Source: a virus
Taxonomy: Duplodnaviria; Caudoviricetes
Virus record (IMG/VR): IMGVR_UViG_3300042887_001901
Location: 1-62,168 of that record
Direction: 5' to 3' (one strand)
DNA length: 62,168 nt
The notes below the pieces were generated by a model that saw only the letters and a program-made list of their open reading frames with translations, had not been told where the DNA came from and made no database searches. Position numbers and translations under genes: made by a program. Numbering within the stretch: the stretch's first letter is position 1; the number at the start of each line of letters is the position of its first letter. Shown piece by piece: positions 1 to 62,168 of this stretch.

Positions 1-1
1 T

Positions 2-220
2 AAAACCGATGATGAAGGAGAAATTTATGGTGATGAACAAACCACAATAGTAGAAAACTGGTATTCTGATTACAAATCAGCAGCATCAGTAGAGCGTATT
101 GAAGCATTTATTAAATTAGGACGTCCTGATCCTGTAGCATATGCTGACGAAACAGGACCTGTAACATGGGAAGTAGCTAAGACTCATGTAGAACAAGTAT
201 TAGCTGAACACAATTCGTAA
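2..220 (+). CDS. queC: 7-cyano-7-deazaguanine synthase QueC, C-terminal part (5' truncated by window)
   Basis: Frame 2 reads ...WYSDYKSAASVERIEAFIKLGRPDPVAYADETGPVTWEVAKTHVEQVL*, the Bacteroidota-type QueC C-terminus; lies next to queE/folE. Confidence 0.75.
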   Translation, partial: KTDDEGEIYGDEQTTIVENWYSDYKSAASVERIEAFIKLGRPDPVAYADETGPVTWEVAKTHVEQVLAEHNS

Positions 221-239
221 ATAAAAACCAAATATAGTT

Positions 240-476
240 ATGAGTTATCAAACTAAAGTTCGTGCGAACTATTTAAACCGCACAGCAAAATTGTCATTCT
301 TCACTCACCGTCAAAAAACAGGTGATTTGACAAGATTATCAGAAGAGACAGGTTATTCAGTTAGCCATTTGTCTAATGTAACTAACGGTGCTCGTAGAGT
401 AAATGATACAATTGCTAACGCAATGTACAACTTGACAAGCCGCAGAATGAAAAAAGCTGAATTCGCTCAAGCGTAA
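240..476 (+). CDS. Small helix-turn-helix DNA-binding protein
   Basis: LTRLSEETGYSVSHLSNVTNGARRVN resembles an XRE-type HTH. Confidence 0.6.
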   Translation: MSYQTKVRANYLNRTAKLSFFTHRQKTGDLTRLSEETGYSVSHLSNVTNGARRVNDTIANAMYNLTSRRMKKAEFAQA

Positions 477-486
477 TTCGCAACCC

Positions 487-514
487 AACATCCCCCGAAA
501 GGGGGATGTTTTTT
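487..514 (+). terminator. Rho-independent terminator
   Basis: AACATCCCCC-GAAA-GGGGGATGTT followed by a T tract. Confidence 0.85.
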
Positions 515-530
515 ATTTTACTATTAAAAC

Positions 531-692
531 ATGGACAAAATGAAGTGTATTAAAAATAAAGAGACAGGTAACATTATTAGAGTTACTAATCAACAAGCCG
601 ACCAAATGGTAGGCCGTAAATGGTTATTTACGTCAAAATCAGAGTGGAAATCACAAGAAAGACCTACATCTAAAACAGAAGAAATAAAATAA
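531..692 (+). CDS. Small hypothetical protein (53 aa, not in ORF track)
   Basis: ATG..TAA open frame MDKMKCIKNKETGNIIRV..., tightly packed with neighbours. Confidence 0.55.
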   Translation: MDKMKCIKNKETGNIIRVTNQQADQMVGRKWLFTSKSEWKSQERPTSKTEEIK

Positions 693-693
693 T

Positions 694-828
694 ATGCACG
701 AGCTATTACATACAATAGAACATGCTTTAGGATTATGTGGTGAAAGACATATTAGCATTGTTGCTATAATCTCTGAGTGGCATAATTTTAGTCCTATATT
801 TAATTATATAAAAACAATATTCAAATGA
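694..828 (+). CDS. Small hypothetical protein (44 aa, not in ORF track)
   Basis: MHELLHTIEHALGLCGERH..., stop overlaps the queE start (ATGA). Confidence 0.5.
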   Translation: MHELLHTIEHALGLCGERHISIVAIISEWHNFSPIFNYIKTIFK

Positions 829-1673
829 GTAAAATTGACCCTCATAAACTACTTATCAGTAGTGATTTCTATACAATACAGGGTGAGGGTATCTCATCAG
901 GTATCCCTGCATACTTTGTCCGTTTAGGTATTTGTAACCTAACTTGTGGTATGTCTCGTGCATTTACTAATATGTTAGCTAAAGAAGCTAAATTAGAAGA
1001 CGGAGAGATATTCGAAGGTGATTTAGTTAAGGAAGGTAAAGCTACCTGGACTTGTGATTCTACATCTCAGTGGTTATGGAGAGGTGAAGATAAAGAGTTC
1101 CAATATCTAATTGATAGATGGAAAGAAGAAGGTGTATATGATGATATAAACCGTGGTACTGTTCATATTATTTGGACAGGTGGTGAACCAACAATTAAAG
1201 GTCATCAAGAAGCAATTGTTAATTTTAACAACTATTGGGGTAATATTATGTCACAGGGCACTAGCTGGCATGAATTTATTCCATTCCAAGAAATTGAAAC
1301 TAATGGTACTATAGTAATTGATTTACCTTTATTTAATATACTAGATCAAATCAACTGTTCACCTAAATTAGCTAATTCAGGTATGACTGAGAAACAACGT
1401 ATTGTACCAGAGGCTATTCAACGTATAATGCATCATGATAACTACCAATTTAAGTTCGTTATTAGCACTGAAGATGATGTATTAGAATTATTCCGTGACT
1501 TTGTAGTACCATTTAATATACCGCTTAAAAACGTTGTTTGTATGCCTGGTTTAGATGATGCTTCTAACTTTGAAGAGCGTACTCGATTCGTAATGGAAAT
1601 GGCTAAGAAATATAGATTTAGAGGATTAACTAGATTGCATATTGCAGCTTGGGATAAAACATTAAACGTATAA
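825..1673 (+). CDS. queE: 7-carboxy-7-deazaguanine synthase QueE (radical SAM)
   Basis: FYTIQGEG, FVRLGICNLTC...CDS, TGGEP, IETNG, CSPKL, RLH motifs. Confidence 0.9.
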   Translation: MSKIDPHKLLISSDFYTIQGEGISSGIPAYFVRLGICNLTCGMSRAFTNMLAKEAKLEDGEIFEGDLVKEGKATWTCDSTSQWLWRGEDKEFQYLIDRWKEEGVYDDINRGTVHIIWTGGEPTIKGHQEAIVNFNNYWGNIMSQGTSWHEFIPFQEIETNGTIVIDLPLFNILDQINCSPKLANSGMTEKQRIVPEAIQRIMHHDNYQFKFVISTEDDVLELFRDFVVPFNIPLKNVVCMPGLDDASNFEERTRFVMEMAKKYRFRGLTRLHIAAWDKTLNV

Positions 1674-1674
1674 A

Positions 1675-2151
1675 ATGACTGATAAACTAGATCCAGACTT
1701 TATGTACAACTGGATTAGAGAAAAAAGTGGTAAAACAACAAAAATGGAAAATAAACAAATAACAATGTGGACTTGTCAATTCTGTAGTAAGGACACTTCA
1801 AACGTAGATTACGATTACTTAAATGGTTATGATCATTTATCTTGCGCTTTAGAAGCAGAAAATAAAACTAAAGCAAATGAATTTGATCACTGTGTATTAT
1901 GTGGAGTAGAAACAGCATACAAACGCTCTACTCATATTGATATGAGAATTGGTTATGTTGAAGGTGCAGGGCAATTATGTTCTAAATGTTATCATTTTGA
2001 TACAGTTTCAGTTACAAAAGATGAAAATCCTATTCCTTTAGATTCTCATAGACAACTATTTACAGTATCTGAGTACATGGTTTTAAGTACTCCAAACGAT
2101 CAAGAGTTGGGAGCCAAAGTAAGACAATTATATTGGGAAAATAAAAAATAA
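1675..2151 (+). CDS. Hypothetical Cys-rich (zinc-binding) phage protein
   Basis: CQFC, CVLC, CSKC; C-terminal TPNDQELGAKVR. Confidence 0.6.
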   Translation: MTDKLDPDFMYNWIREKSGKTTKMENKQITMWTCQFCSKDTSNVDYDYLNGYDHLSCALEAENKTKANEFDHCVLCGVETAYKRSTHIDMRIGYVEGAGQLCSKCYHFDTVSVTKDENPIPLDSHRQLFTVSEYMVLSTPNDQELGAKVRQLYWENKK

Positions 2152-2157
2152 AAACAA

Positions 2158-2790
2158 ATGAATTTATTAGGAAAATCAAATGGTAACTTAGCTCGTACAC
2201 CAGAAGAAATCGAGCAAATGATTGATCAAGCAGCAGTAGCATACGGGCATTTCCTTAATGCAGTAGGATTTGATTACACAGCAGATAGACAAACAGTAGA
2301 TACACCAAGACGTGTAGCAAAAGCGTGGTTAAAAGATTTAATTGTAGGTTCTGTTACTGACGAACCAAACATTACAGTATTTCCTAATGATGAAGGGTAC
2401 GATGGATTAGTAATTCAATCAGGTATTCCTATTGTTAGTATGTGTGCTCACCATAACTTAGCATTTACAGGTTATGCTACAGTAGCTTATGTACCAGCAG
2501 AAAACGTTATTGGTTTAAGTAAATTAAATAGAATTGTTGAATGGTTTGGACGTAGACCACAAATGCAAGAGTCATTAACAACTCAAATTCATGATTATAT
2601 TGCTGACAAAATGATATGTAATTCAGTAGCAGTTAGTATTGCTTGTAAGCATACATGTTGCTCACATAGAGGTATTAAGCATGGTTCTGTAATGACTACA
2701 AATAAATTTAGTGGTGTGTTTATGGAGAAAGATAATTTAATTAGAGAAGAATTTCTACACGCTATCGAAGTAAATGGAACAAAATTCTAA
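2158..2790 (+). CDS. folE: GTP cyclohydrolase I
   Basis: TPRRVAKAW, SMCAHH, GLSKLNR, RRPQMQE, HTCCSHRG motifs. Confidence 0.95.
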   Translation: MNLLGKSNGNLARTPEEIEQMIDQAAVAYGHFLNAVGFDYTADRQTVDTPRRVAKAWLKDLIVGSVTDEPNITVFPNDEGYDGLVIQSGIPIVSMCAHHNLAFTGYATVAYVPAENVIGLSKLNRIVEWFGRRPQMQESLTTQIHDYIADKMICNSVAVSIACKHTCCSHRGIKHGSVMTTNKFSGVFMEKDNLIREEFLHAIEVNGTKF

Positions 2791-2791
2791 T

Positions 2792-2956
2792 ATGCAACCT
2801 AAAGAATCAAATTCAGCTAAACATTTCTATATTAGTTTAGCAAAATCAACTTTAAGAATACTTGCAGGGGTCGTGTTAATGACCTCTGGAGATTTACTTA
2901 AAGCAGGTGCTTTATTAGTAGTTGCTGAAGTACTAGGAATAGCTGAGGAGCTTTAA
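2792..2956 (+). CDS. Small membrane protein
   Basis: Hydrophobic, ends AEVLGIAEEL; start placed at the ATG after the folE stop. Confidence 0.6.
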   Translation: MQPKESNSAKHFYISLAKSTLRILAGVVLMTSGDLLKAGALLVVAEVLGIAEEL

Positions 2957-2969
2957 TATATTTATTTAT

Positions 2970-3380
2970 ATGGCATACTCAGATAAAGTAATAGCACATT
3001 ACGAAAACCCACGTAACATCGGCACATTAGATAAATCTAAAGCAAATGTTGGTACAGGATTAGTCGGAGCTCCGGAATGTGGAGACGTAATGCGTTTACA
3101 AATAGAAGTAGAAAATAATATAATTGTTGATGCTAAATTCAAAACATTTGGATGTGGTTCAGCAATTGCATCTTCTTCAGTAGCAACTGAATGGCTAAAA
3201 GGTAAGACATTAGACGAAGCTATTACTATAGATAACATGGATTTAGTAGAGGAATTAAATTTACCTCCAGTTAAAATTCACTGTTCAGTTTTAGCAGAAG
3301 ACGCAATCAAAGCAGCTATTAATGATTATCGAGTAAAACAAGGTTTAGAGGCAATTATATTTGAAGAATCACATATTTAA
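2970..3380 (+). CDS. iscU: Fe-S cluster scaffold IscU
   Basis: GAPECGDVM, FGCGSAIAS, LPPVKIHCS. Confidence 0.95.
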   Translation: MAYSDKVIAHYENPRNIGTLDKSKANVGTGLVGAPECGDVMRLQIEVENNIIVDAKFKTFGCGSAIASSSVATEWLKGKTLDEAITIDNMDLVEELNLPPVKIHCSVLAEDAIKAAINDYRVKQGLEAIIFEESHI

Positions 3381-3703
3381 TGATTACAGTATCAGAAACA
3401 GCAGCAATAAAATTAAATTCACTAATTGAAGAAAGTGGATTTCAAACTCCATTTGTTAGAGTATCTGTTAAAGGAGGTGGATGTAGTGGATTATCTTATG
3501 ATTTATCCTTTGATACTGAACAACTCCCCTCGGATACATTAGCAGAAGATAAAGGCGTAAAAATACTTGTAGATATGAAATCTCTATTGTATCTTTATGG
3601 CACTGAATTAGAATTTAGTGGTGGGTTAAATGGTAAAGGATTTCAATTTATTAATCCAAATGCTTCACGAACCTGTGGTTGCGGTGAATCATTTGCAGTA
3701 TAA
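3380..3703 (+). CDS. iscA: A-type Fe-S carrier (IscA/SufA/HesB family)
   Basis: GGGCSGLSY and TCGCGESF. Confidence 0.92.
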   Translation: MITVSETAAIKLNSLIEESGFQTPFVRVSVKGGGCSGLSYDLSFDTEQLPSDTLAEDKGVKILVDMKSLLYLYGTELEFSGGLNGKGFQFINPNASRTCGCGESFAV

Positions 3704-3714
3704 AAAATAAAGTT

Positions 3715-4236
3715 ATGTTAAACGCAAAACAAATTATTGACGAAGGACTATTATTACTAGAACATGCACAAGGCAAACCAGCACAAGTTGGTTATGATAT
3801 TACCTTAAAAGCAGTAAATAAAATTGGTAACAGAATTGGTTATAACATGTTTAAGGAAGGTAGAATTGGTAAAGTATTAAAAGATAAAACTGAATTAACT
3901 ACTTATACTTTACAAAATACTATTATGTTAGATGGTGTTGAAGGATGGTTATTGCACGATGGTGTATATGATATTACATTTAATGAAGGTTGTAAAATCC
4001 CTGAAAATCGTGTAGCATTTATTAAACAACGCTCATCATTGTATCGTAATGGTGCAATTATTAATAGCCCTGTATTTGATCCAGGGTTTGAAACAGAAAA
4101 TATGGGCACATTATTGTACGTTCATGAGCCATTATTTATTGAATTAAATGCTCGTGTTGCTCAAATTTATTTCCACGAATGTGAACCTGCCGAAAAATAT
4201 GATGGTCAATGGCAGAATGATAAGCAAAGATTATAG
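3715..4236 (+). CDS. Trimeric dUTPase / dCTP deaminase family protein
   Basis: GYDITL, RSSLYRNG, FDPGF, RVAQI, YDGQWQ. Confidence 0.85.
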   Translation: MLNAKQIIDEGLLLLEHAQGKPAQVGYDITLKAVNKIGNRIGYNMFKEGRIGKVLKDKTELTTYTLQNTIMLDGVEGWLLHDGVYDITFNEGCKIPENRVAFIKQRSSLYRNGAIINSPVFDPGFETENMGTLLYVHEPLFIELNARVAQIYFHECEPAEKYDGQWQNDKQRL

Positions 4237-4269
4237 TTAGCGTATATTTATATGTAAAGCATATTCATT

Positions 4270-4539
4270 TTGAGAAATAACTCTTTATTAGGATCAACAT
4301 CTAGGCTTTCAGGTAAACCTGCTAAACCATACACAGTTGGTTTAAGCATTATAGATGATAAGACCATAGATGGTGCTGGAGGTGTATATTATCTTAGCCA
4401 AACAGTAGCAGGTGGTGGTGATGGTAACCAAGAACTTAAAAGTTACTATACTCCTTTAGATGATATTGCTGGAAATGGTTATTATGATATAGAAAATAAT
4501 TCTACTTATTATAACGTTGTTTCTGAACCCATTATTTAA
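4270..4539 (+). CDS. Hypothetical protein
   Basis: ORF track (TTG start), downstream of an ATATTTAT box. Confidence 0.45.
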   Translation: MRNNSLLGSTSRLSGKPAKPYTVGLSIIDDKTIDGAGGVYYLSQTVAGGGDGNQELKSYYTPLDDIAGNGYYDIENNSTYYNVVSEPII

Positions 4540-4554
4540 TAATATTTACAAATT

Positions 4555-5283
4555 ATGTCATTAATAAAAAGAACAGTAAAAGGAAGCCCACTAACATTCG
4601 CTGAGGGTGACGCTAACTTAGATTATTTAGAAGCATTAGCCCTTAGTACAAGCTCACTTGCTACTACAGGATCTAATGTATTTAGAGCAAATCAAACCAT
4701 CATTGGAGGTTCTCTATATGTTCAAGCAGCTACTGTAACTGCTGGTGCTTTTGAAGCAACTCAAAATAACTTCATAGAACTTTCACTTCAAAACTCATCA
4801 ATAGGCCCTTCAGCATCCGCTGATTTTGTTGTTTATGGTGATAATGGTACTTTATTTGATCACTATATTGATATGGGTATTAATAACAGTGGATTAGCTT
4901 CTGACTTTCAATACGGTAGTACATTTTTAGGAAGAGCAGATGATGCTTATTTATATCACGTTGGTGGTAATTTTAAAATAGGTACTGCTACTACATCATC
5001 AATCTCCCAATCATTATACTTATTTGCTAATCCTTCAGGAAATATAGATTTAGCAATTACAGGTAGCAGAGTAGGTATCAGAAAATCAGGTTCATTAAAT
5101 GCTACTTTAGATGTGAATGGTAGTGCTATTATAACAGGTAGTTTAACAGTAACAACAATTACAACATTCCCATTAGTATCATCAAGCTATGAATTTGCAA
5201 ACGATTACTCAGCATCACTCGGTGGTATCCCATTGGGAGGATTATATCACACCTCAGGGGTAATAAGAATTAGATTGGCATAA
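4555..5283 (+). CDS. Putative virion fibre/decoration protein
   Basis: N-terminal KRTVKGSPLTFAEGDANLDYL and C-terminal GGIPLGGLYHTSG resemble phage fibre proteins; Gly/Ser/Thr-rich. Confidence 0.55.
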   Translation: MSLIKRTVKGSPLTFAEGDANLDYLEALALSTSSLATTGSNVFRANQTIIGGSLYVQAATVTAGAFEATQNNFIELSLQNSSIGPSASADFVVYGDNGTLFDHYIDMGINNSGLASDFQYGSTFLGRADDAYLYHVGGNFKIGTATTSSISQSLYLFANPSGNIDLAITGSRVGIRKSGSLNATLDVNGSAIITGSLTVTTITTFPLVSSSYEFANDYSASLGGIPLGGLYHTSGVIRIRLA

Positions 5284-5285
5284 AA

Positions 5286-5320
5286 TTTGATTCTGGCAAG
5301 ATAATATCTTATATTTAAGG
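5286..5320 (+). promoter_or_regulatory. GGCA-box promoter upstream of DNA polymerase
   Basis: TTTG..TGGCA-N9-CTTATATTTAAG, same architecture as the repeated motif at 36-62 kb. Confidence 0.55.
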
Positions 5321-5321
5321 T

Positions 5322-7892
5322 ATGTATCAAGCAATTTATTACGATAGGTCTACCTACACATTCAATTTACGTGACGACAAGACTGGTTGGAGCGAATTCA
5401 AATATCATCGCCCACGATTTAAGATTGATCCTAATGGACAATACCAAACATTAGATGGTAAGCGTGCTAACGCTATAACCAAATATGATTGGAAAGATAA
5501 TTCATTATATGAATCTGACTTAGACGCTTATACATCAGTACTAATTGATAGATATAAAGACAGTGATGATGCTGCTGAATGGCAGAACATTGTTTACTTT
5601 GATATTGAGTGTGAGATTGCAGGTGCATTAACACCTGAGCTTATTAAGAATGCTCCTACTAAAATTACCTCTATAGCTGTTTATGATAATACTACTCAAA
5701 AGTATTACTGTTTAATTTTAGATGAAAAACAACAGCTACAAACTGTTAATGAGGAAAATAGAGCTATTATTCCATTTCCTCATGAGCATGATTTACTACA
5801 TGCCTTTCTTAACTTATGGGAACAATTAGATCCTACTATTATTACAGGATGGAATACAGAATATTTTGACGTTCCGTTCTTATACTATAGAATAGAAAAT
5901 CAACTAGGTACTATTGATGCTGCTCGTATGTCTCCTTTACGTAAAGTAAAATTTGGAACATATTCACATGATGCTCCTGTAGAATTAGCAGGATTAAATC
6001 ATTTGGATTATATGTTATTATTTAAAAAATATAATGCAAAACAAGAACCATCTTACAAACTAGGTGATATAGGAGAGAAATATGCTAACTTAGCTAAGAT
6101 TGAATATGAAGGTAATTTAGATAGATTATTCAATGAGGATATAAATAAATTTATTGAGTATAATATTCGTGACGTTGAAATTCTTATTGAATTAGAAAAA
6201 CGATTCAAATTTATAGAATTAACAATTGCAATTTGCCATTTATGTCATGTGCCTTACGAGCAAATTTACTTATCAACAGCATTGAATGATGGAGCTATAT
6301 TAACATATCTAAAACGTCAAAATATAGTTTCACCAAATAAACCCACTACAATTCGACCTGCATTGTATGACATCAAGGAAGAATACGCTGGTGGGTACTT
6401 AAAAGACCCAGTACCAGGATTATATGAATGGGTTATTGATTTGGATTTTACGTCGCTGTATCCGTCAATTATACGCTCACTTAATATTGGTATTGAAACA
6501 TACATTGGACGTATAGTTAATAAAGATAAATACGATAATAATTGGACATTAGATGATCTTAAAGGAATGGATTATGAGCAATTAGTTACTATTGAGCGTC
6601 TAAAAGATGATAAAACAACATCACAAAGCGAAATTAAAGTAGGTCAAATTATTGATTACATTGAGCAAGGAGGAATGATGATTGCAGCGTCAGGTGCTAT
6701 CTTTAGAACTGATAAACCATCTGTAGTATGTGAGGTATTAACTGACTGGTTTAATAAACGTGTTGAATATAAAAACTTAATGAAGAAAGCCTATAAAGCA
6801 GGTGATGCTGTTAAAGGTGAATTTTATAATAGACGACAACACGCTTATAAAATTAAATTGAATGACCTTTATGGCTGCTATGCCATTAATGGTTGGCGCT
6901 ATACAGATGGCCATAAAATTATTTCTAAAGCAATTACACTTACAGGCCAGCGTGTTACTCAGGAATCTATTAAGTTTATAAATGCCTGGATGAATGAACA
7001 ATTAGGTACTACTGATAAAGACTATGTTGTTACTTCAGACACCGATTCATTATTTATTCAGGTTAAAGATTTAGTATTACAACGTTATCCTGAAACTAAA
7101 ACTAAGGATGAATATATTAAAGCTGTATTAGAGATTGCTACTGAGGTACAAAAATATGCTAATGCTAATATTGAACGTGTAGCTAGAGAAAAATTCAATA
7201 TTAAGGGTGATCATTACTTCGAATTAAAACAAGAGGTGGTTATTGAAAGAGGTTACTTTGCAGGTAAAAGACGTTATGCAATGTATATTGTAAATAAGGA
7301 AGGTGTTACTGTTGATGAAATGGTAATGATGGGTCTTGATCTAATGAAGTCAAACATGACTCCAATGTATCGTAAATTTGGAGAGGAGTTACTAAAACAA
7401 ATCATGTTTGGTGCCCCTAAATCAGATATTGATAAACGTATACTTGACTTTAAAAAATATGTTAAAGACTTACCATTAGGAGATATAGCAAAACCAACTG
7501 GAGTAAAACAAGTAGCATCATATATTGATCGTAAACCGGGTATTGGTGAGATATTTAGTACATTAAAATTAAAATGTCCTATTAATACTAAAGCAGCAGT
7601 ATGGTATAATGACCTATTACGCTTTAAGAAATTAGATAAAAAATACCCATGTTTTAGAGAAGGTGATAAAATGAGATATATTCAATTAAAAGATAATCCA
7701 TATAGAATTGATGTAATAGGATTTACAGGTAATGACCCTGAATTCATAGTTGAATTTATGGATAAGTATGCTGATAGAGAACAGGGATTCGAATCATCAT
7801 TGATGAATAAATTAGTAGGTATTTATGAGGATTTAGGATGGGTATTCCCATCGATGCATGAGAAAGCAGGTAAATTCTTTAAATTTGATTAG
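5322..7892 (+). CDS. Family B DNA polymerase (T4 gp43-like)
   Basis: Exo I YFDIE, Exo II GWNTEYFD, YNIRDV, DFTSLYPSII, KIKLNDLYG, SDTDS, KRRYA. Confidence 0.95.
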   Translation: MYQAIYYDRSTYTFNLRDDKTGWSEFKYHRPRFKIDPNGQYQTLDGKRANAITKYDWKDNSLYESDLDAYTSVLIDRYKDSDDAAEWQNIVYFDIECEIAGALTPELIKNAPTKITSIAVYDNTTQKYYCLILDEKQQLQTVNEENRAIIPFPHEHDLLHAFLNLWEQLDPTIITGWNTEYFDVPFLYYRIENQLGTIDAARMSPLRKVKFGTYSHDAPVELAGLNHLDYMLLFKKYNAKQEPSYKLGDIGEKYANLAKIEYEGNLDRLFNEDINKFIEYNIRDVEILIELEKRFKFIELTIAICHLCHVPYEQIYLSTALNDGAILTYLKRQNIVSPNKPTTIRPALYDIKEEYAGGYLKDPVPGLYEWVIDLDFTSLYPSIIRSLNIGIETYIGRIVNKDKYDNNWTLDDLKGMDYEQLVTIERLKDDKTTSQSEIKVGQIIDYIEQGGMMIAASGAIFRTDKPSVVCEVLTDWFNKRVEYKNLMKKAYKAGDAVKGEFYNRRQHAYKIKLNDLYGCYAINGWRYTDGHKIISKAITLTGQRVTQESIKFINAWMNEQLGTTDKDYVVTSDTDSLFIQVKDLVLQRYPETKTKDEYIKAVLEIATEVQKYANANIERVAREKFNIKGDHYFELKQEVVIERGYFAGKRRYAMYIVNKEGVTVDEMVMMGLDLMKSNMTPMYRKFGEELLKQIMFGAPKSDIDKRILDFKKYVKDLPLGDIAKPTGVKQVASYIDRKPGIGEIFSTLKLKCPINTKAAVWYNDLLRFKKLDKKYPCFREGDKMRYIQLKDNPYRIDVIGFTGNDPEFIVEFMDKYADREQGFESSLMNKLVGIYEDLGWVFPSMHEKAGKFFKFD

Positions 7893-7919
7893 TCACAATA
7901 AAGGTTATATATTCACGTT

Positions 7920-8258
7920 ATGGAAATAATTTATGGTATTATGTATGGTCTATTAGGCCAAGTCGGATCGTTTATGCAACTACAAGGTGCAATGAAATTA
8001 GGTTGGTACCCAAAATACTTTTGGCCTGTCCTACTTATGAGTGTACCTTTAAGTTGGTTATATATCAAATCCGTAGAACACTTTGTAGCAGCATTTGATG
8101 GTCAACTATGGCCTAGTCGATTAATTGGGTTTGGTTTAGGTATAACAATCTTTAGCATAATGAGTCATTTCTTATTTAAAGAACCACTTACACCTAAAAC
8201 ACTAGTGTGTATAGGATTAGGAGTAACAATTATATTAATACAAATACTTTGGAAATAA
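7920..8258 (+). CDS. Small multi-pass membrane protein (DMT/EamA-like)
   Basis: Four hydrophobic segments; FLFKEPLTPKTLVCIGL ending typical of SMR/DMT proteins. Confidence 0.55.
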   Translation: MEIIYGIMYGLLGQVGSFMQLQGAMKLGWYPKYFWPVLLMSVPLSWLYIKSVEHFVAAFDGQLWPSRLIGFGLGITIFSIMSHFLFKEPLTPKTLVCIGLGVTIILIQILWK

Positions 8259-8259
8259 T

Positions 8260-8982
8260 ATGGAAAAACAATCATTAACATCAATCATAGACAAGTACTA
8301 CCTAAATGGTATAGGCGAAAAAGTAAAATGGACAGTTAAAGACAACATTGTTACTATTAAGACATTCTCACCTACTAAAGATATGGTAGGGGTAGTTACT
8401 GCTCCATTCGAATTTCCAGATAGTGAATTTGTAATATTCGATACGTCCAAATTTTTAAAGCTTGTCGGGATATGTAATCAATTCCTTACTATGGATATAC
8501 AGCTTGAAGGTAAAATAGCAACTAAACTATTATTAGCCGACAGCGAATATAACTTAGAGTACGCTTTAGCAAACTTAATGTTAGCACCAAACGTTAACTT
8601 TACAGTTAGTGAATTTGAAAGCGACTATGAATTTACTATTGATAATGAATTTATTAACAATTGGATCAAAGCTAAAAAAGCATTAAATTCAGATACAACA
8701 ATATTAAAAGCATACACAAACGAGGATAGTGAACATAAGGTAAACTTTACATTAGGCGAGCCCGAAGGACACTCAAATAAAATACAATTTGAAATACCAA
8801 TTACAGAATTAGTAGTAGATAGTACTACATTAAAATTCAATGCGGACTATTTAAAAGCTATATTTGATGCTAACTATGGAGCAGTAGGTAATGCTTATGT
8901 TTCAAATGATGGTGCTATGAAATTAGATTTCATGACAGAAGATGGTCAACAATCTTCTTATATAATTCTCGCGAAAATATAA
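8260..8982 (+). CDS. Sliding clamp (T4 gp45-like)
   Basis: 240 aa acidic beta-rich protein with IFDTSKFLKL and LKFNADYLK, located between polymerase and clamp loader. Confidence 0.65.
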   Translation: MEKQSLTSIIDKYYLNGIGEKVKWTVKDNIVTIKTFSPTKDMVGVVTAPFEFPDSEFVIFDTSKFLKLVGICNQFLTMDIQLEGKIATKLLLADSEYNLEYALANLMLAPNVNFTVSEFESDYEFTIDNEFINNWIKAKKALNSDTTILKAYTNEDSEHKVNFTLGEPEGHSNKIQFEIPITELVVDSTTLKFNADYLKAIFDANYGAVGNAYVSNDGAMKLDFMTEDGQQSSYIILAKI

Positions 8983-9007
8983 TCTTGGATATATTTATAT
9001 TTGAGAT

Positions 9008-9539
9008 ACGACAGGTCTCAAATTTTATTATTAAACCGCTTACCTTAGGGGAGCACAAAATGTGAACAAAATGACACAATTACAACATTGGGCAATGGAC
9101 CCATTCGACATTGTTTGGAAGAATTTTTTAGATGTAAATTCCCCATTCAATACATTAGACAACAAAATCAACTACCCAGTTGACATTTATGAAATCGAAA
9201 ACGGTTTACGTTTCGAATTAGCAGTAGTAGGTCTCAATCAAGAAGACTTAGACATTCAAGTAGAAGGAGATACACTTAGAATTACCCACGACAGAAAGGC
9301 AGCAGATGAGTACCGTCCTTATATCCAAAGAGGTATAGCTAGACGTTCATTTGATTTAGCATGGAAAGTAGCAATGAAATTTGATTTAACTCAATTAACA
9401 GCTACTATGGATAAAGGATTGTTAATAATTGACATTCCAGTTTCAGCAGAAAGAGCACCAAAGAAAATTTCAATTAATGCTCCGCTTGAATTAAAAACAA
9501 GCAAGAAAAAATAAGTTTTGAAAATCCGAGACCTGTCGT
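9008..9539. repeat. Long-range inverted repeat enclosing hsp20 (arms 9008-9019 and 9528-9539)
   Basis: ACGACAGGTCTC ... GAGACCTGTCGT, perfect 12 bp; ATTTT/AAAAT extends it after a 2-nt mismatch. Confidence 0.8.
9062..9514 (+). CDS. Small heat shock protein Hsp20
   Basis: YPVDIYE, YIQRGIARRSF, ATMDKGLLIIDIP alpha-crystallin motifs; true start may be the ATG at 9071. Confidence 0.92.
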   Translation: MNKMTQLQHWAMDPFDIVWKNFLDVNSPFNTLDNKINYPVDIYEIENGLRFELAVVGLNQEDLDIQVEGDTLRITHDRKAADEYRPYIQRGIARRSFDLAWKVAMKFDLTQLTATMDKGLLIIDIPVSAERAPKKISINAPLELKTSKKK

Positions 9540-9547
9540 TATATTTA
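9517..9547 (+). promoter_or_regulatory. Bacteroidota-type promoter candidate for groES-groEL
   Basis: TTTG-N19-TATATTTA; the spacer contains the right arm of the hsp20 inverted repeat. Confidence 0.5.
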
Positions 9548-9567
9548 AAAATAAACAAAGTTATAAA

Positions 9568-9873
9568 ATGAAAATTATCCCGTTACACAACAACGTTGTG
9601 ATTAAACAAACTGACAACACAGAAGAGATGTATGGAAACATCTTAATACCTGATATGGGTAAAGAAAAACCATTGATGGGTGAAATTGTAGCAATTGGAT
9701 TAGGTAGAACTACTGAAACAGGTGCTTATGTAAAAACAATTTTAGAACCAGGACAAACAGTAGTATTCCCTGCATTTGGGGGTGTTAAAGTAAATGTTGA
9801 TGGTGAAGAATATGTAGTATGTAAAGAAACAGATTTAATTGCAGTAATAGAAAAAACAACAACAAATGAGTAA
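9568..9873 (+). CDS. groES: Co-chaperonin GroES
   Basis: IIPLHNNVVIK, ILIPDMGKEKP, GEIVAIG, ETDLIAVI. Confidence 0.93.
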   Translation: MKIIPLHNNVVIKQTDNTEEMYGNILIPDMGKEKPLMGEIVAIGLGRTTETGAYVKTILEPGQTVVFPAFGGVKVNVDGEEYVVCKETDLIAVIEKTTTNE

Positions 9874-11485
9874 AATAATTAGTTTTGATCGCGAGGCGAA
9901 AGAAAAATTACAAAACGGAATTGATAAAGTAAATAAAGCAGTAGCTACAACAATGGGTCCTTTTGGGCGTAATGTATTAATTGAAAAAGAACATGGTGAG
10001 GTTTCATCAACTAAAGATGGTGTTACAGTAGCTAAAACTATTACTTTGGAAGATCCAATTGAAAATATGGCCGCTACAGTTATTAAGCAAGCAGCACAAA
10101 AAACAGTTGATGCAGCAGGTGATGGTACAACAACATCTACTGTATTAGCACATGCTATTGCAACACAAGCATTACATGCAACATCATATGCTTCATCTAA
10201 TGCAACTCAAATTAAGCGTGGTATTGAAGCCGCTGTTAAATCAGTAGTAAATGAGTTAAAAGTAATGTCAGTAGATATTACTAGTGAAGACCAAATTAAG
10301 CAAGTAGCAACATTATCAGCTAATGGCGACACTGAAATTGGTGAATTAGTAGCTACAGCGATTGATAAAGTAGGTAGAGATGGGGTAGTAACAGTTGAGG
10401 AATCTCGTTCAGGTGAAACATCACTTGAAGTAGTAGAGGGTTTACAGTTTGATAGAGGTTATAAATCACATTACTTTGTAACTGATAATAACACAATGTC
10501 AGCTGTATTAAATGAACCATTAATTTTAATTTACGATAAGAAAATTACTACAATTAAGGATTTATTACCATTACTAGAGAAAGTATCGGCTGAACAAAAA
10601 TCGTTACTTATTATCGCTGAAGATATTGAAGGTGAAGCATTAGCTACATTAGTAATGAATAAAGGTAGAGGTGCATTGAAAGTAGCTGCTGTTAAAGCTC
10701 CAGGCTTTGGTGATTTAAGAGATCAAATGTTAGAAGATATGGCTACCTTAACTGGTGCTACAGTTATTTCTTCAAACAGGGGTATGACATTAGCTAAGTT
10801 AAATATGGATTGGTTAGGTAATGCTAGAGTTGCTACTGTAGGTAAAGAAACAACTACATTAGTTGATGGTAAAGGTAATCCTGAAAAAATCGAAGAACGT
10901 ATCTTAGCACTTAAAGCACAATTAGATAAAGAAACTACACCATACAACGTTGAGCGTTTACAAGAGCGTTTAGGTAAGTTAGTAGGTGGAGTTGCTATTA
11001 TTAATGTAGGTGGTGGTACTGAAATCGAAATGAAAGAAAAGAAAGACCGCTTAGACGATGCGTTACAAGCAACTAAAGCAGCTTTAGATGAGGGTGTATT
11101 GCAAGGTGCAGGTGTAGCATTATTAAGAGCTAGAAATGCAATTAGTAATAGAGGTAATACTGATTTTGGTAAAGGTGGAACAATTGTATATAATGCTTGT
11201 GAAGCTCCATTCCAACAGATCCTTAAAAATGCAGGTGAAAATCCTACTAAATGGGAAATTATCTTAAAAGATGTAGATAAAAAACATGTTCCAGATATTA
11301 CTAATGAAACTGTAATAGATGCATTCGCAGCAGGCATTATTGACCCAACTAAAGTTGTACGTTCAGCATTGGAAAACGCAGCAGCAGCCGCGGTTACATT
11401 ACTTATGACTGAATGTGTTATCCATACTAAACCAGATGATAAGAAAAAAGACGCTGGGTTTGATATGGCAGGATTAGGAATGTAA
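9866..11485 (+). CDS. groEL: Chaperonin GroEL
   Basis: [48 protein letters not shown]. Confidence 0.97.
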
Positions 11486-11505
11486 TTTGATAAAAATATA
11501 AGGTT

Positions 11506-12426
11506 ATGAAACAACACACTCTTTGGATCGAAAAATACAGATCAGAAACATTAGAACAATACATCGGCAATGATGCGATTAAAACCCGCATCGCCGATTG
11601 TATTGCTAAAAACGATATACCCCATCTCATATTCGCTGGTAGCGCAGGCACAGGGAAAACTACCCTCGCGAAGTTAATTGTCAAGAATATCCAATGTGAT
11701 TATCTTTATATTAACGCCAGCGATGAGAATGGAATTGATACTATTAGAGAAAGAGTTAAAGGATTTGCTTCAACAGCATCGTTTCAACCACTTAAGGTTG
11801 TTATATTAGATGAGGCTGATTTCTTGACTCAACCCGCTCAAGCAGCATTACGTAATTTAATTGAGGAATACTCAGCGTATACTCGCTTTATATTAACTTG
11901 TAATTATGTAGAGCGTTTAATTGAACCACTTCAATCACGTTGTGAATTGCATATGTTAAAACCACCTACTAAAGGTGCTGTTGCAAAACATATTTGCACT
12001 AACGTTTTAGACGTTGAAGGTGTTACTTATGAAATGAGTGATATAGCTCAAATAGTAAATTTATTTTACCCTGATGTAAGATCAATTATTAAAACATTAC
12101 AACAAAATTGTAAAGATGGTAAATTAACTATTACTACTATAGATGATAATTGGTGTAAACCATTAGTTGAAATACTAAAAAAACGCGATAAAAATGCTTG
12201 GTATCAAGTTCGCCAACTAGTAGCTGATGCGCAAGTAGATGATTTTCAAACCGCTTATAGATATATGTTTGATAATTTATCCGAATTTAGTTATGGAAAT
12301 GACGCTCAATTGTCAGTTATATTAGATGATTTCATCTGGAGAGCAGGTGTAGTACCTGATAAAGAAATTAACTTTGCGGCTTGTATAGCCAAAGTATTAG
12401 ACACAAATAAAAAACAAATATTATAA
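11506..12426 (+). CDS. Clamp loader AAA+ subunit (RFC/T4 gp44-like)
   Basis: WIEKYR, GSAGTGKTT, INASD, LDEAD, SRC. Confidence 0.93.
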   Translation: MKQHTLWIEKYRSETLEQYIGNDAIKTRIADCIAKNDIPHLIFAGSAGTGKTTLAKLIVKNIQCDYLYINASDENGIDTIRERVKGFASTASFQPLKVVILDEADFLTQPAQAALRNLIEEYSAYTRFILTCNYVERLIEPLQSRCELHMLKPPTKGAVAKHICTNVLDVEGVTYEMSDIAQIVNLFYPDVRSIIKTLQQNCKDGKLTITTIDDNWCKPLVEILKKRDKNAWYQVRQLVADAQVDDFQTAYRYMFDNLSEFSYGNDAQLSVILDDFIWRAGVVPDKEINFAACIAKVLDTNKKQIL

Positions 12427-12674
12427 TGCAACAACAACAAGGACCACAAGTTGATATTTCAGCTACAACACCATTAGCGTGTGAGTGTGGAAACGAAACA
12501 TTTAAAGAAGTAATGTACTTACGTAAAGAATCTAGATTAATGTCAGGTTTACCTGAAGATAGATTAGTGCCAATTCAATTATTGGCTTGTGGTAAATGTG
12601 GAATTTTAGTTGAAACCTTTATTCCTGCACCATTAAAACAATTTTATGGTAAAGATGCTATTCAATCTTTTTAA
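12426..12674 (+). CDS. Small zinc-ribbon protein
   Basis: CECG...CGKCG. Confidence 0.65.
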   Translation: MQQQQGPQVDISATTPLACECGNETFKEVMYLRKESRLMSGLPEDRLVPIQLLACGKCGILVETFIPAPLKQFYGKDAIQSF

Positions 12675-12900
12675 TAAAAGAAAAATGGAAATAGAACAAC
12701 TAAAACAAGAAAATAATGCTTTAAAAGCACAAATTGCTGGTATATCCTTTAATTTAAAAAATGCTGATAATATAGTTCAACAACAACAACGAGAACTAGA
12801 GACATTAAATGCTCAAATTAAAGATTTAAAGCAACAAATTACTCAGCTTAATCTAGTAGTTGACTCAGTTAACAGAAACAACGAATCAAGATATTACTAA
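12646..12900 (+). CDS. Coiled-coil hypothetical protein
   Basis: Heptad-rich Q/L/N sequence; start uncertain. Confidence 0.6.
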   Translation: MVKMLFNLFNKRKMEIEQLKQENNALKAQIAGISFNLKNADNIVQQQQRELETLNAQIKDLKQQITQLNLVVDSVNRNNESRYY

Positions 12901-13274
12901 TGAATATATTTGACCATATTAAAAACATCACTACTAATAAGGGTACTTATTTAGGAGATGAAGGTTGGAACAATTGGATGATCAACCGCTTCTTAAGTAT
13001 GGATCCTGATTATTGTGAAGTAGTAAATATAGTTCAGAAGAATACTTGGCAGATGAAAGGTGAGTACTTATACAACCTGTATAAGGATCTTATTCCTAAA
13101 CAATACAAGTATCTTAAGTATATTAAATCGTCTAAGAAAAACGAATATGATGCTGGTGATATTGAAGCTGTAGTTACTTACTTTGAGGTTAGTAAAAAAG
13201 AAGCTAAGCAATATATTGATATGCTACCTAAAGATGAATTAAAAAATATAATAGCACAAATAAATGGAAAATAA
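12900..13274 (+). CDS. Clamp loader small subunit (T4 gp62-like)
   Basis: FDHIKNIT, WMINRFLSM, YFEVSKKEAKQYI; adjacent to the gp44-like gene. Confidence 0.7.
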   Translation: MNIFDHIKNITTNKGTYLGDEGWNNWMINRFLSMDPDYCEVVNIVQKNTWQMKGEYLYNLYKDLIPKQYKYLKYIKSSKKNEYDAGDIEAVVTYFEVSKKEAKQYIDMLPKDELKNIIAQINGK

Positions 13275-13473
13275 ATTAGATTCAGTAGTTACATCTATCA
13301 TAGAACAATTTACATCACGAGCTAAAATGGGTAAGGCAAAGTACGGTGTTGATCTTGATCGTACAGATTTATCATTAGTAGAATGGATTGAGCATGCTAA
13401 ACAAGAGCATATGGATGCTATTCTGTATTTAGAAAAAATTAAACAAATAGCAAGTGGCGAAAAAATCCTTTGA
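13264..13473 (+). CDS. Small all-alpha NTP pyrophosphohydrolase-like protein
   Basis: GKAKYG...WIEHAKQEHMDAILYL, MazG-like ExxD. Confidence 0.5.
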   Translation: MENKLDSVVTSIIEQFTSRAKMGKAKYGVDLDRTDLSLVEWIEHAKQEHMDAILYLEKIKQIASGEKIL

Positions 13474-14395
13474 GATAGAGCTTAAAATAAAAAACTACCA
13501 GAAACCTGAGATTAACCATGCATTCCAAAAAAGCGTGTCTTATTCTCAGTTTTCTATGTGGGCGTCATGTCCTCATAAATGGTATCTTACTTATGTAGAG
13601 AATAAACAACCTTACCAAGCTAGTATTCATACTGTATTTGGAACAGCGTTTCATGAAACTATACAAGACTACATTACAGTAATGTATAATGAAAGTGGAG
13701 CTGCAGCTGATAGAATGGATTTAATTACTTTATTCCAAGATAAATTTAGAGAAGTATACTCTAAAGAATATAAAGCAGCAGGGGCTCATTTTACTAACCC
13801 AGTTCAGATGGGTGAATTTTTTGAAGATGCTGTTGCTATATTAAATTTCATTCAAAAAAATAGAAATAAATTATTTACTATACGTAAAATGCGTTTACTA
13901 GGTATAGAGATACCTTTATTATTAAATGTAGCTAATAATATATTTTTAAAGGGGTTTATTGATTTTGTGTTGTATGATGAAGAATTAGATAAAGTTTATA
14001 TATATGATATCAAAACATCAACAAGAGGATGGAGCGACTCTGAAAAGAAAGACGATAATAAAATTGCTCAAATCCTATTATACAAGGAGTACTTTTCAAA
14101 ACAATTTGGGTTCGATGTTGAGAAAATCGAAGTCGAATATTTCATCGTTAAACGAAAAATCTGGGAACAATCCGAGTATGCTATCCCCAGAACCCAATCA
14201 TTTAAACCAGCAAGTGGGAAAAATAAGCGTAAACAAGCAGTAGAAAATTTCCAATCATTTATTAAAGACTGTTTCGACGATAGTGGTAAACCACAAATGA
14301 AGTCGTACCTTAAAAATGTAGGTGAAAGCAGCTGCAAATGGTGCCCCTACAAAGACTCACCAGATCTTTGCGATAAAGTTGCAGGTTCTATGTAG
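13454..14395 (+). CDS. PD-(D/E)XK nuclease (RecB/Cas4-like exonuclease)
   Basis: SYSQ..CP, FGTAFHE, GFID, DIKTS, QILLY, CKWCPY..C. Confidence 0.88.
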   Translation: MAKKSFEIELKIKNYQKPEINHAFQKSVSYSQFSMWASCPHKWYLTYVENKQPYQASIHTVFGTAFHETIQDYITVMYNESGAAADRMDLITLFQDKFREVYSKEYKAAGAHFTNPVQMGEFFEDAVAILNFIQKNRNKLFTIRKMRLLGIEIPLLLNVANNIFLKGFIDFVLYDEELDKVYIYDIKTSTRGWSDSEKKDDNKIAQILLYKEYFSKQFGFDVEKIEVEYFIVKRKIWEQSEYAIPRTQSFKPASGKNKRKQAVENFQSFIKDCFDDSGKPQMKSYLKNVGESSCKWCPYKDSPDLCDKVAGSM

Positions 14396-14425
14396 TCGTA
14401 TATATTTATATCAAAATATAATATT

Positions 14426-14626
14426 ATGGCAAAATCAAACATGCAACTAACAAGTGTAAAGATCCCTGAGGATTTGTTTGAACAATTCAAAATCGCCTGT
14501 GTTAGATATAAGTTCAGTGTTCAGAAATTAACAGAACGCACAATGTATCTATACTTAACAAGTGATGAATTTAGAAAACAAATTCACAATCAATTAGACA
14601 CAACATTAACAAAAGAAACAGAATAA
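14426..14626 (+). CDS. Ribbon-helix-helix DNA-binding protein
   Basis: LTSVKIPEDLFEQFKIAC beta-alpha-alpha pattern. Confidence 0.6.
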   Translation: MAKSNMQLTSVKIPEDLFEQFKIACVRYKFSVQKLTERTMYLYLTSDEFRKQIHNQLDTTLTKETE

Positions 14627-14632
14627 CACGTT

Positions 14633-16090
14633 ATGAAAGAAGGTTATATCCCGCAGGAGAAACGTAAAAAAATCCTATTATTATGTGATGATATTCGAAT
14701 GACTAGTGGTATTTCCACTATGGCTAGAGAAATCGTTATAGGTACTGCTCATAGATTTAATTGGGCAAATATTGGAGGTGCTATCCAACACCCAGACAAA
14801 GGTAAACGATTTGATTTAAACGCCGATACTAACATGCATGCTGGTATTACGGATGCAAGTGTTTTCCTTTATCCTATTGATGGTTATGGTTCTCCTGAAT
14901 TAATTAGACAAATGATGGAGATAGAAAAACCAGATGCAATTATGATCTTTACAGATCCTAGATATTGGATTTGGTTATTTCAAATGGAACATGAGATTAG
15001 AAGACAAATTCCATTAATTTATTTAAACATTTGGGATGACTTACCTTATCCAATGTATAATAAACCATACTATGAATCATGTGATTGTTTATTAGCAATT
15101 AGTAAACAAACAGAAAACTTAAATCGCGCTGTATTAGGACCAGAATTGTCAGCTGAGAAGGTTATTAAATATGTTCCACACGGAATTAATCACAAAATAT
15201 TCTTCCCTATTACAACTGAACATCCTGAATATTTGGCATTACAAGAATTTAAAAAACGTTTATATGGAGAAAAAACTTACGATTTTGCTTTATTATATAA
15301 TGCGCGTAACATCCGTCGTAAATCCGTTCCTGATTTAATGTTAGCATGGAAGATATTCCGTGATAACTTACCTCAAGATAAAAAAGATAAAGTATGTTTA
15401 GTAATGCATACACAAAAAATAGATGAAAATGGAACTGATTTACCTGCAGTACAACAAATGTTGTTTGGTAAAGAAGGTGGTAGCATAATTTGGGATGAGA
15501 ATAGATATCCATCAAATATTATGAATTTACTTTATAACTGTGTAGATGGTACAGCATTAATTTCATCTAATGAAGGTTGGGGATTATCATTAACTGAATC
15601 TATGATGTGTGGTAAACCAATTATTGCTACTGTAACAGGTGGTATGCAAGACCAAATGCGTTTTGAAGATGAAAATGGTGAGTGGATTAAATTTACAGAA
15701 GAATTTGGTTCAAACCATAGAGGTAAATATAAAAAACATGGAGTTTGGGCTTACCCAGTATTCCCATCTAATTTAAGTTTAATTGGTTCAGTACCTACAC
15801 CTTATATCTTTGATGATAGAGCACAACCAGAAGACATAGCTGATCAGATTAAAAATCTCTATACAGCAAAGACTGAAGTCCCTGATATGTTCAATAGGAT
15901 TGGAGAATTAGCTCATGAATGGGCTATGTCTGATGAAGCAATGATGACAGCTGAAAATATGTCTAAAAACGTCATTGATGGTATTGAAGAAACATTCGCT
16001 AAATGGGAACCTAGATATGCATTTGAGTTAATCAAAGTAGAACCATTAGATGAACCTAAACATTTTGTAAAACACGTTATCGCACAATAA
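14633..16090 (+). CDS. GT-B glycosyltransferase (GT4-like)
   Basis: ARNIRRK, SSNEGWGLSLTESMMCGKPII. Confidence 0.88.
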   Translation: MKEGYIPQEKRKKILLLCDDIRMTSGISTMAREIVIGTAHRFNWANIGGAIQHPDKGKRFDLNADTNMHAGITDASVFLYPIDGYGSPELIRQMMEIEKPDAIMIFTDPRYWIWLFQMEHEIRRQIPLIYLNIWDDLPYPMYNKPYYESCDCLLAISKQTENLNRAVLGPELSAEKVIKYVPHGINHKIFFPITTEHPEYLALQEFKKRLYGEKTYDFALLYNARNIRRKSVPDLMLAWKIFRDNLPQDKKDKVCLVMHTQKIDENGTDLPAVQQMLFGKEGGSIIWDENRYPSNIMNLLYNCVDGTALISSNEGWGLSLTESMMCGKPIIATVTGGMQDQMRFEDENGEWIKFTEEFGSNHRGKYKKHGVWAYPVFPSNLSLIGSVPTPYIFDDRAQPEDIADQIKNLYTAKTEVPDMFNRIGELAHEWAMSDEAMMTAENMSKNVIDGIEETFAKWEPRYAFELIKVEPLDEPKHFVKHVIAQ

Positions 16091-16091
16091 T

Positions 16092-17381
16092 ATGAAACCA
16101 TTAGTAGTTATAAGTTGCCCTGCTGACACATTCTCAGGATATGGGGCTAGAAGTAGAGATATAGCATTACCACTTATCAAATCAGGTAAGTATGATGTTA
16201 AAATATTACCTCAAAGATGGGGTAGTACACCATGGGGCTTTTTACAAGACAGTAATCCTGATCATAAATTGATTAAAGACTGTTTCTTGCAAAATAATCA
16301 ATTACCTAAACAACCAGATGTTTGGATGCAGATTACTGTACCAAATGAATTTCAACCTGTAGGTAAATTTAATATTGGTATTACTGCTGGTATTGAAACT
16401 ACAATATGTGCTCCTCAATGGATTGAAGGTTTAAATAGAATGAGTTTAAACTTAGTATCTTCAGAACATGCTAAAAAAGTATTTCAAGATTCTAAATTTG
16501 AAAAACGTAATTCACAAACACAACAAGTAGAGGGTGTTATTGAATTAACAGCACCTGTAGAGGTATTATTTGAAGGGGCTAATTTAGATATCTATAAAAA
16601 GATAGAAAAGTTAACTACTGAAGTTAAACCTGTATTAGATAGTATTAAAGAAGAATTTTGTTACTTGTTTGTAGGCCATTGGTTACAAGGTGAAATGGGG
16701 CAAGATAGAAAAGATGTTGGTATGTTAATTAAAACATTCCTTGAAACATTTAAAAATAAAAAACAACGCCCTGCTTTAATTTTAAAAACACAATCCGCTA
16801 CTTCATCTGTAATGGATAGAGAGGAAATGTTAGATAAAATTAGAATAATTGAAGGAAGTGTAGGTGGTAATTTACCAAGTATCTATTTATTACATGGTGA
16901 ATTGAGTGATGAAGAGATGAATGAATTATATAACCATCCTAAAGTAAAAGCATTTGTATCATTTACTAAAGGCGAAGGATATGGTCGCCCATTACTTGAA
17001 TCATCAATTTCAGCTAAACCAGTATTAGTTAGTGGCTATAGTGGCCATTTAGATTTCCTAGATAAAGATATGTCTATTATCCTACCAGGCGAAATCAAAC
17101 AAATACACAGTTCAGCAGTAGTACAAGATATGTTAATTCCTGAAAGTGGATGGTTTACTATTAATTATGAAACTGCAGCATCAGCATTAGAAGAAGTTTA
17201 TAAGAACTATAAAAAGTATCTTGATGGTGCAAAGAGACAAGCGTATCGTTCACGTACTGAATTTAGTTTAGAAAAAATGGGTGAGAAATTACTTGATATA
17301 CTAGACGCTAAAGTACCTAAACCTGTTGAGTTTAAATTACCTCAATTAAAGAAAATTGAATTACCTAAAATTAAGAAGTAA
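16092..17381 (+). CDS. GT-B glycosyltransferase (GT4-like)
   Basis: SGYGARSRD, DRKDVG, TKGEGYGRPLLE, SGHLDF. Confidence 0.85.
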   Translation: MKPLVVISCPADTFSGYGARSRDIALPLIKSGKYDVKILPQRWGSTPWGFLQDSNPDHKLIKDCFLQNNQLPKQPDVWMQITVPNEFQPVGKFNIGITAGIETTICAPQWIEGLNRMSLNLVSSEHAKKVFQDSKFEKRNSQTQQVEGVIELTAPVEVLFEGANLDIYKKIEKLTTEVKPVLDSIKEEFCYLFVGHWLQGEMGQDRKDVGMLIKTFLETFKNKKQRPALILKTQSATSSVMDREEMLDKIRIIEGSVGGNLPSIYLLHGELSDEEMNELYNHPKVKAFVSFTKGEGYGRPLLESSISAKPVLVSGYSGHLDFLDKDMSIILPGEIKQIHSSAVVQDMLIPESGWFTINYETAASALEEVYKNYKKYLDGAKRQAYRSRTEFSLEKMGEKLLDILDAKVPKPVEFKLPQLKKIELPKIKK

Positions 17382-17773
17382 TGAACGAACAATTAATAAT
17401 ATGTCCTAAATGTGGTGGTGATGCTTGTCATGAAGCCTCAAATAATAAACTTACGGTTTGGAGTTGTTATGGATGTGGATTTACATCCAATACAACTTTA
17501 ACAGAAGATAAATTAACTGAAGTAGAAGCAGTAATACCTCAATTATATAAAGATTTAAAATTTAAAGATGAAAAAGGATATTATTGGTATCCTATGACAG
17601 TAATTTTAGATGATAAGTCAATGGTATTTGCTGAAGGTACTAATGCTAATGATTGGAAATGGTCCGCTGTGCAATCTAAAGATAGCAAAGCAGATATGAC
17701 AACTAAAAAAGAATTTGAAATTAATGAATTCATAGAAGGATTAGATTATATAGGATATTTCAATAAAAAATAA
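17381..17773 (+). CDS. Zinc-binding hypothetical protein
   Basis: CPKCGGDAC...CYGCG. Confidence 0.65.
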   Translation: MNEQLIICPKCGGDACHEASNNKLTVWSCYGCGFTSNTTLTEDKLTEVEAVIPQLYKDLKFKDEKGYYWYPMTVILDDKSMVFAEGTNANDWKWSAVQSKDSKADMTTKKEFEINEFIEGLDYIGYFNKK

Positions 17774-17777
17774 TGTT

Positions 17778-18383
17778 ATGCCCTCAATTAGTTATGCAAT
17801 TACAGCTTGTAATGAGCACATTGAATTAGAGAGACTACTAAACCAGTTATCATCCGCTATTAGAGATGAAGATGAGATTGTAGTACAAATGGATATTACT
17901 GCTACTGATGAAGTAAAAGATGTAGTTAACAAATATAAGTTAATGAATTACTTCCATCCATTAAATAAAGATTTCGCTACATTTAAAAATAATCTTAAAG
18001 GTCTATGTACTAAAGATTATATCTTCCAAATTGATGCTGATGAGTACCTATCAGAAGAATTACTAGCATATCTTCCAGCTATATTAGAGGACAATAACCG
18101 TGTTGAGATGTTCTCTCTACCACGTATTAATACAGTTGAAGGCTTAACTCAAGAACATATTAAACAATGGGGTTGGAGAGTTGATGAAAGAGGATGGGTT
18201 AATTATCCTGATTACCAAAATCGTATACTTAGAAATAAACCTGAAATACATTGGGTAAATAAAGTACACGAAAAGATAATTGGCGCTATGGTCACAACAG
18301 AAATACCTCCAGGATTAGATTTAATACATCCTAAGACAATAGAAAAACAAGAAAAACAAAACAATTATTATAATACAATATGA
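17778..18383 (+). CDS. GT2 glycosyltransferase
   Basis: ISYAITACNE, IFQIDADE, KVHEKI. Confidence 0.85.
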   Translation: MPSISYAITACNEHIELERLLNQLSSAIRDEDEIVVQMDITATDEVKDVVNKYKLMNYFHPLNKDFATFKNNLKGLCTKDYIFQIDADEYLSEELLAYLPAILEDNNRVEMFSLPRINTVEGLTQEHIKQWGWRVDERGWVNYPDYQNRILRNKPEIHWVNKVHEKIIGAMVTTEIPPGLDLIHPKTIEKQEKQNNYYNTI

Positions 18384-19411
18384 AAACAGCACTAGTATTA
18401 GGGGCAGGTGGGTTTATTGGCTCACACCTCGTTAAACGATTAAAATCAGAAGGATTTTGGGTACGTGGAGTAGATTTAAAATATCCCGAGTATGACAAAA
18501 CAGAAGCTGATGACTTTAAAATTTATGATTTACGTGATCCTAAAAACGTAGAAGCCGTTATGAGATTAGAAGGAGCTAATGGACAACCACTTCCTGTAGC
18601 CTACCACCACCATCCCTTCTCTGAAGAACTTCAATTTGATGAAGTGTATCAATTAGCAGCCGATATGGGTGGTGCAGGTTATATTTTTACAGGTGAAAAT
18701 GATGCTAATGTAATGCATAATTCAGCTACTATTAATTTAAATGTAGCTCATGAAGCAGTTAAGCAAAAAGTTAAACGTGTATTCTACAGTTCATCTGCTT
18801 GTATGTATCCTGAACATAATCAATTAGATCCAAACAATCCTAATTGTGAAGAATCATCAGCATACCCTGCTAATCCAGATTCTGAATATGGTTGGGAAAA
18901 ATTATTTAGTGAGAGAATGTATTTAGCATTTGCTAGAAACTATGGCTTAACAGTTCGTATAGCTCGTTTTCACAATATATTTGGCCCTTATGGTACTTGG
19001 AAAGGTGGTAAAGAAAAAGCACCAGCAGCAATGTGTCGTAAAGTAGTTGAAATGTTAGAGGGTGGAGAAATTGAAGTATGGGGTGATGGTCAACAAACAA
19101 GATCGTTCTTATACATTGACGAGTGTGTTGAAGGTGTATTACGCTTAATGCGTTCTGATTTTGAAGAACCAGTTAATATTGGTAGTGAAGAAATGGTTAC
19201 TATTAATCAATTAGCTCAATACGCAATTGATATTAGTGGTAAAAACATTACTATTAAAAATATAGAAGGGCCTACAGGAGTTAGAGGTAGAAATAGTGAT
19301 AATAAATTAATCCAAGAAAAATTAGGTTGGTCTCCAAATTACCCATTATATAATGGTCTAACAGAAACATTTAACTGGATTAATAAACAAGTAAATAAAC
19401 AAGATGTATAA
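18380..19411 (+). CDS. NAD-dependent epimerase (GDP-mannose 3,5-epimerase-like)
   Basis: GAGGFIG, LAADMGGAG, SSSACMYP, YGWEK, GKEKAPAAMCRK, GVRGRNSDN. Confidence 0.9.
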   Translation: MKTALVLGAGGFIGSHLVKRLKSEGFWVRGVDLKYPEYDKTEADDFKIYDLRDPKNVEAVMRLEGANGQPLPVAYHHHPFSEELQFDEVYQLAADMGGAGYIFTGENDANVMHNSATINLNVAHEAVKQKVKRVFYSSSACMYPEHNQLDPNNPNCEESSAYPANPDSEYGWEKLFSERMYLAFARNYGLTVRIARFHNIFGPYGTWKGGKEKAPAAMCRKVVEMLEGGEIEVWGDGQQTRSFLYIDECVEGVLRLMRSDFEEPVNIGSEEMVTINQLAQYAIDISGKNITIKNIEGPTGVRGRNSDNKLIQEKLGWSPNYPLYNGLTETFNWINKQVNKQDV

Positions 19412-21317
19412 AGTAGTTCATAAACCTTGGGGTAAAGAAGAATGGCTTGAGTTAAATGATGCTTACTGCTATAAAAGAATTTATATCAATGCCGGTTATA
19501 AAACATCATACCAATACCATCAGTTTAAAAAAGAAACCAATTATATTATAGAGGGTACAGCTGAGGTATGGTTAGAAAATGATGAAGGCGTTGTTGAAAA
19601 GAAGATAATGAAAGGTGGAGAATTTTTTAATGTAACACCTCCTAAAAAACATAGAGTAATAGCTATCACAGATATTATCCTACAAGAGGTATCTACACCA
19701 CACGTAGATGATGTATTTAGAATTGATGATGAGTTTCATAGAGCAGATGGTAAAGTAGAAGCAGAACATAAAACACCAGCTGTATTAGTATTAGCTGCAG
19801 GTTTAGGTTCTCGTTTAGGTAATTTAACTAAAAATATAAATAAAGCAATGTTACCAATAGATAACAAAGCTATTATATCTTATATTGTAGATAAGTTTCC
19901 TAAAGAATATGAATTTATAGTTTGCTTAGGTTATAAAGGTGAAGAATTAAAACAATACTGCCAATTAGCTTATCCAGAACATAACTTTACATTTGTTAAC
20001 ATTGACAAGTACGAAGGCGAAGGTTCAGGACCAGGTTATTCATCATTACAATGTAAACAATACTTACAACGTCCATTCTACTTTGTAGTAGCGGATTGTA
20101 TTATTGATTCTAAAATGCCTCACTTAGATGGTAACTGGTTAGGTGTTTATCCTACAGCTTACCCTGAAAAATATTCTACAGCACAATTAGATAAAGATGA
20201 TAATGTAACATCATTTGTAAATAAAAATGCTGAGGGTTATGATAACGCATTTATTGGTTTAGCTAGTATTTGGGACTATGATGTATTCTGGAGTGAATTA
20301 GAGGCTAATATGAAAAATGGAGAAATAGTATCTGCATTTGAAAATGTTTCTAAATATCCTGGTTTTAAAGCTAAACATTTAAAGTGGTTAGATACAGGTA
20401 ATTTAGACGACTTAAATAGAACTAAAGAATATTTTAATGATAATCCTTTATCGTTGTATAAAGTAACAGATGAAATTACTTATAAAGCATCTAAGTTTAT
20501 TAAATTCGTTCCTAATAAGGATCTTAATAAAAATAAATCTGAACGTGCTGAAATACTAAAAGATTTAATTCCATCAGGATTTGCATCAACAGATAACTTT
20601 ATCAGTTATGACTGGGAATCAGGTGATACATTATATCGTTATGATTCAAGTTATATCTACATTAAATTCCTAGATAAATTAAAATCTAATATTATCAAAA
20701 GTGAAAAATACCATGGTGATAGAGAATTATTTGATAAATTTTACGGTATTAAAACTAAAGATAGAGTAGATGCATTTTTAGATAGATTTGGTTCTGAATA
20801 CTTTACTCAAAAGTATAATATTAATGGTAAACAATATAAATCAATGGATTCTATATTGGCTCAATATAATACAGATGTATTCTATGATAATCCAATGTAT
20901 ACATTATTTCATGGTGATTTACAGTTTGATAATATACTTTGGGATAATTCAAATAAATTTACATATATCGACTGGAGAGAATCATTTGGTGGGTCAACAA
21001 AAGGTGGCGATATTTACTACGATTTAGCTAAGCTATATGGTGGTACTATTATTCCTTATAATATGATGAAGGAAGAAAATGCTATTGAATTAGTAGAAGG
21101 ATCTACAGTAGTAAAATATGATTATTTTGTTAGTGAAGACCTAGATGAATTTAGAGACTATTATAAAGATTGGTTAGCTAAAAATGGATATGATCTAAAT
21201 AAAGTAAAATTAATAACCGCTATAATATTCTTAAACATGTCTCCACTACATGATGAGAAATTTGGAAAGATGTTATGGTTCAAATCAATCGAATTATTAA
21301 GTGAATACTATAAATAA
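19404..21317 (+). CDS. Cupin + nucleotidyltransferase + kinase fusion
   Basis: KPWGKE/HQFKKET cupin; LAAGLGSRL...NKAMLP NTP transferase; HGDLQFDNI, IDWR, YYDLAKL APH/choline-kinase-like domain. Confidence 0.85.
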   Translation: MYKVVHKPWGKEEWLELNDAYCYKRIYINAGYKTSYQYHQFKKETNYIIEGTAEVWLENDEGVVEKKIMKGGEFFNVTPPKKHRVIAITDIILQEVSTPHVDDVFRIDDEFHRADGKVEAEHKTPAVLVLAAGLGSRLGNLTKNINKAMLPIDNKAIISYIVDKFPKEYEFIVCLGYKGEELKQYCQLAYPEHNFTFVNIDKYEGEGSGPGYSSLQCKQYLQRPFYFVVADCIIDSKMPHLDGNWLGVYPTAYPEKYSTAQLDKDDNVTSFVNKNAEGYDNAFIGLASIWDYDVFWSELEANMKNGEIVSAFENVSKYPGFKAKHLKWLDTGNLDDLNRTKEYFNDNPLSLYKVTDEITYKASKFIKFVPNKDLNKNKSERAEILKDLIPSGFASTDNFISYDWESGDTLYRYDSSYIYIKFLDKLKSNIIKSEKYHGDRELFDKFYGIKTKDRVDAFLDRFGSEYFTQKYNINGKQYKSMDSILAQYNTDVFYDNPMYTLFHGDLQFDNILWDNSNKFTYIDWRESFGGSTKGGDIYYDLAKLYGGTIIPYNMMKEENAIELVEGSTVVKYDYFVSEDLDEFRDYYKDWLAKNGYDLNKVKLITAIIFLNMSPLHDEKFGKMLWFKSIELLSEYYK

Positions 21318-21918
21318 AGATACAAAGATATACGGCTCGTTTTCCTCTAACCCGGGAAATAACGGCTGTATGTTCTTTAATAATAAATTCCAAAAAAACA
21401 GCATAAATGCCATTTACAAATCATTCTACTCAGATAACATTCTCAGTTCAATAGTAGCTGCTAAGATTTTAAATTTCAGTGGTTTTGCTGTTAGTATGCC
21501 CTTTAAAGTAGAAGTATTAAATCATGTTAATGAAATAGATTTTGCAGCTAAAGTAATTGGTGCTGCTAATACTATTATAAACAGTAATGGATTTTTAAAA
21601 GCATATAATACTGATTGGATGGGTGTTTATAATTATCTTTCATTATTAACTAAACCAGAACACTTATATATCTTAGGTAATGGTGGGTTTGGTAAAGCAG
21701 TAGAATACGCTTGTATTCAGTTAAATATACCTTGCAGATTTATTCTTAGAGCTGAATGGGATAAAGTACCTAATTTAGAGGGTATGGTATTTAATGCTAC
21801 ACCAGTAGATGTAGAAGTAAGAGGAACATTGATTGATGGTAGACCATTTGTTGAAGGACAAGGTAGAGTAATTGCTGATTTACAAGCTGAAGAACAATAT
21901 AAAATTTATACAAAATGA
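21301..21918 (+). CDS. Shikimate dehydrogenase-like protein
   Basis: VSMPFK, IGAANT, YNTDW, GNGG, NATP. Confidence 0.8.
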   Translation: MNTINKDTKIYGSFSSNPGNNGCMFFNNKFQKNSINAIYKSFYSDNILSSIVAAKILNFSGFAVSMPFKVEVLNHVNEIDFAAKVIGAANTIINSNGFLKAYNTDWMGVYNYLSLLTKPEHLYILGNGGFGKAVEYACIQLNIPCRFILRAEWDKVPNLEGMVFNATPVDVEVRGTLIDGRPFVEGQGRVIADLQAEEQYKIYTK

Positions 21919-22889
21919 GTAATGTAAAATATTTCATTGGACCAATGTCTAAAAACATTGTAGATGCTATAGTTGAATTCTGTGCTAACACAGGAAATAC
22001 AATAGCCTTTATTCCTTCTCGTAGACAAGTAGAATGGGATGGGGGTTATGTAAATAACTGGACTACAGAAGAATTTAGTAAGTATGTTACTACATTACCA
22101 CTACAACGTGATCATAGTGGTCCTGGACAAGGTAACAATGACGATGATGGACTTGAATCATTAGCTTATGATGCTAAATACTTTCAATTAATTCATATTG
22201 ATCCTTGGAAAAAATATCCTGGATATGTTGATGGATTAGAGCAAACAATTAAAATGATTAAATTTGCTCTTGAAATTAATCCCCAATTAATATTTGAGGT
22301 TGGTACTGAAGAGGCAATTAGACCGTTTGAGGCAGATGAATTAAATCAATTAGTAATAGATTTATGGGCTGCTTTACCTAAAGAAACATATAAACAGATA
22401 AAATACCTAGTTATACAATCAGGAACATCACTTAAAGGTACTGATCAAACAGGTAACTATGATGCTGAACGTTTAAAAGAAATGATTAAAGTAGCTCAAC
22501 GTCATGATTTAATTTCTAAAGAACATAATGGTGATTATATTCCTGTAGAAACAATTAAAGAAAAATTTGATTTAGGATTAGATTGTATAAACATTGCTCC
22601 TGAATTTGGCTTAATAGAAACTCAAACATATCTTGATGAAATAAAAGATAGTAAAATATTTGATAGATTTTGGCAAATATGTTATGATTCTAAAAAATGG
22701 GTTAAATGGGTTAGTCCTAGCTTTGACCCTTACTACAATAAAGAACAACTAATCAAAATATGTGGTCATTATGTTTTATCTTATCCTGAATTTACTTCAG
22801 AAATAAAATCACAATTTCCAGGTATAGATGAAAAAATTAAATCAAACGTTACAAGAAAATTAAATCAGTTACATGGATACGAGGCCTAA
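21915..22889 (+). CDS. TIM-barrel sugar aldolase/epimerase (GatZ/KbaZ or UxaE-like)
   Basis: RDHSGP, IHIDP, FEVGTEE, VIQSGT, KEHNGDY, NIAPE. Confidence 0.7.
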   Translation: MSNVKYFIGPMSKNIVDAIVEFCANTGNTIAFIPSRRQVEWDGGYVNNWTTEEFSKYVTTLPLQRDHSGPGQGNNDDDGLESLAYDAKYFQLIHIDPWKKYPGYVDGLEQTIKMIKFALEINPQLIFEVGTEEAIRPFEADELNQLVIDLWAALPKETYKQIKYLVIQSGTSLKGTDQTGNYDAERLKEMIKVAQRHDLISKEHNGDYIPVETIKEKFDLGLDCINIAPEFGLIETQTYLDEIKDSKIFDRFWQICYDSKKWVKWVSPSFDPYYNKEQLIKICGHYVLSYPEFTSEIKSQFPGIDEKIKSNVTRKLNQLHGYEA

Positions 22890-23232
22890 AACAATTATAT
22901 GTGATATAGATGGAACATTAGTTAAACATAATATTCCAACAAAAAACACATCACCAAACAATTTATTAGAATTATTACCAGGCACTGTTGAAAAATTATC
23001 TGAATGGGACGCTAAAGGTTATAATATAATTTTAATTACAGGTAGAAGAGAATCAATGAGAGAAGCTACTGAAAAACAGTTAGCTGAAGTAGGTATATTT
23101 TATGACCAGTTAATTATGGGTATAGGTGGTGGGCCTAGAATTGTAATTAATGACAATAAACCTACTGGACAAGAAACAGCATTCGCTATTAATTTAGAAC
23201 GCAATAAAGGTATCGATGATATTATTCTGTAA
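22873..23232 (+). CDS. HAD-superfamily phosphatase
   Basis: CDIDGTL, ITGR, INDNKP. Confidence 0.85.
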   Translation: MDTRPKTIICDIDGTLVKHNIPTKNTSPNNLLELLPGTVEKLSEWDAKGYNIILITGRRESMREATEKQLAEVGIFYDQLIMGIGGGPRIVINDNKPTGQETAFAINLERNKGIDDIIL

Positions 23233-24298
23233 CACATTTATTACTGAGGCTAAACCATTTGGTAAAGGAAATGTAGTTAGAGATAACTTAAAGTCCTTTA
23301 ATAATTTAGATATATTCAAATATTCACTAGCTAGTTTAGCTGTTGCTTATGACTGGAGTAAAGTAATACTAAAAATATCATTAGACGACTGTTATAAACA
23401 CAGAAAAGATGAATTAGAACAATTTATCAAAAATAACTTTAGTCAATTTAATTTAGTTTTAACTTGGCAGAGAAGTGAGTATCAAAACGATTGGAAACAA
23501 GATTACGAATTATTAGATAATAATTTAATTTGGTATTATTGTAATCATGATCATATATTCTTTGATTCGTCTAAAGATTATTTAGCTGAATTAGTTGATG
23601 AAATGAAAGATGAGGAATTATGTTCATTACAATTCTCTCATTGGCCTGAAAATATTAGAACAGCTAAAAAGAATCCTAATTATGTTATCCATAACAACCA
23701 TATTTCATTTGAATCTATTAACTTTGATAGTATTCAAATTATAACTAAAGAATTATATCGTAGATGGTGGTTTGAAGGTGAATTTAACCATATTAAATTA
23801 GGTAGACCTGATTTCTTTGGAATTGGATTAGCTGAAATTAAACCTATGCCTATGCATAAGGTAATAGTACCTTTTAAAGAAATATGTCGACACTTCGATG
23901 GTTATCAACATGTACAACCTATTATAAATAATAATCAATGCCCTGCAATTGATATTCCTGTTGGATTCTTTGAAAACGATATCAAAATTAGGTATGGTTA
24001 TGATGATTATATAGAAGGATGGACCAATATAAATCCTAAAAATTTAGATTATTACGCTTACAATACAACAGGAACTGATTATAAGTTTACATTAAATGAT
24101 TTACCATTAGTTTGGAAAGATAAAACATCAGTTATAGATTCAAATATAAAATCTGACGATGACGAAATAGTTCAACATCGTTTAAAGGCAATATTTGATA
24201 TGTTTAATACATCAGAATATTTTCCTATAGATAGTGAAGTAGAAAATAAAATATTTAATAAATACTTAGAAAATTTTAATTATAGTATAGATGCTTAA
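23216..24298 (+). CDS. Putative glycosyltransferase/hypothetical protein in the sugar island
   Basis: NHDHIFFD, SHWPE, CRHFDGY; genomic context. Confidence 0.5.
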   Translation: MILFCNTFITEAKPFGKGNVVRDNLKSFNNLDIFKYSLASLAVAYDWSKVILKISLDDCYKHRKDELEQFIKNNFSQFNLVLTWQRSEYQNDWKQDYELLDNNLIWYYCNHDHIFFDSSKDYLAELVDEMKDEELCSLQFSHWPENIRTAKKNPNYVIHNNHISFESINFDSIQIITKELYRRWWFEGEFNHIKLGRPDFFGIGLAEIKPMPMHKVIVPFKEICRHFDGYQHVQPIINNNQCPAIDIPVGFFENDIKIRYGYDDYIEGWTNINPKNLDYYAYNTTGTDYKFTLNDLPLVWKDKTSVIDSNIKSDDDEIVQHRLKAIFDMFNTSEYFPIDSEVENKIFNKYLENFNYSIDA

Positions 24299-25649
24299 AA
24301 TATATTCCAATTTTATTCCACAAAACGAGCTTGAAGAAGCAATTAATGTGCCTGAATTAATTAATAAGCCCATTACTGTGTTTAATGATTACCCTAATGT
24401 AACCCCAGAATTACTTAATTTTAATCCATTTAATATATTAATGGTATTAGAACCAAATCAGTTATTTGGTATTCATGATTGGGCACTTCAAAACTACAAT
24501 TTATTTAGTTGTATATTAACAGGTGGACAAGAAATATTAGACAAATGTCCTAATGCTTTATTCTTTCCAATGGGTATTTCTTGGTTAGATAAGGAATATG
24601 TTGATAATGTAGATAATATTCAAAAACGATTTGAGGTATCGTTCTTATGTGGGGGTAAACAAAGAATTGAGGGTCATCATTTAAGACATAGATTACATAA
24701 ACGCGGTGATGAAATTACTATTCCTAAACAATGGCATTATACTTTACCTGATTATGATTATAATGAGGGTCATCATACAGTAACAGACATGTATGGTAAA
24801 AAAGTATTATGGGAAAGCATGTTTACTATTGCTATTGAAAATTCATCAAATAGAAGTTACCATACTGAAAAAATTATTGATGCATTTATTTCTAAAACAT
24901 TTCCTATATATTGGGGTTGTCCAAATTTAGAAGAATTAGGATATAATCCAGATGGATTTATATATTGTGAAAACGAAGATCAAATTATTGATGCTGTAAA
25001 TAAATTAACACCTGAATTATATGCTGAAAGAAAAGAAGCAATAGATTATAATTGTGAATTAGCTAAGCATTATGGTGATTTATTTGGTCGTTTTAAAACA
25101 ATGGTAGAAACATTAGTTGAATTTAATAATATAGAAGATAAAGTATTATCTTACGATCAGTTATTTAAAAAATATAAAGGCGATCATAAATTATTCTTTG
25201 AGACGGGTACTCATAAAGGAGATGGTGTTCAAAACGCTTTAAATATGGGCTTTGAAGAAGTTATATCAGTTGAGATATTACCTGAACTTTATGAAGGTTG
25301 TGTTAAACGTTTTAAAAATAATAATAAAATACATTTGTTCTTAGGCGATTCAAATGAGAGAATGGAGGAAATGCTTGAATTAATTAAGGAACCATCATTA
25401 ATATTTTTAGATGGACATTTTAATAATGGAGACCCATTATGGAAAGAATTAGAAATATTAAAAAACCATCCAATCAAAACACATACTATTATAGTAGATG
25501 ATATGCCTAATTACTATGGTAATGGAGAAAAAGTAAAAGAAAAATTGTTAGAAATTAATCCTAATTATACTTTAGTATATGAAGACTCACTAAACTCTGG
25601 AACAGGTAAAATACACAGAAATCATAATTTAACCGCTTATATTAAGTAA
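24291..25649 (+). CDS. GT10 (fucosyltransferase-like) + SAM methyltransferase fusion
   Basis: FTIAIENS..YHTEKIID..PIYWG (GT10); FFETGTHKG, FLDGH, IVDD (methyltransferase). Confidence 0.8.
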   Translation: MLKIYSNFIPQNELEEAINVPELINKPITVFNDYPNVTPELLNFNPFNILMVLEPNQLFGIHDWALQNYNLFSCILTGGQEILDKCPNALFFPMGISWLDKEYVDNVDNIQKRFEVSFLCGGKQRIEGHHLRHRLHKRGDEITIPKQWHYTLPDYDYNEGHHTVTDMYGKKVLWESMFTIAIENSSNRSYHTEKIIDAFISKTFPIYWGCPNLEELGYNPDGFIYCENEDQIIDAVNKLTPELYAERKEAIDYNCELAKHYGDLFGRFKTMVETLVEFNNIEDKVLSYDQLFKKYKGDHKLFFETGTHKGDGVQNALNMGFEEVISVEILPELYEGCVKRFKNNNKIHLFLGDSNERMEEMLELIKEPSLIFLDGHFNNGDPLWKELEILKNHPIKTHTIIVDDMPNYYGNGEKVKEKLLEINPNYTLVYEDSLNSGTGKIHRNHNLTAYIK

Positions 25650-26338
25650 TGAAAATATTTGTAACAGGAGGTAGTGGACATTTAGGAAAAGTATTAGTTG
25701 ATTACTTGCAAAAGGATCATGATATACTTGCTCCTAATAGTAAAGAGTGTAATGTACTTAATACCTATAATCTATATAAAATAATTAAAGATTTTAATCC
25801 TGATATTGTTATCCATTTAGCTGCTTTTGTAGATACATTTGGATGTGAGGAACGTAAAATAGATGCTTTAGATACAAACGTTTTAGGAACACTCAATATG
25901 GTAGAAGCATGTATGTATCTTGATTGTAAATTTATATACATTTCCTCTGAATATGTGTTTGGAGGTAGTAAAGGTAACTATACAGTAGATGATAGATTAG
26001 ATCCTATTAATGTGTATGGTAAAACAAAAGCAGCAGCTGAATATATAGTTTCAGTATTACCAAATCATCAAATAATAAGAGCTCCATTCATTAGACAAGT
26101 ATATCCTAAAGTATTTACTGATCAATATTGTTCTAGATACTTTCTAGATGAAGTAGTAGAAAAAATATCAAATAATATATTCAATAATCCAGATAAATTA
26201 GTTCATATAGCCTCTGAAAGGATGTCACTATATGAGTTGTATATTAAACACGAAATTGAAGCGGAACCAATTACAATGCCTGAAAATCAATTAGGTATTA
26301 TTCCTAAAGATACAAGCTTAATAAATAACAGTATATGA
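25649..26338 (+). CDS. dTDP-4-dehydrorhamnose reductase-like SDR (RmlD-like)
   Basis: TGGSGHLG, HLAA, ISSEYVF, YGKTK. Confidence 0.85.
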   Translation: MKIFVTGGSGHLGKVLVDYLQKDHDILAPNSKECNVLNTYNLYKIIKDFNPDIVIHLAAFVDTFGCEERKIDALDTNVLGTLNMVEACMYLDCKFIYISSEYVFGGSKGNYTVDDRLDPINVYGKTKAAAEYIVSVLPNHQIIRAPFIRQVYPKVFTDQYCSRYFLDEVVEKISNNIFNNPDKLVHIASERMSLYELYIKHEIEAEPITMPENQLGIIPKDTSLINNSI

Positions 26339-27231
26339 GTAAAAAAACAGCCTGCGTAGTATATTATACTGATGACAGATATGATGAATTAGCTAAAAAC
26401 GTTAAAAATAGTTTCTTAGCACATAACGGTGAGGAATGTGATTATCACCAAATTGATTATACTAATCAAGAAGAATATAATAAATTATTAGAGTATTATG
26501 AATTTGCTCCTGAAACATTCTTGATGCAGTTTATTTATGCTTATGAAATAATGAAAAAACATAATTATGAAAAGATAATTGTGTTAGGGACTGATACTAT
26601 TGTTTGTAACAGACTAGATGAATTTTTAAATGATAACACTACTCCAGTACTAGCATCTTTAAACTACCCAAATCAAGATGGAACTGAACATTGGATTACT
26701 CCATTAGTTCAAGTAACATTACCTGATGGAAATGTAGTAATGGATCATATGAATATTAATGCTGATGTAACTTGCTTTAATAGCGCTGATGCTTTAAAAA
26801 AGGTAATTGATTTAAGTATTGAACATTATTGTCATTTCTCAATTCAAGGTGGGTTAAATGAATTAGCATTTGTTGATAAATCATATGAAGTTAAAATTGT
26901 AGATGCACCTTACCCAACTAGTAAAGTAGTATACAATGCTCGCTCTAAAGGTGTGTTTGGTACTGATATGATTAGAAAAGGATTATTAGCCAAATATGGT
27001 CCTCAATATGATGGACAACCATCACCTATTAGACATTGGTATGTTAATGATAACAAATTATATACTCATGACCATAAGCAAATTAAATGCTTTCACTTCG
27101 TAGAAGGGTTAGGGGGTCGACCAATTGAATCATTTAAAGAATTAATTAATGACTTTAAAACCAATTGGTTCAATGAAGACACAATTAAGTTCTTTAAAGA
27201 ACAATGTGGATGTTCAGAATTCTTTAATTAA
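26335..27231 (+). CDS. Putative GT-A glycosyltransferase
   Basis: LGTDTIV, NADV, QGGLN pattern reminiscent of GT8; genomic context. Confidence 0.5.
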   Translation: MSKKTACVVYYTDDRYDELAKNVKNSFLAHNGEECDYHQIDYTNQEEYNKLLEYYEFAPETFLMQFIYAYEIMKKHNYEKIIVLGTDTIVCNRLDEFLNDNTTPVLASLNYPNQDGTEHWITPLVQVTLPDGNVVMDHMNINADVTCFNSADALKKVIDLSIEHYCHFSIQGGLNELAFVDKSYEVKIVDAPYPTSKVVYNARSKGVFGTDMIRKGLLAKYGPQYDGQPSPIRHWYVNDNKLYTHDHKQIKCFHFVEGLGGRPIESFKELINDFKTNWFNEDTIKFFKEQCGCSEFFN

Positions 27232-27240
27232 ATTTAGTGT

Positions 27241-28554
27241 ATGCAAGAAATATTAAAATTAGTAGATGAGTATATTCAGAAGAAACATTCTGAAAAGTCG
27301 TGGACCGCAGGTAAAGACTGGGTTCAATATGCTGGCCCATATTTCGATTCATCGGAATATATGGCTGCTGTTAAATCGTTATTAGGCGAATGGTTAGTGT
27401 TAGGTGCCGATGCGATTAAGTTCGAACGTAAATTTCCTAAATTATTCGGTAAAGAGTATGGTTTATTAACGAATAGTGGTTCAAGTGCTAATCTGTTAAT
27501 GATGGTTGCTATGACCTCTAAACGCGGCTATAATCTGCCTAAAGGAACGAAAGTAATTACTCCTATAGCTGGTTTCCCAACTACTGTAGCACCAATTATC
27601 CAATTAGGATTCGCCCCTATATTCGTTGATATCGAGCTTGAAACATTAAACCTCGATTTAGATCAAGTTGAACAAGCGTGCATTGATAACCCCGACGCTA
27701 AAATCATTACGTTCGCTCACGTATTAGGTAATCCACCAAACATGAATCGCTTGATGGCGATTATTGAAAAGTATAATTTAATATTATTAGAGGATTGCTG
27801 TGATGCTTTGGGTTCTACATTTGAAGGTAAACCATTAGGATCATTTGGTAAAATGGCTAGTTGTTCATTCTATCCAGCCCACCACATCACAATGGGTGAA
27901 GGTGGATTTGTAGCAATGAATGATCAAAATACAGAACGTATTGTTCGTAGTTTTAGAGAGTGGGGTAGAGGATGTTATTGTGTTGGTAAACAAAACTTAT
28001 TAGAAAATGGTACTTGCGATTGTCGTTTTAATAATTGGCTTCCATCATTACCAAACGATATATTTGATCACAAATATGTTTATGAGGAAATAGGATACAA
28101 TATGAAACCAATTGAATTACAAGCATCTATTGGTTTAGTACAAATGGAGAAATTAGAAGAAATAGGTATTAAACGTAAAGAAAATTATAAAAACTTATTC
28201 CAAGCATTTAGTAAATACAAACAATACTTCCAGTTACACGAAGCACAACCAGGAGCTGATGTTGATTGGTTTGCATTTCCAATAACAATTAAGGATAATA
28301 CTCCATTTAAACGTTCTGATATTTGTAAGTTCTTAGAGGCAAATAAAATACAAACACGTCCTTACTTTGCAGGTAATATTATGTTACAACCTGCTTATAC
28401 ACACTTGATGGATTCTAAAGAGGTAATTGAAAAATATCCTGTAGCTAGAAAAGTTACAACTGATACATTCTTCTTAGGTACATCACCTGTTATTAATAAG
28501 GAAAAAACAGATTATATAGAAACAATTTTAGATAAATTCATTAATCAATTATAA
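27241..28554 (+). CDS. rfbH: CDP-4-keto-6-deoxyglucose 3-dehydratase (RfbH/DdhC)
   Basis: NSGSSANL, EDCCDALG, SFYPAHHITMGEGG (His in place of the PLP Lys), DHKYVY. Confidence 0.9.
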   Translation: MQEILKLVDEYIQKKHSEKSWTAGKDWVQYAGPYFDSSEYMAAVKSLLGEWLVLGADAIKFERKFPKLFGKEYGLLTNSGSSANLLMMVAMTSKRGYNLPKGTKVITPIAGFPTTVAPIIQLGFAPIFVDIELETLNLDLDQVEQACIDNPDAKIITFAHVLGNPPNMNRLMAIIEKYNLILLEDCCDALGSTFEGKPLGSFGKMASCSFYPAHHITMGEGGFVAMNDQNTERIVRSFREWGRGCYCVGKQNLLENGTCDCRFNNWLPSLPNDIFDHKYVYEEIGYNMKPIELQASIGLVQMEKLEEIGIKRKENYKNLFQAFSKYKQYFQLHEAQPGADVDWFAFPITIKDNTPFKRSDICKFLEANKIQTRPYFAGNIMLQPAYTHLMDSKEVIEKYPVARKVTTDTFFLGTSPVINKEKTDYIETILDKFINQL

Positions 28555-29501
28555 TGAAGAAAATAGTATACATAACTGGATGTTTAGGATTTATAGGTTC
28601 ACACGTTACTAGACTATGCTTAAAGCAAGGATGGTATGTAAGAGGTATTGATAAATGTACTTATGCTGCTAATCTTAATTTATTAACAGAATTTCATGAA
28701 TATGATAACTTTGAATTTGAAAACGAAGATATTAATGATATAAAATTCTTATATGAATGTGATTATGTTATTAATACGGCTGCTGAAACGCATGTTGGAA
28801 ATTCAATAGCTAATAGTGATGCCTTTATTAAATCAAATATTGATGGTGTTCATAATTTACTTAATTTAATTAAAAATTATAGACACGAATCACCTAAATT
28901 ACCTACACTATTACATTTCAGTACTGATGAGGTATATGGTGATATAGATGAAGGAGCCCACACAGAAACAGATTTATTAAAACCATCTAATCCATATTCA
29001 GCAACTAAAGCAGCTGCTGATATGTTAGTATTAGCTTGGGGTAGAACATATAAATTACCTTATATTATTGTTAGACCAACTAACAACTATGGTGTTGGTC
29101 AGTATGTTGAAAAATTAATTCCTAAAACATGTAAGTATTTAGAATTAGGTAGAAAAATACCTTTACATAATAATGGTACACCTATTAGAAATTGGTTACA
29201 TGCTCATGATACAGCTAGAGCTATTGTTACTATTATTAATAAAGGGGTTGAAAATGAAATTTATAATATTGCAGGTGGGTTTGAGCAATCAAATTATGAT
29301 ACTGTTAGAAAAGTAATTACTGAATATAATGGTAGTAATATAGAAGATCATCTTGATTTAACTTACTCTAGAGTAGGACAAGATGTTAGATATGCTTTAG
29401 ATGACTCTAAATTAAAATCATTAGGTTGGAGACCAGTTGTAAGCTTTGATGATACATTACCTTCAATAGTAGAATATTATAAAAATAGATTTATATGGTA
29501 A
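28554..29501 (+). CDS. NDP-glucose 4,6-dehydratase (RmlB-like)
   Basis: TGCLGFIG, AAETHV, STDEVYG, PYSATKA, NNYG. Confidence 0.9.
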   Translation: MKKIVYITGCLGFIGSHVTRLCLKQGWYVRGIDKCTYAANLNLLTEFHEYDNFEFENEDINDIKFLYECDYVINTAAETHVGNSIANSDAFIKSNIDGVHNLLNLIKNYRHESPKLPTLLHFSTDEVYGDIDEGAHTETDLLKPSNPYSATKAAADMLVLAWGRTYKLPYIIVRPTNNYGVGQYVEKLIPKTCKYLELGRKIPLHNNGTPIRNWLHAHDTARAIVTIINKGVENEIYNIAGGFEQSNYDTVRKVITEYNGSNIEDHLDLTYSRVGQDVRYALDDSKLKSLGWRPVVSFDDTLPSIVEYYKNRFIW

Positions 29502-30121
29502 ATTTAAAAAAACGAATAGCAGAAATTGCTTATAAAAACAAATTAGGACACTTAGGAAGTTATTTTTCTAGTGTTGGAATTATAGATGAAATCTATTCTA
29601 AAATGGATAAAGATGATATATTCATCTTATCTTCAGGACATGCTGCTTTAGCATTATACGTTTGTTTAGAAAAATATAAAGGACAAGATGCTGAAGCATT
29701 ATTTATTAAACATGGTGGTCATCCTCACAGAGATGAAGAATGTGAAATTTATTGTTCTACAGGATCATTAGGTTTAGGTTTATGTGTTGCTTTAGGTAGA
29801 GCAGTAGCTAATCCAAAAAGAAAAGTTCAAGTATTAATTAGTGATGGTGAGTGTGCTGAGGGTAGTATTTGGGAGGCCTTAAAAACTATTAAGGAAGAAG
29901 GTATTACTAATATAGAAGTTCATGTTAATATAAATGGATATGCTGCTTATAAAGAAGTAGATGCATTATATCTTGAACAAAGATTAAAAGCATTCCTACC
30001 AGAAATTAAAATACACCATACAAATGTAGAGCAATATTCATTCTTAAAAGGATTAAATGCTCACTACCACGTAATGAATGAAGAAAATTATAATGAAGTT
30101 TTAAATTCAAACAATGACTAG
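29495..30121 (+). CDS. Transketolase-like TPP-binding subunit (N-terminal half)
   Basis: GHLGS, SSGHA, STGSLGLG, SDGECAEGSIWE. Confidence 0.88.
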   Translation: MVNLKKRIAEIAYKNKLGHLGSYFSSVGIIDEIYSKMDKDDIFILSSGHAALALYVCLEKYKGQDAEALFIKHGGHPHRDEECEIYCSTGSLGLGLCVALGRAVANPKRKVQVLISDGECAEGSIWEALKTIKEEGITNIEVHVNINGYAAYKEVDALYLEQRLKAFLPEIKIHHTNVEQYSFLKGLNAHYHVMNEENYNEVLNSNND

Positions 30122-30593
30122 AAAATTATTTGCCCAATTATTACTTGATGAGATGGCTGTTAATGATGACATCTATCTTATTACAGGAGACTTAGGATAT
30201 GGTTTGTGGGATAAAATTAGAGATACCTTTCCAGATAGATTTTTCAATGTAGGTTCATCTGAGATGGCTATGATGGGTATGGGAGTTGGATTAGCGATGG
30301 AGGGTAAAATTCCTTTCGTATATTCAATTACACCGTTTGCTATTTATAGACCATTTGAAATGATTCGTAATTATTTAGATCATGAAAAAATACCTGTAAA
30401 TATTATTGGTGGAGGTCGAGATCAAGATTATGGTTACTTAGGTTTCTCACATTGGTCCGAAGATGATAAGAAATTTATGACTCAATTTAATAATATTGCT
30501 AACGCCTGGCCTGAAAATGAAGATCATTTACAAAAATGTATGGACTACTGCTTGGAAAAAGTAGGTCCAGTATATATAAACTTAAAACGATAA
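30114..30593 (+). CDS. Transketolase-like pyrimidine-binding subunit
   Basis: TGDLG, RFFNVGSSE, GLAMEG, RPFEMIR, SHW. Confidence 0.88.
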   Translation: MTRKLFAQLLLDEMAVNDDIYLITGDLGYGLWDKIRDTFPDRFFNVGSSEMAMMGMGVGLAMEGKIPFVYSITPFAIYRPFEMIRNYLDHEKIPVNIIGGGRDQDYGYLGFSHWSEDDKKFMTQFNNIANAWPENEDHLQKCMDYCLEKVGPVYINLKR

Positions 30594-31363
30594 TGAGAAT
30601 ATTAATTACAGGAGCAAATGGCTATATAGGTAAATCATTACATACTGCTTTAAAAGATAAGTATGATGTAACAGCAATTACTAGAAATGGTTTTGATTTA
30701 ACGGATGCTGTTGCTATGTTTAAATTTTTCCAAAGTAGACAAAACTTTGATTTAGTATTACATTGTGCTGTAGCAGGTGCTGCTAATCCAAGAGATACTA
30801 ATTGGAATATTGCAGATACTAATTTAATAATATATTATAATTTATTACAACATAAAAATCATTTTGCTAAATTAATACACTTTGGATCTGGAGCTGAAAC
30901 CCACCTTCCAGATACGCCTTATGGGTATAGCAAAAAGGTTATTGCTAAGTCTATCCTAAATCAAGATAACTTTTATAACATTAAAATATTTGGTATATTT
31001 GATGAAAATGAATTAGATACTAGATTTATTAAGGCTAGCTTAAAACGATATATAGCTAAAGAACCAATTCAAATTCATCAAGATAAAGTAATGGATTTCT
31101 TCTACATGCAAGACTTAGTTAATGTACTAGAATATTATATGAGTGAAGAAAATCCACCTAAAGAATTTGATTGTGCTTATAATGAATTTTATTCATTAAA
31201 AAATATAGCAGACATTATTAATACTTTAGATGAATATAAGGTTGAAATTAATATTGAAAAAGAAGGTAGGGCTATGTATAAATCTAATTATCGTAGTGTA
31301 TTACCAATTGATTTAATTGGGTTAGAACAAGGAATTAAAAACGTATATGATAAGTTGAAATGA
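30593..31363 (+). CDS. NAD-dependent epimerase/reductase
   Basis: MRILITGANGYIG, GSGAE, YGYSK; start moved to 30593. Confidence 0.85.
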   Translation: MRILITGANGYIGKSLHTALKDKYDVTAITRNGFDLTDAVAMFKFFQSRQNFDLVLHCAVAGAANPRDTNWNIADTNLIIYYNLLQHKNHFAKLIHFGSGAETHLPDTPYGYSKKVIAKSILNQDNFYNIKIFGIFDENELDTRFIKASLKRYIAKEPIQIHQDKVMDFFYMQDLVNVLEYYMSEENPPKEFDCAYNEFYSLKNIADIINTLDEYKVEINIEKEGRAMYKSNYRSVLPIDLIGLEQGIKNVYDKLK

Positions 31364-32244
31364 ATATAAAAATAAAAATACATTATATGCCTTGGGAAGT
31401 AGACTATGCTCTACTTCAATTTATGCAACTTAAAAAAGCATCACAGCATTTGAGTGATGATATTTACTTTCATATTGGTTTAAATTTATCATCTCATATT
31501 ATTAATTGGAACGAATCTAAATTACCTAAAGAATATTTCATTAATAAGTTTAATGCTAATCTTAAGATGTTAGATTGGGCTAAAGATGTAAATGTTACTA
31601 TATATGAGGGAGATGAGTTATGGGGTCATTTAGATTTAGAAAAAACACAAATGGATCCTAAAATTGATTATTACATGTCAATTTGCCCTGATATGTGGTT
31701 CCATGAATATGCTTTATTCTATATTATAGAGGCAGCTAAACAAATTAAAGACAAACATTTCATTATTACCCCAGAAATTCATAAATTATGGGACTGGACG
31801 TGGGATGAATTGGTAAATGATAATTATCAAAATGTATCTTACAGTGATTGGAATAAATCAGATATATTTGAAATACAATCTAGAGCATTAGGTGAACCAT
31901 ACTTACAATTAACATCACGCTTTAAATATGCTGGTTGGTTTGATTTGTATAGTAAAGATTTTATGGAATTAATTCCAATACCTGATGACTGGAAAGGATA
32001 CGGCCCTTGGGATTACTATAGTATGCTAGTTTCAGATATAGCTGTTAAAAATGGTATTGATATTAAAGAATATGTTTTAAAAAACCAAATCATATTTGAA
32101 TATCATCCAAATAAAGAAGATAAAAGTAATTTTGCAGATTATTATAAAGACTTACTTTCACTAAATAAAATAGAAAATCAAAGACAAGTTGTAGAATCAA
32201 AATTCTCTCATTATATTGAACAATGGACAAACAAAAACTTATGA
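31360..32244 (+). CDS. Putative glycosyltransferase
   Basis: CPDMWF, GWFDL, GYGPWD; genomic context. Confidence 0.5.
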   Translation: MNIKIKIHYMPWEVDYALLQFMQLKKASQHLSDDIYFHIGLNLSSHIINWNESKLPKEYFINKFNANLKMLDWAKDVNVTIYEGDELWGHLDLEKTQMDPKIDYYMSICPDMWFHEYALFYIIEAAKQIKDKHFIITPEIHKLWDWTWDELVNDNYQNVSYSDWNKSDIFEIQSRALGEPYLQLTSRFKYAGWFDLYSKDFMELIPIPDDWKGYGPWDYYSMLVSDIAVKNGIDIKEYVLKNQIIFEYHPNKEDKSNFADYYKDLLSLNKIENQRQVVESKFSHYIEQWTNKNL

Positions 32245-33164
32245 AAAAATTTATAGTAACAACAACAATTAATCATCCTACAGAAGCAACTCTTAAATTT
32301 ATTGAAATTGCTAAACGTGATAATTGGCACTTTGTAGTAGTAGGTGATACTAAAACACCACACGCTGAATATGAAAGATTAGACTGTATTTACTTACATC
32401 CAAATAATCAAGAATTGACGTATCCTAAATTAAGTAAGATTATTGGTTGGAAAACAATTCAACGTCGTAATATTGGATTCGTTTATGCTTATGAACATGG
32501 AGCTGATGTAGTAGCTACAGTTGATGATGATAATATTCCTTATGATAATTGGGGAACTGATTTATATGTTGGTAAGGAAGTAGAAGTAGATTATTACACT
32601 AACAAAGAACTTTTAGTATTTGATCCATTATCTGTAACTAATCAATCTAACTTATGGCATAGAGGATTCCCAATCGATTTATTGCCTTACAAAAATCTTA
32701 TTGAATATAAAGGTAAAAAGAAAATTACACCATTAATTCAAGCAGATTTATGGGATGGTGATCCTGATATTGATGCAATGTGTAGATTATCATTTAAACC
32801 AATTGTTAAATTCGATACTACATCTCCATTTGCTGCAGCTGAAATATCTCCATTCAACTCTCAAAATACATTCATTCATAGAGATGCTTTAAAGCATTAT
32901 GCAGTATGGCCTTATGTAGGTAGAATGGATGACATTTGGGGTGGTTATTATGCTCAAAAGATGATTGGTGATGATAAATTAATTTATAATAGAGCATCTG
33001 TTTATCAAGATAGAAATGTTCAAGATTTAATTACCAATTTAGAAAAAGAAATTATTGGATATAGACACACATTAGACTTTACTAAATTTCCAAACATCAC
33101 TAGTGATTATATTCCAGCAAAAACTAAAGAATTCTTAGACATTTATTTTAATAGTTTTAAATAA
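32241..33164 (+). CDS. STELLO/DUF288 (GT75-related) glycosyltransferase-like protein
   Basis: VTTTIN, VGDTKTP, RRNIG, VDDDN, RGFP, DPDIDA, NSQNT, RMDDIW. Confidence 0.8.
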   Translation: MKKFIVTTTINHPTEATLKFIEIAKRDNWHFVVVGDTKTPHAEYERLDCIYLHPNNQELTYPKLSKIIGWKTIQRRNIGFVYAYEHGADVVATVDDDNIPYDNWGTDLYVGKEVEVDYYTNKELLVFDPLSVTNQSNLWHRGFPIDLLPYKNLIEYKGKKKITPLIQADLWDGDPDIDAMCRLSFKPIVKFDTTSPFAAAEISPFNSQNTFIHRDALKHYAVWPYVGRMDDIWGGYYAQKMIGDDKLIYNRASVYQDRNVQDLITNLEKEIIGYRHTLDFTKFPNITSDYIPAKTKEFLDIYFNSFK

Positions 33165-34033
33165 TGAAAATATCAGCAGTTATAGTATCCCGAAATGATG
33201 GATACGGAGGACATTTAAACGAAAGAGCAACATATTGCTTTAATTCAGCAATTGATACTTACGATGAAGTAATTTATGTAGACTGGAACTCAGAAACTCA
33301 TAGCTTACTTTATGATATTAAGGATAATATCAATTTTAAGGGTAACTTTAAGCATATCGTTATTACACCTGAAGTAGCCTCGTTATTAACTAACAACGAC
33401 CCATACGCTCAAAAATGTTGTGAGGTGTTAGGACGTAACATTGGATTAAGACGTGCTACAGGAGATTATTTAGTATCAACTAATATTGATATTATTCATC
33501 CAAAACGTGATCAATTAGAAGAAACAATCGCTCAATTAGACCCTAAAACATTCTATACCATTAGTAGAAGACATGCTGATTGGAATATGATTAAGGAATT
33601 TCATAATGGTGAAATACCATTTGCAGAATGGAAACCATTAAGAGAACATTTAATTGCCACTTCAGAAGAACGTCACTTTGAGGAAACAACTGTAAGTGGA
33701 GACAATTATAGTATTATTAATTGCTGTGGTGATTATCAAATTGCATCACGTGAGGTATGGAACACAATTCGTGGATTTGAAGAAGAATTAATATACGCTT
33801 TATTCGCTGATACTAATGTTCAAAAGAAAGCATTAATGCATGGGCTTGGATTAAAAGCAATATATAACCCAGCATTATTCCATATTGAACACGGCAAGGG
33901 TGGTGGTGGATTCTTAGATGGTATTAATAAGAAAACAAATGACCAATACAGAGCGGTAATATATCAACAACAAACAGAAAATACTGAGTCATGGGGATTT
34001 GGAGATACTGAAATTGAATTTGAAATATTCTAA
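33164..34033 (+). CDS. GT2-like glycosyltransferase
   Basis: SRNDGYGG, VDWNS, RNIGLRRA, TNIDII, GDYQ, GFEE. Confidence 0.75.
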   Translation: MKISAVIVSRNDGYGGHLNERATYCFNSAIDTYDEVIYVDWNSETHSLLYDIKDNINFKGNFKHIVITPEVASLLTNNDPYAQKCCEVLGRNIGLRRATGDYLVSTNIDIIHPKRDQLEETIAQLDPKTFYTISRRHADWNMIKEFHNGEIPFAEWKPLREHLIATSEERHFEETTVSGDNYSIINCCGDYQIASREVWNTIRGFEEELIYALFADTNVQKKALMHGLGLKAIYNPALFHIEHGKGGGGFLDGINKKTNDQYRAVIYQQQTENTESWGFGDTEIEFEIF

Positions 34034-34064
34034 AAAGGATATTATATTTATTAAAAATTAGTTT

Positions 34065-34607
34065 ATGTCAAGAGAGCGCCGTTCTAAATTAGACCCGTTA
34101 AGTCGAATCATAACATTAGGCGACATTGACCCTATCACAGTTAATGAGGTTATCCAAGATATATACGAGATTAATGCTGAAGACGCTAAAAGGCAAATAG
34201 TAGAACCTATAAAACTAATTATTAACTCATTTGGAGGAGAGGTGTACAGTGGGCTTGCTTTAATTGATGTAATTGATAATTCACAGACTCCTATCCATAC
34301 TATATGTCACGGTACTGCAATGTCAATGGGATTAATTGTATATGCTGCGGGACATATTAGACAAGCAAGTAAATATTCTACATTTATGTATCATGAAGCG
34401 CTATATGAACTTGATGGTAAAGTAGCATTTCATAAACAAGAATTAAAAGAAACAGAACGTGTTGATAAAATATGTGATGCCTATTTAATATCTAAAACTA
34501 AACTCACTGATAAAATATTAAAACCACATAGAGATAAACAAGCTGAATGGTATTTCGATGTTAAAACAGCCCAAAGATATGGTTTAGTTGATAGTATTCT
34601 AGAATAG
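34065..34607 (+). CDS. clpP: ClpP-family protease
   Basis: INSFGGEV, AMSMG (catalytic Ser), FMYHE (His), YGLVDSI. Confidence 0.88.
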   Translation: MSRERRSKLDPLSRIITLGDIDPITVNEVIQDIYEINAEDAKRQIVEPIKLIINSFGGEVYSGLALIDVIDNSQTPIHTICHGTAMSMGLIVYAAGHIRQASKYSTFMYHEALYELDGKVAFHKQELKETERVDKICDAYLISKTKLTDKILKPHRDKQAEWYFDVKTAQRYGLVDSILE

Positions 34608-34635
34608 TTCACATATTTATATATAAACATAGACC

Positions 34636-34959
34636 ATGGCTGAAATGCAACCAAAACTTAAAGTAGACGTAAACCATAACCCAACTAAAAAGGGTATTAA
34701 GGTTCAATTTATATTACCTCAAGCAATTGAAGGTGATGCTAAAGCTACTATGGTTCAGAAATTACAATCTAAATTAAATGCTGGTTTGGCTCAATACCAA
34801 ATGACAGCAAATACTGATACTGATGTTCCTTATGCTAACGTAATTGGGTTCTTAATTAGTATTCAAGATGTAAGATTGTTAATCAAAAACGCTCTTAAAG
34901 GAGCACCTGCAGCACCTGCTGCTCCCGCAGAATTACCTCCTGCAGAACCAAACATTTAA
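34636..34959 (+). CDS. Hypothetical protein with Pro/Ala tail
   Basis: ORF track; preceded by an ATATTTAT box. Confidence 0.65.
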   Translation: MAEMQPKLKVDVNHNPTKKGIKVQFILPQAIEGDAKATMVQKLQSKLNAGLAQYQMTANTDTDVPYANVIGFLISIQDVRLLIKNALKGAPAAPAAPAELPPAEPNI

Positions 34960-34961
34960 CT

Positions 34962-35261
34962 ATGAAAAGACAAATACCAGTGTTTAGAGTTCACGTTCAA
35001 CCTGGTGCTGACTATAACCAACTACATGAAATACCTGAAGTTAAAGAGGTAGTGATTGAAGAGGTTATCGTTGCAGTTAGAGATGCAATCAAAAGAAAAA
35101 AATCAAGCATAGAATTGTTTGAAGTAGCAAATTCAGATTATTATCTTCAATTAAATAAAGATAAATTCAAACCATCTCTTGAAGCAGCAATCGAATACTT
35201 CGTTGAAAAAGAAGAATACGATAGATGTATTGAATGTAGAGATTTGATAAATAAATTGTAG
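34962..35261 (+). CDS. Hypothetical protein with C-terminal UVR-like motif
   Basis: LEAAIEYFVEKEEYDRCIECRDLINKL; paralogous to 37923..38249. Confidence 0.65.
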   Translation: MKRQIPVFRVHVQPGADYNQLHEIPEVKEVVIEEVIVAVRDAIKRKKSSIELFEVANSDYYLQLNKDKFKPSLEAAIEYFVEKEEYDRCIECRDLINKL

Positions 35262-35263
35262 TT

Positions 35264-35689
35264 ATGGAAAAAGGAGAACAACATGCTCAAGGAGTTAAAA
35301 CAACACTTGAGACGATGATTGGTACAGATTTATCCCTCAAACGTAAGAAAAAAAGCGAACACGACTTAAACAAAGAACTGTTTGAAAAGATTATTATTGC
35401 TTTAGAAAGAACAAACATAAGAACTGCTTTAATAGGTACTGAATTTGATGTTGATTTAAGCAAGTATGATGAAACTTTCTATGAAGTAATAGACAATCTA
35501 ATGCTAATGCAGTTTGGAAAGCAAGCAGCCGAAGTAATATTCTTTTATGTTTATGAAAGAATGAATCCAGATGGAACAATCAATGAACTGAGAGATGTAA
35601 ATGACAATCCTATAATACTAAATAGTCCATCTGAATTATGGGATTTAATAAATGTTATAAGAAATGCCAGCAGCAAAACCACTAAGTAA
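35264..35689 (+). CDS. Hypothetical protein
   Basis: ORF track, operon packing. Confidence 0.7.
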   Translation: MEKGEQHAQGVKTTLETMIGTDLSLKRKKKSEHDLNKELFEKIIIALERTNIRTALIGTEFDVDLSKYDETFYEVIDNLMLMQFGKQAAEVIFFYVYERMNPDGTINELRDVNDNPIILNSPSELWDLINVIRNASSKTTK

Positions 35690-36254
35690 AGAAGATATAC
35701 TACGTGCAATGCGATTTACAAAATCAAATCGTGCTGCAGCTCGCTATTTAGGTTGTTCATACCAACACTATAAACCGTATGCTAAACTTCATACTAATGA
35801 TGAAGGTATAAGTTTATTTGATGCTCATCTAAATCAAAGTGGTAAAGGTATTCCTAAGTTCCTACCTAATAGACGTAAGGAACCAAACGTTAAAATTATA
35901 GTTGAAACAGGTACTGGTTGGGAATCATTTACACCTGAAAAAATTAAATCAAGGTTAATCGCTGAAGGTTATTTAAAAGAAGAATGTTATAATTGTAGCT
36001 TCTGTGAACGTAGAGTTACAGATTATAAAATGCCATTATTACTTAATTTTAAAGATGGTAATAAAAATAACTATCTATTAGATAACCTTGAATTGTTATG
36101 TTATAATGACTACTTTTTATTAGTAGCAGACCCATTAACACCAGACCAAGTTCGCCACATTGAAGACAATACTCAAGTATTAGCGGTGCAACATAACTGG
36201 GACATGGATGAAGCTCATATGGAAAACATGCGAGCATTAGGATTGTTGGATTAG
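35664..36254 (+). CDS. HTH + degenerate HNH-like domain protein
   Basis: SNRAAARYLGCSY (HTH); CYNC...LNFKDGNKNNYLLDNLELLCYND (HNH-like, lacking His). Confidence 0.7.
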   Translation: MPAAKPLSKEDILRAMRFTKSNRAAARYLGCSYQHYKPYAKLHTNDEGISLFDAHLNQSGKGIPKFLPNRRKEPNVKIIVETGTGWESFTPEKIKSRLIAEGYLKEECYNCSFCERRVTDYKMPLLLNFKDGNKNNYLLDNLELLCYNDYFLLVADPLTPDQVRHIEDNTQVLAVQHNWDMDEAHMENMRALGLLD

Positions 36255-36280
36255 GCAAAATCCAGTCGTACATTCACGAT
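36250..36280 (+). promoter_or_regulatory. GGCA-box promoter
   Basis: AGGCA-N9-CGTACATTCACG. Confidence 0.65.
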
Positions 36281-36298
36281 ATAAATAAACAATAAAAT

Positions 36299-36562
36299 AT
36301 GAGTTACGAATTAGCACAGAAATATGCTGAGTTTAAATCACCAGACGTTAGCGGGTATTCAAAAGCATTCCTTAAAATGATGTTATTTGCCCAAGAAGTT
36401 AAATTAACTAACAGTGATATTGACTTCTATATGAATCAAAAACCAATGAGACAAGATGATGAAACATCTGAAGAATTAAAGTCTAGATCTAAATTCTCAA
36501 AAGTATTATACAAGTATAGACCATTTCTATACGATTATTCAGTATTTGAAAAACAAAATTAA
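36299..36562 (+). CDS. Hypothetical protein
   Basis: ORF track. Confidence 0.65.
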   Translation: MSYELAQKYAEFKSPDVSGYSKAFLKMMLFAQEVKLTNSDIDFYMNQKPMRQDDETSEELKSRSKFSKVLYKYRPFLYDYSVFEKQN

Positions 36563-36568
36563 TAAAAC

Positions 36569-36781
36569 ATGTCACAATATTTCCAAGTAAAAGTACAGTT
36601 TGTCAACGAAGACAACAAAAAGCAAAGTGTTGCATATTTAGTCGATGCAATGTCAGTTACAGAAGCGGAAGCTAAAACAATTGAATATTTAACTAATGAA
36701 GGTGAACAAACCTTTGAAGTTAAAGCAGCTAGTGAATCTAAAATAGCTCATGTAATTTCATCGCCAGAAGTAACAGAATAA
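36569..36781 (+). CDS. DUF4494-like protein
   Basis: YFQVKV...YLVDAMSVTEAEA...FEVKA, a Bacteroidota family pattern. Confidence 0.7.
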   Translation: MSQYFQVKVQFVNEDNKKQSVAYLVDAMSVTEAEAKTIEYLTNEGEQTFEVKAASESKIAHVISSPEVTE

Positions 36782-36785
36782 AAAT

Positions 36786-37116
36786 GCAACTGCCTACCGC
36801 GGGTATAACCATCGCATGACGAGGAGGCGACTTTGAAAAATAGTGGGTAGTTGTTATAATATTAAAGTGTATCCTTTAACTGTAGGAAGGGCGGATACAC
36901 TAGGTTGATTGGGATAAGCATTTATTGCATAAATCGGTTAGAAAAGCCAATTGTAAAAGTAGATGTCCACGCACCCATCTTCTACTTTCCTAAACTTAAA
37001 GACGTTGGCTGCCAAAACGTCTCTAATATAAGCAGAACCATTAGAAACGATATCTAATTCTAATGGTTAGTGGTAGATGAGTATTGATGACTGCAGCCTC
37101 TAATACTCACACCACT
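36786..37116 (+). ncRNA. Array of back-to-back structured RNA elements
   Basis: Six adjacent helices/multibranch folds with no ORF, directly upstream of tRNA-Ser. Confidence 0.6.
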
Positions 37117-37121
37117 GTAAT

Positions 37122-37206
37122 GGAAAGCTGGCAGAGTGGTTGAATGCACCGGTCTTGAAAACCGGCAACTGTAACAGGTTCTGAGGTTCGAATCCTTGGC
37201 TTTCCG
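37122..37206 (+). tRNA. tRNA-Ser(UGA)
   Basis: GGAAAGC/GCTTTCC acceptor stem, CCGGT-CTTGAAA-ACCGG anticodon arm, variable arm, GGTTCGAATCC, G73; CCA not encoded. Confidence 0.93.
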
Positions 37207-37220
37207 CAAAATTATATTAT

Positions 37221-37445
37221 ATGTTATTAGGTTATTACATTATTTGTGTTATTTACTGTTTCTATCAGTTAAATAAAAAATATAAAACAAGAGGTATTGA
37301 TTATGGTATATCACCAGAAATGGATGCTATAATGGTATTAGTTATGGCTTGGGTATTAGCCCCAGTTGACGTATCTATTACTTGGATTAAAATGGTTAAA
37401 GAAGCTGAAGAGGCTAAGCGTAGAAATAGTAATAGATGGATTTAA
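37221..37445 (+). CDS. Small membrane protein
   Basis: Two hydrophobic segments. Confidence 0.6.
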   Translation: MLLGYYIICVIYCFYQLNKKYKTRGIDYGISPEMDAIMVLVMAWVLAPVDVSITWIKMVKEAEEAKRRNSNRWI

Positions 37446-37448
37446 CAA

Positions 37449-37604
37449 TGTAGGGTGGCGGAAATGACGGCAGTCAAGGTAGACGTGCCCTCTCGTCTAG
37501 AGGGTGCTGATAAGAGATAGATATAAGATATGGGTTGACCACAAAGCCGGCTTAGTTGTCTTATATTGAATCGCAGCGTGCTGGTTCGACTCCAGCCCCT
37601 ACAG
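37449..37604 (+). ncRNA. Aberrant tRNA-like RNA (156 nt; 75-nt variable arm; nominal GUC anticodon)
   Basis: TGTAGGG/CCCTACA acceptor stem, Leu/Ser-type D region, CCCTC-TCGTCTA-GAGGG arm, GCTGG-TTCGACT-CCAGC T arm. Confidence 0.8.
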
Positions 37605-37606
37605 CA

Positions 37607-37907
37607 AGTTGCTGTTCTTTAACATATAGGAGAAATAAATTATGGAAATACTATCATTCGTTTTAGGGGTAGCATTTGTAGTGGTTATTGCTGTTGCAAT
37701 AGTTGCTGTTTATGCTTTCGTTAAGGTAAGACAAGTAAAACAAGAACTACAAAGTACTCAATTAACATTGAGTAGTGAAATTGAAAATGTGTATCGAGTA
37801 ATACATGATGAAAAAATGAATATGTATTCATCAATCGACTCACGTTTGGACAAATTAGAATCTAAATTAACTAATAAAAAATAAAAATTAGTTAAAGAAC
37901 AGCAACT
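37607..37907. repeat. Long-range inverted repeat enclosing ORF 37642..37884 (arms 37607-37623 and 37891-37907)
   Basis: AGTTGCTGTTCTTTAAC ... GTTAAAGAACAGCAACT, perfect 17 bp. Confidence 0.9.
37642..37884 (+). CDS. Single-pass membrane protein with coiled coil
   Basis: N-terminal TM helix, C-terminal IDSRLDKLE; AGGAG upstream. Confidence 0.75.
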   Translation: MEILSFVLGVAFVVVIAVAIVAVYAFVKVRQVKQELQSTQLTLSSEIENVYRVIHDEKMNMYSSIDSRLDKLESKLTNKK

Positions 37908-37922
37908 AAAATATTTATCGTT

Positions 37923-38249
37923 ATGGCGTGTCATTGTTTAACATTAAAGGATCAACGTGAATTCTTTCGATTAATGAAAGAAAGGGATAGCGATTTGATA
38001 CTTAAAATGGTTAAATGTGTACTTAGTGCATATAAGCGAAATAAAGACGGAATTGATATATTTGATATCACATTCAAAGATATGAGTGGCATGGTATTTA
38101 ATATTGAAAAATCGCAGTACACTGATTTATTATCCAATTGTTTAAATGATTTAATTGCAATTGAAGAATATGAACTATGTGCTGATATTAAGAAAATATT
38201 AGATAAGAAATCACGTAAAAAACATGGGGATGCCCTGGAATTGATTTAA
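37923..38249 (+). CDS. Hypothetical protein with UVR-like motif
   Basis: CLNDLIAIEEYELCADIKKIL; 3' end overlaps the tmRNA. Confidence 0.7.
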   Translation: MACHCLTLKDQREFFRLMKERDSDLILKMVKCVLSAYKRNKDGIDIFDITFKDMSGMVFNIEKSQYTDLLSNCLNDLIAIEEYELCADIKKILDKKSRKKHGDALELI

Positions 38250-38583
38250 TTGTAGAGGTAATACCACACGTAGACAAAGTAAGAATGTCTTTAAATACTT
38301 GCAAAACAATAACCGTAGAATTATCTACCATGACCTTCGCAGACTTAATGTCTTTCGTAGGCGCTGACGAGTACGCATACGCGGCTTAATAAGCATCGGG
38401 TGTAACATCCTAGGAACAGAAGTTACAAGCTAGGTTTTCTTTGTAGTCGTAAAACAAAGTGGTGGTAACTGGTACTTAACTGTACGGCCCTTTACTGATC
38501 AGCTTAAAATGTAGATCTAAACGTGTGACACGCTGGTATAGCTGTCTCTATTAAAGACAGGGGTTCGACTCCCCTCATCTCCA
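38226..38583 (+). ncRNA. ssrA: tmRNA
   Basis: GGGGATG/CATCTCC-A acceptor stem with G3.U70, GACAGGGGTTCGACTCCCC T arm, internal tag ORF ending YAYAA followed by TAA TAA. Confidence 0.92.
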
Positions 38584-38587
38584 CTGC

Positions 38588-38615
38588 AGAGCAACCCTAA
38601 TCGGTTGCTCTTTTT
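38588..38615 (+). terminator. Rho-independent terminator after tmRNA
   Basis: AGAGCAACC-CTAATC-GGTTGCTCT-TTTT. Confidence 0.8.
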
Positions 38616-38645
38616 CTATATTTATGTCCGTTAAAAATTAAAAGT

Positions 38646-39137
38646 ATGAAACAGCTTGCTATAGTTGTTTTCGCATTACTAATCAGTTTTGTAGGAAACA
38701 CGCAAGTTACTCCTACAAAGCTATACATCAGTAGCGTAAACAATTTAATCAAAGTCGGACCACTAACAAATAACACAAACCTAGCGTTTGGTGTTAAAAA
38801 CATTCTTGAGGAAGCTACTCAAGATAAAGGTTACTCTATTGTGACTGATAGATGGGATGCTGATTTGGTTTTAGATATCGACATTATTTATTTTGATATT
38901 GAAAAATCAAAAACTAATATATCCATATTTCACAGAGATGAAAATGCAGTTGTAATTAGAATGAAAGGCCAAGTTACAAAAGATGGTAAAGTTATAAAAA
39001 ATGTTCTTGTTGAAGACAGTTCAAGTGAAATAGTTGCGTCAACTGGTTTAGTTGCGACCGATGGTAAATTTAATTCTACAGTATCAAGAAACGCTATTAA
39101 AAAAACATGCGTATTGGTTGTGTCTAAACTTTTTTAA
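38646..39137 (+). CDS. Exported protein, possibly CsgG/TolB-N-like alpha/beta fold
   Basis: Signal peptide; FGVKNILEE...DADLVL...RNAIKK loosely parallels 43470..44186. Confidence 0.6.
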   Translation: MKQLAIVVFALLISFVGNTQVTPTKLYISSVNNLIKVGPLTNNTNLAFGVKNILEEATQDKGYSIVTDRWDADLVLDIDIIYFDIEKSKTNISIFHRDENAVVIRMKGQVTKDGKVIKNVLVEDSSSEIVASTGLVATDGKFNSTVSRNAIKKTCVLVVSKLF

Positions 39138-39140
39138 GAC

Positions 39141-41273
39141 ATGAAGAAATTATTAGTATTATTGCTTACATTAGTAAGCTTTGGAGCAGTAGCACAAAAT
39201 CCAATTAAATTTAGAGCATTATCATCAGTAGGTGGAGCTACACTTGATAGAGGAGGTACATTTGAGTACATCGTTCAAGCAAATGGTAACAGCAATGCTA
39301 CCACACGTCAGGTATTGGTTGATATGCAATATGACAAAGATAACTTTGAATTAGTATCTGTTGCTCATACTGGAACTGGTGGTAATGGAGGTATATTACC
39401 TGGAGGATCAACAATCAGTTTAAGTTACTATAACTATCCAGGATATACATTTACAACAGTATCATCAGGCAATAGTGCTAATAACACAACAAATGGTACT
39501 ACTAACTACCAATATGCTCAATATACATTTAGTAATACAAGTGCAAATGCTATTTTAAGAACCACATTAACATGGTCTACTACAGCAGCAATGCCGTATA
39601 CTAGCTATGATAGATTGATTGTATTTACATTTAGATTAAAAGCGGCATCAACTGCTTACACATTCAATCCAATCAAATTAAACTTCGTTTCCGCTTGGAA
39701 TGCATCAGGAGCTCAAGAGGCTACTTTAATGGAATCTCCTTTATCAACAGCAGTATTAATGAACCAAAACTTTGGTAAATTTGTAAGTGCTAAAGTTGAT
39801 TTAAACTCAAACTTATACAATTTATCTAGTTTAAAAGTATCATTTAGAGATACAGCAACAAACCAAGGACAATTATTCTCAGTATTAGCTGATGGTACTG
39901 TTGATGTTAATCAAGGACTATTAGCTGCTAGCAAAGTTTATGATGTTAGTTTAATGCATGAAATGGATAAAATATACACTATATATAATAGTGCTATTAC
40001 AATATCTGATTTCTCAACAGCACAAGCTGAATTTACATCTATGGGCTTAACAGCAACTAAAGGTGTTAACTTAAATACAGGTCAAGCATTATATGCTGCT
40101 GATATTAATAGAAATAAAGCAATTGATGGCGGTGATTTACCTAGATTATTAGGTCAAGTAGCAGGTAAAGACACATTAATGACACTACCAGCAGGTTATA
40201 CAGCAGGTAGTGGTGGTTGGATGAGTTTACCAACTTGGAGAGCAGCAGACGCTACTACAACATGGGGTCAAACAGAATGGGCTTATGTTTCTCCAAATAG
40301 TTACTCTACAGGAGTTAGTGCTTTAAGAATTGATATGAGAGAATTTCCAGCTGGAACAACTCCAAATCAAGTAAAAAGTGTTCAATTATTTGATGTTTAT
40401 ACAGGTCCCGTTGAATATATGAGTGAAGATGCTGCTTGGGCTGTATATAAAGTACCATCTACATTTGCTAAAGCAACAGACGGAACTTCAACTTATGCTG
40501 CTTATATAAGACAAAACACTACAGATTATAATTTCAGAGCTGAATTTGAATTTAATACTTCAGTTGATAATTCTTGGGGTGCTATTACAACTTCAAACTG
40601 GAATAACATTACATATCCTAAAACATACTTTAAAACAGGTACTTTAGGTGCAAACGCTGTATTAGATCTTAAATATCTTTTATGGGGTGATGTAAACCGT
40701 TCTCACTCATCTCAAGTAGTAACTACAGCAGGTGGTTCAAGTACAATTCAAACAAATGCTATTCCAAGTTTACAAATGAATATGGCATTTAATGAAACAA
40801 CAAGTAAAATGTCAATGGCATCTACAGGACCATTTATCAATACTAACTTCGCTTACACTTCAATTGATGTTAATTTAGCTAATCAAACAGTAACTGGAAA
40901 TATAGTTGAAATACCAGTTAATATTGATACTAAAGGTAATAGTATGGGAGGTTTACAACTTGAATTTGCATATGATCCTACTAAGATTAAATTTGAAGAA
41001 ATGATTTCAAATGTACCTAACAGTTGGTTTGTATTTGCAAATGCTAAAGAGGGTGTAGTTAAATTTGGAGCATTAGATCAAAATAATAGTAATCCAATTA
41101 AAGGAATAAACATACCATTTAAATTAAAATTCTCAACTATTGGTAATGGTGTTGATGTATTAACATCATTAAAAGTATCTCAAACAATGGATGCTGCTGA
41201 TAATAAGGGTAATCAATTAGGTGTAGTTTTAAATATGACAAACATTAAATTAACAGGATATAACAATTTCTAA
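39141..41273 (+). CDS. Large exported protein with cohesin-like and dockerin-like domains
   Basis: Signal peptide; N-terminal VDMQYDKDNFELV and C-terminal VEIPVNI..GLQLEFAYDPTKIKF (cohesin-like); ADINRNKAIDGGDL and WGDVN (dockerin-like Ca loops). Confidence 0.75.
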   Translation: MKKLLVLLLTLVSFGAVAQNPIKFRALSSVGGATLDRGGTFEYIVQANGNSNATTRQVLVDMQYDKDNFELVSVAHTGTGGNGGILPGGSTISLSYYNYPGYTFTTVSSGNSANNTTNGTTNYQYAQYTFSNTSANAILRTTLTWSTTAAMPYTSYDRLIVFTFRLKAASTAYTFNPIKLNFVSAWNASGAQEATLMESPLSTAVLMNQNFGKFVSAKVDLNSNLYNLSSLKVSFRDTATNQGQLFSVLADGTVDVNQGLLAASKVYDVSLMHEMDKIYTIYNSAITISDFSTAQAEFTSMGLTATKGVNLNTGQALYAADINRNKAIDGGDLPRLLGQVAGKDTLMTLPAGYTAGSGGWMSLPTWRAADATTTWGQTEWAYVSPNSYSTGVSALRIDMREFPAGTTPNQVKSVQLFDVYTGPVEYMSEDAAWAVYKVPSTFAKATDGTSTYAAYIRQNTTDYNFRAEFEFNTSVDNSWGAITTSNWNNITYPKTYFKTGTLGANAVLDLKYLLWGDVNRSHSSQVVTTAGGSSTIQTNAIPSLQMNMAFNETTSKMSMASTGPFINTNFAYTSIDVNLANQTVTGNIVEIPVNIDTKGNSMGGLQLEFAYDPTKIKFEEMISNVPNSWFVFANAKEGVVKFGALDQNNSNPIKGINIPFKLKFSTIGNGVDVLTSLKVSQTMDAADNKGNQLGVVLNMTNIKLTGYNNF

Positions 41274-41275
41274 TT

Positions 41276-41632
41276 ATGAAAAAAGCAACATTAATAATGG
41301 TTATGTTCTTAGCGGTGGCTTGTACAAAGATTGCTCCAACACCACAACAAGTAATTGATTTAGGTGTACAATCACAAGCAACCAGTATTAAATCAGTTGT
41401 TCAAACAAATAATACAGTAACAGCTGTATTTGAAACAACACCAGGTGCTAAGTATTCAGTACAAGTAATCCCGTTTGGTAGTGATAAACCTGCATTTAAA
41501 GAAGGATTCACGGCAAGCGACGCAACAACACAGAAAATATATAATTTGTCAACTTTAACAAAGAGTGACTACGATTTAATATTTATCGATATAAGTGGTA
41601 AAGAAATTAAATACCCAATCGTAATTAAATAA
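41276..41632 (+). CDS. Lipoprotein with T9SS C-terminal-domain-like tail
   Basis: LAVAC lipobox; YNLSTLTKSDYDLIF...KYPIVIK. Confidence 0.6.
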   Translation: MKKATLIMVMFLAVACTKIAPTPQQVIDLGVQSQATSIKSVVQTNNTVTAVFETTPGAKYSVQVIPFGSDKPAFKEGFTASDATTQKIYNLSTLTKSDYDLIFIDISGKEIKYPIVIK

Positions 41633-41643
41633 AATTAATAAAA

Positions 41644-41955
41644 ATGTCAGAAGAAGTAGAAAAATCAGAAAGTACCGGTGGTTCAATTAAGAACATACTT
41701 ATCGGTTTAGTATCAACAATCACATTAGGTGTTGGTGGTTGGTTTACAACTAAATTAACAGGTGGTGACAAGGAAGAAGCTCCAGTACAACAAGCAGCTC
41801 CAGTAATTAATATTACTAATAGCAACCAACAGTCTCAAGCTGCAGGTGGTAAAACAGTAATTATTAAAGAAAAGGAAGTAGCAGCTAAACCAGCAGCTCC
41901 AGCTAAACCTAAGAAAGAAGCTGACGAATTTAAAGAGAAACCAGCAGCGTGGTAA
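41644..41955 (+). CDS. Single-pass membrane protein with low-complexity tail
   Basis: TM ILIGLVSTITLGVGGWF; Pro/Ala/Lys-rich C-terminus. Confidence 0.7.
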   Translation: MSEEVEKSESTGGSIKNILIGLVSTITLGVGGWFTTKLTGGDKEEAPVQQAAPVINITNSNQQSQAAGGKTVIIKEKEVAAKPAAPAKPKKEADEFKEKPAAW

Positions 41956-41975
41956 TAAAAATAAAATAAAGTAAA

Positions 41976-42581
41976 ATGGCAGAACAACCAAGTGGTTTTA
42001 AAGACCTATTAAATAAAATGATGAGCCGTAGATGGTATATTACGGCAATGGTATTGGGTGGGTTTATGTTTATCATAGGAGGTATGTTTGCCGCTATTGC
42101 TGCTAAAACAGAAATAGCTGGTGAATGGAAAGAATTAATATTATTATTATTAGGTGCTTTTATTGGTAGCTACGGTAAAATTATTGATTACTGGTTCTCT
42201 GATACAGATAAAGATAAAATGTTAGTTCAGAAAATGGATGAGGAAGATGGTATAGCATTAGGTAGTGTTAATGATATTAAAGAAAGTAACAAACCATTCA
42301 CTCCATTAATTCCAGATGCATTCGTTCAAGGTGCTCAAGCAGCTAGAGAATTAGCAGCTGTTGAAAATAAGCAAAAGTTCGAATTGAAAAAAGATCAACA
42401 AGAACATGATCAAGCTTTAGAAGCAGACGCTCAAGAGCATGATCAAGAAATGGAAAAATTAGAATTCGAACACCACGCTCATAGACAATGTCAACATGTT
42501 TGGGGTGATTCAGATAACGATGGTGAATTAGAGTGTCAAAATTGCGGTCTATTAAAAGACTTCTACGATGACTCTCATTAA
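41976..42581 (+). CDS. Two-TM membrane protein with acidic/His-rich tail and zinc motif
   Basis: LLLGAFIGSYGKIIDYWF; QEHDQ repeats; CQHVW...CQNC. Confidence 0.7.
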   Translation: MAEQPSGFKDLLNKMMSRRWYITAMVLGGFMFIIGGMFAAIAAKTEIAGEWKELILLLLGAFIGSYGKIIDYWFSDTDKDKMLVQKMDEEDGIALGSVNDIKESNKPFTPLIPDAFVQGAQAARELAAVENKQKFELKKDQQEHDQALEADAQEHDQEMEKLEFEHHAHRQCQHVWGDSDNDGELECQNCGLLKDFYDDSH

Positions 42582-42602
42582 TAAAAATTAAAAATTAAAA
42601 GT

Positions 42603-42842
42603 ATGACTTTCAAACAATGGGTGATCGACCTTTTCAAAGATGAAAGAGGAGCAATCTCAGTTAAACCAGTTATTGCCTTCGTAGGTGCAATGTTTTTATG
42701 TGTTACAATGATTTTAAACTCATTCTCACATGCAGACTTTGCTCCCTCACCTGAATTAGTAAATGCAGTAATGATTATTACTGGTATTGGAATGGGTGCT
42801 GATACATTTGATAAGTTCTCTCATAAGAAAAAAGAAGATTAA
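42603..42842 (+). CDS. Small two-TM protein (holin-like)
   Basis: DERGAISVKPVI..., two TM helices, charged C-terminus. Confidence 0.6.
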   Translation: MTFKQWVIDLFKDERGAISVKPVIAFVGAMFLCVTMILNSFSHADFAPSPELVNAVMIITGIGMGADTFDKFSHKKKED

Positions 42843-42846
42843 TCAC

Positions 42847-42868
42847 AGGGGTCTAAAACGACCCCTTT
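42847..42868 (+). terminator. Hairpin, possible terminator
   Basis: AGGGGTC-TAAAAC-GACCCCT-TT. Confidence 0.6.
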
Positions 42869-42880
42869 AATATACAGTTT

Positions 42881-43048
42881 ATGAAACAAAAATTATTCGA
42901 AGGGTTTGTAAAGTTAGCATTTGCATGGACAGTATTTGCTTTATCATTTCAAGTTACAATGTTAACTTTAAGTGTAACAAATCCTAAATTAGCAACAAAA
43001 ATCGGTAACGAATTAACTTGGGCTATTGACGGTCGATTTAATAAGTAA
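42881..43048 (+). CDS. Small membrane protein (55 aa, not in ORF track)
   Basis: MKQKLFEGFVKLAFAWTVFALSFQVTML... Confidence 0.55.
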   Translation: MKQKLFEGFVKLAFAWTVFALSFQVTMLTLSVTNPKLATKIGNELTWAIDGRFNK

Positions 43049-43052
43049 AATT

Positions 43053-43466
43053 ATGATAACAACAGCATTAGTAATATTAATGATAGCTTACCTAGTATCT
43101 TGGGTAATATATCAAAAACATCAGTTTCTAGAAAGAGATTTATATGCAACTGACCCTCAAACAGCATATGAAATCCATAATAAAAAGTGGCATTTCTGGA
43201 AAGGTGTAAACCAAGGTTGTGTGTATGGTATAGTATTTTTAGGGTTCGGATTTAAAATGATGGTGATATTTGCAGTATTATTTTGGGCTGGGTTTGATTT
43301 ATTCTGTAATAAAATTGTATTAAACAGACCTTGGTTATCTGTAGGTAAAACAGCTGATACAGATCTATTTATTAGAAAAGTAGCAGATGTAATTCATATC
43401 AAACCAGAGTATACTTCTTTATTAATCAAAGCAGTAATTTTATTAGCTGCAATTATATTATTATAG
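43053..43466 (+). CDS. Multi-pass membrane protein
   Basis: Hydrophobic segments, KKWHFWK; ATG start at 43053. Confidence 0.65.
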   Translation: MITTALVILMIAYLVSWVIYQKHQFLERDLYATDPQTAYEIHNKKWHFWKGVNQGCVYGIVFLGFGFKMMVIFAVLFWAGFDLFCNKIVLNRPWLSVGKTADTDLFIRKVADVIHIKPEYTSLLIKAVILLAAIILL

Positions 43467-43469
43467 TGT

Positions 43470-44186
43470 ATGAAAAATTTATTAGTATTATTAGGGTTAT
43501 TCTTAACTATAAGTGCAACTGCCCAAACTGTAGGAAGCACTAAAACAGAACAATATAAAGCATCGTTTGAAACTGCTATTGACATTAGTCAATTTATGGA
43601 TTATGAAGGTAAACAAATACCAATTCAAATCCTTAAAGCAGGTATTAGTGATGAGATATATGAAATGTATCCTGAATTAAAAGAAAAACGTGTTGGGTTA
43701 GGTGTTGCTAACATTACAATGGAATACCTAGAAAACTTAAACCGATTCAAATTTACAGAAGATAAAACTGAAATTAAGAATCGTATGGTTAAACAATTCC
43801 AAGCATCAGCAGCAGGTATTTCTGAAAATAAATTAGATGGTAGAGGTAAAATCAACTTAGCTGAATACTTCGTTACAGTTGAATGTTATGATTATTCAGT
43901 ATCTGAAGACGAAACTATCAACTTAAAAGACGGTATTAAAGATAATTTAGTAACTCGTTTAGGTTTACAAGTTAGATTTACTAACGCTGAAACAGGGGTT
44001 GTATTTGGAGCATCTGGTTTAGGTGAAGCCACTACAAAACGTGAATTAACTTTACTATCAGACGCAACTATAGATCCAATTAAATTTAACCAATCAACAA
44101 TCAGTATCTGTACTAAAAAAGCACTTGATATTGCTTGTGCTCGTATTTTAAAGAGAATGGTTGATAAAAAAATATTCGATAAGTAA
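43470..44186 (+). CDS. CsgG/HfaB-like (curli export-type) exported protein
   Basis: Signal peptide; GLGVANITMEYLENLNRFKFTE, AEYFV, VRFTNAETG...ASGLGEA pattern typical of the CsgG superfamily. Confidence 0.65.
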   Translation: MKNLLVLLGLFLTISATAQTVGSTKTEQYKASFETAIDISQFMDYEGKQIPIQILKAGISDEIYEMYPELKEKRVGLGVANITMEYLENLNRFKFTEDKTEIKNRMVKQFQASAAGISENKLDGRGKINLAEYFVTVECYDYSVSEDETINLKDGIKDNLVTRLGLQVRFTNAETGVVFGASGLGEATTKRELTLLSDATIDPIKFNQSTISICTKKALDIACARILKRMVDKKIFDK

Positions 44187-44293
44187 TGGCAAATAAAAAA
44201 CCAAAACCTCGTTCAATGCGTAGCAGACGCTCTGGAGTTAAAAAAGCAGAATTAGTTAAGGCTAATCAAGTTATATTAAGTAAATTAAAATAA
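44186..44293 (+). CDS. Small basic peptide (35 aa, not in ORF track)
   Basis: MANKKPKPRSMRSRRSGVKK..., translationally coupled to both neighbours. Confidence 0.5.
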   Translation: MANKKPKPRSMRSRRSGVKKAELVKANQVILSKLK

Positions 44294-44294
44294 C

Positions 44295-44576
44295 ATGAGA
44301 TTATTATTATTAATATTATTTCTTGCTCTAGCAGGATGTACTTCACTACAATACGTGTATGTAGATCCTAAAGATTCAGTAGTTAAAAAACAAAGAATAA
44401 TATACGATTATCAGTATACACCTTTATTTTATAATACAATTCCATATTATAATCCAATTATAATTCAAAGATGGGGTGTGCCTAGATACCAACCACAACG
44501 TTGGATACCTCAAAGACCAACTCATCGCTTTGTTCCACAAAGACAATTACCTCCTCGTCCATCTAGAAAAAGATAA
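44295..44576 (+). CDS. Lipoprotein with Pro/Arg/Tyr-rich tail
   Basis: LAGC lipobox; PQR repeats. Confidence 0.7.
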   Translation: MRLLLLILFLALAGCTSLQYVYVDPKDSVVKKQRIIYDYQYTPLFYNTIPYYNPIIIQRWGVPRYQPQRWIPQRPTHRFVPQRQLPPRPSRKR

Positions 44577-45385
44577 TGAAATACTTATTAATCATATTAT
44601 TCCTATTACCTACATTAGTATTCTCTCAAGATTCAAAGAATAGAGAGATGCAAATGCAAGTAAATAACTTACAACCACCTCCACCACCACCTCCTGGACC
44701 AAGGGGTTCATTAGTTAAAACAAATGCATTCTTAACATCATCTGACTTTGTATTCTTACAAAAACCAACTTATGTAGGTGGATGGTTACAAGCAATATCA
44801 TTAGGTGGAGGCAGATCATCAGCAAATGGCGTTTACTCATATGGTGGAAATGGGTTTGCAACAACAGATGGTTCTCAGTTAGGTATTTCTGGATTTATAT
44901 CTAAAGGCAACAATAATTTATTTCTATCTTATGTTGAGTTAGCTAAAAGTAGAACAACAACAGCTACATATGTAAAAATGTATAAAGGTAAATGGAATAA
45001 AGGATTCGGTATTAATTTATCTTCGTCATTTACGCAAGTTGCAAATTCCGATTCATTACCCCCAATGCATATAGTAGCACCTTCGATGATGTTGTTCATT
45101 AATAGAACATTCACTGCAGGTAAATTTACAATAACACCTGACTTATTACTTAGTTATTCAAATCCTTATTTTGATGCAGGTAAAAATTCAGTGACATTTT
45201 TAGGAGCTGAAAGATGGATCGGATTTCAATATGATCCAACATTCAATGCTTTAGTTGGTACTTCATTTGGATATAAATTATCTAAAAGATTTATATTATT
45301 AGTTGCTTATAGAGGTAATATAAATACTAATCCAAAATTTGGGTTAATGAATAATATCTCAATAGGTAACAAATTTAATTTATAA
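44576..45385 (+). CDS. Putative outer-membrane beta-barrel protein
   Basis: Signal peptide, poly-Pro linker, amphipathic Gly/aromatic strands, ends ISIGNKFNL. Confidence 0.6.
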   Translation: MKYLLIILFLLPTLVFSQDSKNREMQMQVNNLQPPPPPPPGPRGSLVKTNAFLTSSDFVFLQKPTYVGGWLQAISLGGGRSSANGVYSYGGNGFATTDGSQLGISGFISKGNNNLFLSYVELAKSRTTTATYVKMYKGKWNKGFGINLSSSFTQVANSDSLPPMHIVAPSMMLFINRTFTAGKFTITPDLLLSYSNPYFDAGKNSVTFLGAERWIGFQYDPTFNALVGTSFGYKLSKRFILLVAYRGNINTNPKFGLMNNISIGNKFNL

Positions 45386-46759
45386 TTGAAAAAGTGGCTA
45401 ACAAGTCTATTAATATTAGTTTCGTTCATATTCGCCAATAAGGCGAATGGTCAATTTATTACTCAAACCTACATTGATCCCTGTGACTCTAAAGTTTACA
45501 CAGTATTAGTTCCTATAGCATCAAACCAACCTGGTGTAGTCGTACTTATTAGAAACAAATCAAGAACATTTACATATGCTGATTTTGCTTCGGGTACAGT
45601 AACTAAATGGATCAGTGAAATATTTGCAACTCCATGTCCTACAAACACAGCAGTACAACAAACAATAACGGCGAATGTAGCTCAAGCCGCCTCAGCAGCA
45701 GCATCATCTGCAGCAAGCGCAGCTTCATCCGCAGCCTCTTCAGCTGCAAGTTCAGCAGCTTCATCAGCGTCATCATCAGCAAGCTCAAGTGCATCAAGCG
45801 CCGCATCATCCTCAGCTTCCACCACCTCAACTTCCAGTGGTTCAACATCTCAATCTTCAACCTCATCGGGCTCATCGTCATCCTCCCAATCGTCATCGTC
45901 TTCTGGGGAATCATCTTCATCAGGTTCAAGTTCGGAGAGTTCAGGATCAAGCAGCGAAACAAAAAGCGAGAGCAGTTCCGAGAGCAAGTCAGAAAGCAAA
46001 TCGGAGTCGAAAGAAGAATCTAAATCTGAGTCTAAAGAGGAAAAAAAAGAAGATAAAAAAGAGGAAAAGAAAGATGATAAGAAAAAAGATGAAAAGAAAC
46101 AATTACGATTAAATCCAATATTAGTTAACTCAGACTTAACTACAGCTCAAAACCCAACAGGTGGTTTTACACCTATAGTATCATTAGGTATGTCTTCAGC
46201 ATCAGCAGCAGGCGATGCGAGTTGGGGTTTATCAAGTATGATTTACGCTGATTTGAAATCATTTGCATTATCCGGTAACACTAGTAATATGGTGATGGAT
46301 AAGAAAGGTGGATTAAAAGCAATTAAAGCATATTCATATACATTCGCTTGGATGAATGGTATTCCAATGACATTTGGTGGTTATACTTACGTTATGCCTC
46401 ATCCTAAATACGGTGTAATGGGTTATAACTTATCAATTATTAATATTAAACTTAAAGGTGCAGATAGCTACTCATATCAGTTCGCATCGTCGACTACAGG
46501 CTTCTGGACTAAACCTTATCCGTTGCATAACAAATCAACGGTATCCCCAGGGGTCTTCATTATGGGTTCCCCGTATTCATACAATACGGAAACCGGAGGC
46601 TCCTGGAACTATAACATAGCTGGGTTAGTAGGTGTTGGTTATTCATTACAATTGTCAAAGCGATTCGCATTTGCCATTGATTGGAAAATTAACGCATCAA
46701 CGGTACCCAATTCACCAATATTAAATTTCTTCATGATTGGAGCAAGAACTATGTTCTAA
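45386..46759 (+). CDS. Putative outer-membrane beta-barrel protein with Ser/Ala and Glu/Lys linker
   Basis: Signal peptide, DPC...PCP domain, ~120 aa low-complexity linker, strand-like C-terminal domain ending in F; shares (Y)xLSKRF with 44576. Confidence 0.65.
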   Translation: MKKWLTSLLILVSFIFANKANGQFITQTYIDPCDSKVYTVLVPIASNQPGVVVLIRNKSRTFTYADFASGTVTKWISEIFATPCPTNTAVQQTITANVAQAASAAASSAASAASSAASSAASSAASSASSSASSSASSAASSSASTTSTSSGSTSQSSTSSGSSSSSQSSSSSGESSSSGSSSESSGSSSETKSESSSESKSESKSESKEESKSESKEEKKEDKKEEKKDDKKKDEKKQLRLNPILVNSDLTTAQNPTGGFTPIVSLGMSSASAAGDASWGLSSMIYADLKSFALSGNTSNMVMDKKGGLKAIKAYSYTFAWMNGIPMTFGGYTYVMPHPKYGVMGYNLSIINIKLKGADSYSYQFASSTTGFWTKPYPLHNKSTVSPGVFIMGSPYSYNTETGGSWNYNIAGLVGVGYSLQLSKRFAFAIDWKINASTVPNSPILNFFMIGARTMF

Positions 46760-46765
46760 GATTGG

Positions 46766-46796
46766 AGATGGCAGAATTAGGTTGTATATTTAAGTA
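46766..46796 (+). promoter_or_regulatory. GGCA-box promoter
   Basis: TGGCA-N9-TGTATATTTAAGTATAA. Confidence 0.65.
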
Positions 46797-46812
46797 TAAA
46801 TAAAAACATATT

Positions 46813-46971
46813 ATGAAAAAATTATTAGCAATCGTAGCAGTAGCTACATTGACAGCTTGTGGTGGTGCTTCTACTACAGCAACAACGGATTCAACTGCAG
46901 TAGCAGTAGATTCAACAGTAGTAGCGACAGATTCATCTGCAGCAGTAGTTGACTCAACTACAACTAAGTAA
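46813..46971 (+). CDS. 52-aa lipoprotein with repeated D-S-x motifs (not in ORF track)
   Basis: MKKLLAIVAVATLTAC-GGASTTATTDSTAVAVDSTVVATDSSAAVVDSTTTK. Confidence 0.8.
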   Translation: MKKLLAIVAVATLTACGGASTTATTDSTAVAVDSTVVATDSSAAVVDSTTTK

Positions 46972-46979
46972 TAAGTTAA

Positions 46980-47006
46980 GGCCTATCTTCGGATAGGCCA
47001 ACTTTC
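46980..47006 (+). terminator. cUUCGg hairpin terminator
   Basis: GGCCTATC-TTCG-GATAGGCC followed by AACTTT. Confidence 0.75.
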
Positions 47007-47023
47007 TACTCTAAATTAACGTT

Positions 47024-47389
47024 ATGTGGAAAATTAAAGAATATACTAGAAAAATTAAAAACCTAATTAGATGGGCTCCAATTATATGGAAAGACCGTGA
47101 TTGGGATTATTATTTCATCTACGAAATATTAAAACACAAACTCATATTTACTGAGGAATTTATTCGTGAGAAAGGTGTTCATATGTTTAATACTGAAGAT
47201 GCTGATAGTATTTTAAAGGCAATTGATTTAATAAATAAAGCACAAACCGAATATCATCTTGATAAATACTTATCAGAAGCAACTGAGTGGACTACTGAAG
47301 GTATAGATAAAGCAGTAGAAGATCATGACAAAATAAAACAAGAATTATTCCAGCATTTGAATGATAACATTGAAAAATGGTGGGATTAA
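47024..47389 (+). CDS. Hypothetical phage protein
   Basis: WKDRDWDY...IEKWWD. Confidence 0.7.
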   Translation: MWKIKEYTRKIKNLIRWAPIIWKDRDWDYYFIYEILKHKLIFTEEFIREKGVHMFNTEDADSILKAIDLINKAQTEYHLDKYLSEATEWTTEGIDKAVEDHDKIKQELFQHLNDNIEKWWD

Positions 47390-47399
47390 AATTATAATT

Positions 47400-47648
47400 A
47401 TGAAAGAATACATTGCACCCCTATTACGATTTGGAGCGTTAATATTATTATTAACTACTATTTACGAACAAAATAACGCCATAAACGAATACAAAGCAAA
47501 AGCTAGTGTTAACATTGATAGTTTGCAAAATGAATTATTTATTAATCAATCTAATGTTGGTAGATATGAGACTGCATTAGGACTATTGAGTGAAGAGGAT
47601 AGTGTTGCTGCTAAAAAATTTGAAGATAAACTAAGCGAAACCGAGTAG
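47400..47648 (+). CDS. Membrane-anchored coiled-coil protein
   Basis: N-terminal TM, IDSLQNELF; start moved to 47400. Confidence 0.6.
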   Translation: MKEYIAPLLRFGALILLLTTIYEQNNAINEYKAKASVNIDSLQNELFINQSNVGRYETALGLLSEEDSVAAKKFEDKLSETE

Positions 47649-47657
47649 TATATATTT

Positions 47658-48362
47658 ATGTGTATGAATACTCAACTTACTATAGTCATTCCATGTAAAA
47701 ATGAAGGTAGAGGTGTTATTGATACATTAAAATTAATACGTAAACAACAAGTAGACTGCCAAGTAATAATAGCTGATTCATCAGATGATGAAGGTACATT
47801 ATTATTACTTAAAAAGTACCAAGCAGCATCTCCAATGGTTACTCGAATAGTATCTGGAGGTTTACCATCAGTGGCTCGTAATATTGGAGCTAAGTATGTT
47901 AAAACACCATACGTGTTATTTTTAGATGCTGATATATATCTACAAGAACCTGGTATAATTAGTAAGTGTTTAGCTATGGCTGTAGGTGGAGATTACGATT
48001 TGATTACCTGTCGCTTTAAAACGTTGGATGGTAAATATGATTTTATTTTTCAAATATTTAACGCTGTACAATCAATTATTTCAAAATTCACACCATTCGC
48101 TATAGGTGGTTTCATGCTATTTAAAACAGAAACATTCAGATCATTAGGTGGATTTGATGAAGAAGTTAAAATAGCAGAAGATTATCGTTTAAGTAAACAG
48201 ATAAAACCCAACAAATTTAAAGTAGTTAACAAAGTAGCTTACACCACTAGTAGACGATTTGAAAATAAAGGTGTATGGTATATGGTTAAATTAATGGTTA
48301 ATAGTTGGTGGAACAGAAACAACCCAGAATGGTTTAAACACGACCACGATTACTGGAAATGA
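47658..48362 (+). CDS. GT2 glycosyltransferase
   Basis: IVIPCKNE, ARNIGA, FLDAD, GGFDE, AEDY, TSRRF. Confidence 0.88.
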   Translation: MCMNTQLTIVIPCKNEGRGVIDTLKLIRKQQVDCQVIIADSSDDEGTLLLLKKYQAASPMVTRIVSGGLPSVARNIGAKYVKTPYVLFLDADIYLQEPGIISKCLAMAVGGDYDLITCRFKTLDGKYDFIFQIFNAVQSIISKFTPFAIGGFMLFKTETFRSLGGFDEEVKIAEDYRLSKQIKPNKFKVVNKVAYTTSRRFENKGVWYMVKLMVNSWWNRNNPEWFKHDHDYWK

Positions 48363-49102
48363 ATTACAAAGCAATCATCGCTTCAGACCTACATTTAGGT
48401 ACTAAAGACTCCCAAGCAAAAGAATTTATTGAGTTCCTAGAACAACACCCAACAGACCTCCTTATATTGAATGGAGATATAATTGATGGATGGGCACTTA
48501 ACAGAGGTGCTAAGTGGAAAAAAGGACATACTAAAGCAGTAGCGGCTCTACTTAAATTATCTAATAAAACTAAAATCATTTGGATTAGAGGTAATCACGA
48601 TGAATTCTTATCTGAATTTATAGGTAGCCACTTTGGCAACATTGAGATTAGAGAAAACTATGTTATTAATACTAGTAAATGGGTAGCAGATGATTTATAT
48701 GAGCAACAACGTTATTTCGTATTTCATGGTGATGTTATAGATGTATTCATTACTAAGTATAAATGGTTATCTAAAATAGGTTCTATTGGTTATGATTTCG
48801 CTTTATGGATGAATAGATGGTATAACAGATATAGAGCATGGCGTAAGTTACCTTACCAATCCATATCTCAAGATATTAAAGCAGGAGTTAAAGCAGCAAC
48901 TAATTACGTTAATGACTTTGAAACTACAGCTATTAAAATGGCTGCTCAAAATGGATGTCACGGTGTTATTTGTGGACACATCCATCAACCAGCTGATATA
49001 CGCATTAATGGAGCTCATTATCTAAATTCAGGAGATTGGATTGAAAATAGAACTGCAATCTTATTGGATTATCAAAGCAATCTTACTATATTTAAGTTGT
49101 AA
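48359..49102 (+). CDS. UDP-2,3-diacylglucosamine diphosphatase-like metallophosphoesterase
   Basis: SDLHLG, GDIIDGW, GNHDE, HGD, CGHIH, NSGDW. Confidence 0.85.
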   Translation: MNYKAIIASDLHLGTKDSQAKEFIEFLEQHPTDLLILNGDIIDGWALNRGAKWKKGHTKAVAALLKLSNKTKIIWIRGNHDEFLSEFIGSHFGNIEIRENYVINTSKWVADDLYEQQRYFVFHGDVIDVFITKYKWLSKIGSIGYDFALWMNRWYNRYRAWRKLPYQSISQDIKAGVKAATNYVNDFETTAIKMAAQNGCHGVICGHIHQPADIRINGAHYLNSGDWIENRTAILLDYQSNLTIFKL

Positions 49103-49115
49103 TTAAATTTAGGTT

Positions 49116-49886
49116 ATGAAATTAGTAGCAATAGGGGATATCCATGGTCACGATTCGTGGAAACAAGTCGTAGCACAAGAACAAGATGTAGACATGTTTG
49201 TGTTTGTAGGTGACTACTTTGATTCATTTACAGTTAAAGGTCTAGACCAAATTAACAATTTCCTAGATATTATTGAATTTAAAAAGCAATCTAAAGTGCC
49301 CGTTGTAATGTTAATTGGCAATCATGATTATCATTACTATCCAGGTATTGAGGATAGTGGTACATCAGGATATCAAACATTAATGGCTCCATCAATTCAA
49401 GCAGTTATAAATGACAATAAACACAATCTACAATTAGTTTATAAGTTAGGTGAGTTTGTATTTTCACATGCTGGATTAAGTAGTGAATGGTTAGATGATA
49501 CATTTGTAGAGTGGGATATAGAGGATTTAGACGATGCTGTTAATGATTTATTTACATATCAACCTAATAAAGTTGCTTATCGCTCATTCAAATATTATGA
49601 TTATGAAAATAACCAAGCGGTATTAGCTAGTGGTTATGGAAGGGAAACGTTTCAAGGTCCACTTTGGATTAGACCTGAGTCTTTAATGAAGGCCAATTAT
49701 GATACACTACGTAACCAAATTATTCAAGTTGTAGGACATACAACCAGAAAACAAATTGATATTGAAGGTAAATCTACAGGTGGCCGTTACTACTTCATAG
49801 ACACATTACCAAGAGAATATTTGATTGTCACTGATGGGGTCGTATCTTCAGGCAAATTAAATAATGAAAAAGCCCAAACAAAATAA
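49116..49886 (+). CDS. Calcineurin-like metallophosphoesterase
   Basis: GDIHG, GDYFD, GNHD, SHAG, VGHT. Confidence 0.88.
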   Translation: MKLVAIGDIHGHDSWKQVVAQEQDVDMFVFVGDYFDSFTVKGLDQINNFLDIIEFKKQSKVPVVMLIGNHDYHYYPGIEDSGTSGYQTLMAPSIQAVINDNKHNLQLVYKLGEFVFSHAGLSSEWLDDTFVEWDIEDLDDAVNDLFTYQPNKVAYRSFKYYDYENNQAVLASGYGRETFQGPLWIRPESLMKANYDTLRNQIIQVVGHTTRKQIDIEGKSTGGRYYFIDTLPREYLIVTDGVVSSGKLNNEKAQTK

Positions 49887-50064
49887 AACACCCGAATTCG
49901 TTATATTCAGTGAGGATGGATTCTTCACTGGATTAGCAAATGGGGGTCAACCACAATGGTCAATGGATATTAAAAACGGTAAACCGTTTAGGGATGAATG
50001 TAAGCTAGGAGCATTACAATACGTTGTAGGTGCTAAAGAATTATTAATTGAATATATAAATTAG
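49864..50064 (+). CDS. Hypothetical protein
   Basis: ORF track. Confidence 0.55.
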   Translation: MKKPKQNKTPEFVIFSEDGFFTGLANGGQPQWSMDIKNGKPFRDECKLGALQYVVGAKELLIEYIN

Positions 50065-50067
50065 GTT

Positions 50068-50631
50068 ATGAGTTTAAAATATACATTACAAAGCCTTAGA
50101 TGGATTAAAGCATTATGGAGTCCCTTTAAACCATTCAAAGTTAGTTTCTACGCTGGTAAACTATCAATAGGTACTCCATATTTCTTTCCTAGAAAATGGG
50201 TTAAATATACAGATGCAGATGCAATAAAAGCATCTGTAGAACATAAAGCTAATAAAGATAAAGTATTAGTATCTGATAAGCAACTGTTTAAAATGTATAA
50301 AAACTATAGCAAAGCAGTACCAATTAAAGTTGGATTCGATTGGTGTAGTTTAGGATGGAAAACAAAATGGACAGATACTGATTTCAGACATGAATGGAAC
50401 CCAGTATTTACATTTGTATTCTTCGGCTACCAAATTGCACTAACAATTTACAGCCCATATCGTAGTCATTATTGGGAAGCATGGTTATATTATGAATATG
50501 CTACTGATAAAACTAAATCAAAGCGTGAGCGAATAGAACAGTGTAGAAAAGAGCATAATCAAACTTGGACAGTTAGTGGAGGTGAAATAGACTATTACGA
50601 ATATATACTCAAACCAAAATATCTAAAATGA
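50068..50631 (+). CDS. Hypothetical phage protein (Trp-rich)
   Basis: ORF track. Confidence 0.7.
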   Translation: MSLKYTLQSLRWIKALWSPFKPFKVSFYAGKLSIGTPYFFPRKWVKYTDADAIKASVEHKANKDKVLVSDKQLFKMYKNYSKAVPIKVGFDWCSLGWKTKWTDTDFRHEWNPVFTFVFFGYQIALTIYSPYRSHYWEAWLYYEYATDKTKSKRERIEQCRKEHNQTWTVSGGEIDYYEYILKPKYLK

Positions 50632-50903
50632 AACGAGCAGATAAAAATAAACTAGTATTAAAAGAACTGATTGATAAGATGTTTGAGATAGCAGGTCATC
50701 CTCTTAAATTTGAAGATGTTGAAGGTAGAAAGGATAATTGGTTTCAACAACATACAATGACTGAAGCCCAAAATGAGGAGTGGCGAGAGTGGGGTACTAA
50801 ATTCATAATGAAAAAACATCGTTACAATAAGTATCTAGCTGATCGTGAAATGAGAATGCTAGATTTATATTGTGGATTAAAAATATCAGACTATGAAAAA
50901 TAA
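50628..50903 (+). CDS. Hypothetical protein (paralog of 53493..53765)
   Basis: NWFQ..MT..Q..EW...GLKI shared pattern. Confidence 0.7.
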   Translation: MKRADKNKLVLKELIDKMFEIAGHPLKFEDVEGRKDNWFQQHTMTEAQNEEWREWGTKFIMKKHRYNKYLADREMRMLDLYCGLKISDYEK

Positions 50904-50965
50904 TTATTGGATTTCAACAGTAAGTACAACAGTAACAGGTTATAACAATATAAACTTTATATACA

Positions 50966-51157
50966 ATGCCAGTATATCCTAAAGAAAGTCCTGAGTATAG
51001 ACAGAAAATATTAAAATCGTTCTATAAACAGGTTCAAGAAACAAATTGGGGTGTACCTGAAGAACGTATTTGTAAGCGTAGAGGGCGTAAACCACAAGAG
51101 CGAGTAATAGTACAACGAGAAATAAAATCACAAACTAAATTCTTTAATTTTCATTAA
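50966..51157 (+). CDS. Small basic protein
   Basis: KRRGRKP motif. Confidence 0.55.
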   Translation: MPVYPKESPEYRQKILKSFYKQVQETNWGVPEERICKRRGRKPQERVIVQREIKSQTKFFNFH

Positions 51158-51158
51158 T

Positions 51159-51356
51159 ATGGAAAACAAATATCAAGCATTAGGCAGTAATTTATTCGGA
51201 TTTGAAATATTCGAAGAAGTATTTAAAGTAATAAACGAACGTGGTTATGAAAGTAACGAACAAATGTTTAAAGCAGGTGTAGCAAGCGCTGAAGCCGCAG
51301 TTAGACGCTTACGTGAAGAATACTACGAATCAATATCTAAGGATACTGGTGAATAG
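51159..51356 (+). CDS. Hypothetical protein
   Basis: ORF track. Confidence 0.6.
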   Translation: MENKYQALGSNLFGFEIFEEVFKVINERGYESNEQMFKAGVASAEAAVRRLREEYYESISKDTGE

Positions 51357-51370
51357 CTATATTTATCGGC

Positions 51371-52000
51371 ATGAAGAAATGCCTATTAGCTCTGTTATTA
51401 TTAGTTAGTTTTACAGTTACAGCTCAAGATGTAGTTATACTAACACACAAAGCGTACACAACGCACTACAGTAAATCAAAACACTATCCGGTTAAAGTTG
51501 AATGGTGGATTACTAAAGCAGGCTTAACATGCCCTGTTAAAGTAAAACGCGGTGATAAATTCATTGCTGACCCAAAATTACCAACTGAAACAAATTTACA
51601 ATCAGATTATACAGGCGCTGGGTTCGATCGCGGACACAATATGCCTGCAGCTGACGTTGTATGTGATCAAGTAGCAAACGAAGAATCATTCTTCTTCAGT
51701 AATATGACTGCTCAATACCCTGCATTAAACAGAGGTGATTGGAAATCATTAGAGATGTTATCTCGTGAAATTGCACTTAGAGACGATTCAGTTAAAGTAT
51801 GGTGTGGTTCAGTAGGCGTAGCTAAGAAGATAGGTACAACATCAGTACCAACTCAATGTTGGAAAGTAGTTTATACTAAGAAGACAAAAGAATACATGGC
51901 ATTTATATTTGATAACAATACAACTAAAGCAGACGGCATTCACAATAATCAAGTCGATCTAATTGATGTTGAAAAATTAACAGGATTTAAGTTTAAGTAA
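51371..52000 (+). CDS. Exported DNA/RNA non-specific endonuclease (NucA/EndoG family)
   Basis: Signal peptide; DRGHNMP, SNMTAQ..LNRGDWKSLE, VPTQCWK. Confidence 0.9.
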   Translation: MKKCLLALLLLVSFTVTAQDVVILTHKAYTTHYSKSKHYPVKVEWWITKAGLTCPVKVKRGDKFIADPKLPTETNLQSDYTGAGFDRGHNMPAADVVCDQVANEESFFFSNMTAQYPALNRGDWKSLEMLSREIALRDDSVKVWCGSVGVAKKIGTTSVPTQCWKVVYTKKTKEYMAFIFDNNTTKADGIHNNQVDLIDVEKLTGFKFK

Positions 52001-52401
52001 TGTTCGTACCAAATCACCTCCACCTATTAGTAAAGGGTTATATTACTAATCCACCAAATTCAGAAGAAATACTAAACCAATGGTTTAGAGAATTAGTAAA
52101 TAAAGTCGGAATGGTAGTTGTAGCAGGACCTACCTCAGTATATGTTAATGAACTTGGAAACGAGGGAATAACAGGTACAGTAACACTAGCTACATCTCAT
52201 GCCTCAATACACGTTTGGGATGCAATTCATCCATCAATGTTCCAATTCGATTTATACAGTTGCTGTGATTTTAAACCTGAGCAAGTATTAAATCATATTA
52301 ATGAGCACTTCAATCTACAATCAGCAGCATATCAATTCATAGATAGAAACGATATGGAATTTAAGGTGATTGATAGTGGTAAGTGGGTGGCAGAGCAATA
52401 A
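52000..52401 (+). CDS. speD: S-adenosylmethionine decarboxylase proenzyme-like protein
   Basis: HLLV, GITG..LATSHASIHVW, FDLYSC. Confidence 0.8.
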   Translation: MFVPNHLHLLVKGYITNPPNSEEILNQWFRELVNKVGMVVVAGPTSVYVNELGNEGITGTVTLATSHASIHVWDAIHPSMFQFDLYSCCDFKPEQVLNHINEHFNLQSAAYQFIDRNDMEFKVIDSGKWVAEQ

Positions 52402-52416
52402 TCGTACATTCACGTC
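52387..52416 (+). promoter_or_regulatory. GGCA-box promoter
   Basis: TGGCA-N10-CGTACATTCACG. Confidence 0.65.
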
Positions 52417-52428
52417 AAATAATTAAGT

Positions 52429-52614
52429 ATGACAATAGAATTACAAGTTAAATGTTTAGAAGTAGAAAACTGGACACGAGCATTAGTAATGCGAGGTACA
52501 GATAGAGAAGAAATTGTATATCGTATTAGTGATATGTACGATTGTATGACTGAAGAGGAAATGGAAGCCGTTGCAGAAGCAATTGCATACGCACGTTTAG
52601 GTGTCCTGAACTAA
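52429..52614 (+). CDS. Hypothetical protein
   Basis: ORF track, behind a promoter. Confidence 0.6.
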   Translation: MTIELQVKCLEVENWTRALVMRGTDREEIVYRISDMYDCMTEEEMEAVAEAIAYARLGVLN

Positions 52615-52652
52615 TTTGGATGGCAGAGTCTAGGTCGTAGATTTAAGTATAA
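52615..52652 (+). promoter_or_regulatory. GGCA-box promoter
   Basis: TTTG-GA-TGGCA-N10-CGTAGATTTAAGTATAA; TTTG-to-TA spacing is 19. Confidence 0.7.
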
Positions 52653-52673
52653 TAAAAAATTAAATTAATAGTT

Positions 52674-53420
52674 ATGAGTTACAACATTGAACAAATTAAG
52701 GCAATAGCGCCGTCAGTATTTACAACTGAAAAAGCTTCACATTTATCTGATAAATATATTCAGACACCTACAATTAAGGTTGTAGAAGATTTAATGAATT
52801 TAGGTTGGGAAGTTACTAAAGTACAAGAGGTTAAGTCTCGTAAGTACAAAGGTTTCCAAAAGCATTTAATCATGTTCCGTAATCCTGATATTACAATTAA
52901 GGGAGCAAACGGTGATGATGCTCAACCTCAAATCCTACTTACCAACTCACATGATGGTAAGGCAGCATTTAATTTTAGAGTTGGTATCTTCCGATTCGTA
53001 TGTAGTAATGGTTTAGTAATTAGCGATGCTGATTTTGGTGTAATGTCTATTAGACACTTAAATTACACATTCGAATCATTACAAGCTAAAGTTGCTGAAA
53101 TGATTGGTAAATTACCAAAATTGGTAAATAAAATCAATACATTTAAAGCTAAAGAATTAACTGAAGAACAAATGACTGATTTCGCTACTAAAGCATCAGC
53201 ATTGAGAACTAAGAAAATAGTTAACATTATGGATGTACTTACTCCTACACGTACTGAAGATCAAGGTAATGATTTGTGGGTTGTATTTAACAGAGTACAA
53301 GAAAAAATATTAGGTGGTTCATATACTTCAGGTGGTCGTAAGGCTAGATCTGTAAAGAATTTCCAAAAAGATATTCAGTTGAATGAACAATTATTCGTAT
53401 TAGCTGAGTCATATCTATAA
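52674..53420 (+). CDS. DUF932/DUF945 family protein
   Basis: APSVF, SDKY, NSHDG, GIFRFVCSNGL, LWVVFNRVQE. Confidence 0.85.
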   Translation: MSYNIEQIKAIAPSVFTTEKASHLSDKYIQTPTIKVVEDLMNLGWEVTKVQEVKSRKYKGFQKHLIMFRNPDITIKGANGDDAQPQILLTNSHDGKAAFNFRVGIFRFVCSNGLVISDADFGVMSIRHLNYTFESLQAKVAEMIGKLPKLVNKINTFKAKELTEEQMTDFATKASALRTKKIVNIMDVLTPTRTEDQGNDLWVVFNRVQEKILGGSYTSGGRKARSVKNFQKDIQLNEQLFVLAESYL

Positions 53421-53429
53421 TTTTAAGAA

Positions 53430-53461
53430 GTAGAGGGGGAGTGTCAAGCTCCCCTTCCTAC
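53430..53461 (+). terminator. Hairpin, possible terminator overlapping a GTCA-variant promoter
   Basis: GTAG.GGGGAG...CTCCCC..CTAC. Confidence 0.5.
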
Positions 53462-53492
53462 CTTATATTTACGACCATCTAAAACATGTTAC

Positions 53493-53765
53493 ATGAAACG
53501 CCTGTTCCAACGTCGACCAAAGCTCAATGAGCAAACTATTGCAATGCATCTAATTAATGAGCAACTTGCTTATGTGGGTAAGACTTGGGATGAGGTTAAA
53601 GATGATCCAAATTGGTTTCAAAATAACCAATTGACTAAGAAGCAATATGCTGAGTGGAAGGAATACAGTATAAAGACTATACAGGACGTTTATAAGTTTG
53701 ATCATCAACAAGCATCATTAGAATTCAGTTGGTTCGATATGGGTTACGGGTTGTCAGTTAAATGA
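53493..53765 (+). CDS. Hypothetical protein (paralog of 50628..50903)
   Basis: NWFQ..LT..Q..EW...GLSV. Confidence 0.7.
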   Translation: MKRLFQRRPKLNEQTIAMHLINEQLAYVGKTWDEVKDDPNWFQNNQLTKKQYAEWKEYSIKTIQDVYKFDHQQASLEFSWFDMGYGLSVK

Positions 53766-53779
53766 ATTAAATAAAGGTT

Positions 53780-54073
53780 ATGAGTGAAAATAAAGGTGAA
53801 ATATATCTAGGTGGTGGAAATAATTTGTTAATGACCACATCTAAATTAGTAACGTGTCATGAAGTATTAACATTAGTAGTTAATGGTAAAGGTGGAATAC
53901 CTTTAGAGGTTAAAATACAAGCTGATTTTAGTACTATACCTGAAGAATATCATGAAGTATTTTTAAACATGTTAGCATCTAAATACTGTAAGACAGTATC
54001 GTTTGGTGATAACCCATTTAGTAGATGTTTACCTACACCTAAAAGACGTTGGTATCAATTTTGGAAACATTAA
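53780..54073 (+). CDS. Hypothetical protein
   Basis: Ends in KRRWYQFWK. Confidence 0.65.
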   Translation: MSENKGEIYLGGGNNLLMTTSKLVTCHEVLTLVVNGKGGIPLEVKIQADFSTIPEEYHEVFLNMLASKYCKTVSFGDNPFSRCLPTPKRRWYQFWKH

Positions 54074-54101
54074 TTATATTTATCAACAATAAACCAATCA
54101 A

Positions 54102-54299
54102 ATGGCATTTCAAACCAGGGATCAGTTTCAAGACAAAGCATCTAAAAAGTTAGATCGAGTATTAAACAAAAAATCAAAACGTAAGCCATTAAGTGAAGAA
54201 ACTTGGGGTGAGTTAAATCAACGAGGCGCTACATTAGCAGAACAACTTGAGTGGTTGAGATTAGCTAAAATTAAAAAAGACAGACTAAATCATGGGTAA
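54102..54299 (+). CDS. Small basic hypothetical protein
   Basis: ORF track. Confidence 0.6.
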   Translation: MAFQTRDQFQDKASKKLDRVLNKKSKRKPLSEETWGELNQRGATLAEQLEWLRLAKIKKDRLNHG

Positions 54300-54459
54300 A
54301 CAAGACGATTTAAGAACTATAGGCGCGTTTCTAGAGGAAGCCGCTGAATATGGATTGGAGGCAGAAGTAATCTATACTGCACTTAAAAATATGCAGGAAG
54401 ATTCTAATCTAACACCAGCTCAAGCGATGCAGTTTGGGATGGAAGAGTGGATTAAGTAA
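54292..54459 (+). CDS. Small hypothetical protein (55 aa, not in ORF track)
   Basis: MGKQDDLRTIGAFLEEAAEYGLEAEVIYTALK...EEWIK. Confidence 0.6.
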   Translation: MGKQDDLRTIGAFLEEAAEYGLEAEVIYTALKNMQEDSNLTPAQAMQFGMEEWIK

Positions 54460-54490
54460 GGCACAGTAACGTTCGTACATTGACGTTATA
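54458..54490 (+). promoter_or_regulatory. GGCA-box promoter
   Basis: AGGCA-N10-CGTACATTGACGTTATAA. Confidence 0.7.
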
Positions 54491-54501
54491 AAATTAAAGT
54501 T

Positions 54502-54861
54502 ATGTCAGTTATTATTGCAGGCGATAAATTAATCGTCCACAGCTACATGGTTCCAGTAGTGTTTGATTCAGTTGTGGAACCAAGCAAACGTTATGTTATT
54601 GCTGATGGTCAGTGGACTCAAATCCCAAACCATTTAGGTTATAAACACATTAACCATTTCAAACGAGAATATAAGGGTGCTAAAAACGAAGCATTCAAAA
54701 CTAATTACGAAACCGAAGTTGCAGGTAGTAAAGGCAAATCATACACAGTTAAATGCGAAAGTAATGTTTGGAGTTGTACTTGCCCTGCTTATGGTTGGTC
54801 AGGTAATAGTCACACTTGTAAGCACATTACTCAAGTTAAAACTGATAATAAATGGAATTAA
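54502..54861 (+). CDS. SWIM zinc finger protein
   Basis: GSKGKSYTV...WSCTCP...CKHI. Confidence 0.8.
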   Translation: MSVIIAGDKLIVHSYMVPVVFDSVVEPSKRYVIADGQWTQIPNHLGYKHINHFKREYKGAKNEAFKTNYETEVAGSKGKSYTVKCESNVWSCTCPAYGWSGNSHTCKHITQVKTDNKWN

Positions 54862-55310
54862 AAGATAGAATAGCTACGTTTCAAAGAAACACCTACAACA
54901 AGTTTTGGTGGTGGAGACGATTTCAACCACGTCAAATGCTTCATAAGTATAGACGTTTAGACGAACGTATTCCAAATGGCGATTTCGAAGTATCAGATTA
55001 TCATTGGCAATTGCAATATGAAAACGTATTAGAACAAGAAGCAACAGATAAAGAACCAAATCCAGATAAGAAACACGAGATTAGATGTATGTTTGGAGAG
55101 CGTAGACGCCGTTTATCTAAGGATTATGAGGCGGATGAAACTAAAATACTAGACGAAATGTATAAAGCATTCAAAAACGAACTCGGATTAAATCGTGATC
55201 AGATTGATGATGAAATGCTTAACTTCGATGGTACATTGGCAGAATTCTATTATTATCTTACCAATAAACAAAAAATTAAAATATGTCAAGCAGTAACGAC
55301 GAACTCCTAA
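54852..55310 (+). CDS. Hypothetical phage protein
   Basis: YNKFWWWRRF, NGDFE. Confidence 0.65.
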   Translation: MELKDRIATFQRNTYNKFWWWRRFQPRQMLHKYRRLDERIPNGDFEVSDYHWQLQYENVLEQEATDKEPNPDKKHEIRCMFGERRRRLSKDYEADETKILDEMYKAFKNELGLNRDQIDDEMLNFDGTLAEFYYYLTNKQKIKICQAVTTNS

Positions 55311-55531
55311 CAGACGAACAAATTAGTTCAATCTATGATCAATTAGTAATAGTATTTAGAGATGATGCTGAAACATTAGCTGAAACTGTATTAAATAACT
55401 ACTTAGCCGAAGATAAAAACATGTTATGGGCTAATATGGTTGAGTTAGTGGATCAAGCTAAAAAAGGCGAGTTACTAACTATAGATCAAGTTAATTCAAT
55501 GTTAAAAGAAGACAGTCATGATAACGCTTAA
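55283..55531 (+). CDS. Hypothetical acidic protein
   Basis: ORF track. Confidence 0.6.
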   Translation: MSSSNDELLTDEQISSIYDQLVIVFRDDAETLAETVLNNYLAEDKNMLWANMVELVDQAKKGELLTIDQVNSMLKEDSHDNA

Positions 55532-55676
55532 AATATTCCTAATACTGTTCATCCTTGGGTTTGGATCCTTAATACTATTAGTAATGGGTGAAACGTATGC
55601 TATGAATAATACACATCCCAAATTCACTATATGGTGGAGAAAACATATAATTGGTAATGAAAACAAATTAAAATAA
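55518..55676 (+). CDS. Small membrane protein (52 aa, not in ORF track)
   Basis: MITLKIFLILFILGFGSLILLV...WWRKHII. Confidence 0.55.
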   Translation: MITLKIFLILFILGFGSLILLVMGETYAMNNTHPKFTIWWRKHIIGNENKLK

Positions 55677-55682
55677 ACAACA

Positions 55683-55970
55683 ATGGCTAAATCAAAACAA
55701 CACCCAGTAGAAACAAAAACAGTAACATTAACTAAAGAACAATACGCAGTGTTGTTTAAAGTTAGATCATTATTAGACAGTGCTTCAGATACATTAGACG
55801 GCATTGATGGTAGTAGTAATTTATTTGAAATTGGTAAGCAAGTAGGTGATGCTTGTGGTGATATTATCAATGCATTTAACGATTTAGGTGATTTGATTGA
55901 CGAAACGAATCCTAATGATGTTAAAGAAGAAGATAGCAATGATGATGATGATGTATGGACATTTGCTTAG
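55683..55970 (+). CDS. Hypothetical acidic protein
   Basis: ORF track. Confidence 0.65.
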   Translation: MAKSKQHPVETKTVTLTKEQYAVLFKVRSLLDSASDTLDGIDGSSNLFEIGKQVGDACGDIINAFNDLGDLIDETNPNDVKEEDSNDDDDVWTFA

Positions 55971-55988
55971 TATTTAAGGTTAGTAAAT

Positions 55989-56024
55989 TTTGGGTAGGCA
56001 CAGCAATGTGCCTATCTTTATGTC
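55989..56024 (+). promoter_or_regulatory. GGCA-box promoter embedded in a palindrome
   Basis: TTTG..TAGGCACA-GCAA-TGTGCCTA-TCTTTATG. Confidence 0.6.
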
Positions 56025-56037
56025 AAATAAATAAGTT

Positions 56038-56592
56038 ATGAAAACATTAATAGTACACCCCGAAGATCGCAGTACGGATTTCTTAAAGCCGATATACGAG
56101 AATGTAAGCGATGCAACCATTATACATGGTGGAGTTAGTAAAGCACAAATTAAACAGTTAATAACTGAACACGACCGAATTATGATGATGGGTCATGGTT
56201 CACCATCAGGTCTATTTAGCTGTGCTAAATTTGGTGGTGATAATGATTACAGTGCTTTTATAATTGATCAAACAATGGTTAAAGAGTTAAGCAGTAAAGA
56301 ATGTATATTCATTTGGTGTAATGCAGATCAATTCGTTACTAAACATAACTTGAAAGGATTATATAGTGGTATGTTTATTAGCGAGGTAAGCGAAGCACAT
56401 TATTGTGGATTACCAGGTACACCTCAATCAGTAGTAGATACGTCAAACAATTCATTTGCTCGTTGGATGGGTGAAAACGTAAACATGGCTTTAAATGAGA
56501 TATATCATAACACAATGGATAATTATGAAGTATTAGCAATGGATAATCCTGTAGCAGATTATAATGCACAACGATTGTGTTTGGCAGAGTAA
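56038..56592 (+). CDS. Hypothetical protein, possible caspase/gingipain-fold peptidase
   Basis: MMMGHGS...FIWCNA His-Gly/Cys spacing. Confidence 0.55.
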   Translation: MKTLIVHPEDRSTDFLKPIYENVSDATIIHGGVSKAQIKQLITEHDRIMMMGHGSPSGLFSCAKFGGDNDYSAFIIDQTMVKELSSKECIFIWCNADQFVTKHNLKGLYSGMFISEVSEAHYCGLPGTPQSVVDTSNNSFARWMGENVNMALNEIYHNTMDNYEVLAMDNPVADYNAQRLCLAE

Positions 56593-56613
56593 TAGTCGTA
56601 GATTTAAGTATAA
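56581..56613 (+). promoter_or_regulatory. GGCA-box promoter
   Basis: TGGCA-N10-CGTAGATTTAAGTATAA. Confidence 0.7.
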
Positions 56614-56635
56614 TAAAAAATTAAAACAACAAGTT

Positions 56636-57454
56636 ATGAGTAAAGCAATTAAGCCAAAACAAGGCATCGTTTATGAGTGTTACAAAGGATTCGTAGATCA
56701 TTATGGTGATCGTTGTAGAACAGGTCAAAAATTCACTTATGATGGTGATAATGAAATGGCTGAAGAGAATGAATACTATACATTAGATAAAGCATCAGGT
56801 CGTGGAATACAAATTGCAGTGCCATTAGATAAATTTGCTGCTCATTTTATTCCAGTAACAGAGCAATCAAAATTCAAAATAGGTGATAAAGTTATGATTA
56901 GTGATGATTCACCATATTACGGTGGAGGAAATAATAATCCTACTAATGTTGAAGGTATTATTACTGAAATTAAGGATGAAGATTTAGGTATCATTGTTAA
57001 ATGGTCAAATGACACATCAAATAGTTACAATGATCGTGATTTAATATTGTGGAAGGCAAAGCCCAAATCGTACCTTGACGGCGTTGAAAATAAAGATAGT
57101 AAAAAATTAAAAGAAAACAATATGAACATCAATTTAAGTGCAATCGCGATCACTGATTTAGAACAAATCAAAGCAATCGCTGAATTAATCCCAAGTGTTA
57201 AAGAGCAAATCATGGCTCAGTATCCTGAATTATTCGAACCTGAAGTAAAACATAAGGTAGGTAATAGATACGAACATAGTGATGGCCAAACTTACATACT
57301 AACAGGTGAAAATGGCCACGTTGCCTTAACTAACCTAAATACAGGTATGGTTGAATCACGTACAGTTCAAGTAGATGATTACCAAAACATAACTGCAGAT
57401 GAATTTGAAGGGTTATGTGACGATACAGAAGAATTAGAGTTAATCGAATTTTAA
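56636..57454 (+). CDS. Multi-domain hypothetical protein with a nested promoter and in-frame internal start (57122)
   Basis: Start moved to AAGTTATG at 56636; SH3-like FKIGDKV segment. Confidence 0.65.
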   Translation: MSKAIKPKQGIVYECYKGFVDHYGDRCRTGQKFTYDGDNEMAEENEYYTLDKASGRGIQIAVPLDKFAAHFIPVTEQSKFKIGDKVMISDDSPYYGGGNNNPTNVEGIITEIKDEDLGIIVKWSNDTSNSYNDRDLILWKAKPKSYLDGVENKDSKKLKENNMNINLSAIAITDLEQIKAIAELIPSVKEQIMAQYPELFEPEVKHKVGNRYEHSDGQTYILTGENGHVALTNLNTGMVESRTVQVDDYQNITADEFEGLCDDTEELELIEF

Positions 57455-57467
57455 TCCAACTAACTGA

Positions 57468-57490
57468 AAGGCGCCATTAAGGCGCCTTCT
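57468..57490 (+). terminator. Hairpin, possible terminator
   Basis: AAGGCGCC-ATTAA-GGCGCCTT. Confidence 0.6.
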
Positions 57491-57495
57491 CGGTG

Positions 57496-57530
57496 TTTGG
57501 CAAAGTTCCGTTCGTACATTGACGTTATAA
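57496..57530 (+). promoter_or_regulatory. GGCA-box promoter
   Basis: TGGCA-N10-CGTACATTGACGTTATAA. Confidence 0.7.
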
Positions 57531-57546
57531 AAATAAAATAAAAGTT

Positions 57547-58431
57547 ATGAGTAAACAAATTATCTTAGATGCATTAGCATCACAGTTCGCAATTAAGCAA
57601 AACGAATTCATTCAATACGAAACAACAGTACATAGCCCAGCATTAGAGGGATTAAATAAATCCATCAGTGATTGGTTCAGTAGCGTTCTAAGTGTAAGTC
57701 CACACAGCGCCAAATATACAGGCGACACATTAGAAATCGTCCCAATGAACGAAGATAATGGTAGATGGCCTAGCGCAATTAACATTAGAAAACATTACAG
57801 CTATAGAGATGATAAAGATAATTACTATGATATTGATTACAGAAGTAGTCATAACAAAGTAGATACTGCTAACATGTATTACTTAACTACATTAGGTAAA
57901 ATAGCACAACATTCAGCTTTAATCATTAACAACATAGAAAACGAATGGAAACCAGCATACAAAGTGATATACACTCCATACTATGAATTAAGCAATGAAT
58001 TACGTAAGTTAGAACAAGAAATAAACACAATTAAACGAGATATTGATATTGCTAAACGTGAAGAGTATAAAGTAGTAGGGTTCGAACATACCATATCGCC
58101 TAACTTATACTGTAAAATGAATTACGATACAGATCAATATGAATTAGTAGAACAATCACGAACCTTTAATTTAGAAACAGGAAAAGGTAAATGGGATTAC
58201 GTTCATGTAAACGCTTATAGAGTAATTGGCGCTGCCAAATACAATAAAATAGCACTACAGGTTAAGCGAGTAGATGATGAACGATGGAGTGATATCGAGG
58301 TTAAACACGACTACTTCGACTCATTCATTGAAACAGTATATAAGTGGGAAACAAACGATAAAGCGAAACGAGACACTGATGAAACGACTCGTTACAATAG
58401 ATATGTTAGGCAGGCAGAACAAACAGCGTAA
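57547..58431 (+). CDS. Hypothetical protein with central coiled coil
   Basis: ORF track. Confidence 0.75.
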   Translation: MSKQIILDALASQFAIKQNEFIQYETTVHSPALEGLNKSISDWFSSVLSVSPHSAKYTGDTLEIVPMNEDNGRWPSAINIRKHYSYRDDKDNYYDIDYRSSHNKVDTANMYYLTTLGKIAQHSALIINNIENEWKPAYKVIYTPYYELSNELRKLEQEINTIKRDIDIAKREEYKVVGFEHTISPNLYCKMNYDTDQYELVEQSRTFNLETGKGKWDYVHVNAYRVIGAAKYNKIALQVKRVDDERWSDIEVKHDYFDSFIETVYKWETNDKAKRDTDETTRYNRYVRQAEQTA

Positions 58432-58440
58432 ATTGATAAT

Positions 58441-58614
58441 ATGAACAAATACCAAATATTTTATAGAGCGTGGATACCAAGTTACCGCGACATTGATCAT
58501 GATGATATGATAATCGAAGCGGTAGACGAACAAGACGCACTTAGACAATTCCACGAATCAGTAAAATTCGTTAACAGATACGAAATAAAATTAATTGAAA
58601 ATGAAAACATTTAA
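58441..58614 (+). CDS. Small hypothetical protein (57 aa, not in ORF track)
   Basis: MNKYQIFYRAW...IEAVDEQDALRQF; follows a GGCA box at 58413. Confidence 0.55.
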   Translation: MNKYQIFYRAWIPSYRDIDHDDMIIEAVDEQDALRQFHESVKFVNRYEIKLIENENI

Positions 58615-58864
58615 TGATTTAGAATTTAAACCACACCCATCAGGAATAGGTGGAATAGTAAGCCGTATTAAATTTGACAATGGATACGGAGCAAGCGTAG
58701 TTCAAGGCCCACACACATATGGTGGTGAAGACGGCTTATATGAATTAGCTGTATTAGATAGTAACGGCGAATTAACATACGAAACGCCTATAACGAGCGA
58801 TGTTGAAGGATACCTAAATGAACAGGACGTAACAAAATTATTAGAACAAATACAATCATTATAA
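58601..58864 (+). CDS. Conserved phage hypothetical protein
   Basis: FDNGYGASVV...YGG..GLYELAVL...DVEGYL. Confidence 0.75.
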   Translation: MKTFNDLEFKPHPSGIGGIVSRIKFDNGYGASVVQGPHTYGGEDGLYELAVLDSNGELTYETPITSDVEGYLNEQDVTKLLEQIQSL

Positions 58865-58865
58865 C

Positions 58866-59096
58866 ATGAATAATAGACAACGAGCAAACGGCATCACAGG
58901 AGGAATCATATCAATAATATTAGGTATAATAATATTTGTAATTACATTCCCAAGTATATTCTTAGGTGGTGCACTTATAGTAGCGGCTGCAGGTGGGTTA
59001 TATTTACTATTCAAAGTAATACGTAATGTAGTTGAAGACCATTTAGATGAAGAAGACGCAAATGAGAAGTGGAAACAAAATAAAAACATAAAATAG
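58866..59096 (+). CDS. Small two-TM membrane protein
   Basis: Two hydrophobic helices. Confidence 0.65.
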   Translation: MNNRQRANGITGGIISIILGIIIFVITFPSIFLGGALIVAAAGGLYLLFKVIRNVVEDHLDEEDANEKWKQNKNIK

Positions 59097-59372
59097 AACC
59101 CTAAAATTCAGCTCTAAAAGGCCGGTTCGCACACACCACTACCAATATCCGTATATACGATTAGATGTGAATAAATTATATGCAAACACATACAATTATA
59201 ACATATTATATCAAATTATATTTAAAAACATATAAGCAGTAGATGATAATTTACATGATGGAAACCATAGCACTAATAGCGAAGGGCGATCCACAATTTA
59301 AAATACCAACTCCAACCCGAGTTGGAGAGTCAGATAAAGGTAAGTACCTTGTATACGAAATAAATAAAGCAA

Positions 59373-59714
59373 ATGAAACAGATAAATGATAAGCTCGACG
59401 GATTAAGTGAATTAGTAACACGAATCGACGCTAAAATATTAGACATAAACACTAAGTTAGACGAATTAATCAAGGCGTTACACGAGTATGATGACGACCA
59501 ATTACATTGCGAGTACAGTGGATTGCCGTCCGTTAAGGCATATGATAATGAAAAGGACATATTGAGTTGGGACGTAGATGGAGCAGAACGTCGAACACAC
59601 CACGTAACGAACGAGGAAGCGGATGACGATGCTAGATCTAATAATATTCAGACTAAACATACGGGCGAACCTAAGAAACGTAACAAACGTTACTACAAAC
59701 CCAAAGCGAAATAA
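59373..59714 (+). CDS. Hypothetical protein
   Basis: Coiled-coil N-terminus, CEYSGLPS motif, basic tail. Confidence 0.6.
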   Translation: MKQINDKLDGLSELVTRIDAKILDINTKLDELIKALHEYDDDQLHCEYSGLPSVKAYDNEKDILSWDVDGAERRTHHVTNEEADDDARSNNIQTKHTGEPKKRNKRYYKPKAK

Positions 59715-60160
59715 CGACGATTTTTTGTTCACTGGGTTGTTTATTTAAGGCGGTGTATTGGCAGCTTTTTTGTCGCCTACAACGTATAATATAATAATTT
59801 TTTCGCGTTTATCTCGCATTATATGCGCGGTAAATGCGCATTTTTTTGCTGCTACATTACAACGTAATGGGTGACAAATGACTACAATGGGTAGTGTATT
59901 AGTAGTAATTTTGTAGTAACTACATTTTGTAGTGCGATCGTATGTGACCTGTTTGTTGTGTATGGGGTGTGTTGTGTGCTGTAGTCGTCTGCCTTTTCCG
60001 TGCCGCTCCACACTTTTTTCTGTCGACAGTATATATACACAGTAAATTTTTCTGCGTTCACTTGTTGTTGCAGTAATTTTGTCTGTACTACTATTTGTAG
60101 TTGCTGATTAACATTTGTAGTACTAAATTGTGTAGTATAGTTTTTTGTTTAGTAATGTTT
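59715..60160. other. Long non-coding region with strand-composition switch and TGTAGT/ACTACA repeats (candidate origin or genome end)
   Basis: TTTGTAGT at 59910, 59926, 60094, 60114; TGTGTAGT at 60129; ACTACA at 59881 and 59919; A/C-rich to the left, T/G-rich to the right. Confidence 0.5.
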
Positions 60161-60162
60161 TG

Positions 60163-60196
60163 TTTGGCAAAGTTTTGTTTGTAGATTGATGTTATA
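60163..60196 (+). promoter_or_regulatory. GGCA-box promoter
   Basis: TGGCA-N10-TGTAGATTGATGTTATAA. Confidence 0.65.
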
Positions 60197-60208
60197 AAAG
60201 TTAAAATA

Positions 60209-60856
60209 ATGAAAGTAATTGAAAAAGATTTTGTTGTGGGTGGGTCGAAACTAGGCACCTACAACACATATCAGGACATTGAACCTGAATTGTTGCGTTT
60301 CCGTCCTGGACAACGTGTACTCCCAGCACCGTTTTTTTACGAGTCAGGTGAGACATTTACGCTGATCGCTAAACATGAGCCTGGTGCTCCTTTTTACCCA
60401 AACGGTGGTTTTGAGGTACGCGATAGCGGAGGTGGTGTCCGCCACTACGATCTAGACCAGATGATTGTTCACCCAGCAACATGTAAACACCAACCAACAC
60501 TAGACCTGATGACGCGCCGTGAGGAACGTGAAGCGGCAGCTGCTGAACGAGCTGTTTTGCGCGGTGATAAGGTGAAGGTGAAGGTAGAGGGTGCCCGCAG
60601 AGGTCGTCCAGCAATTGATCCCGCAGTGAAAGCTGCCCGCGAAGCGGAGAAGGTTTTACGCGCCCAGAGATCAGGGGGAAGGAGGGGCCGTCCAGCTTCT
60701 GGGATCGCGAAGCCCCAGACGGTAAAAACCACTAGTGGTAAGCGCGGGCGACCAGCTTTGTCCGCAGACCAGGTACAGGCTAAGGCTAACGCGATCGCAG
60801 CTACCAAAGCACGTAGCGGAGGTAAACGTGGACGCCCATCGTCAAAACGTGGGTAG
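60209..60856 (+). CDS. Protein with four AT-hook (RGRP) motifs
   Basis: RRGRPA, RRGRPAS, KRGRPAL, KRGRPSS. Confidence 0.75.
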   Translation: MKVIEKDFVVGGSKLGTYNTYQDIEPELLRFRPGQRVLPAPFFYESGETFTLIAKHEPGAPFYPNGGFEVRDSGGGVRHYDLDQMIVHPATCKHQPTLDLMTRREEREAAAAERAVLRGDKVKVKVEGARRGRPAIDPAVKAAREAEKVLRAQRSGGRRGRPASGIAKPQTVKTTSGKRGRPALSADQVQAKANAIAATKARSGGKRGRPSSKRG

Positions 60857-60886
60857 GCACTGTTTTGTGTGTAGATTTATGTATAA
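60854..60886 (+). promoter_or_regulatory. GGCA-box promoter
   Basis: AGGCA-N10-TGTAGATTTATGTATAA. Confidence 0.65.
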
Positions 60887-60901
60887 TAAAATTAATAAGT
60901 T

Positions 60902-61117
60902 ATGAGTAAGAAATTTAAGTGTATTAAAGGAATAGCAACAGATCATTTTGTTGTTTGTATGCAGAATGATGTTGTTGAGTTAATATCAGTAGACGAAAAT
61001 GAGATTGTTGTGTTGGGTATTTTTGGTTGGTGTGCTAATGCAGAAATTACTTTTTCCGCTAAAGAATTCACTAATAGTTTTTGTGTGTGGGAAAATATGG
61101 TAACAATTGTAAGGTAG
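60902..61117 (+). CDS. Hypothetical protein
   Basis: ORF track, behind a promoter. Confidence 0.6.
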   Translation: MSKKFKCIKGIATDHFVVCMQNDVVELISVDENEIVVLGIFGWCANAEITFSAKEFTNSFCVWENMVTIVR

Positions 61118-61146
61118 GCACTGTCCCGTTCTTATCTTGAATTATA
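61115..61146 (+). promoter_or_regulatory. GGCA-box promoter
   Basis: AGGCA-N10-CTTATCTTGAATTATAA. Confidence 0.55.
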
Positions 61147-61158
61147 AAATTAAAAATT

Positions 61159-61362
61159 ATGAATATAGAATTGTTTATTAGTAAGGACAGAGTTCCTTAC
61201 ATCGTTAAGGAGATTGGTGCAGACAGAGTTACTGTATCAGAGCATAATGAAGATCAAGACATGATCAAATTTGAGTTAACCAGTCAGCTAGATGTTTTGT
61301 TCATGTTCCATGCTGGAGTAAGGTATGGTAGTGATAGTATGGCTAAAGCATTAACCAAATAA
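61159..61362 (+). CDS. Hypothetical protein
   Basis: ORF track; LFMFHAG. Confidence 0.65.
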   Translation: MNIELFISKDRVPYIVKEIGADRVTVSEHNEDQDMIKFELTSQLDVLFMFHAGVRYGSDSMAKALTK

Positions 61363-61401
61363 TTTGGTTGGCAACGTTTTGTTCCTACCTTCACATTATA
61401 A
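61363..61401 (+). promoter_or_regulatory. GGCA-box promoter
   Basis: TTTG-GT-TGGCA-N10-CCTACCTTCACATTATAA. Confidence 0.6.
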
Positions 61402-61412
61402 AATTAAAAAGT

Positions 61413-61622
61413 ATGAATGTAAATGAATTAAAATCAATTTATTACTTGTTTGGTAATAAAGGAGCTGTGTGGACAAATACAGTACACATCGCTCAGTCTG
61501 GAGATGCAGTAACGCTTTGTGGTACACCAATGTTGTCTAGCAATTGGGCGTCCATTGAGGGAGTGAAGGAAGCTGGTTGTCCAAAGTGTCTGGCTAAAGT
61601 GAAAGACACTGATGTGGGTTAG
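61413..61622 (+). CDS. Small zinc-binding protein
   Basis: VHI...TLCG...CPKC; start moved to 61413. Confidence 0.65.
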   Translation: MNVNELKSIYYLFGNKGAVWTNTVHIAQSGDAVTLCGTPMLSSNWASIEGVKEAGCPKCLAKVKDTDVG

Positions 61623-61677
61623 GCAGGGTTTTGTTCCGAATTTTGTAAATATAATAATAAAAATAAAACAAACAGTT

Positions 61678-61917
61678 ATGTCAAAAGAAACAGGTAAAAG
61701 AGGTCGTCCAGTAGTAGCTGGATCAGCTCGTCAAGCAAGATTAGATGCGCGTGCTCAAAGAGCAGCTCAAGGATTGTCAATTGGTAGAGGCCGCCCAGCT
61801 AGCCAGACAAGTGCTCGCCAGGCTAAGCTAGCCGCTAAGGCAGCTAAGATCGCTGCGGGTATTGAGATCAAGCGCGGCGCGCCAAAGAAAACTAAATCTG
61901 AGCCAGCGATGGCTTAG
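61678..61917 (+). CDS. Small basic AT-hook protein
   Basis: KRGRP, GRGRP, KRGAP with an SARQA repeat; start moved to 61678. Confidence 0.7.
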   Translation: MSKETGKRGRPVVAGSARQARLDARAQRAAQGLSIGRGRPASQTSARQAKLAAKAAKIAAGIEIKRGAPKKTKSEPAMA

Positions 61918-61992
61918 TGGGTTAGGAGTAACCCGATCCCCGAGCCTGTTGGTGTGGTGAGGGGATCATTTTTTCATTATTAAATTTAAGTT

Positions 61993-62168
61993 ATGAGTAA
62001 AGTATTTTATATTAAAGAAACTATTATTAGCTTTTTATTAACGTTTATATTCGGGATGCGAGTGCAAGGTGAGCCGATCAACTTGGAGTACGGTACGCGA
62101 GTATCGTTCACTACTAGTGACCCAGCTGATCGCCCAGACGAATTCGCCTGGTACCGTGAGTTGAGAGT
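61993..62168 (+). CDS. Hypothetical protein (3' truncated by window)
   Basis: AAGTTATG start, frame open to the window end. Confidence 0.5.
   Translation, partial: MSKVFYIKETIISFLLTFIFGMRVQGEPINLEYGTRVSFTTSDPADRPDEFAWYRELR

What the first reader, a model, noticed from the sequence alone, without database searches (positions are those of the whole stretch)
37449..37604. Giant tRNA-like RNA with a 75-nt variable arm, a D-loop hairpin and a non-canonical anticodon loop
Seen: perfect 7-bp acceptor stem (TGTAGGG/CCCTACA) with G discriminator and a perfect T arm. The Leu/Ser-type D region is interrupted by an extra hairpin (TGAC-GGCA-GTCA). The anticodon loop TCGTCTA has C33 and a pyrimidine at 37, breaking universal rules. 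The variable region 37505-37579 folds into a long irregular hairpin (GCTG/CAGC; GATATAAGATA/TGTCTTATATT). Intact stems argue against a decaying pseudogene. Known: SerRS and LeuRS largely ignore the anticodon, and SerRS reads a long variable arm. Inference: a non-decoding tRNA mimic (decoy for anticodon nucleases or tRNA-sensing defences, synthetase sponge, or scaffold for the arm hairpin), or a tRNA carrying an atypical intron.
Basis: partly seen in the sequence, partly recalled or inferred. Interest (0 to 1): 0.82.

Follow-up and report, generated by a model that had tools for sequence, protein, structure and literature searches.

The report
Self-pairing tRNA-shaped RNA of lake phages
This is a real, conserved, previously unnamed phage RNA that is shaped like a transfer RNA with two extra arms, one ending in a self-complementary tract that probably joins two copies, so it looks like a two-headed mimic of tRNA-Asp and not a working or decaying tRNA.

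Summary
ARAGORN and Rfam 15 do not call the element. On 100 sequences, 98.7% of cells pair, 29 of 42 pairs change on both sides, and 0 of 500 shuffles reach this. The element sits in phage tRNA/tmRNA arrays, one copy per genome. The anticodon-like loop is YYGUCUM. G34 U35 C36, G73 and mostly C38 are the strong aspartate identity set, but position 37 is always U and position 33 is usually C. The new point is the tip of the giant variable arm. It carries an invariant GGGUWGACCAC followed by an 8-10 nt tract whose sequence varies (17 versions) yet stays perfectly self-complementary in 104 of 105 sequences. That is the signature of pairing between two copies. About half of the D-loop inserts are palindromes too. 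The best reading is a non-decoding, dimer-forming tRNA-Asp mimic. The intron reading is not supported. The function is inferred, not shown.

The parts
37449..37455 (+). Acceptor stem, 5' strand (TGTAGGG). U1, G2 and U3 are conserved across the family; positions 4-7 covary with the 3' strand.
   Evidence: pairs 1-7 are 100% paired, and 5 of 7 change on both sides
37456..37464 (+). U8 G9, D-stem 5' strand GCG (37458-37460), then G13 A14 A15 A. These are tRNA core nucleotides.
   Evidence: T8, G9, G12, A14 and A15 are invariant in 46 of 46 sequences retrieved without constraint on this region
37465..37476 (+). Extra hairpin inserted in the D loop (TGAC-GGCA-GTCA). In the family this insert varies in sequence and length.
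   Evidence: 71 unique inserts; 35 of 71 hold a perfect palindrome of 8 nt or more (5% of shuffles do); 14 of 71 are 6-7 bp hairpins with the loop CUCWGUU. The window's own insert is a plain hairpin with a non-palindromic loop.
37477..37487 (+). Rest of the D loop with G18 G19 (37478-37479), D-stem 3' strand CGT (37484-37486), and position 26 (G).
   Evidence: GG is invariant; D-stem pair 11-24 is U-A in 78 and C-G in 22 of 100
37488..37504 (+). Anticodon-like arm: stem CCCTC/GAGGG and 7-nt loop TCGTCTA (37493-37499), that is U32 C33 G34 U35 C36 U37 A38.
   Evidence: 3 of 5 stem pairs covary. G, T, C, T at 34-37 are invariant in 46 of 46 unconstrained sequences. Loop types in 100 sequences: TCGTCTC 60, CTGTCTC 20, TCGTCTA 9, CCGTCTC 6, CCGTCTA 3, TTGTCTC 1, TCGTCTT 1.
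37505..37519 (+). Variable arm, proximal 5' side: base helix GCTG (37506-37509), bulge ATAA, short helix GA (37514-37515), and internal-loop strand GATA (37516-37519).
   Evidence: helices 4 and 5, 6 of 7 pairs with changes on both sides; A67, A69, A71 and G72 are invariant
37520..37530 (+). Variable arm, long helix 5' strand GATATAAGATA. It pairs with 37557-37567.
   Evidence: helices 6 and 7: 8 of 10 pairs change on both sides
37532..37542 (+). Invariant apex motif GGGTTGACCAC (family consensus GG(G)KWGACCAC).
   Evidence: present in 104 of 105 unique sequences, and 1 has GACTAC. No complementary target occurs elsewhere in 5 carrier genomes.
37544..37553 (+). Self-complementary tract AAGCCGGCTT, the proposed site of pairing between two copies of the RNA.
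   Evidence: 104 of 105 unique sequences hold a perfect palindrome of 6-12 nt here, in 17 distinct versions. Symmetric positions +-1 to +-4 are Watson-Crick in 104, 104, 104 and 103 of 104, falling to 31 and 12 of 104 at +-6 and +-7.
37557..37579 (+). Variable arm 3' side: long helix TGTCTTATATT (37557-37567), internal-loop strand GAA (37568-37570), TC (37571-37572), base helix CAGC (37574-37577), and GT.
37580..37596 (+). T arm GCTGG-TTCGACT-CCAGC with a canonical T loop (T54 T55 C56 R57 A58).
   Evidence: T, T, C, R, A in 100 of 100; 4 of 5 stem pairs covary
37597..37605 (+). Acceptor 3' strand CCCTACA, discriminator G (37604), and encoded C74 (37605). CCA is not encoded.
   Evidence: G73 in 100 of 100; the next base is C in 105 of 105 unique sequences, and full CCA is encoded in 4 of 105
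37122..37207 (+). Context: tRNA-Ser(UGA) upstream on the same strand.
38226..38586 (+). Context: phage tmRNA downstream on the same strand, followed by a terminator-like hairpin at 38588-38611.

Best explanation
The element is a gene for a stable, non-decoding, tRNA-shaped RNA carried in the tRNA/tmRNA array of large T4-like lake phages. It keeps everything needed to fold as an L and to be cut out and finished like a tRNA: a 7-bp acceptor stem, U8, A14, G18 G19, a canonical T arm, and G73-C74. Its anticodon-like loop keeps the aspartate identity nucleotides G34 U35 C36 (and usually C38) together with G73 and G2-C71. Position 37 is always U and position 33 is usually C, so it is built to be recognised as tRNA-Asp but not to read codons. 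Two extra arms are grafted on. The giant variable arm ends in an invariant GGGUWGACCAC followed by an 8-10 nt self-complementary tract. That tract pairs with the same tract of a second molecule and gives a symmetric two-headed dimer. Where the D-loop insert is also a palindrome, longer assemblies may form. The proposed function is a bivalent mimic that occupies a host factor recognising tRNA-Asp: the dimeric AspRS, or an anticodon-directed nuclease or defence protein. Shown: the family, its structure, its conserved loops, the self-complementarity, and its genomic setting. Inferred: processing, dimer formation in vivo, non-decoding, and the target.
For: Family and structure. 138 loci and 105 unique sequences were found. 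On 100 sequences, 98.7% of cells pair, 29 of 42 pairs change on both sides, 0 of 500 shuffles reach this, and slid controls give 41-48%. An independent MAFFT/RNAalifold run gives 24 of 42 compensatory pairs.

tRNA-like handling. 105 of 138 loci hold tRNA or tmRNA genes, and 520 of 522 of those genes lie on the same strand as the element. 34 loci have a tRNA ending 20 nt or less upstream, and 26 have one starting 20 nt or less downstream. C74 follows G73 in 105 of 105.

Aspartate-type loop. G34, U35, C36 and U37 are invariant in 46 of 46 sequences retrieved by the arm motif only. G73 is 100 of 100, G2-C71 is 100 of 100, and C38 is 87 of 100. PMC9976931 (passages read) names G73, G34, U35, C36 and C38 as the five strong aspartate determinants, with the anticodon strongest in bacteria.

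Not the phage's working tRNA-Asp. A canonical tRNA-Asp(GUC) lies in the same held stretch in 13 of 138 loci.

Self-pairing. 104 of 105 sequences hold a perfect palindrome in 17 versions, and the central four positions are always Watson-Crick. A hairpin loop would not need that. The one exception (L075) has an ordinary hairpin, CTAAG-10 nt-CTTAG, at that place. The same palindrome is not enriched elsewhere in the loci, with 3 seen against 6.4 expected, so the partner is another copy. In 18 of 25 sampled members the minimum-energy homodimer uses the palindrome.

D inserts. 35 of 71 unique inserts hold palindromes of 8 nt or more, against 5% of shuffles.

Copy number. There is one copy per genome in 5 of 5 carrier genomes.
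Against: No experiment or read-level data show the mature ends, CCA addition, charging or a dimer. The RNA-library evidence is low-depth contigs that may include DNA. The first acceptor pair is U1-A72 in 100 of 100, whereas G1-C72 is described as strictly conserved and important in bacterial tRNA-Asp. A 75-nt arm on the variable-loop side may hinder AspRS docking; the geometry is recalled and was not tested. 21 of 100 members have U33, so only U37 argues against decoding in those. The cofold control is weak: mean dimer gain is -13.3 kcal/mol native against -10.8 scrambled, and 7 of 25 minimum-energy dimers do not use the palindrome. Two divergent members lack the palindrome (L075, and L161 with a different 112-nt arm insert), so self-pairing is not indispensable for every member. 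No phage-encoded partner was found: 0 of 5 carrier genomes encode a class IIb synthetase domain or a CCA-adding enzyme. The invariance of GUCU and of the 5' half among loci is partly imposed by that search pattern.
Confidence: 0.5

Rival explanations
1. It is a working, decoding tRNA-Asp(GUC) with decorated arms. The loop changes and extra arms protect it from host anticodon nucleases while it still reads GAY codons.
For: All five strong aspartate determinants are present. The tRNA core, T loop and acceptor are intact. It sits in tRNA arrays with tRNA-like spacing. 21 of 100 members have the canonical U33, giving CUGUCUC, which differs only at position 37 from the E. coli tRNA-Asp loop as I recall it. 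Phage tRNAs are reported to escape tRNA-targeting defences through anticodon-loop changes (PMC10264068; title and abstract seen in the listing).
Against: U37 occurs in 46 of 46 unconstrained sequences, and C33 in 79 of 100. U33 and a purine at 37 are near-universal in decoding tRNAs (established knowledge). A canonical tRNA-Asp co-occurs in 13 of 138 loci. The first pair is U1-A72, not G1-C72. An invariant 11-nt motif plus a palindrome in the arm has no role in decoding.
Confidence: 0.12
2. It is a building block of an RNA-only assembly and the tRNA likeness serves only for processing and stability (a natural 'tRNA scaffold'). Molecules with two self-complementary sites, the arm tip and the D insert, would form chains, rings or condensates, like the multimeric GOLLD and ROOL RNAs of phages.
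For: Self-complementary tracts occur at the arm tip in 104 of 105 sequences and in 35 of 71 D inserts. Short D palindromes such as GCGTACGC can form only a 2-bp hairpin alone but an 8-bp duplex between copies. GOLLD RNA lies in the same tRNA array in L028 and in 3 of 5 carrier genomes. GOLLD and ROOL form homo-oligomeric cages and lie near tRNA islands in phages (PMC12286853, passages read). A second family in the same phages keeps tRNA ends around a hypervariable middle.
Against: This does not explain the invariant aspartate-type loop YYGUCUM or the conserved G73, G2-C71 and U1-A72. The window's own D insert is not a palindrome, so it has only one sticky site. 2 of 5 carrier genomes lack GOLLD.
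Confidence: 0.2
3. It is a trans-acting antisense regulator cut out of a tRNA-like precursor, as with the RNase P-processed C4 and CI RNAs of phages P1 and P4 (recalled). The invariant loops would pair with a host RNA.
For: Two single-stranded tracts are invariant while the stems vary: GGGUWGACCAC and YYGUCUM. It has a tRNA-like setting for processing.
Against: No complementary site of 11 nt or more exists in 5 of 5 carrier genomes other than the gene itself. The best duplexes of the apex against the window's transcripts (-25.2 kcal/mol) lie within the range of 20 shuffled apexes (-21.4 to -28.3). This does not explain the palindrome. The host is unknown, so host targets could not be searched.
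Confidence: 0.1
4. It is a tRNA gene interrupted by one or two introns (the D-loop hairpin and the variable arm) that are removed to give a normal-size tRNA.
For: The size and positions of the two inserts. With its intron option, ARAGORN makes some call on 46 of 105 elements.
Against: Those 46 calls disagree in anticodon and intron place. The arm is 75 nt, far below self-splicing intron sizes, and there is no Rfam intron match at E<=10. The inserts are themselves under strong selection. Removing them would still leave C33 and U37. RNA-library contigs cross the junctions unspliced and no joints were seen (contigs cannot show absence).
Confidence: 0.03
5. The conserved tip is a DNA-level signal, such as a protein-binding palindrome or a TTGACC -35-like box, that happens to lie inside a tRNA-like gene.
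For: TTGACC resembles a -35 hexamer. Palindromes are typical sites for dimeric DNA-binding proteins.
Against: The palindrome's sequence changes freely (17 versions) while only its symmetry is kept. That fits nucleic-acid self-pairing, not a conserved protein site. The would-be -10 lies in a helix strand that covaries with its partner. The promoter scan lists no site starting at this TTGACC, and promoter-like sites in the region are at chance level, 9 against 8.5.
Confidence: 0.03

Closest known systems
Bacteriophage T4 'species 1' stable RNA (rnaC), with rnaD
   Same: A stable RNA of about 140 nt with no assigned function, encoded at the end of the tRNA cluster of a T4-type phage. It has a tRNA-type T arm (CCGGG-UUCGAAU-CCCGG) and lies on the same strand as the tRNAs (annotation and sequence). 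The window's phage is also T4-like by its DNA polymerase.
   Different: No sequence homology was detected. Model R1 gives 14.9 bits on rnaC, the same range as ordinary T4 tRNAs (11-32 bits), against 93-178 bits for family members. rnaC shows no anticodon-like Asp loop, no GGGUWGACCAC motif and no palindrome in the sequence printed.
tRNA-Asp(GUC)
   Same: G34 U35 C36, C38 (87 of 100), G73 and G2-C71 are present. These are the aspartate determinants listed in PMC9976931.
   Different: The first pair is U1-A72 and not G1-C72. Position 37 is U in all members and position 33 is C in 79 of 100. It has a 3-bp D stem and a 75-nt arm where tRNA-Asp has a short variable loop. It also has an extra D-loop hairpin.
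Class II tRNAs (Ser, Leu, bacterial Tyr) and the 'allo-tRNAs' with unusual cloverleaves (PMC5389517; abstract seen)
   Same: A 3-bp D stem and a helical variable arm leaving the core at the same place. G73 as in tRNA-Ser. A 7/5 acceptor/T configuration like canonical tRNAs.
   Different: The arm is several times longer than in class II tRNAs and carries a conserved motif and a palindrome. The loop is not a Ser, Leu or Tyr anticodon loop. Allo-tRNAs have 8/4 or 9/3 acceptor/T stems, which this RNA does not.
RNAs that dimerise through palindromic loops (HIV-1 dimerisation initiation site, recalled; HYER1/5 ribozymes and OLE RNA, PMC12990946 and PMC12286853, passages read)
   Same: A self-complementary tract in an exposed apical region, flanked by purines, whose symmetry is conserved while its sequence varies. 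As with HYER relatives that lack the palindrome and are monomers, one member (L075) has a hairpin at that place.
   Different: Those are a viral genome leader, group II-derived ribozymes, or a large ornate RNA. None is tRNA-shaped. Dimerisation here is inferred from sequence only.
GOLLD and ROOL RNAs
   Same: Phage-borne structured RNAs of unknown function found in tRNA arrays, forming RNA-only multimers (PMC12286853). GOLLD lies in the same array as this RNA in L028 and in 3 of 5 carrier genomes.
   Different: They are 400-800+ nt, have unrelated folds, and are not tRNA-like. This RNA gives no Rfam match to them.
tmRNA
   Same: A tRNA-like acceptor/T-arm module joined to extra domains. It is encoded next to this RNA in many of these phages: 48 of 138 loci hold a tmRNA.
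   Different: tmRNA lacks an anticodon arm and carries a tag reading frame and pseudoknots. This RNA has U3-A70, not the G3-U70 alanine mark, and no tmRNA match.

Membership tests
tRNA (Rfam RF00005 / ARAGORN definition) | Recognised by the curated tRNA model or gene finder | tested here: not met
   No RF00005 match at gathering score or at E<=10. In 8 further loci every RF00005 hit lies outside the element. ARAGORN makes 0 calls overlapping the element in 138 loci.
tRNA (Rfam RF00005 / ARAGORN definition) | Cloverleaf core: 7-bp acceptor stem, 5-bp T stem with a TTCRA loop, U8, A14, G18 G19 | tested here: met
   all present and conserved; the stems covary
tRNA (decoding) | U33 and a purine at position 37 in a 7-nt anticodon loop | tested here: not met
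   Position 37 is U in 46 of 46 unconstrained sequences. Position 33 is C in 79 of 100.
tRNA-Asp | Strong identity determinants G73, G34, U35, C36, C38 (PMC9976931) | tested here: met
   G73 in 100 of 100; GUC invariant (46 of 46 unconstrained); C38 in 87 of 100, A in 12, U in 1. The window itself has A38.
tRNA-Asp | G1-C72 and G2-C71, conserved in bacterial tRNA-Asp | tested here: not met
   G2-C71 in 100 of 100, but the first pair is U1-A72 in 100 of 100
tRNA-Asp | Aminoacylation by AspRS | not testable with these tools
   Needs an enzyme assay
Class II tRNA (Ser/Leu/Tyr) | A long helical variable arm with the matching anticodon and discriminator (A73 for Leu and Tyr, G73 for Ser) | tested here: not met
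   The arm and G73 are present, but the loop is YYGUCUM and not a Ser, Leu or Tyr anticodon loop. Arm lengths of normal class II tRNAs are recalled.
Intron-containing tRNA (bacterial/phage type, group I intron) | A self-splicing intron fold, usually in the anticodon loop | tested here: not met
   No Rfam intron match at E<=10. The inserts are 12 and 75 nt and lie in the D loop and variable region. ARAGORN's intron-mode calls are inconsistent (46 of 105, differing anticodons). No joints were found in RNA-library contigs.
tmRNA | tRNA-Ala-like end with G3-U70, tag reading frame, pseudoknots | tested here: not met
   U3-A70 in 99 of 100. No RF00023 match on the element, whereas the true tmRNA 621 nt downstream scores 73.7 bits.
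T4 rnaC (species 1 RNA) | Sequence or structure homology to T4 rnaC | tested here: not met
   R1 scores rnaC at 14.9 bits, the level of unrelated tRNAs. The resemblance is in setting and T arm only.
Palindrome-mediated RNA homodimers (a functional class, not a sequence family) | An exposed self-complementary tract whose symmetry is conserved through sequence change | tested here: met
   104 of 105 sequences, 17 versions. Positions +-1 to +-4 are Watson-Crick in 104, 104, 104 and 103 of 104. Shuffled apexes reach 8 nt or more in about 7%.
Palindrome-mediated RNA homodimers (a functional class, not a sequence family) | A physical dimer in solution or in cells | not testable with these tools
   Only an energy calculation was possible: 18 of 25 minimum-energy dimers use the tract, and the margin over the scrambled control is modest.

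The most novel reading that the evidence does not exclude
Lake phages make a new kind of RNA quaternary structure. A tRNA-shaped RNA joins tail-to-tail through the tip of a giant variable arm into a symmetric two-headed particle. Where the D-loop insert is also self-complementary, it may form chains. Each head presents the aspartate identity set without being able to decode. Such a particle could clamp both tRNA sites of the dimeric AspRS, or of another tRNA-Asp-directed host enzyme or defence nuclease, with high avidity. That would be an RNA-only, bivalent inhibitor or decoy of a translation factor.
Probability: 0.3. Interest if true: 0.9.

Novelty: new variant of a known kind. Interest (0 to 1): 0.8.

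Why it matters
Phage tRNA arrays have long been known to hold stable RNAs of unknown role, such as T4 species 1 and 2 RNA, and more recently GOLLD and ROOL. Natural RNA multimers are still rare. This family is small (about 156 nt), abundant in lake viromes, and easy to transcribe. It gives two clear, testable predictions from sequence alone: it should dimerise through a palindrome that can be re-coded, and it should be recognised as tRNA-Asp without decoding. If either holds, it adds a new class of tRNA mimic and a compact model for RNA quaternary structure. It would also point to tRNA-Asp or AspRS as a battleground between phages and their hosts. On the practical side, the family is invisible to ARAGORN and Rfam, so it is currently left unannotated in phage genomes.

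Tried and rejected
1. An alternative register that would give a CUA (amber suppressor) anticodon was considered from the single sequence. It was rejected because the first homologue (L002) covaries with the CCCNC/GNGGG stem and breaks the alternative stem. Reading frames in the window are also compact under the standard code.

2. Antisense target search. Duplexes of the apex against both strands of the window are no better than shuffled apexes. The only hit for the complement of the motif in 5 carrier genomes is the gene itself.

3. Heterodimer partner. The element's own 8-nt palindrome core is not enriched elsewhere in the loci, 3 against 6.4 expected.

4. Cultured relatives. blastn of the element against 50,697 phage records found only T-arm matches of 19-25 nt. 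The 1.8-kb region matched only through tRNA-Ser. Microcystis phage Mel-JY01, the closest cultured phage by PolB, has only an 84-nt, 39.9-bit hit of ordinary tRNA size.

5. Bacterial genomes. The 19-mer found 10 places in genome contigs, of which 9 are unrelated GC-rich sequence and 1 is a 518-bp MAG contig. The 5'-half pattern found 4 MAG contigs.

6. Phage-encoded partners. PF00152 and PF01743 are absent from 5 of 5 carrier genomes.

7. RNA runs. Six RNA-library runs held 9-13% of the sampled words. Laying four of them gave low-depth contigs over parts of the element and no joints. Uncovered parts and depth carry no weight.

8. The cofold scrambling control separated native from scrambled only modestly.

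9. My own slips. The first degenerate pattern was one base short and found nothing, which used one viral scan. It was corrected after a local test. Scripts had regex or parsing errors and were rerun.

10. Earlier notes of this scan: two look-ups returned nothing.

11. Literature. Seven searches found no description of this RNA. PMC10690425 (passages read) lists 8,495 unnamed candidate structured RNAs from IMG/VR, including 'DNAVirus_1850', which was found 27 times and overlapped a tRNA-Asp call once.
Full report
**The observation.** The window is an IMG/VR virus record of 62,168 bp. It has about 32% G+C, CheckV estimates it 35% complete, and nearly all genes are on the + strand.
- a perfect 7-bp acceptor stem and a G discriminator;
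- a canonical T arm;
- a 3-bp D stem whose loop holds an extra hairpin (TGAC-GGCA-GTCA) before the GG;
- an anticodon-like arm with the loop UCGUCUA;
- a 75-nt variable region that folds into a long irregular hairpin.

ARAGORN finds tRNA-Ser (37122-37207) and a tmRNA (38226-38584) but not this element. Rfam 15 finds nothing on it at gathering score or at E<=10. On its own the fold is only modestly better than shuffles (z = -2.34), so the case rests on comparison.

**The family.** A 19-nt stretch from the tip of the variable arm hit 55 IMG/VR loci, giving 46 unique full-length elements. In all I held 138 loci with 105 unique elements of 155-176 nt.

A covariance model built from the first 46 (R1) scores members at 93-178 bits and ordinary tRNAs at about 12-38 bits.
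- On the MAFFT alignment, 24 of 42 predicted pairs show compensatory change.
- On 100 model-aligned sequences, 98.7% of cells are paired, against 41-48% when partners are slid. 29 of 42 pairs change on both sides, and 0 of 500 shuffles reach the observed values.
- That alignment is fitted to the model, so it leans towards the structure. The MAFFT result is the independent check.

No member was found among 50,697 cultured-phage records. In bacterial assemblies only short MAG contigs carry it.

**The setting.**
- 105 of 138 loci hold tRNA or tmRNA genes, and 520 of 522 of those genes are on the element's strand.
- 34 loci have a tRNA ending within 20 nt upstream, and 26 have one starting within 20 nt downstream.
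- 48 loci hold a tmRNA.
- In the window the element lies between small reading frames, 241 nt after tRNA-Ser and 621 nt before the tmRNA. A terminator-like hairpin follows the tmRNA.
- Five carrier genomes of 136-321 kb, four of them rated complete, each have exactly one copy.
- By DNA polymerase the phage is a distant T4-like virus. The best cultured match is Microcystis phage Mel-JY01 at 35.7% identity, then cyanomyoviruses at about 28-30%.
- All 18 DNA runs listed as holding 40% or more of the region's words are labelled lake water.
- Three of the four MAG contigs with a member are binned as Bacteroidota. That is only a weak hint of the host.

**What is conserved.** In the 46 sequences retrieved through the arm tip alone, the 5' half is unconstrained by the search. 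There U1, G2, U8, G9, G12, A14, A15, G18 G19 and the loop positions G34 U35 C36 U37 are invariant. In 100 sequences:
- G73 is 100 of 100, U1-A72 is 100 of 100, and G2-C71 is 100 of 100;
- position 38 is C in 87, A in 12 and U in 1;
- position 33 is C in 79 and U in 21.

The base after G73 is C in 105 of 105, while a full CCA is encoded in only 4. For loci that came the 5'-half invariance is partly forced by the pattern.

The review PMC9976931 (passages read) gives G73, G34, U35, C36 and C38 as the five strong aspartate determinants. It adds that the anticodon is strongest in bacteria, and that G1-C72 and G2-C71 are conserved in bacterial tRNA-Asp. The RNA therefore presents the aspartate set but lacks G1-C72. 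It replaces the purine at 37 in all members, and U33 in most. Both positions are near-universal in decoding tRNAs (established knowledge). A canonical tRNA-Asp(GUC) lies in the same held stretch in 13 of 138 loci, so this is not the phage's only Asp-type gene.

**The new finding: self-complementarity.** The arm tip consists of GG(G)KWGACCAC, then 1-3 nt, then a tract that differs between phages but is a perfect palindrome in 104 of 105 unique sequences. Lengths are 6 nt in 1, 8 nt in 41, 10 nt in 61 and 12 nt in 1. There are 17 versions, including AGCCGGCU, GCUUGCAAGC, GCUAGCUAGC, GCUCGAGC, GCUGCAGC, GCGCGCGC, CGCCGGCG and GCUGGCCAGC.

Counting outward from the centre, the symmetric positions are Watson-Crick as follows (of 104), with two to four pair types at each of the first four:

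| Position from centre | Watson-Crick pairs |
|---|---|
| +-1 | 104 |
| +-2 | 104 |
| +-3 | 104 |
| +-4 | 103 |
| +-5 | 62 |
| +-6 | 31 |
| +-7 | 12 |

A hairpin cannot explain this. The central four bases would be its loop and would have no need to be complementary, and the 8-mers would leave a 2-bp stem. A conserved protein site would keep its sequence, not only its symmetry. The simplest reading is a duplex between two copies of the RNA.

Several further points are consistent with that reading:
- The single exception (L075) has an ordinary hairpin at that place.
- The same palindrome is not enriched elsewhere in the loci.
- Minimum-energy homodimers use the tract in 18 of 25 sampled members, although the margin over a scrambled control is small.
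- The D-loop insert shows the same tendency. 35 of 71 unique inserts hold a perfect palindrome of 8 nt or more, against 5% of shuffles, and several (for example GCGUACGC) are too short to be stable hairpins.
- Another 14 of 71 inserts are 6-7 bp hairpins with a conserved loop CUCWGUU.
- The window's own insert is a plain hairpin.
- The two members without an arm palindrome (L075 and L161) both have UUCG-loop D hairpins. That is two cases only.

**Expression.** Four metatranscriptome runs hold contigs over parts of the element:
- a 107-nt contig identical over 37468-37554, which crosses the junction between the anticodon-like arm and the variable arm;
- one over 37481-37607;
- one running from 37517 into the downstream frame.

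No joint was reported. These are low-depth contigs from libraries that can contain DNA. They show presence of the unspliced form, not ends, level or absence of other forms.

**Mechanism.** I commit to the following, with steps marked as shown or inferred.
- Shown: a selected, tRNA-shaped RNA gene in tRNA arrays; an aspartate-type loop with positions 33 and 37 altered; a conserved motif and a self-complementary tract at the arm tip.
- Inferred from established tRNA biology: excision by RNase P and 3' trimming, CCA completion by the host enzyme (no phage CCA enzyme in 5 of 5 carrier genomes), and L-shaped folding.
- Inferred from the palindrome: a symmetric dimer, or longer assemblies where the D insert is also self-complementary.
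- Inferred from the loop: it is recognised as tRNA-Asp but does not decode.
- Proposed: it occupies a host factor that reads tRNA-Asp. One candidate is AspRS, a homodimer with two tRNA sites (established knowledge). The phages encode no AspRS-type enzyme themselves (0 of 5). The other candidate is an anticodon-directed nuclease or defence protein.

I put about 0.97 on 'real structured RNA family', about 0.7 on 'the tract pairs between copies', and about 0.4 on 'non-decoding tRNA-Asp mimic acting on a host factor'.

**Rivals.**
- A decoding tRNA-Asp that evades nucleases (0.12). For it: the identity set and U33 in 21 of 100. Against it: U37 in all, U1-A72, and co-occurring normal tRNA-Asp.
- An RNA-only assembly in which the tRNA likeness serves only processing and stability (0.2). 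For it: the two palindromic sites, GOLLD in the same arrays (L028; 3 of 5 carrier genomes), and a second family with tRNA ends around a hypervariable middle. Against it: it leaves the invariant Asp-type loop unexplained.
- An antisense regulator (0.1). No target was found in phage genomes, and host targets cannot be tested.
- An intron-bearing tRNA (0.03).
- A DNA-level signal (0.03).

**Comparison with what is known.** The closest analogue in setting is T4 species 1 RNA (rnaC, 139 nt, with a T arm, at the end of the T4 tRNA cluster, annotated only as a small stable RNA). There is no detectable homology (14.9 bits). The RNA fails membership of tRNA as defined by the curated model and by the decoding rules. 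It fails membership of tRNA-Asp (G1-C72, variable loop), class II tRNAs (anticodon), tmRNA, and intron-bearing tRNAs. It works like a tRNA mimic and, by inference, like the palindrome-mediated RNA dimers reviewed in PMC12990946.

I found no description of it in seven literature searches. One caveat applies. A 2023 catalogue of 8,495 unnamed candidate structured RNAs from IMG/VR (PMC10690425) mentions tRNA-like candidates, one of which overlapped a tRNA-Asp call.

**Verdict.** Interest is 0.8.

Noticed in passing
L045 6000-6120 (-), L010 1409-1512 (+) and 1224-1347 (+), L003 6272-6365 (-), L018 12799-12936 (+), L052 603-741 (+) and 876-1033 (+), L005 4670-4768 (-), L024 1734-1845 (+), L021 8051-8165 (-), and others; none in the window: A second family of tRNA-like genes occurs in the same phages and is not called by ARAGORN. 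The ends are strongly conserved (AGTCAGG-TG-GCGGAATTGGTAGACGC ... ACAGGTTCGAATCCTGT-CCTGACT-A). They surround a middle of about 30-105 nt that differs completely between phages and shows no consistent anticodon arm. There are 16 unique sequences of 84-158 nt in 15 of 140 viral loci. The window has no copy. It looks like a tRNA chassis carrying variable RNA inserts.
   Followed up: partly
L028 1621-2038 (+); carrier genomes G001 60152-60564, G002 155792-156209, G003 252767-253172: GOLLD RNA (RF02032, 269-322 bits) lies in the same tRNA array as the tRNA-like RNA and the tmRNA. It is present in 3 of 5 carrier genomes. No GOLLD match occurs in the window itself, which is only about 35% of its genome.
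   Followed up: partly
window 38226-38586 (+): The phage encodes a tmRNA (73.7 bits) with a long predicted tag, VELSTMTFADLMSFVGADEYAYAA. Relatives carry similar tags (...STMTFxDLMxFVGADYAVAA) in L002, L018 and L028. A terminator-like hairpin follows at 38588-38611.
   Followed up: no
D-loop insert of family members such as L067, L070, L076, L094 and L119: 14 of 71 unique D-loop inserts are 6-7 bp hairpins with covarying stems and a conserved 7-nt loop CUCAGUU or CUCUGUU. These look like a second anticodon-type arm, again with U at the position after the middle triplet.
   Followed up: no
L161 4702-4925 (+) (contig of a Saprospiraceae MAG); L075 6179-6352 (-): Two divergent members were seen. 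L161 keeps the tRNA-like body and the loop UUGUCUC, but its variable arm has a different 112-nt insert without the GACCAC motif or palindrome. L075 keeps GACCAC but has a hairpin in place of the palindrome. Both have UUCG-loop D hairpins.
   Followed up: partly
window 9866-11485, 5322-7892, 11506-12426, 14633-32244: The phage encodes a Cpn60/GroEL-type chaperonin (2.5e-62), a family B DNA polymerase and a clamp-loader-like AAA ATPase. It also has a long block of sugar-nucleotide and glycosyltransferase genes: GDP-mannose dehydratase/epimerase-type, DegT aminotransferase, a nucleotidyl transferase and glycosyltransferases.
   Followed up: no
L146, about 390-400 nt upstream of its element: Two extra copies of the element's own palindrome core AGCCGGCT lie 12 nt apart. 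This is the only locus with such repeats.
   Followed up: no
window 37221-37445 (+) and L002 about 9336-9556: A small predicted membrane protein (74 aa, ending ...EAEEAKRRNSNRWI) ends 3 nt before the RNA. A similar frame precedes the RNA in L002. It may be a conserved neighbour.
   Followed up: no

Follow-up and report, generated by a model that had tools for sequence, protein, structure and literature searches.

A small phage gene lies within a conserved long-range RNA helix whose 5' strand carries a predicted BoxA

The window, by which we mean the whole stretch of DNA analysed here (62,168 nucleotides), is a 62-kb virus contig of approximately 32% GC with essentially every gene on the + strand. 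Its DNA polymerase has its best match in the T4-like Microcystis phage Mel-JY01 (35.7% identity), and a DNA search for cultured phage relatives returned matches to the tRNA-Ser gene only. The locus of interest is part of a block of small genes arranged in the order tRNA-Ser, 74-aa ORF, tRNA-like RNA, cassette, 108-aa ORF and tmRNA, the cassette being an 80-aa ORF enclosed by an inverted repeat. A sigma-70-like promoter match (36833-36860, + strand; 11 of 12, a consensus match only) lies upstream of this block, and a terminator-like hairpin (38588-38611, +) lies right behind the tmRNA gene (38226-38586, +), which, like tRNA-Ser(tga) (37122-37207, +), belongs to the same putative operon as the cassette. 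No promoter-like or terminator-like site was found to flank the 80-aa ORF in a consensus scan.

The RNA directly upstream of the cassette (37450-37603, +) is tRNA-like, combining acceptor and T arms with an extra arm of unusual length, and was called by neither ARAGORN nor Rfam. It is ~154 nt long, with an insertion in the D-loop region, an extra arm of ~60 nt and a non-canonical anticodon-loop-like sequence. Downstream of the cassette, the conserved 108-aa ORF (37923-38249) overlaps the first 24 nt of the tmRNA gene, so that 5' processing of the tmRNA would remove the stop codon of this ORF.

The 80-aa ORF (37642-37884, +) encodes a protein with an N-terminal transmembrane helix, a middle part of variable length and a conserved C-terminal DSRLDKLExKL motif. 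This protein belongs to a virus-only family without assigned function, whose members have 80-114 aa (240-345 nt) across the homologs described below. Leads to its role are weak, namely a PHROG match to an Rz-like spanin (E 0.0014) and Atlas neighbours annotated as releasin and holin, at 0.78. A Shine-Dalgarno (SD)-like AGGAG (37628-37632, +) stands 9 nt before the ATG, outside the helix, and (A)AGGAG is conserved in most homologs. Among 100 crude ATG-ORF calls on the + strand, this ORF was the sole one with an SD-like 4-6-mer located 3-12 nt upstream, in line with the rarity of SD motifs that the preliminary description of the locus had remarked on. The 99 calls lacking such a motif leave its frequency below the 6% background, a scarcity which, we assume, is in keeping with a host that makes no use of SD pairing, for example a member of the Bacteroidota.

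The inverted repeat around this gene is perfect over 17 bp, with a 5' arm at 37607-37623 (+; AGTTGCTGTTCTTTAAC) and a 3' arm at 37891-37907 (+) which is its exact reverse complement (arms 100% complementary, 267 nt spacing). The left arm begins 3 nt past the discriminator-like A (37603) of the tRNA-like RNA, and 6 nt separate the TAA stop (37882-37884) from the right arm, confirming the positions reported earlier. The window contains no longer perfect inverted repeat with arms 50-3000 nt apart. The expected number of 17-mer inverted repeats per window is 0.06 for spacings of up to 3 kb and 0.007 for up to 400 nt, and none appeared in 60 simulated windows (first-order Markov). One window by itself is only modestly significant, and it is because the repeat is conserved in homologs that we regard it as going beyond chance. 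Minimum free energy and centroid folds of 37604-37912 both include the 17-bp helix (z = -4.2). The arm also has an internal copy, TAGTTGCTGTT, at 37700-37710. Its complementarity to 37898-37908 was rejected as a meaningful pairing: the internal site is invariant coding sequence and the 3' arm is variable among homologs, so that we consider this match a coincidence. End helices are not a rule for the genes of the window either, since of 100 only the 80-aa ORF, hsp20 and an artefact stood out, the latter being a tRNA-tRNA signal at 37221-37445.

Homologs were collected as 24 loci from a single-sequence scan, together with the best 80 of 190 IMG/VR loci and the best 80 of 396 metagenome loci from an alignment-based scan, in which these 190 and 396 loci came from 269 candidate stretches in IMG/VR and 598 in metagenomes, respectively. 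The sources are uncultured viral and lake metagenome contigs of freshwater phages. From the resulting 185 sequences (184 loci and the window), 6 were removed because they lay near a contig end and 15 because they had none or several ORF matches to the N-terminus pattern. The 164 usable sequences correspond to 117 unique segments, of which two with truncated ORFs (L058 and L067) were dropped, leaving 115 aligned loci.

We searched for helices between the last 70 nt upstream of the ATG and the first 70 nt downstream of the stop codon. An uninterrupted helix of at least 12 bp, allowing G·U, was present in 113/115 loci and one of at least 16 bp in 90/115, while among 575 trials with shuffled 3' flanks 1% reached 12 bp and the longest helix had 13. 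The arms stay paired in the 115 unique loci through 62 distinct arm pairs, with helix lengths of 16-23 bp, and the end of the 5' arm lies in most loci 18-19 nt ahead of the ATG. In a 22-pair model, 84.5% of the cells were paired, compared with 74.2% in shuffles (0/500 reached the observed value), and when the partner strand was slid by 1-3 columns pairing fell to 31-58%. Changes on both sides were seen in 18 of the 22 pairs, giving 356 double-change cells against 136.5, and the pairs alternate cleanly (for example UA 55 / CG 50 and GC 70 / AU 36). RNAalifold recovered the same helix independently; no Rfam family covers it. The arm complementarity that the preliminary description had proposed to check in homologs is therefore kept, with covariation as clear as in a curated RNA family, and the repeat forms a long-range RNA helix that is conserved and selected for in the + strand RNA.

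A second structure of the same transcript is a conserved 12-bp hairpin (37679-37708, +) within the transmembrane-coding region, which covaries at synonymous sites and is 97.8% paired across the 115 loci, with one pair occurring as UA 74 / CG 25 / AU 14. It is followed by a U-rich tract and was scored as terminator-like by the consensus scan.

Inverted repeats may also be elements of DNA, and the arms could be terminal inverted repeats, delimiting either an invertible segment or a small mobile cassette. This would fit the finding that the cassette sits between different pairs of tRNAs in different phages, and that two loci, L036 and L086, carry arms of different lineages. The base pairs themselves point to RNA. 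The 16 core pairs (1840 cells) comprise 1586 Watson-Crick pairs, 166 G·U/U·G, 20 A·C/C·A, 33 other combinations and 35 gaps; at a double-stranded DNA site G·T and A·C would be equally frequent, so the asymmetry of 166 to 20 on the + strand argues for selection on the sense-strand RNA. Furthermore, the 20 A·C cells are confined to 11 rows that are mis-registered or chimeric: in 9 of them the arms pair in another register or with a one-base bulge, forming uninterrupted helices of their own of 9-20 bp, and the remaining two are L036 and L086. Across the 117 unique segments, all 162 tRNAs called by ARAGORN within 400 nt of the gene are on the strand of the gene and none is on the opposite strand, which means that no inverted copy exists among the loci examined. 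Moreover, no target-site duplication was seen at the window locus. We therefore regard a DNA-level element as extremely improbable; the preliminary description had already leaned towards end pairing of a single-gene mRNA over a recombinase site, and covariation, the excess of G·U over A·C and the constant orientation all bear this out.

The first reading of the locus had not included a second property of the 5' arm, its resemblance to BoxA. The consensus that we used, GYTCTTTAANA, is taken from the available text of Baniulyte et al. 2017 (PMC5725501), whose Supplementary Table 2, of boxA sequences, may bear on it. The inner part of the 5' arm (37614-37624, +; GTTCTTTAACA) matches this consensus exactly, and GYTCTTTRANA is matched by 101/115 loci, 74 of them with GTTCTTTGAC, the commonest phage 10-mer, and 15 with the A variant GTTCTTTAAC, which the window has. 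Matches to the BoxA pattern are not rare enough to be telling by number, as the window contains 3 against 0.93 expected and 8 of 100 shuffles reach at least 3. Across the homologs the inner 10 nt of the 5' arm hardly vary, whereas the 3' arm has taken on A/G and U/C substitutions compatible with wobble pairs, so the 5' strand has a sequence-specific role. Judged by its sequence, the 5' arm carries a predicted host-type BoxA, the NusB/NusE-binding signal of rRNA operons. Pairing matters even without it, since a lineage of 8 of the 115 loci, with an arm ending in CCATCTCTAATTGAC, no longer matches the BoxA consensus and retains a helix of 18-21 bp.

The same motif is found in front of 23S rRNA genes. 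The phage encodes GroES and GroEL beside hsp20 (9568-11485), and the best GroEL matches are mixed and 50-54% identical, with the FCB group on top, which is not decisive for host assignment. Through the GroEL locus we reached Pedobacter mendelii, where the 11-mer GTTCTTTGACA has 4 copies in 4.7 Mb; three of them precede, each at exactly 151 nt and in the same orientation, one of the three 23S genes of this genome, and stand downstream of tRNA-Ile and tRNA-Ala. We then drew on a sample of 31 genomes of the same phylum, searching for 23S in 19 of the other 30 and finding it in 11, two as fragments. GTTCTTTGAC was present in 10 of 11 regions (the 300 nt before 23S starts, in 10 further genomes), which belong to 9 of these genomes, 55-283 nt upstream, and was absent from the 300 nt upstream of 23S in G012. 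Altogether the motif accompanies 13/14 23S copies, on the same strand, in 10/11 genomes examined from the Bacteroidota, the phylum that we infer for the host. The A variant GTTCTTTAAC was not next to 23S in the three genomes that allowed the test.

In all six genomes in which the 23S leader was paired with the trailer, the motif lies within the leader-trailer duplex. This duplex was stronger than all shuffled-trailer controls tested, or clearly extended, in 5/6; G028 has a perfect helix with a trailer strand resembling the phage 3' arms, and the best of 100 shuffles was not surpassed by its overall energy. The pre-23S stalk and the phage locus thus have in common the 10-nt GTTCTTTGAC in the 5' strand of a long-range helix around the product RNA and tRNA genes directly upstream, as verified in Bacteroidota. 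They differ in that the phage helix is 16-23 bp long, lies in a phage tRNA array and encloses not 23S but an ORF of 240-345 nt with an SD. As what is enclosed is a conserved ORF and not rRNA, the cassette is an analogue or mimic and not an rRNA operon. We consider it reasonably probable that the locus is a cassette resembling an rRNA precursor, in which, within a phage tRNA/tmRNA operon, an ORF takes the position of 23S in a BoxA stalk.

The surroundings of the cassette were compared across the 115 loci. An ARAGORN tRNA ends at most 8 nt before the helix in 60 of them (37 at 0 nt and 11 at 1 nt), and 47 have only a T-arm motif upstream of the helix, as in the window. Downstream, a tRNA starts 2-5 nt after the helix in 30 loci, so that many of these mRNAs are bounded directly by tRNA genes of the same strand. 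The identities of the flanking tRNAs vary among phages (Leu, Met, Thr, Ala, Asp, Glu, Ser, Gln and Arg). In 8 loci there is neither a tRNA nor a T arm upstream, and the arm instead follows an AT-rich promoter-like sequence or an upstream terminator, so it would still lie near the 5' end of the RNA. In loci with no downstream tRNA, the cassette is followed by an ORF, a further tRNA-like RNA or a canonical terminator hairpin. We rejected the idea that the 3' arm acts as an intrinsic terminator, since in many lineages there follows a tRNA, the next ORF or, after 8-10 nt, a canonical terminator hairpin distinct from the arm. The T-arm elements preceding the cassette in the 47 loci amount to unrecognised tRNA-like RNAs, and the related phage tRNA arrays also contain tRNAs with four-base anticodons by ARAGORN (L011:2709-2782 and L014:1982-2055; aaat and aaaa).

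An end helix was found in 3/69 other inter-tRNA spacers, one of which holds the same gene, compared with 1% of shuffles, so it is no general requirement for genes embedded among tRNAs. One inter-tRNA spacer, L179:2719-2928, has a perfect 15-bp end helix and matches the Rfam freshwater-1 RNA (RF02979) with 73.4 bits, the gathering score being 72. RNA-library contigs of relatives 85-99% alike cover the gene, although such libraries may contain DNA, and they give no ends, strand or level. One such contig spans 37517-37754 and another 37844-38337, which, with the same reservation about DNA, is consistent with a longer precursor.

A rival explanation is that the helix only seals the 5'-monophosphate and 3'-OH ends left by tRNA processing, or masks a nuclease site, and that the likeness to BoxA is due to ancestry or coincidence, with no part for Nus factors. 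The closeness of the arms to tRNA ends (0-5 nt), the helix of the lineage without BoxA and the position of the arm near the RNA 5' end even in the 8 loci with no upstream tRNA would all agree with this. There is also a precedent in Bacillus subtilis hbs, again a small gene with a strong SD, where according to the available text a 14-bp interaction between 5' UTR and 3' UTR modulates RNase Y cleavage by altering nuclease access (PMC5737220). As far as that text goes, however, the hbs pairing overlaps an RNase Y site beside a terminator, involves neither BoxA nor flanking tRNAs and is known from a single locus and not from a covarying family (PMC5737220). Against a mere clamp, the core of the 5' arm is conserved far beyond the needs of pairing while its partner drifts, this core is the motif of host 23S leaders, and other inter-tRNA ORFs have no such clamp. 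We think this explanation unlikely.

Since the product is a small bitopic membrane protein with the weak lysis-type leads mentioned above, we also considered fold-back control of a toxic protein, in the manner of hok or AapA1, in which the end-paired full-length RNA would be stable and inert until its 3' end is trimmed. The available text on AapA1 describes a full-length mRNA with a 5'-3' long-distance interaction (PMC5416894). In those systems, as that text has it, the SD is sequestered and there is an antisense antitoxin (PMC5416894), whereas the phage SD is free and no antisense gene was found. Specifically, the phage helix ends 4-5 nt upstream of the SD, which is unpaired in the centroid fold, and the tRNA flush against the arm leaves no space upstream for an antisense gene, of which there was no signal either. 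Fold-back control of this kind appears to us quite improbable.

The rRNA-precursor-like cassette that we favour can be set beside other known arrangements. Mitochondrial tRNA punctuation also produces mRNAs bounded directly by tRNAs, whose ends RNase P and RNase Z could define; the phage case differs in belonging to a bacterial virus, in having an added end-to-end helix and in concerning one gene only instead of all. The use of BoxA by phages is itself a classical theme, exemplified by the lambdoid nut sites. Regulation of mRNAs by BoxA is known for few genes, suhB and others, in the available text of Baniulyte et al. 2017 (PMC5725501), and the phage shares with the suhB type a BoxA in the 5' UTR less than 50 nt from the start codon. 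It differs from both suhB-type mRNAs and nut sites in that the BoxA is a strand of a helix with the 3' UTR and in that no boxB or N-type partner is evident. Pairing between 5' UTR and 3' UTR reportedly overlaps the SD in icaR mRNA. The phage locus has the UTR complementarity of the hbs/icaR class and, unlike icaR, a pairing that does not overlap the SD.

The preliminary description had seen the same layout at hsp20 (9071-9514; Pfam HSP20, E 9.8e-14), which is bracketed by a 12-bp perfect repeat (9008-9019 / 9528-9539). There is indeed a conserved bracketing helix, of at least 12 bp in 46/61 unique loci compared with 3.4% of shuffles, with arm sequences that are quite different among lineages. 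At hsp20 the arm comes after an AT-rich promoter-like motif, 46-88 nt ahead of the ATG, and the helix has no BoxA and no adjoining tRNAs, so we regard it as a separate element, and the layout is not the same in this respect. Within 9008-9070 and 9515-9545 (loci L207-L286), each hsp20 arm can also fold into a small local hairpin with a covarying stem (GAGA..TCTC, GAAGA..TCTTC and GCTAG..CTAGC), and the 5' UTR contains, from the arm to the start, a further conserved hairpin (CCGCTCACCTTAGGGGAGC). The 5'/3' structure of hsp20 may be a switch or a thermosensor.

Our proposal for the cassette takes rRNA synthesis as its model. BoxA in rrn operons loads Nus factors and makes transcription Rho-resistant, and the leader-trailer stalk is a substrate of RNase III. 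The two phage arms form, on the sense transcript, a 16-23-bp helix closing the small ORF into a loop, a miniature of the Bacteroidota pre-23S leader-trailer stalk set flush with tRNA ends. By analogy with rrn operons, the nascent BoxA would recruit Nus factors (NusB/E and partners) to RNA polymerase, and this loading might provide Rho resistance across the untranslated tRNA/tmRNA block. The Nus complex could also hold the 5' strand until the 3' strand emerges and so help the distant strands to meet. Since BoxA is recognised in single-stranded form, it would become inaccessible once the helix is complete. The finished stalk may then be cut by RNase III, for which the phage helices, being much shorter than the host stalks, are of borderline length; or processing of the tRNAs by RNase P and RNase Z may leave a short mRNA with both ends clamped and protected. 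Such an mRNA would be translated from the only SD-led start of the window.

Taking the host pre-23S stalks as a guide, RNase III excision or stabilisation of the message, as suggested in the preliminary description, is plausible, and circularisation of the single-gene mRNA, which had been suggested as well, received no support. By the same analogy, the mRNA is probably produced and excised in the manner of an rRNA precursor. We advance more tentatively, as a possibility on which we would not yet rely, that freshwater phages of a widespread group disguise a protein message as a 23S precursor: the BoxA stalk would load the host antitermination/chaperone complex, and the host rRNA-maturation nucleases would deliver a clamped, stable, SD-led mRNA in hosts whose own genes avoid SD.

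BoxA stalks are regarded as rRNA devices, and our literature searches turned up no account of a phage mRNA held in a BoxA stalk or clamped by flanking tRNAs. In over 100 different phage loci analysed here, an mRNA lies inside a predicted BoxA stalk, and the variant of BoxA may serve as a marker of host phylum for uncultured phages. If the proposal is true, phages would express a gene by way of the rRNA pathway, which would be a new route. Specifically, if both Nus loading and stalk processing hold, these phages would borrow the synthesis and maturation of host rRNA for a protein gene, the escape of long untranslated phage tRNA arrays from Rho would be explained, and the cassette would be a portable natural module for stable, precisely ended mRNAs in Bacteroidota.
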